Assembly (NCBI RefSeq): GCF_000092105.1
Contig: NC_014148.1
Span: 2,490,001-2,522,000, forward strand
DNA from: Planctopirus limnophila DSM 3776
GTDB taxonomy: Bacteria > Planctomycetota > Planctomycetia > Planctomycetales > Planctomycetaceae
Reading direction: 5' to 3'
Length of the DNA stretch: 32,000 nucleotides
Below are positions 1 to 32,000 of the stretch, piece by piece. The translations under genes were made by a program, and so were the position numbers. The first letter of the stretch is position 1. Every line of letters begins with the position of its first letter. The notes under the pieces were generated by a model that was not told the origin of the DNA, did no database searches, and was given only the letters and a program-made list of their open reading frames with translations.

Positions 1-2397
1 AATGTACTGCGATTTGCTCAGGAATCGGGCACTGTGAATCCCGAATTTGCCAGTCTGACACAGATCACAACTTTTGCTGAAGGTGTAGGGCTTTGCGGTC
101 GTGCCTGGCGACAGCGGGAATTGATCTTCGTACGCGATCTGACACAAGTTCCGGATTGTGTGCGTGGCCCGGTGGCTATGCGAGCCGGTGTGAAATCGGG
201 TGTGTGCTTTCCACTGATTGTCGATGATCAGGTGGTTGGCACGATGGATTTCTTTGCCACGGAAGAACTGGAACTTTCAACAGCTCGAATTGAAACTTTG
301 CGGTCAGTCGGACGAATGGTCTCTAACCAGATCCAGCGTTTAAAAACAGCGAGTATTCAGGCTGAAATCGCCAAGAACGTTGAGGCGACAAATCGCGTTC
401 AATTGGCCCTGTCTCTCGCGACATCACCTGCAGAAGCCATCCAGATCGCCTTGAAATCTGTCAAAGATGTCTTTGGTTGGGAGTATGGTTCTTACTGGGC
501 AATCGATAACAAAGACCAGGTCTTAAAATTCTCAGCTGAAGATGGAACCGTCTCGCAGGAATTCCGTCGGGTGACCGAGACCTCCATTTTTGCTCGCGGT
601 GTGGGATTGAATGGCAAGGCGTGGTTGAACAAAGATCTGGTTTTCGTTCAGAACCTGGCAAGCGTGACTGATTGCGTCCGGGCACCATCTGCTCAGATTG
701 CAGGTGTCAAGTCGGGTGTGGCATTACCTATCACCATGTATGGGGAAGTGATTGGCACAATCGACTTCTTTGTCACTCGTGAAATCACGTTGACTAAAGA
801 ACGTGCAGAAGCCTTGCGGGCAGTAGCTCGTGCACTCTCCAGCACTTTGCAGCAACTGGATGCCTTCCGCATGAAGTGCATGGTCGAATCCATGCCTTCC
901 AATATGATTCTGGCGGATTCCAACTTCAAGATCACCTACCTGAATCCCGCATCGATCAATCTTCTGCGGACTTTAGAAAAGTATCTCCCAGTCAAGGCCG
1001 ATGGGATCCTGGGACAGAGCATTGATATCTTCCATAAAGATCCCGCCTACCAGAGAAATATCCTGAATAACCTGGGTGGAAAATCGCGGCAAGCCCAGAT
1101 TCAGGTCGGGCCGGAATGGCTCAATCTGGTCATCAGCCCCGTAACGGATGCTTCAGGTAAAGCTGTGGGTTCGATGATTACCTGGGATGTCGTGACCGAG
1201 AAACTTCGTATGGAAAACGAAGTCACCCGCATTCAGAACATGATGGAAAACATGCCCATCAATGTCCTGATGGCCAGCAGTGAAGGGGTGCTGGAATACT
1301 TCAATCCCGCAGCATCTCAAAATCTCAAGCGGTTGGAGAATCAACTTCCCCGAAAGGTCAACGAACTCAAGGGCAAGCCTTTCGATCTCTTCTCCCGACA
1401 GACGGAACTGCAGTCTCGAATTCTCGGGAACCCGGGCAATCTGCCCTTTACCACCAGGGTTCAACTTGGCACAGATCATCTCGATGTCCAGGTAAACGCC
1501 ATTTACGACAAAAAAGGGGACTATGTCGGGCCGATGGTGACGTTCACCATCATCACCGAGCAAGTTCAGATGGCGGATACTTTCGAGAAAGATATTCGCG
1601 GGATTGTCGAGATCGTGACTTCATCGGCAACAGAAATGCAGGCCAGTGCGAAGTCTCTCGCTGCCACATCTGACGAAACGGCACGACAGGCACAGGTTGT
1701 GGCTGCTGCCAGTGAAGAAGCCACCCGAAACGTCGAAACGGTTTCTTCGGCCTCGGAAGAACTCAGCAAATCAATTTCCGAGATCGCCAGACATGTTCAG
1801 GATGCATCAAAAATGACAGCCACCGCTGTCCATGATGCTGAGAAGACAAACGCCACCATTCGAGATCTGGGAGTATCAAGTAACGAAATCGGGCAGGTTG
1901 TGAAAGTGATCACATCGATTGCTCAACAGACCAATCTGCTCGCGTTGAACGCGACCATCGAAGCGGCCCGTGCGGGAGAAGCTGGCAAAGGCTTCGCGGT
2001 GGTGGCTAATGAAGTCAAAGAACTGGCACGACAGACGGCAAAGGCAACTGAGGAAATCAGCCAGAAGATCAATGCCATTCAAAATGCAACGGGTGTAGCG
2101 ATCACTGCGATTGGTTCAATTGGTGAATCGATTCGGAAGATCAACGAGATCAGCACCACGATTGCCAGCGCGGTTGAAGAACAATCGGCCGCAACGAACG
2201 AAATTTCCCGTAATGTCTCAGAAGCAGCCCGTGGAACAGCCGAAGTCTCTTCCAATATCGCCGGGGTTTCACAAGCTGCCGACGAAGGTGGTAAGGGAGC
2301 TGGAGATATTCTGACAGCGGCTGAAGGTCTGGCGATCGAGTCGAACCGGCTTGATCAGGCCACGACTCAATTCCTCCAGAAATTGCGTTCCCACTAA
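1..2397 (+). CDS. Soluble methyl-accepting chemotaxis protein, (GAF)2-(PAS)2-MCP signalling domain; 5' end cut by window edge
   Basis: ORF 34..2397 starts at a GTG, but the frame is open back to nt 1 ([11 protein letters not shown]..), so the true start lies upstream. Two tandem GAF-like repeats share GVGL.G.AW...FV..L..V.DCVR.P.A..AGVKSGV. Two PAS-like repeats follow ([11 protein letters not shown].., [11 protein letters not shown]..). Then comes the conserved MCP hairpin tip [38 protein letters not shown]. No hydrophobic transmembrane stretch. Confidence 0.9.
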
Positions 2398-2410
2398 CAG
2401 CAGTCAACGG

Positions 2411-2452
2411 CCGGGAACATTCTCGCTCATGAACTTTGAGAATGTTCTCCGG
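2411..2452 (+). terminator. Intercistronic stem-loop after the MCP gene (possible attenuator or weak terminator; no U-tract)
   Basis: CCGGGAACATTCTC (2411-2424) pairs with GAGAATGTTCTCCGG (2438-2452) with one bulged A and a 13-nt loop. It starts 14 nt after the MCP stop. The following sequence CGGATTTGAC is not U-rich. Confidence 0.3.
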
Positions 2453-2557
2453 CGGATTTGACTGACTCTGCCATCTTGCAAAAGTCGATGACCAGGCGAT
2501 TGAAATACAGGCTTATCCGAGAAACGGGATACTTGCTGCCCTGAAAAGGTCTGCTCT

Positions 2558-2922
<365 letters not shown>

Positions 2923-2926
<4 letters not shown>

Positions 2927-4080
2927 GTTTACGTCCAGTGAAAATTCTGGTCGTGGATGACTCCGCCGTGATCCGTGGCCTGATGGCTAAAGTCATTGAA
3001 TCGACCGAGGGATTGCAGCTTGCTGGAACAGCGATGCATGGCGAAGCCGCCCTGGCATTTCTGAAACGCAATCCTGTGGACATCGTGGTCCTCGATGTCG
3101 AGATGCCTGTGATGAATGGACTCGATGCCTTGCGTCAGATCCAGATTCAATTCCCCGGTACACATGTCATCATGGCCAGTGCTCTCACGACGGCCGGGGC
3201 GAAAGTGACGGTTGAAGCATTGGCGCAAGGCGCTGCAGGTTGTGTTGCTAAACCTCAGGCAAAGTCGGCATCTGATGCGATCCAGCAGGTCGGGGCCGAA
3301 CTCGTACCGCTCATCCGGGCCTTAACGAACAAACCTGAGGCAAACACTCCGGATGCGGCGATCGTTGCAGAGGCCGAGATTCGTCCACACGCTGAATCCA
3401 ACGTGACCCGTACCAATAATGCAAGATATGCATCGTCGACAACCGAGACGGCCATTCGATCAACTGGCACTTCGGTCTTACGCAGAATGCCTCGGCCCGT
3501 GCAGGCCATTGTGATTGGCACCAGCACAGGTGGCCCCAAAGCTCTGAGCCAGATCATGTCGAGCATTGATGACACGATCTGGCAACCGATACTGATTGTT
3601 CAGCACATGCCGGCAGCATTTACACCAATGCTGGCGAAGCATCTGGGAAGTGATTCCCGCAGAGTTTGTGTCGAAGCTCAGACGGGCATGCCAATTCTCC
3701 CCGGGCACATCTATGTGGCTCCCGGAGATTATCATCTGGAAGTTGTTCGTAAAGGGGGGGATATCGTTGCCCAACTTCACCAGGCAGCACCAGAACATTA
3801 TTGCCGTCCATCGGTGAATCCGCTCTTTCGGACAGCAGCAGAGGTCTGGGGCAAGCATCTGGCAGCAGTCATGCTGACCGGTATGGGTGATGATGGAATT
3901 GAAGGGACACAGGCCGTCCATCAGGCGGGTGGTTACATATTGGCACAGGATGCTGTCTCAAGCGTGGTTTGGGGAATGCCAGGAGCCGTCGTGAAAGCAG
4001 GCCTTCACGATGAGATGCTCTCGCTGTCCGAGATTGCAGGTCGTCTCCGACAGATTGCATTGTGGAAAGGGGCAGCATGA
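2923..4080 (+). CDS. cheB: Chemotaxis response regulator protein-glutamate methylesterase CheB
   Basis: ORF 2800..4080 trimmed to ATG 2923 (MSLRPVKILVVDDS), which overlaps the cheY stop. N-terminal receiver (VLDVEMPVMNG). C-terminal methylesterase with GTSTGGPKAL (Ser), HMPAAFT (His) and GMGDDG (Asp). Confidence 0.9.
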
Positions 4081-4913
4081 CCATTGATTCCAACGACTAT
4101 GATTTCCTATCGGCTCTGGTCGCCAGACGATCAGGTTTAGCCCTGGGAAGCGGAAAAGAGTATCTCCTCGAAGCGCGTCTTATCCCCATTGCCAATTCTT
4201 TGGGTATGCCCAGCCTCGTCGAACTGGTTCGTCATCTCAGAGTTCGCCGGGATGAAAATCTCGAGGCCACCATCACGGAAGCGATGACTACGAATGAGAC
4301 GTTATTCTTTCGAGACAAGACACCTTTTGATGAACTCAAAGAACAGATTCTTCCTGAGTTGATTACGAATCGGCAAACCAGCCGCAGGCTGCGGATCTGG
4401 TCGGCGGCAGCTTCCACTGGCCAGGAAGCTTATTCGCTCCTGATGACGATTCGCGAGTCCTTTCCACAATTGTCGTCATGGCGTATCGAAGTCATTGGAA
4501 CCGATATCAGCCAGCAAGCGTTGTCGAAAGCCAGGCAGGGAACCTACTCGCAGTTCGAAGTTCAGCGAGGTCTGCCCATTCAACTGTTGGTCAAATATTT
4601 CCAGCAAGTACCAGAAGGTTGGCAGATTTCGCAAGAATTGCGGAATGCCGTCACCTTTAAGCCACTCAACCTGCTGGAGAATCTCTCCTCACTGGGTGAA
4701 TTTGACATTATCTTCTGCCGCAATGTTCTCATTTATTTTGAACAAGCCAATAAGACCACCATTCTCGACCGGATGGAACGACAACTCCGGCCGGATGGTT
4801 ACCTGGTGCTTGGTGCTGCTGAGACCGTCTTAGGTGTGACCAATCGATTTCAGAGAGTCCGAAGCTGTAAATCGGCCGTGTATGCACCTTCCAGGCAGTT
4901 TCAGACCGTTTAA
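4077..4913 (+). CDS. cheR: Chemotaxis protein methyltransferase CheR
   Basis: ORF 4062 (GTG) trimmed to ATG 4077, which overlaps the cheB stop (ATGA 4077-4080). CheR N-terminal helical domain plus SAM-methyltransferase motifs IWSAAASTGQEAYSL and DIIFCRNVLIYF. Confidence 0.9.
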   Translation: MTIDSNDYDFLSALVARRSGLALGSGKEYLLEARLIPIANSLGMPSLVELVRHLRVRRDENLEATITEAMTTNETLFFRDKTPFDELKEQILPELITNRQTSRRLRIWSAAASTGQEAYSLLMTIRESFPQLSSWRIEVIGTDISQQALSKARQGTYSQFEVQRGLPIQLLVKYFQQVPEGWQISQELRNAVTFKPLNLLENLSSLGEFDIIFCRNVLIYFEQANKTTILDRMERQLRPDGYLVLGAAETVLGVTNRFQRVRSCKSAVYAPSRQFQTV

Positions 4914-5395
4914 CTGTCGTTCACATTGGTGAAACGCTGAGTGATCGTGGAGACTTTTTCCACACACATTTCGCATGATGATGTTCGCTGAATGCCTTGC
5001 TTGCGGCCTGTGTATGAGGCTCGCGGGCAAGCGTGTCATCGGTTCGTTCGCCCGTTCTGATGAAGCGGGAAATGGGCTGAGTGACAGTTCATGCTGCCAT
5101 CAATTCGAACGATTCGCTCGTTACTTCAAGAATGGAGAATTCACCACGAAGGTCGCGAAGAGCACGAAAGTGGAGGACGTTGAGTTGGGCATGAGTTCGG
5201 AGTCGTTTTTCGGTTTTCTCAACGCAGAGTTAATGCCTGCGTCCGTCACCCGCGGTTCAATCCCGTAGCGGCGCTAAATTCTAATGTGCTCTCGATTCAC
5301 TTTTTCGAGAAGTTTGCCATGCAAATATTTCACAAAGTCGGATATTCTAAGTTAAGTTGTTTGTGGTCATTCGTGGTTCAGTAAAAGGGTGATTC

Positions 5396-7096
5396 GTGGC
5401 TGTTCCTGAACGTGTGGTGGTTCTCGGAGCAAGCAGCGAGCAGCACGAGCAGATTCTGCAGCATTTGCGTGGCTTCCCGGTGGATGTCCTCCCACCCGCG
5501 ACGCCATTTTCCCACTTCTCGAATGATGATCTACCGGATGGCGTTCTAGTGATCGGCACGATGGCTTCCCTGGCCATGCGGCTCAATGAGATTAACGCGC
5601 TGGTTCAGCATCTTCCCGACGGGCTTGTGGTACTCAATCATCAGCAACAGGTTCTCTGGTGGAATCGCCGGATCGAAGAACTGGCTGGAACAAACGATCT
5701 TTCGGGGCGGGATTTTTTTGGAGTTCTACAAAACCCGCAAATCGAAGGACCCGATTTCTCACCTCTGAATCAAGCTTTGGCCACCAGCGAAACCACTCGA
5801 ACAAAGCTGCGGTTGAGCGACAAACAGTATCTTGAAATTCTCGTTTCACCGGTTCTTGACGAACATAATGAGCTTCCTCTGGGACTGGTCGTTACGGTTC
5901 ATGACATTTCGAACGATGTCCTCGAACGCGAAAAACTCAATGCGATCCACCAGGCTGGTCGAGAACTGGGTGATCTTTCGGCCGAAGAACTCATAGAGAT
6001 GTCTGTGGAGGATCGCATTGAACTTCTCAAGCAGAAGATCATTCAATTCACGCAGGATACACTGAACTACGAAACGATCGAGATCCGGCTGCTGGATCGC
6101 AACACGAAATCATTAGATCCATTGCTGCATGTCGGGATGACTGAAGAAGCAACTCACCGGAAGCTGTTTGCCAATGCGACGAATAACGGTGTCACAGGTT
6201 TCGTTGCGGCCACCGGGAGCAGCTATCTTTGCGAAGAAACATCGAGCGATCCTTTGTACCTGCCCGGTGCCCTGGGGGCCCGAAGTTCGCTGACTGTGCC
6301 CTTGATTCTGCACGATGAGGTGCTGGGAACTTTCAACGTCGAAAGCTCGAAAGCGGGAGCATTCTCCCATCGAGATCTGCAATTTCTGGAGCTGTTTGCA
6401 CGCGAAATCGCCATTTCGTTGAATACACTGGAACTGTTCGCTGTCGAGAAAATGACGGCGCAAAGCGAGAGTATGAATCTCGTCCTGAGAGAGATTCATC
6501 GTCCGCTCTCGGAAATTCTGGGTGATGCCAACTGGATTCTCGATGGGTTTATTGGTCACCAGCCGGAGATCTGTGAGCGATTGCAGCGAGTGATTAATCA
6601 CACCCGTGGTATTCGTGATCTGATCATGAAGATCGGAGAAGCTGCTCAACCGGCACTTCCTCACGCACCAGTGGCCTATCAGCCTGCCGCACAAAGAGCA
6701 CGCATTCGCGGCAAGAGAATTCTTGTTGTCGATCAGGACGATACGATTCGCCAGGCCGCCAATGATCTTCTTGTTCGTTTTGGTTGCGTGGTGGAAGCTG
6801 CCAGTAGTGGGATCGAAGCTGAACGGCTTGTGCGTGGATATCATTACGACGCCGCCATCATTGATATCCGTCTGCCTGATATGACAGGGTTCGACTGCTT
6901 CGTGCGAATTCGACAGTTGAATGAGCATCTGCCGGTCATCCTGATGACAGGATTCGGCTACGACCCTTCTCATTCGATCGTGAAAGCCAGACAAATGGGC
7001 TTGAAATCCGCACTCTACAAACCATTCCGCCTTGAGCAGCTTTTGAGTGAACTGGAAAAAGTGATGACTCCTCCAGCCGAACCCACTGCTTCATGA
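5396..7096 (+). CDS. PAS-GAF-(DHp-like helical segment)-receiver protein; response regulator or phosphorelay protein lacking an HATPase domain
   Basis: 566-aa ORF from GTG 5396; start uncertain because the first in-frame ATG is far downstream. PAS-like LPDGLVVLNHQQQVLWWNRRIEELAG. GAF-like TLNYETIEIRLLD...SLTVPLILHDEVLGTFNVES. H-box-like LREIHRPLSEIL (His codon 6497-6499). About 25 residues later comes a complete receiver domain (KRILVVDQDD, AAIIDIRLPDMTG, ILMTGFG, LYKPF). Confidence 0.85.
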   Translation: MAVPERVVVLGASSEQHEQILQHLRGFPVDVLPPATPFSHFSNDDLPDGVLVIGTMASLAMRLNEINALVQHLPDGLVVLNHQQQVLWWNRRIEELAGTNDLSGRDFFGVLQNPQIEGPDFSPLNQALATSETTRTKLRLSDKQYLEILVSPVLDEHNELPLGLVVTVHDISNDVLEREKLNAIHQAGRELGDLSAEELIEMSVEDRIELLKQKIIQFTQDTLNYETIEIRLLDRNTKSLDPLLHVGMTEEATHRKLFANATNNGVTGFVAATGSSYLCEETSSDPLYLPGALGARSSLTVPLILHDEVLGTFNVESSKAGAFSHRDLQFLELFAREIAISLNTLELFAVEKMTAQSESMNLVLREIHRPLSEILGDANWILDGFIGHQPEICERLQRVINHTRGIRDLIMKIGEAAQPALPHAPVAYQPAAQRARIRGKRILVVDQDDTIRQAANDLLVRFGCVVEAASSGIEAERLVRGYHYDAAIIDIRLPDMTGFDCFVRIRQLNEHLPVILMTGFGYDPSHSIVKARQMGLKSALYKPFRLEQLLSELEKVMTPPAEPTAS

Positions 7097-7164
7097 TGGT
7101 GGATCTTTGGGCAGGTTGAAGTTTCTCTCCACGTTGATGCGTCAAATCGCTGTGCCTCAAATGA

Positions 7165-7200
7165 AGATCACCCGGCAAGCTATGGCTTACCGGGTGATCT
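7165..7200. terminator. Stem-loop between convergent genes (candidate bidirectional terminator)
   Basis: AGATCACCCGG (7165-7175) and CCGGGTGATCT (7190-7200) are perfect complements. The stem extends inward by 4 more pairs around a TATG loop. It lies between the stop at 7096 (+) and the stop at 7243 (-). No strong U-tract on either strand. Confidence 0.5.
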
Positions 7201-7242
7201 GAATCTCAGTACTCAAAATTCTTCGTTAAGAATCAATTCGGG

Positions 7243-8769
7243 TTAGTAGTTCCACTCAACACCGAAGCTCCAGGCTTGTGTCCAGAACGTGCTTCGGCTG
7301 TCACCGATGGTGGTTTGGAGTGGGGCACCCCGCCAGACGATATTCTCTTCTGGCCGGTAAACCTCTCCCAGCATGGTGAAGGTATAACCAAACTGGAACT
7401 GAGCCTGTTCGAAGAACGCCATGCGTTTAATCAGTGGAACATAACTGAGAAGTGGTGCTCTCAGCAGGACCGATTGTTCGAGCATGGGCGACACTATGGT
7501 GGTCGTATCGGAATCGTTGAAGACCTGATCCACACCTGTCGCGGGAGGCACGTTTCCTGAACCCGTCTGATTGAAGATGTTTTTATATTCGATCGATCGT
7601 TTCGAGTGGTTGGCCAGGAGACCGAACTTTGTATTCGAGATGATCTTGAATTTGTCTTTCCCCAGATCAATCCGGAAGCCGACTTCGGGACCCGCAAACT
7701 GCGATTGAACGACCGACCGGAGAGTTGAGTCCAGCAGCAGAACATCGGTGGGATTATCCGGAGCGATAATCGCCGCTGGGCGTGGTCGGCCAGTGGTGGT
7801 TACAACGGCGAGGTCAGTCGTCCCCACCGTATAATTCAAACCACTATCGACACCATGAAAGCCAAATGTTTCACGTAAACCGAAGTAGCGAATCCCGTAA
7901 GTGGGCCGGATACGGAATCCATCTCCCTCTTTCCAGGGATTGGCCATACCACCAACATTCGCCCCATAAAACTGACTGGTGTGGTTGATCTCGAACAACA
8001 GATCGTACTTTTGAACACCGGTATTGTTGGCGTTATCAAGGTTCGTATCACCATCAAACAGCGGGAGAGCACCCACAATCTGCAATCTTTGTGTGATTGG
8101 AATTGTATAGCTGGGTGTTGTGGTCACAGAAGTGGGCGTCGGAGTCGCGATACGCTGTTCGCCCGTCGCACCTTCATCCAGGAAGAAGCCTGACAAAGTC
8201 CAACCACTTTCGTCTGCCTGCTCGCCTTCGAGAGTTAAGCGAATACCACCCGAAGTCGCGTCATTCAGAACGCCGGTATAGGTGAATGGAGTGATGTTAC
8301 TCGTCGTTGCACCTGTTCCGGTCCCTGTACCAGTTCCCGTCCCGGAAGTAGTTGTGGGGCGATAGATTGGCAGGATGCCTTCAGAACCCATCAGTCGATT
8401 ATTGGGTTTCTTGTAGACCCCATAGAGCCCTTCGACAGTGAAGGACATTTGTGATGGCCCCCACTTCGAGTTATCAAACCAGAAGCCGTTTTCCTGCTGA
8501 ATCTGCTGGAAAGGGGGCCCCTCAAAGGGAGAAACTGCCGGCCAGGGGTTCATCCCCGGCTGGAAAGATGGAGGTGCCATTCCCGGCCCATACCCTTCCG
8601 GCGCATATCCCCCAGGCATGGGCTGGTAGCCTGCCGAAGGATAGTAGCCGCTCAAATCCGGGTTCATGGGACCATCTTGTCCCATGGTGACCGAGCCCGA
8701 CGCCAGCATCAGCCCGCCAAGCAGGTATTTGAAGCCGCGAAGTTTGTTAAACCAGTGCCGTGTCTGCAT
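7243..8769 (-). CDS. Outer-membrane beta-barrel protein, planctomycete BBP7-like porin family (tentative)
   Basis: ORF 7243..8811 trimmed to ATG 8769 (MQTRHWFNKLRGFKYLLGGLMLASGSVTMGQDG = signal peptide). A Pro/Gly/Tyr/Met-rich low-complexity segment and a TSGTGTGTGTGTGATTS run are followed by about 300 aa of alternating beta-strand-like sequence. It ends in the OMP-type aromatic terminus WSFGVEWNY. Confidence 0.75.
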   Translation of the reverse strand: MQTRHWFNKLRGFKYLLGGLMLASGSVTMGQDGPMNPDLSGYYPSAGYQPMPGGYAPEGYGPGMAPPSFQPGMNPWPAVSPFEGPPFQQIQQENGFWFDNSKWGPSQMSFTVEGLYGVYKKPNNRLMGSEGILPIYRPTTTSGTGTGTGTGTGATTSNITPFTYTGVLNDATSGGIRLTLEGEQADESGWTLSGFFLDEGATGEQRIATPTPTSVTTTPSYTIPITQRLQIVGALPLFDGDTNLDNANNTGVQKYDLLFEINHTSQFYGANVGGMANPWKEGDGFRIRPTYGIRYFGLRETFGFHGVDSGLNYTVGTTDLAVVTTTGRPRPAAIIAPDNPTDVLLLDSTLRSVVQSQFAGPEVGFRIDLGKDKFKIISNTKFGLLANHSKRSIEYKNIFNQTGSGNVPPATGVDQVFNDSDTTTIVSPMLEQSVLLRAPLLSYVPLIKRMAFFEQAQFQFGYTFTMLGEVYRPEENIVWRGAPLQTTIGDSRSTFWTQAWSFGVEWNY

Positions 8770-9142
8770 CAGATCGTCCCTGACGATGCACCGTAAATTG
8801 AAGCGAGGCAACCACCGTTGCTTCCGCTGCTCATCGGCGAATGCCGCCGATAATGAACCATCGCGCTGGATGGGCCTGCCGGTAGTATCGGTTCGGTAAC
8901 TTGGCAGACTGTATCGATTGTGACTTTGGTAGCGGGAAAACCGGTTCTGTCGCGTTTAACGACCAGCAACTTTCGCCATTCGAGCTTGGAATTCCTGCGG
9001 CTGATCAGCCTCAGGCGACTTTTACCGGTGTCTGGCGACGTCTGCCCAAAGGGACTTGAAGTATGTCCTCTCCGGAAATCACTGGATGCAAAGCATGCCC
9101 AGAGCCGGGAAGAATCGTGACTTTCCTATCTGACGAGCGGAT

Positions 9143-10546
9143 TTACGACATCATCAGATGACGCTCGAAGCTGATACCGAACTTCTTCATCTTCTTGTAG
9201 AGCGTGGTGCGGTTAATCCCTAAGGCTTCAGCCGTCAATTGCCGGTTCCACCCATGTGATTCCAGCGCATCGATAATGAGCTGCTTTTCGGGAGAGGCCA
9301 GCGCCGTTTTCAGGCTTGATCCCGCAGAGACATTCGTGACGGCCCCCAGCAAGGCAACCGGTTCATCGCGGCGCAAGTTTTCTGGCAGATCCTGCAGGCC
9401 AATGACAGAGCCCTTACACAGAACGACAGCACGTTCGACAACATTCACCAGCTCTCGAACATTCCCTGGCCAACGATAACGCGCCATGGCAGAGAGTGCC
9501 TGCTCACTGAAACCGGTCACATTCTTGCCTGTCTGTGAGACAAATTCCTTCAGGTAGTGCTCGGCCAACAGGGGAATATCACTGATGCGTTCGCGCAACG
9601 AAGGCTGTGTCAAAGTCACCACGTTGATTCGATAGTACAGATCCTGGCGGAACTCACCCTTGGCGACCGCCTCTTCGAGATCGACATTGGTCGCCAGAAT
9701 CAGCCGGACATCGACTTTGTGGGTTTTGTTTCCACCGACCGCTTCAAACTCGCGGTCCTGGAGCACACGCAGAAGTTTGACCTGCAAACTCGGCGACGCC
9801 GTCGCAATTTCATCGAGGAACAATGTTCCACCATTGGCCTGCAGGAATTTCCCTGCTCGATCGTGCGAGGCCCCGGTAAATGCACCCGCCACGTGGCCGA
9901 AGAGTTCACTCTCCAGCAGAGTATCGGGCAGGGCCCCGCAGGCGACCTCCACAAAGGGCTTGTCTCGACGATTACTGAGTTGATGAATGGCTCGGGCAGT
10001 GAGTGTCTTCCCGGTTCCGCTTTCGCCAAGCACAAGCACGGTCGTGCGCGTGTCGGCGACACTTTCAATAATGTCGTACATCTTGAGCATGCGATAATCA
10101 TGCCCGATAATGTTTGATAGACCGAATCGATCATTGAGTTGCTGCTTGAGCTGCCGATTCTCAGCGACAATTTCCCGCTTGCCTAGTGCGCGCTGGATGG
10201 AGAAGTTCAACTCTTCATCGATCACAGGCTTGGTGAGGTAGTCAAACGCACCCAGCCGGATCGCATCCACAGCGCTTTCAATCGTGCCATAGCCCGTCAG
10301 CAGAATGATTTCCGTATCCGGGACAGCTTTGTTGGCCCATTCGAGGACAGCAAAGCCATCTTCATCGGGAAGATTGACATCACAGATCACGATGTCGAAG
10401 CGAAACTCCTTCATACGGGCCATGGCATCCCGTGCGGTGAAAGAAGTCTCTGTCCGATGTCCCAGGCTGCGCAGATAATCGGCCATCGATTCCGCGAGCT
10501 GACGGTCATCATCCACGACAAGCAGGGATCCTTGAGTCATCGACAT
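9143..10546 (-). CDS. Sigma-54-dependent response regulator (NtrC family enhancer-binding protein)
   Basis: 467 aa. Receiver ([24 protein letters not shown]). AAA+ sigma-54 interaction domain (Walker [15 protein letters not shown] loop in [25 protein letters not shown]). C-terminal Fis-type HTH ([20 protein letters not shown]). GGAG lies 6 nt upstream of ATG 10546. Confidence 0.9.
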
Positions 10547-10864
10547 TCTCTACTCCAGCACTCTATCTCAAAAGGAGGCATGGCTTCATCAGGAAGAATG
10601 CTCGCTGCATTTTCAGCGAACACATCACCTGCCGGAAGCTGGTTGGTGGATTCAAACATCAGTCGAGAGCGGAGCATGTCGAGGGTATGCAAACCTAGGT
10701 TACAGGTTGTACAGCGTCAACAAATTCTCACGTCACTCAGTCGCTTTCACGAAACAAACCACTCGATTTTCCAACAAGCAAGGCAACAGATGCACCAACA
10801 AGTCACCATTCGTTCCAGGGGTACCACATGAATGATCAACGTTTGGTTGCTTCCGCATTACCGA

Positions 10865-11803
10865 TCACGGCTTATTCAGCAGTTGATCCATCATCTTGAT
10901 GGCAGCAGGGCCGACCAGCACTACGAAGATGCCTGGAAAAATAAAAATCACCATGGGAAACAGCATTTGTACGGCTGTTTTTTGAGCCTTCTCTTCGGCA
11001 ATTTGACGCCGCTTAACACGCATGGAATCTGACTGCACGCGTAATGCCTGGGCGATGGAAGAACCAAACTTATCGGCCTGAATCATGATGGCCACGAGTG
11101 CCTTCACATCATCCACACCTGTCCGCACTCCCAGATCATGCAGCATGTCCCGACGGTTTCGTCCCATCTGTAGCTGCAGGTTACACATCGCCAGTTCGCC
11201 GCAAATCTCGGGCGCCGTATCCTTCAATTCTTCGGCCACACGCCGCAAGCCGGCATCTAATCCCAGACCGGCCTCGACGCAGACGACCAGCAGATCCAGC
11301 ACATCGGGCAGTTGCAGAAATATCGCCTGTTTTCGCTTACTGATGAGATAAGCCAGAACACCTTCCGGGAGATAAAAACCGGCACCAGCAGCAATGATTA
11401 ATGTCGTCAAACCGGCTTGAGTTGTCCCGTAGCGGTACATTCCCAACCCACCACCCAAAACCAGGCCCACGACCAGGCAAACGGTCTTGATGGCCAGATA
11501 AATCATGGGTGCCTGAGGGGAATGAAAGCCGGCATTCGCCAGGCGAATTTTCAATTGGCTTTGTTCCAGCTCCGACTTAGGTTCCAACGCCTTCGACAGA
11601 GCCGGTGCGGCTTTCTCAAGAAGGTTGGACATGCCATTTTTCTGTCCTCGCTGCTGTTCTCTCAACAAGGGATTGTTGAACTCATCCAGTCGCTGGCTGG
11701 CACGACTCTGCTCCCGGCTGAATATCTGCAAAGCTGCAAACACAGCCAACGTGATCGAGGCAAAGATTGCCAACGGGACAATCGTAGCGAAATCAATCAT
11801 CAT
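10865..11803 (-). CDS. tadC: Tad/Flp pilus assembly inner-membrane platform protein TadC (T2SS-F family)
   Basis: ORF from TTG 11812 trimmed to ATG 11803, with GAGG 10 nt upstream. N-terminal TM helix, central and C-terminal TM helices, and a T2SSF-type cytoplasmic domain (LPDVLDLLVVCVEAGLGLDAGL...). It is the third gene after tadA and tadB. Confidence 0.85.
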   Translation of the reverse strand: MMIDFATIVPLAIFASITLAVFAALQIFSREQSRASQRLDEFNNPLLREQQRGQKNGMSNLLEKAAPALSKALEPKSELEQSQLKIRLANAGFHSPQAPMIYLAIKTVCLVVGLVLGGGLGMYRYGTTQAGLTTLIIAAGAGFYLPEGVLAYLISKRKQAIFLQLPDVLDLLVVCVEAGLGLDAGLRRVAEELKDTAPEICGELAMCNLQLQMGRNRRDMLHDLGVRTGVDDVKALVAIMIQADKFGSSIAQALRVQSDSMRVKRRQIAEEKAQKTAVQMLFPMVIFIFPGIFVVLVGPAAIKMMDQLLNKP

Positions 11804-11907
11804 GATTGGCAAACCTCAAACGGGGCTCGAACAGAACTTCTTGAGTGACAATATCCGACAAAATGACCAATGGTTGATGGAGAACTCTCCAGATAACCTG
11901 CGAATGT

Positions 11908-12873
11908 TTACACTTTGATGTCGATAATTTTCTTGATGGCGACGGCGCCCAGAATCTGCATCACGATCCCGACAGCAATCATCTTTTTGCCGAGGTCGGT
12001 GGTGAACAGCACCATGACGTAATTGGGATTCAGGTAGTAGACCGCAAAGAAGATGGCAATCGGCATGGCCATCAGCACAGCACCACTTAAGCGGCCTTCA
12101 CCTGTTAAAGCCTGAACTGTTCCGAGGATTTTGAATCGCTCGCGGATCACTTCACTGATCTTGTCGAGAATCTCGGCCAGGTCACCGCCGGTTTGCCGTT
12201 GAATTGCCACAGCTGTCACAAAAAATTTGTAGTCCAGGTTGGGCATTTTCTTGAGGGACTCTTTCAAGGCACTTTCGACGGGAACGCCAAGATTTTGAGT
12301 TTCATAAGCACTGCGAAAGACTTGTGAAATCGGTGGAGGCATTTCATCGCAGACCAGATGCAGACCTGATGCCAGGCTGTGACCTGATCGCAATGCCCGG
12401 CCCATCAATTCCATGGCATCGGGGAGCTGTTTGGCAAACTGCTTGAATCGCTTCTTGCGTCGAAACGACAGCCAGATGAATGGAAACGTGGATGTCAGCA
12501 AGCCAAATAACGGGAGGAGTGGAGTGGGCGCATTGCCAATCAATCCCAGAGCGGCACCCACAATTCCACAGGAAACACTGATCAGCAAAAACGATCTTAA
12601 ACCAATCGGAGAATCGGCCTGTTCAAAAAAGAGACCGATCCCGCGAAATCGCTCCATCAGCAATCCCAGTGCACCATCAATGGTCTGAGAGCTGAGCTTA
12701 ACGAGTTCATCTTTGGTGATCTTGGTTTGCTCTTCACTGGTTTTCAGACCGGCAAGTACATCCAGACGGTCTTCTGCACGTTTGGAATTTCCACCCATGA
12801 GCAGTGAAGCGATGGCACCCACGAAGGCAGAGACACCCACGAAAACTGTCAGCGATATCATTAGTGGGCTCAT
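11908..12873 (-). CDS. tadB: Tad/Flp pilus assembly inner-membrane platform protein TadB (T2SS-F family)
   Basis: ORF 11908..12918 trimmed to ATG 12873, preceded by GAGGGA. T2SSF-type domain (LPDAMELMGRALRSGHSLASGL...IQRQTGGDLAEIL) flanked by TM helices. It lies immediately downstream of tadA. Confidence 0.85.
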   Translation of the reverse strand: MSPLMISLTVFVGVSAFVGAIASLLMGGNSKRAEDRLDVLAGLKTSEEQTKITKDELVKLSSQTIDGALGLLMERFRGIGLFFEQADSPIGLRSFLLISVSCGIVGAALGLIGNAPTPLLPLFGLLTSTFPFIWLSFRRKKRFKQFAKQLPDAMELMGRALRSGHSLASGLHLVCDEMPPPISQVFRSAYETQNLGVPVESALKESLKKMPNLDYKFFVTAVAIQRQTGGDLAEILDKISEVIRERFKILGTVQALTGEGRLSGAVLMAMPIAIFFAVYYLNPNYVMVLFTTDLGKKMIAVGIVMQILGAVAIKKIIDIKV

Positions 12874-13018
12874 AAGACAATTCCCTCGGAGAAACTCAAT
12901 CACGCACGAAATGAGCAAACAAACCTTTGTTCAACAGTCTGGATCGAAGCTTGTTCAAGACAGTCCGTATTTTCAGTCGGGCCAATCAATGGTTCACCGG
13001 CGGAACAATTTCTGATCG

Positions 13019-14356
13019 TTACCGCCCACCCAGTGCTCTTTGATGAAAAATGTTCGCTGGCAAACGAATACCAGCCTGCTCCAGTCGAGACATAAACGAT
13101 GGCCTGACTCCCGTGGACTCAAAGTGGCCAAAAGCTCGACCAGTCTCATCAATTCCATCCTGCACGAAGACGAAAATGTCCTGCATCACCACGGTGTCCT
13201 GCTCCATGTTGAGCACTTCTGTAATATGTGTAATTTTGCGTGGCCCACCCTGTAGACGATTCGTCTGAATAATCAGATCGACTGCCGCTGCAAACTGCTG
13301 GCGGAGTGCTCGCAGAGGAATTTCAACACCACCCATCGCGATCATCGTTTCCAGTCGCGAGACAGCATCGCGCGGTGTATTGGCGTGGATCGTGGTGAGT
13401 GACCCTTCGTGACCAGTATTCATGGCCTGGAGCATGTCGAGAGCTTCGGCTCCACGGCATTCCCCAATAATCACTCGGTCGGGCCGCATACGCAGTGCGT
13501 TTTTCACAAGATCAGTCGCTGTGATTCGTCCCTTACCTTCGATATTGGCAGGACGTGTTTCAAGCCTCAGCACATGTTCCTGTTGAAGCTGAATTTCGGC
13601 AGCGTCTTCAATCGTGATGACACGCTGATCATTCGGAATGAAGCTCGACAAAGTATTAAGAAGTGTGGTTTTACCAGAACCCGTACCTCCACTGATGATG
13701 CAGTTAAGACGAGCCTTCATGGCTCCTTCTAAAAGCATGACCATCTCGGGTGTGAAGGCACCGAATTTCAGCAGGTCTTCCAGAGCCAGTGGCTTGGAAC
13801 CAAATCGACGAATTGTGAGCGAGGGGCCATCCAGGGCCAGTGGAGGAATGACAGCGTTGAGTCGCGAGCCATCTGGAAGACGGGCATCGACCATCGGGCA
13901 GGTTTCATCCACACGACGCCCCACGCGGGAGACGATGCGATCGAGAATCTGCAGAAGATGATCGTTATCGCGGAAGGTGACTTCCGACTTTTGAATCCGT
14001 CCACCTTTTTCGATGAAGACATTCTTTGGGCCGTTGATCATGATGTCAGCGACGCCGGGTTCTTTGAGAAGAATCTCCAGCGGACCAAAGCCAAAGGTTT
14101 CATCAAGAACTTCTTCGATCAGCCGTTCACGTTCGGAACGATTGAGCAAGGGGTTCTCGGTGTCGCATAAGTGCTCGACAACCAGGCGGATTTCTCGGCG
14201 AAGAGTATCACCTTCCAGGTCTCCCAGGCGGGAGAGATCGAGTTTTTCCACGAGTTTGCCGTGGATTAATCGCTTGAGTGCTTCAAAATCCTGCTCCGAG
14301 GATAAACCGCTGCGGCTACGTGGGGGATTGAAAGTGGCAGGTGGCATTTGACGCAT
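13019..14356 (-). CDS. tadA: Tad/Flp pilus assembly ATPase CpaF/TadA
   Basis: Walker A GGTGSGKTTLLN, VITIEDAAE (Asp box/Walker B), GECRGAEALDMLQAMNTGHEGSLTTIHAN (His box), about 445 aa as in CpaF. Start ambiguous among GTG 14359, ATG 14356 and ATG 14347; GGAG sits 11 nt before 14347. Confidence 0.9.
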   Translation of the reverse strand: MRQMPPATFNPPRSRSGLSSEQDFEALKRLIHGKLVEKLDLSRLGDLEGDTLRREIRLVVEHLCDTENPLLNRSERERLIEEVLDETFGFGPLEILLKEPGVADIMINGPKNVFIEKGGRIQKSEVTFRDNDHLLQILDRIVSRVGRRVDETCPMVDARLPDGSRLNAVIPPLALDGPSLTIRRFGSKPLALEDLLKFGAFTPEMVMLLEGAMKARLNCIISGGTGSGKTTLLNTLSSFIPNDQRVITIEDAAEIQLQQEHVLRLETRPANIEGKGRITATDLVKNALRMRPDRVIIGECRGAEALDMLQAMNTGHEGSLTTIHANTPRDAVSRLETMIAMGGVEIPLRALRQQFAAAVDLIIQTNRLQGGPRKITHITEVLNMEQDTVVMQDIFVFVQDGIDETGRAFGHFESTGVRPSFMSRLEQAGIRLPANIFHQRALGGR

Positions 14357-14554
14357 CACTCCGGAATCTAGAGACAGCTTCCCAAGATTGGCAGACTGAT
14401 CCGACCATCAGTCATAGGAAACTTAGCTCAGAAATTCCGTGTGTGACGATCAGTTGCCAGAAATCATCAAATGCTGTTTTTCAGAGACAGGTCCATCACC
14501 ATTGATGGCGAATTTCATCACTTCAAAAAGAGGGAGTTCATCGAACCGCTACCC

Positions 14555-14600
14555 AATAAAAACAGCAGGTCTTAAGACAAAGCTGTCTTAAGACCTGCTG
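14555..14600 (-). terminator. Rho-independent terminator of the GH57 gene
   Basis: Perfect 17-bp inverted repeat CAGCAGGTCTTAAGACA (14563-14579) / TGTCTTAAGACCTGCTG (14584-14600) with a 4-nt loop. On the minus strand it is followed by TTTTTATT (14562-14555). It lies about 100 nt downstream of the GH57 stop and insulates tadA from it. Confidence 0.8.
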
Positions 14601-14702
14601 ATGGAGAATCGATTGATGGCGAGCAAGATAATTTCGAGTGGTTGTGCTCAGCTTGTGATAACCGTTACCACCCGAAGAATCGATAACTTCGTGCTATCCG
14701 GA

Positions 14703-16913
14703 TCAAACCGTCAGTGACATAGAGACTGGTCGCCTGGCGTTTTCTTCATGCAATGCTCGAGCATGGGCCACTGAAGTATCAATGGACAGTTTCAAATCGA
14801 CTGACCAGCAGCCATCAGCCGGAGCAAAGAACTCCCAATGAGGTACAACGGATGTACTCTGGTGGACGAGTTCGAAGCCTCCTTCCGATTGACTGACAGT
14901 TTGTACTGGCATGATCCAGAACTCGGCTGGCATCGTCGTATCCAGATTGACATCGATCCCGAGCCACTCATCGACAAGACCCATCGATTTTCCCGCGGGC
15001 AAACTGTGAGTTGAATCGAGTGTCCCAATTGATCGACCAGCGGCATCGTACAGGTAGCGATCCGGTGCCGACCCCGCGAGCCCGGCAAAGTTGAACTCCA
15101 CGCCAAAGTGCAATGGCAGATTCAGAGGGAGATTCGAGAGTTCATAACGAATCTGAATTTCACCTGGGCATGATTCATTCATCGCAATGATTTTGCGGAC
15201 AGTGGCGTGATGTGGACCAACGTGTCCGTCACGAGTCATGACCGCTTCCACATGGGAATCGGATCGTCGCACAATCGCTTTATAGGCTCCCTGGGCAAAG
15301 TCCCCTACGGTCCCTTCGCCGCTGGCGAAAGATTCGACAGCCAACCCTGGTTGCAGAAAGTGATCGACCAATGACTTGCGAGCCCACTGATCGTATTGCA
15401 GTTTCTGATCCAGCCCCGCCTGCTTGAAGCTCACACCGCCATTGGGATCAACGCCACCACCATGCTCTGTCACATGGGCTGAACTTGCACACTGTCGAAT
15501 CTTATGATGATAGGGCTCAAAGCGACGATTCAATGTCGAAAGCAGGTTATGTCGAACAGCCGTGACATCAAGTTCATACATCTGACCACCTTGCGCAGGT
15601 GCCAGAAAAGCCTTGAGTTTGTCACTTTTCAGACTGATCTCGAACTTTGAATCGCAGTTGTAATCGTCAATCGATACCTCCACCCACGGATGCGATTTCC
15701 CGGCAATCTGGTCGAGTTTGTGATCGGCAGCAATCAGATGGCTGTAGACGGCATTACGCAGATGGGGCAGGTAGAGACCGCCAAAGGCACCATGCCAGTA
15801 AGGACAATTGCACTGGGCTCGATAAAGATCCGCGCGGGCTGCTCGAAGATCCGCCACGTGCTCTTTATCGCCATAAAGTTCTTCGTACTCGGCTAATCGT
15901 TGACTGACCCCGAGCATGCGTGTGTACATTTCGTTGGTTTCGGGATATTTTACCAGAAAGTTTCGCCAGAAACCGGCCCTGACAAATGAACCCAGTTGTG
16001 GCCAGTCGTGATGCTGGCGATAGCCATTCATGGCGTCGTGGTATTGCACCTGACGCTCAGCAGGGAGTGCCCACTCCATCATCTCGCGATAACTTCCATC
16101 GGGAAGATATGTTCGCCCCAGCGGAGAAACATTGCGGACTGTTTCATCCATCGTGGTCACCTTCAGCCAGCTCGATTGCTCTCTGAGTGCCGTGAAGAAT
16201 CGCCGCATCCAGCCATTGGTGTAAACGTGATCCCACGAGCCGGGCCAGACACCAAATTTTTCGCCATCGTCGCCGAATGTCAGCACAGCTCCCGGATGTT
16301 TCTCGGCCACCTGACGACAGTGCTCGATGATCTCATGAGGATCTGCATAGGGGAGCAGGTAACGTAAACGCTCACTTCCAGGGAACAGACACAGCTTTCG
16401 ACCGGCATCTTCAGTGAAGTAGTAGCCATGCAACTCTTCATTACGGATTCCCGCGGCCCGGAAATGAGCATCATCGAGCAGAATGTACTCGATACCCGCA
16501 TCGATCAGGTCGGCAGCAAAGGACTGCTCCCAGACGCGTTCAGGGATCCAGGCACCACGCACGGGTGCATCGAAGCGTCGTTCCAGAAACTTCTTGTAAC
16601 TGGCGGTTTGCCCCACCCGATCTCGCCTGGGAATTGCGGCCAGAATGGGTTCAAAGTATGGGCCACCGAGTAATTCAATCTGCCCGTTGTCCACGAAAGC
16701 CGCCAGTCGCTCGATATAACCGGGCTCATGCTTCATCAGCCAGTCGATCAGACTTCCCGAGTTATGCAGGACAACTGCAATTTCCGGGAATTCTTCCAGC
16801 AGATCGAGTAACGGAAAATAAGCCTTCTCACAGGCGTGCCTGATGACATGATCAAAATTACCAACCGGCTGGTGATTGTGAATGGCGAGAATCAGACGGG
16901 TACTGACAGGCAT
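14703..16913 (-). CDS. Glycoside hydrolase family 57 protein (alpha-amylase / 4-alpha-glucanotransferase-like, long C-terminal extension)
   Basis: ORF 14703..17033 trimmed to ATG 16913 (MPVSTRLILAIHNHQPVGNF), with GGAG upstream. GH57 conserved regions present: HNHQP, GQIELLGGPYFEPIL, WIPERVWE (putative nucleophile Glu) and FGDDGEKFG (putative acid/base Asp). Confidence 0.85.
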   Translation of the reverse strand: MPVSTRLILAIHNHQPVGNFDHVIRHACEKAYFPLLDLLEEFPEIAVVLHNSGSLIDWLMKHEPGYIERLAAFVDNGQIELLGGPYFEPILAAIPRRDRVGQTASYKKFLERRFDAPVRGAWIPERVWEQSFAADLIDAGIEYILLDDAHFRAAGIRNEELHGYYFTEDAGRKLCLFPGSERLRYLLPYADPHEIIEHCRQVAEKHPGAVLTFGDDGEKFGVWPGSWDHVYTNGWMRRFFTALREQSSWLKVTTMDETVRNVSPLGRTYLPDGSYREMMEWALPAERQVQYHDAMNGYRQHHDWPQLGSFVRAGFWRNFLVKYPETNEMYTRMLGVSQRLAEYEELYGDKEHVADLRAARADLYRAQCNCPYWHGAFGGLYLPHLRNAVYSHLIAADHKLDQIAGKSHPWVEVSIDDYNCDSKFEISLKSDKLKAFLAPAQGGQMYELDVTAVRHNLLSTLNRRFEPYHHKIRQCASSAHVTEHGGGVDPNGGVSFKQAGLDQKLQYDQWARKSLVDHFLQPGLAVESFASGEGTVGDFAQGAYKAIVRRSDSHVEAVMTRDGHVGPHHATVRKIIAMNESCPGEIQIRYELSNLPLNLPLHFGVEFNFAGLAGSAPDRYLYDAAGRSIGTLDSTHSLPAGKSMGLVDEWLGIDVNLDTTMPAEFWIMPVQTVSQSEGGFELVHQSTSVVPHWEFFAPADGCWSVDLKLSIDTSVAHARALHEENARRPVSMSLTV

Positions 16914-17055
16914 GAAGTGCTCCAGGAGATGGAGAGATGACGGCGGGAACAGCAGCGAGAAATCCATCGATCGATGTCTAATCGACTGCCGTTGTGTGTG
17001 CGGAATCTCTCTGGAATCATGCTTTGCGGTCAAGACCGTCTCATGCGCGATTGAT

Positions 17056-17745
17056 TCAAAGTGGCTCAGTCAAGCCGGTTAAGGCGGCATATTCTGCTGG
17101 AGTATTGACATTGAACCATGGCGGAAGATCGCCAGCGGCGAAATCAGCCAGAGATTCAAGGATCAACTTCCCCTCGACAACAACTTTCGGACGAGACTGC
17201 AGTGCCCGAAAGAGAGACCTCTCGCCCTCGTTGACTCTCTGGGGAAGACTGTTCAAAAACCGGCTCGAAATCAGGGCCGGGAAGGGGGTCATCTCAAGTG
17301 GATCGAGCGAACCGGGCAGGCGATAACCTATCGCTTCCACTTCATCGAGATGATCGCTCATTCGCGCAGCACCGACTTGCCACAACACTCTCACAAACCG
17401 CTCATCCACCAGCGGTGTATCACAACCGACGACAAAAACCCAGGCACCAGGTGAAAGCGGATGGCGTGAAATATGCCCACAGAGGGCCATCAGCGGCCCT
17501 GCATACGGCTGCTGGTCGCAATCCACATGATGGCGGCATGTTTTGCCATTGGCTGACAAAACCGACGTGGAGTTTTCACTGGCGAGAACCCAGATCGGTA
17601 TGCCTAAGGGCGACAGCGTACGAGTTAAGTGTTCCAGAAAAGTCTCACCATGGAAAACCAGATTCGCCTTGGCAACACCCATGCGCGATGACTTCCCCCC
17701 AGCGAGAATGATGATTCGCTGTAAATGGGAAGTCAGTTCCTCCAT
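17056..17745 (-). CDS. mobA: MobA-like NTP transferase (molybdenum cofactor guanylyltransferase family)
   Basis: IILAGGKSSRMG nucleotide-binding loop, PYAGPLMAL, VVGCDTP. ORF 17056..17805 trimmed to ATG 17745 (CAGGAG upstream). The upstream ATG 17805 remains possible. Confidence 0.7.
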   Translation of the reverse strand: MEELTSHLQRIIILAGGKSSRMGVAKANLVFHGETFLEHLTRTLSPLGIPIWVLASENSTSVLSANGKTCRHHVDCDQQPYAGPLMALCGHISRHPLSPGAWVFVVGCDTPLVDERFVRVLWQVGAARMSDHLDEVEAIGYRLPGSLDPLEMTPFPALISSRFLNSLPQRVNEGERSLFRALQSRPKVVVEGKLILESLADFAAGDLPPWFNVNTPAEYAALTGLTEPL

Positions 17746-17826
17746 AGAGGCAAATACTCCTGAGAACAATTCTCGTTCGAATTGTGCTCGCTCTTCAAGA
17801 TGCAAATCAAGAGTCTGAGAAGACGA

Positions 17827-17861
17827 AAAGAGCCGTTCATCTTGAGGATGAACGGCTCTTT
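17827..17861 (-). terminator. Rho-independent terminator downstream of glnN
   Basis: AAAGAGCCGTTCATC (17827-17841) / GATGAACGGCTCTTT (17847-17861), 15-bp stem with a 5-nt loop. On the minus strand it is followed by TTTTCGTCTTCTC. It lies about 95 nt after the glnN stop. Confidence 0.6.
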
Positions 17862-17954
17862 CGAAACTTACTCGTTCATTTTACCAGCAATCTTGAAACA
17901 TGTACCAAGTCGAAGCCTGGGAACACAGTCTCGTGATGGCTGGAAAAATTGCTG

Positions 17955-20156
17955 CTACTTGATGAAGAGCATCTCCTGATAGGTTGGCAGCGGCCAGTGG
18001 TCGTCAGCGACGTAGGTTTCAAGCTCGTCGACAATACCACGCAGTTCCACCATCAGCGGAATGACACTGTTCTTCAGGTAGAAGGCTGTTTCCTTGGGAT
18101 TCGCCACACCGTGACCACCACCTCCACCGTGGGAAGCAGCTTCTTCGAGCTTGGCGACCGTTGCAACCAGCGATTTGTTGAGAGCGACCACCTTGTTCAG
18201 CAGTGTGGCGTCGAACTCGACTCCCACAGCCTTCAAGCTGGCACCTGACGAAGCCAGTTCTCCAACATAGCGAGTTGATGCGGGATAGATCACTGTCTTG
18301 GCAATCTCGGCCATCAGATTGGCTTCGACGTTGATTGTCAGGCAGTACTGCTCGTAGTAAATCTCCTGGCGGCTGACGACTTCTTCCTTTGTCAGAACGG
18401 CGTACTTCTCGAACATAGCGATGTTTTCGGGAGTCGCGATGTATTCGAGAGCATCAACAGTCTGCTTCAGGTTTGGCAGACCACGCTTTTCAGCTTCCTG
18501 ATGCCAGGCTTCGGAGTAGCCGTCACCATTGAAGATCACAACGCCATGCTTCTCAACAATGCTCTTGAGGAGCGTTTGAGCGGCAGGAGCGAGCTTGGCA
18601 GGATCGCCACCAGTGGCCTTTTCAAGTTCTGTGGCAATGTAATCGATCGACTCGGCCACAATCGTGTTGAGAGCCACCAGCGGACCGGAAAGCGACTGAT
18701 TGGAGCCCACAGCACGGAATTCGAACTTGTTGCCAGTGAATGCGAAGGGGCTGGTCCGGTTACGGTCACCAGCATCTTTGGGCAACTGTGGGAGCGTATC
18801 AACACCAACGGTGAGAGTTCCCTTACCCTTAGACGATGTTGGGGCGCCACTCTTCTTGATCTGCTCAAAGACATCAGCCAGCATATCGCCCAGGAAGATC
18901 GAGATGATGGCTGGAGGAGCTTCGTTGGCCCCCAGTCGATGATCATTCCCTGCATGAGCAATCACTGCGCGGAGCAGGGTGGAGTGGAGATGAACAGCAC
19001 GAATCACAGCGCCACAGAACAGCAGGAACTGCATGTTCTGGTGAGGTGTTTCGCCTGGATCAAGCAGGTTACCCTGAGCTGAGTTGCCCAAAGACCAGTT
19101 GAGGTGTTTGCCCGAACCGTTGACCCCGGCAAATGGCTTTTCGTGCAGCAGGCAGGACATGCCGTACTTGGAAGCGACATTTTTGAGTATCATCATGAGC
19201 AGCTGCTGGTGGTCAGCAGCGACGTTGGCGTTCTCATAGATGGGAGCCACTTCGTACTGGCTGGGAGCCACTTCGTTGTGACGGGTCTTGACAGGAATAC
19301 CGAGCTTGTAGAATTCACGTTCGCACTCGAGCATGTAAGCCAGCACGCGTTCGGGAATCGCACCGAAATACTGATCGGAAAATTCCTGCCCCTTGGGTGG
19401 CTTGGCCCCGAAGAGTGTCCGTCCGGCATTCACCAGGTCAGGACGGGCGAAGAAGAAATTCCGGTCGATGAGGAAATATTCCTGCTCAGGGCCACATGTG
19501 GCTGTGACCATAGGAATATCTTTGTGCCCCAGCAGTTTCAGCAGACGCTGAGCCTGAGTGTTGAGTGCCTTCATCGAGCGGAGAACCGGGGTCTTCTTAT
19601 CGAGAGCCGGACCTGTCCAGGAGACGAACGCAGTGGGAATGCACAGAGTTGTGCCATTGGGGTTTTCGAGAATGTAAGCCGGGCTGGTCACGTCCCAGGC
19701 GGTGTATCCACGAGCTTCAAATGTGGAACGCAAACCACCAGACGGGAAGCTGGAGGCATCTGGCTCGCCTTGAATCAGTTGGGCACCAGAAAACTCGGCA
19801 ATTGCTCCACCCTTGCCATCTGGCGAGAGGAAGCTGTCATGCTTTTCAGCAGTAATGCCTGTGAGAGGATAGAAGACGTGGGCGTAGTGCGTGGCACCCT
19901 TGGAGATTGCCCAATCCATCATGGCGGCGGCCACAACGTCAGCAATGGAATTATCGAGAGGTTCACCACGCTCGATGGTTCGCTTGACGGATTTAAACAC
20001 CTGCTTAGGCAGACGCTTCTCCATCTCAGTGATGCTGAAGACATTGCAACCGTAAATGTCGGCGGCTGGTGTCTCGTCGAAATTGAGAGGGGGAGAAATG
20101 GGCTTGTAATTCAAAACAGCGGAAATGGCCTGCTGACGAGCCTGGCTGCCACTCAT
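17955..20156 (-). CDS. glnN: Glutamine synthetase type III
   Basis: ORF 17955..20267 trimmed to ATG 20156 ([14 protein letters not shown]..), with AGAGGA upstream. The 733-aa length, the GSIII-type N-terminal region ([30 protein letters not shown]...[12 protein letters not shown]) and the catalytic core ([18 protein letters not shown]) fit GSIII rather than the roughly 470-aa GSI. Confidence 0.9.
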
Positions 20157-20221
20157 AAGTCTCGATTCCTCTTTAACACATACAGTTTTGGAGCGACTGG
20201 GAAATTCCCGTTGGACTACGC

Positions 20222-20237
20222 TGCAATCGGTGTACCG
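20222..20237 (-). promoter_or_regulatory. Candidate sigma-54 (-24/-12) promoter upstream of glnN
   Basis: The minus strand reads CGGTACACCGATTGCA, compared with consensus TGGCACG-N4-TTGCW. GG and GC have the correct 12-nt register, and GG, AC and TTGCA all match. The predicted +1 is near 20211, about 55 nt before ATG 20156. Confidence 0.3.
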
Positions 20238-20680
20238 AATCTGTATAGACTGCACAAGGGGCGGCATTCTCTTCTCACCGCTCGGGAGTGCTCAACCCTG
20301 TTGCACAGCAGCCCGCTTTTTAGGCACAATCAGGTGCGAAACTTTCTGCCTCCTGATTGGTTCAAGATTTTGGCGTTTCAAAGCAGAAACATTGCCAGCG
20401 AGATCGCCTCAACACCAATCTCCAAAATCGAATGCCTTTTCGATGCGCAGATGTTGCGTACGAGATCATGAAAATAAAAAACTTACAAAAAAGGATGTAC
20501 CTTCCGTGAAATTTTTGGAAGATTAGCGATTTGCCGTTCATCAATATCAGGTGTTACTTGGTTCGAGTCCCTGGTGACGTCATCCCATCCATGGCATCTT
20601 TTCAGCGGGATGCCATCTGTCATTGCAACTCGCAGCCATGCGGAGAGTTGAGATCAGCCCCTTGAGTTCGAAGGGATTTC

Positions 20681-21724
20681 ATGACAGCGTTTGCCCGCAC
20701 AATTCTCTGGATACTGGCTTTTGGTGGCTTATGTGTTGTCGCGGGATCTTCTGCTCAGTGGTGGGAAAAGAACGTCCGGCTGGTGGGAGCTGAGGACTTA
20801 GAACCACAACGGTTTTTCTCTCTCGAAGTTTCTCCAACCACTCCTCCATCTCTTCCTGCACAGAAACGAGTAACTGTCACCTATTGCGAAAGATCCACGG
20901 GATCTCTTCTGGCCGATATTCACGTTCCCACTCGGCTACAGTGCCCTTCGACAGGCTGGCCAGTGATCATTTCATTTCACAGTGGCGGTTGGCGGAATGG
21001 TCATCGCGGGCATGCTCCAATTTCAGAGCTTGTTGATCGCGGTTTTGCTGTCGTATCACACGACTTCCGCAGCTCGGATGTCGCGATTTTCCCGGCTCAG
21101 CTTGAGGACAGCATCGCACTGTTAAAATGGCTGGAAGAACATGCCGGCGAACACCAACTCGATCATCAACGGATTGCCTTATTCGGTGCTTCCTCTGGTG
21201 GACATCTGGCTTTGCTCACCGGTCTTTGCCCCGAAGTTTCGTCTCAGGTTCAGGCCGTTTGCTCACTTTACGCACCGACCGATTTTCAATCCCTGGAATC
21301 TGGTGCAGGTTCTCAGGATGAAATGAATCACTTTGCGTTATGGGCACCCGAATCTCTGCTGCTCGGCGGGCCAATTCCTGAACATCCGGCGGAAGCCCAG
21401 TCAGCCAGTCCCTTGTGGCAAGCTGCACAGATCAAAAAATCGCCACCCATTATGCTGATGCACGGAGTGGATGACGATCAGATTCCGTTTGAACAATCGC
21501 TGAGTTTGAGTCGGTTGCTGCAGGAGAAGCATCAACAGGTCACTTTATGGAAAATTCGATCTTTGCCTCATGGCACCTGGCCGACCAGTCGCATCCAGTC
21601 AGGTGTCTTGAAGTTTTTCTCAAAGCATCTGGGAGTGACGACGAAGTTGGATCAACAGCCACAAATCGCCAGGTATCGTGCGATCATCAATGAGCCAAGT
21701 CTCCCCTACGTCCCCATACGCTAG
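20681..21724 (+). CDS. Exported alpha/beta hydrolase (Aes/BD-FAE-like esterase)
   Basis: N-terminal hydrophobic signal or anchor (ILWILAFGGLCVVAGSSAQ), oxyanion-hole box FHSGGW, nucleophile elbow GASSGGHLA, acid and His region MHGVDDDQIPF ... LPHG. AAGGGA lies upstream of the ATG. Confidence 0.8.
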   Translation: MTAFARTILWILAFGGLCVVAGSSAQWWEKNVRLVGAEDLEPQRFFSLEVSPTTPPSLPAQKRVTVTYCERSTGSLLADIHVPTRLQCPSTGWPVIISFHSGGWRNGHRGHAPISELVDRGFAVVSHDFRSSDVAIFPAQLEDSIALLKWLEEHAGEHQLDHQRIALFGASSGGHLALLTGLCPEVSSQVQAVCSLYAPTDFQSLESGAGSQDEMNHFALWAPESLLLGGPIPEHPAEAQSASPLWQAAQIKKSPPIMLMHGVDDDQIPFEQSLSLSRLLQEKHQQVTLWKIRSLPHGTWPTSRIQSGVLKFFSKHLGVTTKLDQQPQIARYRAIINEPSLPYVPIR

Positions 21725-21936
21725 TACTTTCCTGACGAGTCATCTGAGTGCAGAGTTTATGCTGCACACAAACATACCACTTGACTGAATGACCTTATCA
21801 AACCCCTCACACAGACTGCTGAATAAAACTCAATTCTTCGAAATCACAACCGTGTTTATCTATCCTTTTCAAGACGCCGCTAACGTGGGATGATCGAAGC
21901 CGCTTCGAACTGACAATTCTCCCATTGGCTGAATCT

Positions 21937-22380
21937 ATGCATAGCTGGCTTTATCTTCTGGCGGTCATCGCGGGGGCTGCAACTGCCGTTCAAGCAGCAG
22001 TCAACACACAATTAAAGGGGCATGTTCCTGTTCCAATGCAGGCCACGCTCATCTCATTTTCCACAGGTGCAGTCGTGTCGCTCTTGTACTGCCTGTTGAC
22101 ACGTGCTCCGACACCTGACTGGTCGAGGCTTTCCCAAGCCCCCTGGTGGGCCTGGACCGGTGGTACTCTGGGCACTTTGTTTGTGTGGTCGAGTATGACA
22201 GTCGCACCTCGACTGGGAATTGCCCAGATGGTTACGATCGTCCTCTTCGGCCAGATGCTGACGGCGTTACTTGTCGATCATTTCGGCCTTCTCGGAATGC
22301 AGGCGATTCCTTTGAGTTTCACTCGCATCCTGGGAGCTATTTTCGTCCTGTCTGGCATGGCGCTCTTCACCTGGCGTTGA
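21937..22380 (+). CDS. DMT-superfamily small membrane protein (DUF606/YdcZ-like)
   Basis: About 147 aa with 4-5 hydrophobic helices (WLYLLAVIAGAATAVQAAVNTQL ... ILGAIFVLSGMALF), typical of YdcZ-type half transporters. ORF TTG 21925 trimmed to ATG 21937. Confidence 0.7.
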   Translation: MHSWLYLLAVIAGAATAVQAAVNTQLKGHVPVPMQATLISFSTGAVVSLLYCLLTRAPTPDWSRLSQAPWWAWTGGTLGTLFVWSSMTVAPRLGIAQMVTIVLFGQMLTALLVDHFGLLGMQAIPLSFTRILGAIFVLSGMALFTWR

Positions 22381-22415
22381 TCCCGTCCCATCCTCAAGTC
22401 AAAGATCGCATTCAA

Positions 22416-23375
22416 ATGAACAACTTCAAGACGCGCAACATGACGCAATTCCAACCCGGAATTCTGGCATTCATCAAATCGAACGTGACTCTGGCTTTGC
22501 TCATTGGAAGTCTTATTCTCAGTCCGATTTCAGTCATGGCCGGTGGGATTGATGATCAACCTCGAATCATTCTCTGGCCTGATGGAGCACCTGAGGCCAA
22601 AGCCGGCGCTCCTGCCGACATCCCCTACTTATCCATTTACAAAGCCGATCCCTCCAAAGCGACTCGATGTGCCATTGTCGTCTGTCCTGGCGGTGGTTAT
22701 GGCGGGCTCGCCAAATCCCACGAAGGCCACGAAATTGGCCAGTGGCTGAATGAACTGGGAATCAGTGCTTACGTTCTCACCTACAGACACGCCCCGGCTT
22801 ACAAGGATCCTGTCCCACGTCTGGATGTCCAGAGAGCGATTCGTCTTGTTCGATCTCTGCACTCTCCACAAGCTGGGATGCACGATGCCGATAAAGTGGG
22901 TGTGCTGGGTTTTTCTGCCGGTGGACATCTGGCATCGACCGCTGCCACCCAGTTTGATCTGGGGCTATTGGATTCATCGGATACGATTGACCGGTTAAGT
23001 TCACGGCCTGATTTTGCGATTCTGTGCTATCCCGTCATTTCCATGGAACAGGGCGTGACTCATGCCGGTTCGCGAAGAAATCTCCTGGGCGAAACTCCTG
23101 CCGATGAAGATGTGCTCCGGATGTCCAACGACTTGCGCGTCACTTCACAGACACCACCGACCTTCCTCTGGCATACTCAAGAGGATGCAGCAGTTCTTCC
23201 TGAAAACAGCCTGCGATTCTACTCCGCGATGGTGAAACACCGCGTTCCTGGCGAACTTCACATTTTCCAGAAAGGCCGCCATGGGATTGGCCTCGGGAAG
23301 GGGCAGGGAACCGCTGCCGCTTGGCCAGAACTTTGCGCCAACTGGCTGAATTCATTGGGAATGCTCAAAAAGTGA
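22416..23375 (+). CDS. Exported alpha/beta hydrolase (acetyl esterase / BD-FAE-like)
   Basis: ORF 22146..23375 trimmed to ATG 22416 (MNNFKTRN...LALLIGSLILSPISVMAGG signal). CPGGGYGG box, nucleophile elbow GFSAGGHLA, WHTQEDAAV, GRHGIGLG. Confidence 0.8.
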   Translation: MNNFKTRNMTQFQPGILAFIKSNVTLALLIGSLILSPISVMAGGIDDQPRIILWPDGAPEAKAGAPADIPYLSIYKADPSKATRCAIVVCPGGGYGGLAKSHEGHEIGQWLNELGISAYVLTYRHAPAYKDPVPRLDVQRAIRLVRSLHSPQAGMHDADKVGVLGFSAGGHLASTAATQFDLGLLDSSDTIDRLSSRPDFAILCYPVISMEQGVTHAGSRRNLLGETPADEDVLRMSNDLRVTSQTPPTFLWHTQEDAAVLPENSLRFYSAMVKHRVPGELHIFQKGRHGIGLGKGQGTAAAWPELCANWLNSLGMLKK

Positions 23376-23391
23376 TTGCCGCATTCACCAT

Positions 23392-23419
23392 CTTTGCCTC
23401 GAACACGTTCGAGGCAAAG
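23392..23419. terminator. Palindromic stem-loop between convergent genes
   Basis: CTTTGCCTCGAAC (23392-23404) / GTTCGAGGCAAAG (23407-23419), 13-nt perfect arms. It starts 17 nt after the stop at 23375. No clear U-tract. Confidence 0.4.
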
Positions 23420-23448
23420 CAATCTCACTCAGCAGAAATCATATTCTG

Positions 23449-23485
23449 ACAGTGGACTGACGAAAATGCTTTGTCAGTCCACTGT
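23449..23485. terminator. Stem-loop terminator shared by convergent hydrolase (+) and folP (-)
   Basis: ACAGTGGACTGAC (23449-23461) / GTCAGTCCACTGT (23473-23485) with an 11-nt loop. It is followed on the plus strand by TTCATTTCACTTTTA and lies 13 nt beyond the folP stop. Confidence 0.6.
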
Positions 23486-23497
23486 TTCATTTCACTT

Positions 23498-24373
23498 TTA
23501 CTGAAGCGGTTGTTCTGGATCGATGTTCAAAGCCACGGCACTGTAAGCCAGCAGGCTATCCCTATGTGCAGCCACATCATGGATCCTGAGAAAATCGACT
23601 CCCAATTGTGCCAGAGCCAGACTGACACCTAACGTTCCGTATTCTCTTTCGTTGACATCACGCCCGGTAAGTTGCTTAAGAAACCTTTTCCGAGAATGAC
23701 CAACGAGCAACGGTCGCCCCAGTTTTTGAAAGTGCGGTATGGCTCGCAATAGCGAGAGATTATGTGCCGCCGTTTTGCCAAACCCGATTCCGGGGTCAAG
23801 ACAGATCGATTCGGCTGAAATCCCGCCGTCGATTAACTGGTTGATTCTTCGCTCAAAAAAATCAAACACCTCCTGCACAACATCTGTGTAGACCGGATTG
23901 TGCTGCATGGTTTGCGGAGTGCCTTGAATGTGATTGATGATCACGCCGGCCTTGTAGTCGCGAGCGACGGCCACCATCTCCACATCAAACGTTAACCCGG
24001 AAATATCGTTGATGATATTGGCACCAACCTCCAGGGCTTTCCTGGCCACCTGAGCTTTGGTCGTATCAACGGAAATTGCTTGCCGGGAATGCTTTCGGAC
24101 TTCGCGAATCACAGGAATGACGCGTCTGATCTCCTCGTCCGCGGCGACGGGTAATGAACCGGGGCGTGTCGATTCGCCACCGATATCCAGTATCTCCGCA
24201 CCATGACTGGCGAGATCAAGAGCCTGCTGAACAGCAGCGTCTGTCGAGAAAAACGCTCCTCCATCAGAAAAACTGTCGGGAGTGACATTCACAATTCCCA
24301 TCAGTCGAGGCTGACGACTTTTCTCGAAGGTGTGCTCGCAACAACACCATCGCACGTCAGAAGAAGTGTACAT
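23498..24373 (-). CDS. folP: Dihydropteroate synthase
   Basis: GIVNVTPDSFSDGG, DIGGESTRPG, ISVDT, INDISG and DPGIGFGKT motifs. Candidate starts are GTG 24388, ATG 24379 and ATG 24373. GAGGA sits 8 nt before 24373, which I chose. Confidence 0.9.
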   Translation of the reverse strand: MYTSSDVRWCCCEHTFEKSRQPRLMGIVNVTPDSFSDGGAFFSTDAAVQQALDLASHGAEILDIGGESTRPGSLPVAADEEIRRVIPVIREVRKHSRQAISVDTTKAQVARKALEVGANIINDISGLTFDVEMVAVARDYKAGVIINHIQGTPQTMQHNPVYTDVVQEVFDFFERRINQLIDGGISAESICLDPGIGFGKTAAHNLSLLRAIPHFQKLGRPLLVGHSRKRFLKQLTGRDVNEREYGTLGVSLALAQLGVDFLRIHDVAAHRDSLLAYSAVALNIDPEQPLQ

Positions 24374-24617
24374 ATCCATCGTCCTCACGATTTAGGCGGG
24401 CGTGAGAGGGCCATCAACTCTCAGCACACATCTTATCATAACAGCCTATTTTCCAAAGACTTACGATATTCTCTGACAAATAACAAATCATCTCGGAAGA
24501 TCGTTTCTCTGGCCCCACTGCTCTCCACAATAAAATTGTCATCAACGGCACGACAATATCATCCCAGACAATGTGTACCTCCCATTCATCCTAAACGTGT
24601 TTTTCGGTTCATTTCAT

Positions 24618-24645
24618 TTGACATCCGTATCCTTCCCGCTATCCT
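24618..24645 (+). promoter_or_regulatory. Candidate sigma-70-type promoter for the Cys/Ala/Pro-repeat gene
   Basis: TTGACA (24618-24623), a 16-nt spacer, then TATCCT (24640-24645), inside an AT-rich 437-nt divergent intergenic region. It would give a leader of about 160 nt. Planctomycete promoter rules are poorly known. Confidence 0.25.
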
Positions 24646-24810
24646 GCTTTGGCGTAACCGGAAGAGTTATCCAAAGTTACTCAATGTCAAAATGTTTCGC
24701 TCGAAAAGTCATTGATTGGCAGATTTTGCTGATCGACGAGCGAGTCACCAGGGGGGTCGGGGCTGTCTGCACCGACAAATCTCGTTCAACGTCTGAGGAG
24801 GTCTGTGAAG

Positions 24811-25443
24811 ATGGCTGGTATGTTCAAGTCTATGGCGGCTGCTGCCGTCGCTGTTGTCCTGTGTTGTGCAAGCGCTGCCGACGCCGGTCTGTTCCGTCGT
24901 TCAAGCGATTGCTGTGCTCCAGCTCCTAGCTGCGCCGCACCTGCACCAAGCTGTGCAGCTCCTGTTGCCTGTGCACCTAGCTGCGCTGCTCCAGTTGCTT
25001 GTGCTCCTGCTTGCGAACCAACCCCTTGCTGCAAAGTGAAGAAGGTTCGTTGCAAGAAGAAGCGTTCCAGCTGCTGCCCAAGCGAATGTGCACCAAGCTG
25101 TGCAGCTCCTAGCTGCGCCGCTCCAGTCGCCTGTGCTCCTACATGTGCCGCTCCTGCTCCAGCTGCTTGTGCACCAGCACCAGTCGCTTGTGCTCCAGCT
25201 GCTCCAACATGTGCTGCACCAGCTCCTGCCGCCTGTGCACCAGCTCCATGTGCTCCAACATGTGCAGCTCCTGCTGTTGCATGTGCACCTGCCGCTGCTC
25301 CATGTGCTCCAGTAGCACCATGTGCCCCAGTGGCTCCATGTGCTCCAACATGTGCTGCACCAGCAGCACCTGTCGAAGCTGCTCCAGCCGCCCCTGTTGC
25401 TCCAGCTCCTCCAGCCGAAGCACCAGCACCAGCTGCTAACTAA
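24811..25443 (+). CDS. Secreted Cys/Ala/Pro-repeat protein of unknown family
   Basis: GAGGAGG (24795-24801) lies 9 nt before ATG 24811. Signal peptide MAGMFKSMAAAAVAVVLCCASAADA. The rest is CAP and (S/T)CAAP repeats with 29 Cys, split by CCKVKKVRCKKKRSSCC, and ends in a Cys-free Ala/Pro tail. A canonical terminator lies 55 nt downstream. All other frames here are low-complexity shadows. Confidence 0.8.
   Translation: MAGMFKSMAAAAVAVVLCCASAADAGLFRRSSDCCAPAPSCAAPAPSCAAPVACAPSCAAPVACAPACEPTPCCKVKKVRCKKKRSSCCPSECAPSCAAPSCAAPVACAPTCAAPAPAACAPAPVACAPAAPTCAAPAPAACAPAPCAPTCAAPAVACAPAAAPCAPVAPCAPVAPCAPTCAAPAAPVEAAPAAPVAPAPPAEAPAPAAN
24910..25440 (+). repeat. Degenerate in-frame short repeats (coding low complexity: TGY-GCN-(GCN)-CCW units)
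   Basis: ACATGTGC(N)GC recurs at about 25141, 25207, 25258 and 25345, with many TGTGC(T/A)CC(A/T) units. The units are conserved as peptides but differ at synonymous positions. Confidence 0.8.
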
Positions 25444-25498
25444 ATTTGTGCTGGTTGGTTGATCTGCAAAGATCGCCAATTCACATGAATTCGTAATC

Positions 25499-25534
25499 GA
25501 GTGGGGAGTCTCAATGGCTCCCCACTCTTTTTTT
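25499..25534 (+). terminator. Rho-independent terminator of the Cys/Ala/Pro-repeat gene
   Basis: GAGTGGGGAG (25499-25508) / CTCCCCACTC (25518-25527), GC-rich 10-bp stem with a 9-nt loop, followed by TTTTTTT (25528-25534). Confidence 0.85.
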
Positions 25535-25795
25535 ATGCCAGCAACGACCCCGAAGCATGAGACGCAACGACGTGTGTTGCGGCAGTGAATGACGAATCTC
25601 AGTTCAGTTTCACTGTTGAAAACGAACAAGATCTGATTGCCCAAAGCAGCGTCAAGTTCGGCCCACAATACTCTCGATCAGATGAGAGCGAGTCTGTTGG
25701 ATAACTCACTTCGCCAACCCGCACGAGAACTTTCGGTCCGCGAAATCTTGATTGCTGCCAATTCAGTCACTCGACTTCTCTTGGCAAAAGCCGCA

Positions 25796-26047
25796 TCAAT
25801 GCGATTCTTTTCCAGATTCTGCCAGAAACCGCTGAAGATCGGCCTCGCCTGCGACGATCGTCCGGCAAAACCCCGTCGGCGTTCGATCATACCGGATCTG
25901 AGCTACCTCAGAAGCATGGGAATGTAACCAGGAGATGAACTCAGACCTGGCAGCATCGCTGGATGAAGCGGTCTCATGACTCATCACCGTGCGGATTTCT
26001 GTGACGAGAGTATCCAGTCGGCTGTCAAAGCCATTCGGACTAGGCAT
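25796..26047 (-). CDS. Hypothetical small protein, possibly translationally coupled to bioB
   Basis: 83-codon ORF whose ATG (26047) overlaps the bioB stop by 8 nt (ATGCCTAG). Codon usage resembles its neighbours. No motif I recognise. A second ORF in another frame (25678..25890) overlaps its 3' end. Confidence 0.35.
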   Translation of the reverse strand: MPSPNGFDSRLDTLVTEIRTVMSHETASSSDAARSEFISWLHSHASEVAQIRYDRTPTGFCRTIVAGEADLQRFLAESGKESH

Positions 26048-27194
26048 GACAACCTGCCGCTGTTTTCTCAGGGGTTACACAGGTCGAAGTTCCCTCGCAG
26101 CAATTGGTTTGGGGCTGACTTTCCTGAACTGCCTTCCATGCGAGAAAAGAGTCATGATCACCGATCACGACTTCCATCCCCAGGTCGGCTACCATCTTGA
26201 AATCATCTTCAGCCGGCTGCCCTTTAGTCGTGAGATAGTCGCTGACGAACATACTGTTGGCAGCATACAGGCTCATCGCCTGCATCGACCTCAGATTCAC
26301 TTCACGTCCGCCGGAAACTCTCAGTTCCACAGCCGGATTGGCAAAGCGGAACAGACACAAAGCTCTCAAGCACTGGCGGGGATTCAATTCCTGCCGAGCT
26401 TCGAGAGGAGTACCATCGATGGCATGCAGAAAATTGACCGGGGTCGATTCCACACCCAGTTCCCGCAATTCAAAAGCGACATCAACCAGATCGTTCTGGG
26501 TTTCACCCATGCCCACAATCAGGCCACTGCATAGCTCCATACCGGCTTCACGAACCACCTTCAGTGTTTCCAGCCTGTCATCATAGGTATGAGTCGTGCA
26601 GATCTTGTCGTAAAACTCGCGACCTGTGTTCAGGTTATGGTTGATCCGATCAACCCCGGCTTCTGCTAATGTTTTGGCCTGATCGGGCGATAACAGACCC
26701 AGGCAGCAGCAGATATGCAGTCCATAGGTCTCTTTGATTTTCTTGACAACGCTGGCGACATGCCCTACTTCTCGGTTGGAAGGGCCGCGTCCTGAAGCCA
26801 CGATGCAATAGGTTCGGGCCTTGGCTTCGACAGCTCGCGCTGCTCCTTCCATGAGCTTGGCTTCATTCAGCATGGCATACTTAGGAATTTCAGTTTCGGC
26901 AATCTTGGATTGAGAGCAGTAACCACAATCCTCTGGGCAGAGACCACTCTTGGCATTTTTCAGGAAGTAAAGCTGAACTTTATTCCCGAAATACTTACGC
27001 CGCACTTTGTAAGCAGCTGCCAGCAGATCCACGATCTCATCGTCTTCTGAATCCAGAATGGCTAGAGCTTCCTCACGGGTCAGCACGTGCCCGCCCATCA
27101 CTTTGTCAGCAAGATCACTCCAGCAAATCTTTGTGGAGCAGTTTTCTTTCGAAGACCCAGTTGCAGACATGGAAACACTCTCGACAGCGGACAT
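26040..27194 (-). CDS. bioB: Biotin synthase
   Basis: Radical-SAM CPEDCGYCSQS (CxxxCxxC), INHNLNTGREFY, TYDDRLETLKVVREAGMELCSGLIVGMGET. Start uncertain among GTG 27233, ATG 27194 and ATG 27170. Unusual Cys-rich C-terminal tail (NCCEGTSTCVTPEKTAAGCHA). Confidence 0.9.
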   Translation of the reverse strand: MSAVESVSMSATGSSKENCSTKICWSDLADKVMGGHVLTREEALAILDSEDDEIVDLLAAAYKVRRKYFGNKVQLYFLKNAKSGLCPEDCGYCSQSKIAETEIPKYAMLNEAKLMEGAARAVEAKARTYCIVASGRGPSNREVGHVASVVKKIKETYGLHICCCLGLLSPDQAKTLAEAGVDRINHNLNTGREFYDKICTTHTYDDRLETLKVVREAGMELCSGLIVGMGETQNDLVDVAFELRELGVESTPVNFLHAIDGTPLEARQELNPRQCLRALCLFRFANPAVELRVSGGREVNLRSMQAMSLYAANSMFVSDYLTTKGQPAEDDFKMVADLGMEVVIGDHDSFLAWKAVQESQPQTNCCEGTSTCVTPEKTAAGCHA

Positions 27195-27422
27195 ACTGAT
27201 TACCCGTCTTAGGAACTCACGTCGGCTGGTCACACTGACCAGTCCGTGAAGACTTCCCGAGCCTGTTATGGTTGTTGAATGATGATCAATTCAGCCGATC
27301 CTCACGAGGATCAAGCTGACGAAGCTCGCCAATGGAGAGCTCGCCCTTCACATTTTCCATCAGAGTGTAACTGGTTGCTCTCAGACAATGAATCCACGAA
27401 CCAGTCCGGCTGGCACTGTCGT

Positions 27423-28721
27423 TCATTTTGACGGGCTGCGGCTCGATTCGCGAATGGCGTAAAGATTGGAAAACGTTCTCAGATAAAGAGTTCCGTTCGA
27501 AATCACTGGTGAAGACGAAATCGATTCCGGGATCTCGTTTTCAGCAACAACTTCAAATTTCCGACCTGTCTTTACGACGGTCACTTTGCCATCGCGTGCC
27601 GTGAGATAGATATGGCCATCGGCATACACAGGCGACGCCCGGTGTCTTTGCCGATGTGTCCGCTCAAAGTAGACCTCTTTGCCCGTATCCGCTTCCAGCA
27701 CATTGAGATTCCCGTCGTGCATGCACAGGTAGACCAGCCCATCCAGAATCAGCGGTGAAGGAACATCAGGTGTTCTTTCCCATTGCCACAGATGGGCTTC
27801 GGTTTTGAACAGGTCTTTGCCGGGCTTGGGCTTAATGCCCATCACCGGGCCTCGTTTTGCCGTTGGAATGACCAGTAAATCCCCAGCAGCAACGGGTGAT
27901 GCCACAAACCGAAGTGTGCGATCGTATTTCGCAGTGGGGTTCAGTCCGCTCATCCGCCAGACTTCACTCCCATCGGTCAGCCTGTGCCCTACGGTGTAGT
28001 CGGCTCCGTGGGTCACCAGCACGGTTCCATCACCTTCTCCAAAAAATACGGGAGAGGCATAAGAATGTTCGTTTTCATCGCTGCCATCGCTCGGTCGATC
28101 GACAGCCCATTTTTCTGTGCCGGTCAGTGCATCCATAGCCACGATGCGTGCTTCACGGGTTTTCGGATTCCCATCACCATGCAGCAGTTGGAGGTAAAGC
28201 ACACCATTTCGTAAGAGTGGTGTGGAACTCATGCCAAATTGAATGTTGAACTTCCCATATCGATCCTGGACATTGAACTTCCAGACTTCTTTGCCGTCCA
28301 CAGTCAGGCAGGCCAGCGTTCCATCACCAAAAAATGCCCAGACACGCTGGCCATCAGTCACAGGAGAAGGAGAGGCTGCGTTTCCTTCGTCTCCGCGTGC
28401 AGTCAGAGTGCTATTGGATACCGTCTTCACCCATTGCACAGCACCATCTTTGGTACTCAGCCCCAAGACCTGAAGATCTCCACTCTCGGTGACCGTGGTG
28501 AGGAAAATCTGATGGCCCCAGACGACAGGCGTCGAACCCGCTGGCCCTGGCAGGGGAGTTTTCCACAAGACGTTCTTGTCCGCAGACCAAGTGGTCGCAA
28601 TATTTTTTTCGGAAGAGATTCCGTTATTGAGAGGCCCACGCCAATTCGGCCAGTCTTCTGCAACAAGTGAAGCACCGCTCAGCAGCAGGGCAACACTTGC
28701 CAGAGAGCCGAGTTTTGCCAT
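27423..28721 (-). CDS. Exported PQQ-like beta-propeller repeat protein
   Basis: ORF 27423..28835 trimmed to ATG 28721 (MAKLGSLASVALLLSGASLVAEDWPNWRGP). It combines a signal peptide, the DWPNWRGP motif common in planctomycete PQQ-like propellers, and repeated G..Y..D/G..V.A.D..TGKE.W blades. Confidence 0.8.
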   Translation of the reverse strand: MAKLGSLASVALLLSGASLVAEDWPNWRGPLNNGISSEKNIATTWSADKNVLWKTPLPGPAGSTPVVWGHQIFLTTVTESGDLQVLGLSTKDGAVQWVKTVSNSTLTARGDEGNAASPSPVTDGQRVWAFFGDGTLACLTVDGKEVWKFNVQDRYGKFNIQFGMSSTPLLRNGVLYLQLLHGDGNPKTREARIVAMDALTGTEKWAVDRPSDGSDENEHSYASPVFFGEGDGTVLVTHGADYTVGHRLTDGSEVWRMSGLNPTAKYDRTLRFVASPVAAGDLLVIPTAKRGPVMGIKPKPGKDLFKTEAHLWQWERTPDVPSPLILDGLVYLCMHDGNLNVLEADTGKEVYFERTHRQRHRASPVYADGHIYLTARDGKVTVVKTGRKFEVVAENEIPESISSSPVISNGTLYLRTFSNLYAIRESSRSPSK

Positions 28722-29261
28722 GCAGGAAGATCCAACTTGCGAGAAAAATGACAGGAGCCCACGATCAGTTTTGACGTACTTCACAGCAGAACCTTCTTCG
28801 AAGTGACAACATTTCGGCGTCATGCGTGTCCTCACAAATATCTCGAGATAAATATCTCAGATCTTTTTGCGATTCGATACATCAGAACGAGAATTCCCCT
28901 CAGATGAAAGCCGTCACTTCGCTGCCAGAAAGGAGATTGCCTCCTGATTGCCTTCCGTGAACAAGCGGCTTATGCCTCGATGATGACGACGAGTGAGTTT
29001 TTGCTGGCGATCATCTTGCTCTTGAACAACTTTGCCGCCTTTCGAGATCTTTAGAGAAAAAAGGGGCGAACATCGTTCTTTTCGACCACTGATTCATTTG
29101 AGCACTGAATCGTTTCTGAGCAAATTCTTCATGGCTCCGTAACTTTTTCTCAATCGGAATGACCGCTGCGATCGATACATGCCCTACGGGGCGATCGGAA
29201 GTCACCCGCTGAGCCGACAGGTTCAAAAGCCTGTCAGGCGGCAGAAGAAGGATGGAATCGC

Positions 29262-29945
29262 ATGAGTCCCTGCCAAAACTGCCATGCCGGCTGCTGTCGC
29301 AGTTTTGCAGTTTCCATCACGGGAGCGGATATCATCCGCATCGAACGTGATCTCAAACTCAATTTCTGGGATTTCGTCTGCCGTTGGGAAGATCGCGAAG
29401 GGCTCATCACGCGCGGGCAGGCTCCACAGTTTTATTTTGACGATGAGCCAGAAGTTCCCTTTGCCATCTGCCTGATGCACAGTCAGAGCCAGTTTTTCCC
29501 ACAATCGACCAAATGTCGATTTCTCATGGAAGGCGCACCGGATCGAGATTTCCCTCTCGGTGAAGCCCGATGTGGCATTTATGGCTCTCGACCATCGGCC
29601 TGCCGAATTTTTCCGACGAGACTGAGTTCATCGGGGCAGATCGCGGAAATTTACGACATCCCCTCACATGGTCGTCACGAACAGTTGCCAATCTACGAAC
29701 TGTGTCCACGCCCATGGATCCCTGCCGATCTTGACCCGGTTCAAACCGTGGAAGATCTGGTCATCGCTCGCTTTGAACAGCTTTTTTTCCAGCAGCTGGC
29801 CAGAGTCTGGAATAAGTCTCCCCAAAGCTGGGCTTCGTTTCCGGACTTCATCCGCTTTGTTTATGAGAAACGACTGATCCGAAAAACGGCCGACGAACTG
29901 GAAGCCGAAATTCCCGCCACGATCCCTTTTTTCCGGGCGGCGTAA
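29262..29945 (+). CDS. YkgJ/UPF0153-like cysteine-cluster (putative Zn/Fe-chelating) protein
   Basis: N-terminal CQNCHAGCC cluster plus downstream Cys residues (KCRFL, ARCGIYGSRPSACRIFP), typical of the family. AAGGA lies upstream of ATG 29262. Confidence 0.7.
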   Translation: MSPCQNCHAGCCRSFAVSITGADIIRIERDLKLNFWDFVCRWEDREGLITRGQAPQFYFDDEPEVPFAICLMHSQSQFFPQSTKCRFLMEGAPDRDFPLGEARCGIYGSRPSACRIFPTRLSSSGQIAEIYDIPSHGRHEQLPIYELCPRPWIPADLDPVQTVEDLVIARFEQLFFQQLARVWNKSPQSWASFPDFIRFVYEKRLIRKTADELEAEIPATIPFFRAA

Positions 29946-30138
29946 TCCATCAACTTCGCACCGGCGGGCGGCCCTTTCGTGCTGATTACTGGCGAATTGG
30001 GCTCGTGCAGCCGAAGCGGGCTCAATCTTGCCAGCTGATGATTCAACTCAATGTCGCATGCCAAAAAGCGACATGTTGCAGGCAAGTATCGAAAATGTCA
30101 TCCTTCCCGAATCTCAATTCAATCGAAGGGAAGCGGAC

Positions 30139-30615
30139 ATGCCAACACATCGATTTCGAATGATTCCTGCATTTCTCATGGGGATCATCATCGGACTGAC
30201 AGGATTCAGCCCACTGTTTGCAGAAGAACTATCCAGCGAAGAAGAGTGCCGTCAGGCCGTTCAACTCGCCATGAATGCTCTTCAGGAAGGCAATATCCGT
30301 GAGTTTATTGCTGCTATTGAGAATTCCTCAGGTGAAGTGAACGAAGAAAAGCGACTTCGATTTGACGCCCTCACACAAAAGATCCATCAGGAAAAGATCA
30401 AACTGGCAGCACGTTATGGCGAACCGCTCGGAAAAGTCGAATTGCTGAAGACTGAGAAAATCTCGGATCGATTCATCCGCTACACAGTTCTCGAATATCA
30501 CGAACGCTCAGCAGCTGTCTTTCGCATCACTTATTACCGACCACGCGAAAACTGGACATTTCACTTCCTGAACTGGACTGACGATCTCAACTCGCTCTAC
30601 GAGAAGGCTCCCTGA
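30139..30615 (+). CDS. Hypothetical small exported protein
   Basis: ORF 30028..30615 trimmed to ATG 30139 (MPTHRFRMIPAFLMGIIIGLTGFSPLFAEE signal/anchor), with AAGGGAAG upstream. 158 aa, no recognisable motif. Confidence 0.6.
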   Translation: MPTHRFRMIPAFLMGIIIGLTGFSPLFAEELSSEEECRQAVQLAMNALQEGNIREFIAAIENSSGEVNEEKRLRFDALTQKIHQEKIKLAARYGEPLGKVELLKTEKISDRFIRYTVLEYHERSAAVFRITYYRPRENWTFHFLNWTDDLNSLYEKAP

Positions 30616-30824
30616 ACGTAATCCCATCACAATTGACGGCCTTCGAGACCACACAAAAGGCCTTCATCCGTGTGATTCGCCCTGTCCATTGGGCCAATCT
30701 TTCAACAGCCAATTGAACGTCATGACGAGTTCTGTTTACATATTAGATTCATTCACATCGACGCTCGGCACGAAATCAAAGAATCTGATCTCAACAATCA
30801 CATCTGATTATTAAGGGATATCGC

Positions 30825-31991
30825 ATGGGTGGAGGCGCACCTGCTGCGGCAGCCAAGTTCAGCACGATCCGATTGGGAGCGGGGGTCATCAAGGACTTCC
30901 CGATTAACAAACTGTTTCGGGCCATGGTCGATCTCAACAGCTCCGACTTGCACTTGCAGGTGGGCAAGCCCGCGATTCTCCGCATCAAAGGGGCATTGAA
31001 ACCTCTGGATATGCCTCCCATCACCGAAGAGCAGATGAAGGAACTCTGCTGGCCGCTGATGGACGAACGCAACCAGGAGATCTTCATGAACACGGGCGGT
31101 GCCGACTATGCCCATGTCGTCGAGTACAAGGGTGAGCCGTGGCGTTTCCGCGTGAACATGTTCATCCAGACTGGGAAGGTAGGGATGGTCAGTCGTAAGA
31201 TCGAGCGGTCGATCCCCAACTTCGAGGGGTTGTACCTCCCGCCGATCATGGAGGATCTCTGCCGGTACGACCAGGGGATGGTGCTGCTCGCCGGCGTGAC
31301 GGGTTCGGGCAAATCGACCACCATCGCGTCGATGCTCGACTGGATCAATCACAACTTCGGCAAGCACATCCTGACGATCGAAGATCCCGTCGAATTCGTG
31401 TATACGGCCGACAAAAGCCTGATCAACCAGCGGGAAATCGGCCCCGATGTCTGCGATTTCCACACCGCGATGAAGCATGCCGTGCGGCAAGACCCCGACA
31501 TCATGCTGGTGGGTGAGTTGCGCGACCGGGACACGTTCGAGACCGCCATCCATGCGGCAGAAACGGGCCACCTTGTATACGGCACGATCCACGCCTCGTC
31601 GGCTCCCTCGACGATCGGCCGTATTCTCGACCTGTTCCCGCAAAGCATGCACTCGGCGATCCGTTCGTCGATGGGCTTCAACATGAAGGCGATCGTCGCC
31701 CAGAAGCTGCTCCCCACGATTCGCGACAAACCCAAGCGCGTCCCCATCTGCGAGGTAATGCTGTTCAACGGCACCGTCCGCAAGCTGATCCTCGAAGAGC
31801 AGGATGAAAAACTGCCCGCCGCCATGCGGATCGGCAAGGCCGACGGCATGCAGTTGTTCAACGACAGCCTGTACCACTTCATCACGCAGGAATACGTGAG
31901 CCGGGCGGAGGCTTTTGAGATCAGCCCCAACGTGGAAGAGCTCAAAATGATGCTCAAGGGGATCGATGTGAAGGGCCCCGGGATTCTATAA
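30825..31991 (+). CDS. pilT: Type IV pilus retraction ATPase, PilT family
   Basis: SDLHLQVGKPAILRIKG N-domain, Walker A GVTGSGKSTT, ILTIEDPVEFVY, VGELRDRDT, HLVYGTIHASS His box, and a GTVRKLILEE segment at the position of the PilT AIRNLIRE motif. AAGGGA RBS. About 30-aa Gly/Ala-rich N-terminal extension. Confidence 0.9.
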   Translation: MGGGAPAAAAKFSTIRLGAGVIKDFPINKLFRAMVDLNSSDLHLQVGKPAILRIKGALKPLDMPPITEEQMKELCWPLMDERNQEIFMNTGGADYAHVVEYKGEPWRFRVNMFIQTGKVGMVSRKIERSIPNFEGLYLPPIMEDLCRYDQGMVLLAGVTGSGKSTTIASMLDWINHNFGKHILTIEDPVEFVYTADKSLINQREIGPDVCDFHTAMKHAVRQDPDIMLVGELRDRDTFETAIHAAETGHLVYGTIHASSAPSTIGRILDLFPQSMHSAIRSSMGFNMKAIVAQKLLPTIRDKPKRVPICEVMLFNGTVRKLILEEQDEKLPAAMRIGKADGMQLFNDSLYHFITQEYVSRAEAFEISPNVEELKMMLKGIDVKGPGIL

Positions 31992-32000
31992 GAGCTTCCA

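Follow-up and report, generated by a model that had tools for sequence, protein, structure and literature searches.

Plim_1926 of Planctopirus limnophila encodes a predicted exported cysteine-proline repeat protein with a candidate role in disulfide cross-linking

The product of Plim_1926, a gene of Planctopirus limnophila, consists largely of three residues (78 Ala, 43 Pro and 31 Cys) and contains neither Tyr nor His, which raises the question of whether this open reading frame is a functional gene and, if so, what a protein of that composition would do outside the cytoplasm. An earlier sequence-only reading had regarded the product as a secreted protein of no recognised family that might form a disulfide network or bind metal. 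Here we analyse the locus within a 32-kb stretch of DNA (the window), whose features are collected in Table 1, and compare it with related loci and with characterised cysteine-rich proteins.

Table 1. Coordinates in the window of Plim_1926, its predicted signals, the segments of its product and the divergent folP gene
Feature	Position	Strand	Description
folP (Plim_1925)	23498..24373	-	Pterin_bind domain; divergent from Plim_1926
Conserved upstream block (promoter and leader)	24601..24810	+	2 mismatches in 210 nt (99%) against CP036299.1
Sigma-70-type promoter, TTGACA-16 nt-TATCCT	24618..24645	+	10 of 12 consensus positions matched
Inferred 5' UTR, ~160 nt	24652..24810	+	start deduced from the -10 position
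Shine-Dalgarno sequence, GAGGAGG	24795..24801	+	9 nt before ATG
CDS Plim_1926	24811..25443	+	210 aa plus stop
Sec-type signal peptide, MAGMFKSMAAAAVAVVLCCASAADA	24811..24885	+	residues 1-25, by inspection
Mature N-terminus GLFRRSSD, GLF-plus-basic module	24886..24909	+	residues 26-33
Cys repeat block 1	24910..25032	+	residues 34-74, CC...CC, 10 Cys
Polybasic linker, KVKKVRCKKKRSS	25033..25071	+	residues 75-87
Cys repeat block 2	25072..25362	+	residues 88-184, 18 Cys, CAP and CAAP units
Cys-free Ala-Pro tail	25363..25440	+	residues 185-210
Intrinsic terminator	25499..25534	+	12-bp stem, 8 GC pairs, 5-nt loop, T7

Reading frame, constraint and expression signals

The Plim_1926 protein is present with the same sequence in six public contigs. 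For comparison we used the genome CP036299.1, which is 94% identical to the window over 17 kb; a literature search found no paper that names either Plim_1926 or CP036299. The two genomes differ at 20 sites within the coding sequence, which lie in third codon positions throughout and comprise 20 synonymous and no nonsynonymous differences. The corresponding counts are 43 synonymous and 20 nonsynonymous for folP and 49 and 8 for bioB. As judged from these sequence comparisons, we conclude that Plim_1926 is a real gene under strong purifying selection, with its reading frame established. The sequence-only reading had allowed that another frame or strand might be the expressed one, and the constraint was found in the sense frame. 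The antisense ORF at 24901-25668 was rejected as coding by its 5 synonymous versus 33 nonsynonymous differences. It is extremely improbable that the locus makes no functional protein, either as a low-complexity ORF or with its true product on the opposite strand: an antisense frame that shares third positions with Plim_1926 has 209 codons without a stop, 19 of the 20 substitutions are synonymous there and the annotation of CP036299.1 calls an antisense gene of 90 aa, but this frame has no start site upstream of a listed 89-aa ORF (24786-25055) and no features of the sense-strand type, whereas promoter, Shine-Dalgarno sequence, ATG, signal peptide and terminator all lie on the sense strand, and the signal peptide, GLF junction, cysteine periodicity and basic linker of the sense frame are kept in more than 100 homologues.

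Codon use in Plim_1926 is restricted, with CCC or CCG at none of 43 Pro codons and a single GCG among 78 Ala codons, and each homologue likewise uses nearly one codon per amino acid. GC3 is 0.28, as against 0.49-0.62 in most neighbouring genes (a pilT-like gene, at 0.81, is the exception). In published TraDIS data, Plim_1926 is non-essential in culture, with an insertion index (0.2247) above those of its neighbours; the unrounded value of 0.224684 equals 142/632, which is consistent with a 633-nt gene.

The gene is preceded by an intergenic stretch of 422 nt, as expected from the earlier description of a long upstream region of its own. Conservation is concentrated next to the coding sequence: the block upstream (Table 1) adjoins a segment at 24389-24600 that is 78% identical to CP036299.1, and the region downstream is 99% identical at 25444-25540 and 80% identical beyond. 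The predicted promoter within the upstream block has counterparts in all five subfamily loci compared (that of the window and L008, L015, L016 and L017), where the pattern GTTTGAC[AT]-N16/17-TAxxxT occurs 138-178 nt upstream of the ATG with a perfect -35 element, so that a leader of this length is kept across the five. A riboswitch, or another known or clearly structured leader RNA, was considered and rejected, as an Rfam scan of 23000-27500 found no family match over the leader, its predicted fold stability is ordinary (z = -0.84) and its sequence could not be aligned across more distant orthologues. The two leader substitutions relative to CP036299.1 both preserve pairing in a predicted hairpin, as judged by inspection. 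The Shine-Dalgarno sequence, which had been called the strongest ribosome-binding site of the region, occurs only once in the window, and a GAGGAG-like site is also found in Plim_1926 orthologues. The terminator, described earlier as textbook, was confirmed with the stem and T-tract given in Table 1; the sole match of the Rfam scan, a sub-threshold L20-leader, lies over it. Taken together, the promoter, Shine-Dalgarno sequence, terminator and upstream region support the view of Plim_1926 as a monocistronic gene with strong expression signals. From these signals, which appear typical of abundant envelope proteins, and from the restricted codon use, we infer that it is probably strongly expressed; the bias of the pilT-like gene, which runs the opposite way, counts against this.

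The gene neighbourhood offers few companions. The folP gene lies divergent beside the repeat gene in all five subfamily loci, the remaining neighbours of which all differ, and it is the only conserved neighbour among the nine homologous loci examined; no modifying enzyme, protease or exporter is common to the neighbourhoods of these nine loci. The convergent bioB gene, taken by the sequence-only reading for a bona fide biotin synthase, encodes Radical_SAM and BATS domains, and its annotation is that of an essential biotin synthase.

Protein architecture and the repeat family

Inspection of the N-terminus of the product, MAGMFKSMAAAAVAVVLCCASAADA, shows a Lys-containing n-region and a hydrophobic core, with ADA occupying positions -3 to -1. 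Inspection and conservation together indicate that MAGMFKSMAAAAVAVVLCCASAADA, followed by GLF, has all the features of a type I Sec signal (basic n-region, h-region and A-x-A): 96 of 113 family members retain the junction of A-x-A with GLF, and their mature chains begin with GLF and continue with residues rich in Lys, Arg or His. Consistent with this assignment, AF2 placed a helix over residues 3-25. No lipobox was found by inspection, as Cys18 is preceded by V-V-L with Leu rather than Gly, Ala or Ser at -1, and the signal-peptide cysteine is not kept in the homologues P0003 or P0015. We conclude that the Plim_1926 protein is predicted to be Sec-exported.

Script counts on the 210-aa product agreed with most of the earlier description of the repeats. 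All but two of the 31 cysteines fall after the cleavage site that ends in SAADA, which leaves 29; there are 13 CAP and 9 [ST]CAAP units; and, apart from CC doublets, successive cysteines are spaced 4-8 residues apart. A basic linker, KVKKVRCKKKRSS, lies between the cysteine blocks and holds almost every Lys and Arg of the protein, so that trypsin would release few useful peptides; the Cys-free tail is 26 aa long. Both blocks had been said to open and close with CC, which holds for block 1 and for the opening of block 2; the doublets occupy residues 34/35, 73/74 and 88/89, and block 2 has no closing CC. At the DNA level, block 1 repeats with periods of 21 and 30 nt (75-83% matches) and block 2 with periods of 9-21 nt (68-86% matches). 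The cysteine pattern is far from chance. A cysteine followed by one or two alanines and then proline occurs 22 times, whereas 100,000 shuffles averaged 3.4 and never exceeded 11. CxC and CxxC spacings are absent, against a shuffle mean of 7.7, and only 6 of 100,000 shuffles were equally low. The widest gap between cysteines is 8, an evenness that none of the 100,000 shuffles matched. AF2 runs with the family alignment yielded no fold for Plim_1926 (mean pLDDT 55) or for the homologue P0004 (mean pLDDT 44); besides the signal-peptide helix, the only secondary structure was one low-confidence helix in the linker of P0004. These models indicate that the mature chain is non-globular and without a predicted fold.

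The sequence-only reading had recognised no family for the protein, and sequence searches of Pfam and NCBIfam (E up to 10) and of the PDB (E up to 1) were indeed empty. Homologues were nevertheless numerous: a profile search of 1.84 billion representatives returned 180 matches at E<=1e-3, of which 46 were at E<=1e-10. We examined 158 sequences, comprising 157 profile matches and the Plim_1926 protein, and 113 of the 158 combine an A-x-A and G[L]F junction with at least 10% Cys. We define the family provisionally by three features, all of which the Plim_1926 protein has: a signal peptide that ends in A-x-A before GLF, Pro-rich repeats with a Cys content of at least 10%, and a basic segment within the chain. 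Clustered at 50% identity, the family numbers at least 113 clusters. When 116 members were scanned against Pfam and NCBIfam, only sporadic low-complexity matches appeared, and members carry the label hypothetical wherever they are named.

The members share a layout in which a signal peptide cut before GLF is followed by Cys-Pro repeat blocks and basic linkers. This common architecture bears on the earlier caution that the ORF might be strain-specific, low-complexity sequence, because homologues have kept it. The median Cys content of the 113 members is 20.6%, and their Cys-Cys spacings include 29.5% CC, 3.2% CxC and 3.1% CxxC. The number of cysteines is even in 57 members and odd in 56, which suggests that no closed intramolecular pairing scheme is conserved. 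At least five Lys or Arg residues fall within a 15-aa window in 93 of the 113. A linker of the KVKKV type is common to Plim_1926, P0003, P0011, P0012, P0069 and P0109, and tails rich in AP or KP like that of Plim_1926 are found in P0003, P0011, P0069 and P0109; most other members end in CC[NHR].

All named members come from Planctomycetaceae or planctomycete MAGs, and the named cultured carriers are P. limnophila and Planctomicrobium piriforme. Our view of genome distribution draws on at least five loci confirmed among the matches listed, together with a few source names, and the method of PMC10632474 gave Plim_1926 matches in 2 of 45 Planctomycetes. The taxonomic range of the family looks narrow, which means that the family cannot explain cystine-rich walls across the phylum. 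Taken together, these searches indicate an undescribed planctomycete family that is unannotated in Pfam and NCBIfam.

Resemblance to characterised cysteine-rich proteins

The only known model matched by any member is Keratin_B2_2 (PF13885), which was matched by 4 of 116 members with a best E of 1.9e-9. The high-sulfur and ultra-high-sulfur keratin-associated proteins (KAPs) that this model describes resemble the family in being small and non-globular with short Cys-Pro repeats; their unit is CCxPx, their Cys content is 15-30% and they act through intermolecular disulfide cross-linking into a matrix. However, KAPs are eukaryotic, intracellular and without a signal peptide, whereas the Plim_1926 protein is predicted to be exported, has no Keratin_B2_2 match even at E<=10, is built from CAP and CAAP rather than CCxPx units, and has in addition a GLF junction and basic linkers. 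The likeness is one of convergent composition, not homology, which makes KAPs a functional analogue only.

The OmcA and OmcB proteins of Chlamydiae, which belong to the same PVC superphylum as Plim_1926, are likewise exported and rich in cysteine, and they rigidify the envelope through disulfide cross-links; OmcB has a basic, polyanion-binding segment. Neither the Plim_1926 protein nor any of the 116 members matched Pfam models of chlamydial Cys-rich outer-membrane proteins. Moreover, OmcA is a lipoprotein, whereas the VVL-C sequence of Plim_1926 is no lipobox, and OmcB is a folded protein of ~60 kDa, whereas the Plim_1926 family consists of repeat threads for which no fold is predicted. Metallothioneins (SmtA/BmtA and the eukaryotic MTs) share with Plim_1926 a very high Cys content, low complexity, small size and the lack of an aromatic core. 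They are cytoplasmic, however, and built from CxC, CxxC and CC clusters, unlike a predicted exported protein devoid of CxC and CxxC in which cysteines are held at Pro-stiffened spacings of 4-8 residues, and metallothionein Pfam models matched neither this protein nor the 116 members.

Protein has been described as the dominant constituent of planctomycete walls, and wall preparations contain Cys-rich YTV proteins (PMC12673574, PMC8567305). The YTV proteins of Rhodopirellula, Gemmata and Tuwongella have been proposed to tune wall rigidity (PMC12673574, PMC8567305, PMC10632474). They resemble the Plim_1926 family in being Cys-rich, planctomycete-restricted and furnished with signal peptides. The YTV domain was found neither among Pfam families for the Plim_1926 protein (none at E<=10) nor in the 116 members. 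The two also differ in genetics and range: the listed essential genes include the YTV protein of P. limnophila, whereas Plim_1926 is called non-essential, and reports of the YTV domain span the class Planctomycetia, unlike the few Plim_1926 matches obtained by the method given above. A literature search on cystine- and proline-containing walls mostly returned mentions of enzyme tests.

Proposed function and its alternatives

We tentatively propose, at somewhat below even confidence, that Plim_1926 encodes an abundant exported protein that is cross-linked by intermolecular disulfides and docked by basic segments. Cleavage between ADA and GLF would release a mature chain of ~185 aa, an extended, non-globular Ala-Pro thread with one Cys every 4-8 residues. 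In the oxidising extracytoplasmic space, most disulfides of these cysteines would be intermolecular, linking the chain to further copies or to other Cys-rich proteins of the envelope, and a proteinaceous layer or matrix held together by covalent cross-links would result. The cationic modules, GLF-RR at the N-terminus and KVKKVRCKKKR in the centre, would dock the thread on anionic components of the envelope, for instance LPS, acidic polysaccharide or membrane head groups, and the Cys-free Ala-Pro tail may serve as a flexible spacer. Such a mechanism would parallel those of the keratin-associated high-sulfur proteins of hair and of OmcA/OmcB in chlamydial elementary bodies. The cysteine geometry of Plim_1926 appears to fit cross-linking better than chelation or a fixed fold, and cross-linking is favoured because CxC and CxxC are lacking, Cys counts are even or odd alike, no fold is predicted and some members match Keratin_B2_2. 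The TraDIS result that the gene is dispensable in culture indicates that Plim_1926 is no essential, load-bearing part of the wall.

The main alternative, which we consider unlikely, is an extracytoplasmic, thiol-rich metal or redox buffer that resembles metallothioneins in function, whose reduced or metal-bound cysteines would act in the periplasm or at the cell surface, either sequestering soft metals (Cu(I), Zn, Cd, Hg) or scavenging oxidants. A Cys content of 16-25% in the mature chain and the frequency of CC doublets across the family would suit this role, but CxC and CxxC spacings, which dominate true metallothioneins, are missing from Plim_1926 to a degree rarely reached by shuffling and account for about 3% each of family spacings, and Pro-stiffened spacers would disfavour compact thiolate clusters. 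Many homologues have CGC or CxxxC clusters near the linker, as well as His-rich stretches directly after GLF (GLFHHHKS, GLFGHHKHD), whereas the Plim_1926 protein has no His and no member of the 116 matched a Pfam metallothionein model. The His-rich N-termini would suit metal binding too, and they count against cross-linking. Dispensability in rich medium would be expected of a stress protein, but the promoter looks like a constitutive one of the sigma-70 type. One homologue adjoins feoAB; however, folP is the only conserved neighbour, with no metal regulator or transporter in that position. Weighing this buffer against a disulfide network, we infer a leaning towards cross-linking.

A second alternative, which we regard as quite unlikely, is that the protein is secreted beyond the outer membrane as a component of extracellular matrix, stalk or holdfast rather than of an envelope layer; once outside, it would attach to acidic polysaccharide through its polybasic segment, and the material would be hardened by disulfides into a fibre or glue. 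The arguments from architecture are identical to those for envelope cross-linking, and by inspection the linker sequence VKKVRC fits the XBBXBX polyanion-binding pattern. Dispensability in shaken liquid culture would fit a function in attachment, but neither an outer-membrane transport signal nor linked secretion genes were found, and the Tad-like pilus genes of the window lie more than 10 kb from Plim_1926 and are not conserved neighbours. Both named cultured carriers are stalked, rosette-forming Planctomycetaceae, although a link to the stalked lifestyle is in this case based on two named species.

It is very improbable that the protein is a substrate or precursor for post-translational chemistry, whether as a RiPP, through formylglycine-type oxidation of C-x-P, or as a secreted, cationic, Cys-rich antimicrobial peptide. 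Sulfatases abound in planctomycetes, and C-A-P resembles the C-x-P with which the sulfatase motif C-x-P-x-R begins, but by inspection none of the 13 CAP units has the Arg at +4 that the formylglycine motif (C/S-x-P-x-R) includes. Many homologues have cationic, amphipathic linkers, and GLF is found at the N-terminus of membrane-active peptides; the lack of nonsynonymous change between species is nonetheless unlike that of arms-race toxins. A Sec signal peptide is atypical of RiPPs. The earlier statement that no modifying enzyme is adjacent extends to the nine homologous loci, where none is a conserved neighbour, and neither is an immunity gene or an exporter, which makes a RiPP unlikely.

Returning to a disulfide cross-linked material, we consider it conceivable, if unlikely, that the family is a bacterial counterpart of keratin-matrix proteins, independent of YTV and Omc. 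The family might then account for the cystine- and proline-rich, detergent-resistant protein material that was detected by chemical means in the 1980s in envelopes of the Planctomyces group and never assigned to a gene in this lineage, or for the fibre substance of stalk or holdfast.

Planctomycete envelopes have long been called proteinaceous, and YTV proteins are the only Cys-rich wall proteins assigned so far. The Plim_1926 family is a second Cys-rich family, predicted to be exported and unrelated to YTV. Its architecture, a GLF-plus-basic anchor followed by a Cys-Pro thread, is simple and testable in P. limnophila, which is genetically tractable and in which Plim_1926 already tolerates transposon insertions. 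If metal binding proved true instead, the protein would be an unusual, exported relative in function of metallothioneins. If cross-linking proved true, the family would represent a convergent bacterial analogue of keratin-associated proteins, and would offer both a handle on the redox tuning of envelope or appendage mechanics and a minimal natural design for disulfide-curable protein materials.

Coding frame and cysteine pattern of Plim_1926

The protein encoded by Plim_1926 is present on six public contigs, among them CP036299.1, a second Planctopirus genome with 94% DNA identity to the window over 17 kb. Comparison of the two genomes revealed 20 substitutions in Plim_1926, all 20 at third codon positions and all synonymous; the synonymous and nonsynonymous differences number 43 and 20 for folP, and 49 and 8 for bioB. 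A non-functional ORF is poorly supported and highly improbable. The long antisense ORF at 24901-25668 was ruled out as coding by 5 synonymous versus 33 nonsynonymous differences. A second antisense frame, which shares third positions with Plim_1926, runs for 209 codons without a stop and abounds in Ala, Gly, His and Gln; 19 of the 20 substitutions are synonymous in it. No start site was found in this frame upstream of an 89-aa ORF, nor a promoter, SD sequence or signal peptide, and we consider it a shadow ORF of GCN, CCN and TGY codons. All of these signals lie on the sense frame, which homologues conserve, and together with the synonymous changes they argue against expression of another frame or strand, a possibility raised by the sequence-only reading.

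Script counting reproduced the repeat composition described in that reading, with 31 Cys (29 past the ...SAADA cleavage site), 13 CAP and 9 [ST]CAAP units, and the basic linker (KVKKVRCKKKRSS) and Cys-free, 26-aa Ala-Pro tail are present as described. CC doublets occupy residues 34/35, 73/74 and 88/89, Ala, Pro and Cys account for 152 of the 210 residues, and no lipobox was found in the product. Cys leads into AP or AAP 22 times, compared with 3.4 times on average and at most 11 across 100,000 shuffles. CxC and CxxC are absent versus 7.7 expected, a count equally low in 6/100,000 shuffles, and the widest Cys-Cys gap is 8, an evenness matched in 0/100,000. Composition alone does not account for the Cys pattern. 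The underlying DNA repeats (periods of 9-30 nt, matches of 68-86%) are imperfect and old.

A modular family of Cys-Pro repeat proteins

A single-sequence search with Plim_1926 returned 18 unannotated relatives, and a profile search across 1.84 billion representative proteins returned 180 matches at E<=1e-3, including 46 at E<=1e-10; long matches with TTLAP-type repeats are spurious. From 157 profile matches plus the window protein, we assigned to the family the 113 of 158 sequences in which an A-x-A|G[L]F junction accompanies a Cys content of at least 10%; GLF forms the first mature residues in 96 of these 113. Medians are 20.6% for Cys content and 132 aa for mature length. The layout is modular: behind the signal peptide come GLF with basic/His residues and a Cys-Pro repeat block, then a basic segment and a second block, the latter usually terminating in CC[NHR]. 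Among the repeat units are CCAPAPxCC, CAAPxACAP, CCEPEPxCC and CAAPCGPxC, and basic segments include KVKKVRCKK, KMPKLRMPKL, GWFKKL, GLFxxLKAK and WDLExRKNxWL, with at least 5 K/R in 15 residues in 93 of the 113 members. A strain-specific low-complexity ORF, another doubt attached to the sequence-only reading, does not fit the conserved architecture of the homologues. Database entries P0003, P0011, P0069 and P0109 join the window protein in a tail-bearing subfamily, marked by a linker of the KVKKV type and a tail rich in AP/KP that lacks Cys. Where source names are given, they point to Planctomycetaceae, Planctomicrobium piriforme or planctomycete MAGs, and each of these names reads 'hypothetical'. 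Orthologues of Plim_1926 are reported in 2/45 Planctomycetes and 0 outside (PMC10632474).

The window protein has no match in Pfam, NCBIfam or PDB sequence searches, which agrees with the earlier failure to recognise a family. In 116 family members, Keratin_B2_2 was the one Pfam model to recur (4 members), with no matches to the YTV (Cys-rich planctomycete wall), metallothionein or chlamydial Omc families, and an NCBIfam scan of family members gave no meaningful match. Curated libraries do not contain this uncharacterised family. In AlphaFold predictions, the signal-peptide helix is the sole structured element of the window protein (mean pLDDT 55), and a second subfamily shows an additional weak helix in the basic linker (mean pLDDT 44).

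Most starts in entries P0001-P0060 are over-called, adding 40-180 spurious N-terminal residues, because no stop codon interrupts the long upstream leaders; the signal peptide is therefore hidden from automated annotation. In a subfamily with the signal peptide MKWTTLTAAL..., four loci share two upstream DNA elements, CAGGTGGAC(T/C)C about 115-125 nt ahead of the ATG and AACCCCGGGAAAAGTCGAGGAGA at the SD sequence. The over-called extensions of many entries translate these elements (e.g., '..GQVDP..'), which may be a promoter or leader element.

Expression signals and genomic setting

Coordinates of features in the window and at homologue loci (L001, L006, L011-L013)
Feature	Position	Strand	Remarks
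Plim_1926 CDS	24811-25443	+	210-aa product; annotated 'conserved hypothetical protein'
Promoter TTGACA-16-TATCCT	24618-24645	+	upstream of Plim_1926
Antisense ORF, 89 aa	window 24786-25055; L001 10329-10601	-	called as a 90-aa gene in CP036299.1
Plim_1927, 83-aa ORF	25796-26047		overlaps bioB end by 8 nt
bioB, longest ORF	26040-27233	-	start MTSRREFLRR...; gene callers begin 21 codons later (376 aa)
Plim_1933, pilT-like, T2SSE domain	30825-31991	+	GC3 0.81; 98.3% identity to CP036299.1
Upstream elements, MKWTTLTAAL... subfamily	L006 8275-8480; L011 5801-6006; L012 5810-6015; L013 5813-6018		

The window contains a single GAGGAGG, 9 nt ahead of the Plim_1926 ATG, and a 12-bp stem with a T7 tract lies downstream of the stop codon, which bears out earlier claims of the best RBS and a terminator. 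All five tail-bearing loci (window, L008, L015, L016 and L017) have GTTTGAC[AT]-N16/17-TAxxxT 138-178 nt upstream of the start and a GAGGAG-like SD sequence. Signals of this kind suggest that Plim_1926 is a strongly expressed monocistronic unit. P. limnophila and CP036299.1 share 99% identity both over the 210 nt ahead of the ATG (24601-24810) and over the terminator, with 78-80% for the remaining intergenic DNA; conservation of the 210-nt stretch exceeds the needs of promoter and SD sequence. The leader has no Rfam match and its predicted fold is not unusually stable; inspection of that fold indicates that the two substitutions in the 210 nt both keep pairing in a predicted hairpin at ~24697-24742. 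Codon use of Plim_1926 is extreme: its GC3 is 0.28 versus 0.49-0.62 for most neighbours, and the pilT-like gene is biased in the opposite direction. CCC/CCG serve 0/43 Pro codons and GCG 1/78 Ala codons, and homologues in GC-richer genomes encode Pro almost exclusively with CCG.

The gene order cheB, cheR ... GH57 glucanotransferase, GSIII, DUF606, folP, Plim_1926, 83-aa ORF, bioB, PQQ/WD40, pilT-like corresponds to Plim_1911-Plim_1933 of Planctopirus limnophila DSM 3776 (Supplementary Data 6, PMC10632474). A divergent folP (23498-24373 in the window) lies upstream of the repeat gene at 5/5 tail-bearing loci, where all other neighbours differ; neither gene is a regulator, and no functional link was seen. 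No gene co-occurring with the family in general was found at homologue loci. The start of the longest bioB ORF resembles a twin-arginine motif, and its protein carries a C-terminal extension rich in Cys, ...NCCEGTSTCVTPEKTAAGCHA. Several motility/secretion groups occupy the left half of the window (34-14359): a chemotaxis set (GAF/PAS MCP, cheB, cheR), a Tad-like pilus set with two genes for T2SSF and one for T2SSE, a response regulator of the PAS/GAF type, a BBP7-type porin and a sigma-54 activator.

Candidate roles of the product

As read from its sequence, the Plim_1926 product would be exported and unfolded, a chain stiffened by Pro in which Cys recur at even intervals and the chelating CxC/CxxC spacing is lacking. 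Cys-count parity across the family is random (57 even, 56 odd), which indicates that no closed disulfide scheme is conserved. Because of these properties, we tentatively favour intermolecular disulfides that would cross-link the protein into envelope or matrix material, with cationic modules docking on anionic surfaces, as the best explanation, although the odds are somewhat short of even. The proposed mechanism is likened to that of keratin-associated high-sulfur proteins (KAPs) and chlamydial OmcA/OmcB, but tests of family membership placed Plim_1926 with neither.

The main rival, a metallothionein-like metal or redox buffer, draws on the high Cys content, the CC doublets and the His-rich N-termini of many homologues; it is weakened by the Cys spacing statistics, the lack of metal-related neighbours and a promoter that looks constitutive, and we judge it unlikely. 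A variant of the structural idea, in which the product serves an extracellular stalk, holdfast or matrix, appears slightly less likely again. A RiPP, modification-substrate or antimicrobial reading is poorly supported and improbable; by inspection, none of the CAP units carries the Arg that the sulfatase C-x-P-x-R motif calls for.

That Cys-rich exported structural proteins occur in the PVC group is already known as a general idea, and the P. limnophila YTV protein is listed with essential, planctomycete-restricted genes (PMC10632474). It is conceivable, if doubtful, that the Planctomyces group owes its cystine- and proline-rich wall or stalk material to Plim_1926. Plim_1926 is non-essential by TraDIS and exceeds its neighbours in insertion density (PMC10632474); its insertion index, 0.224684, equals 142/632 and fits a 633-nt gene. 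Plim_1926 is thus dispensable in laboratory culture, yet its protein is perfectly conserved between two species, a combination that typifies functions required in the environment, for example envelope toughness, attachment or stress.
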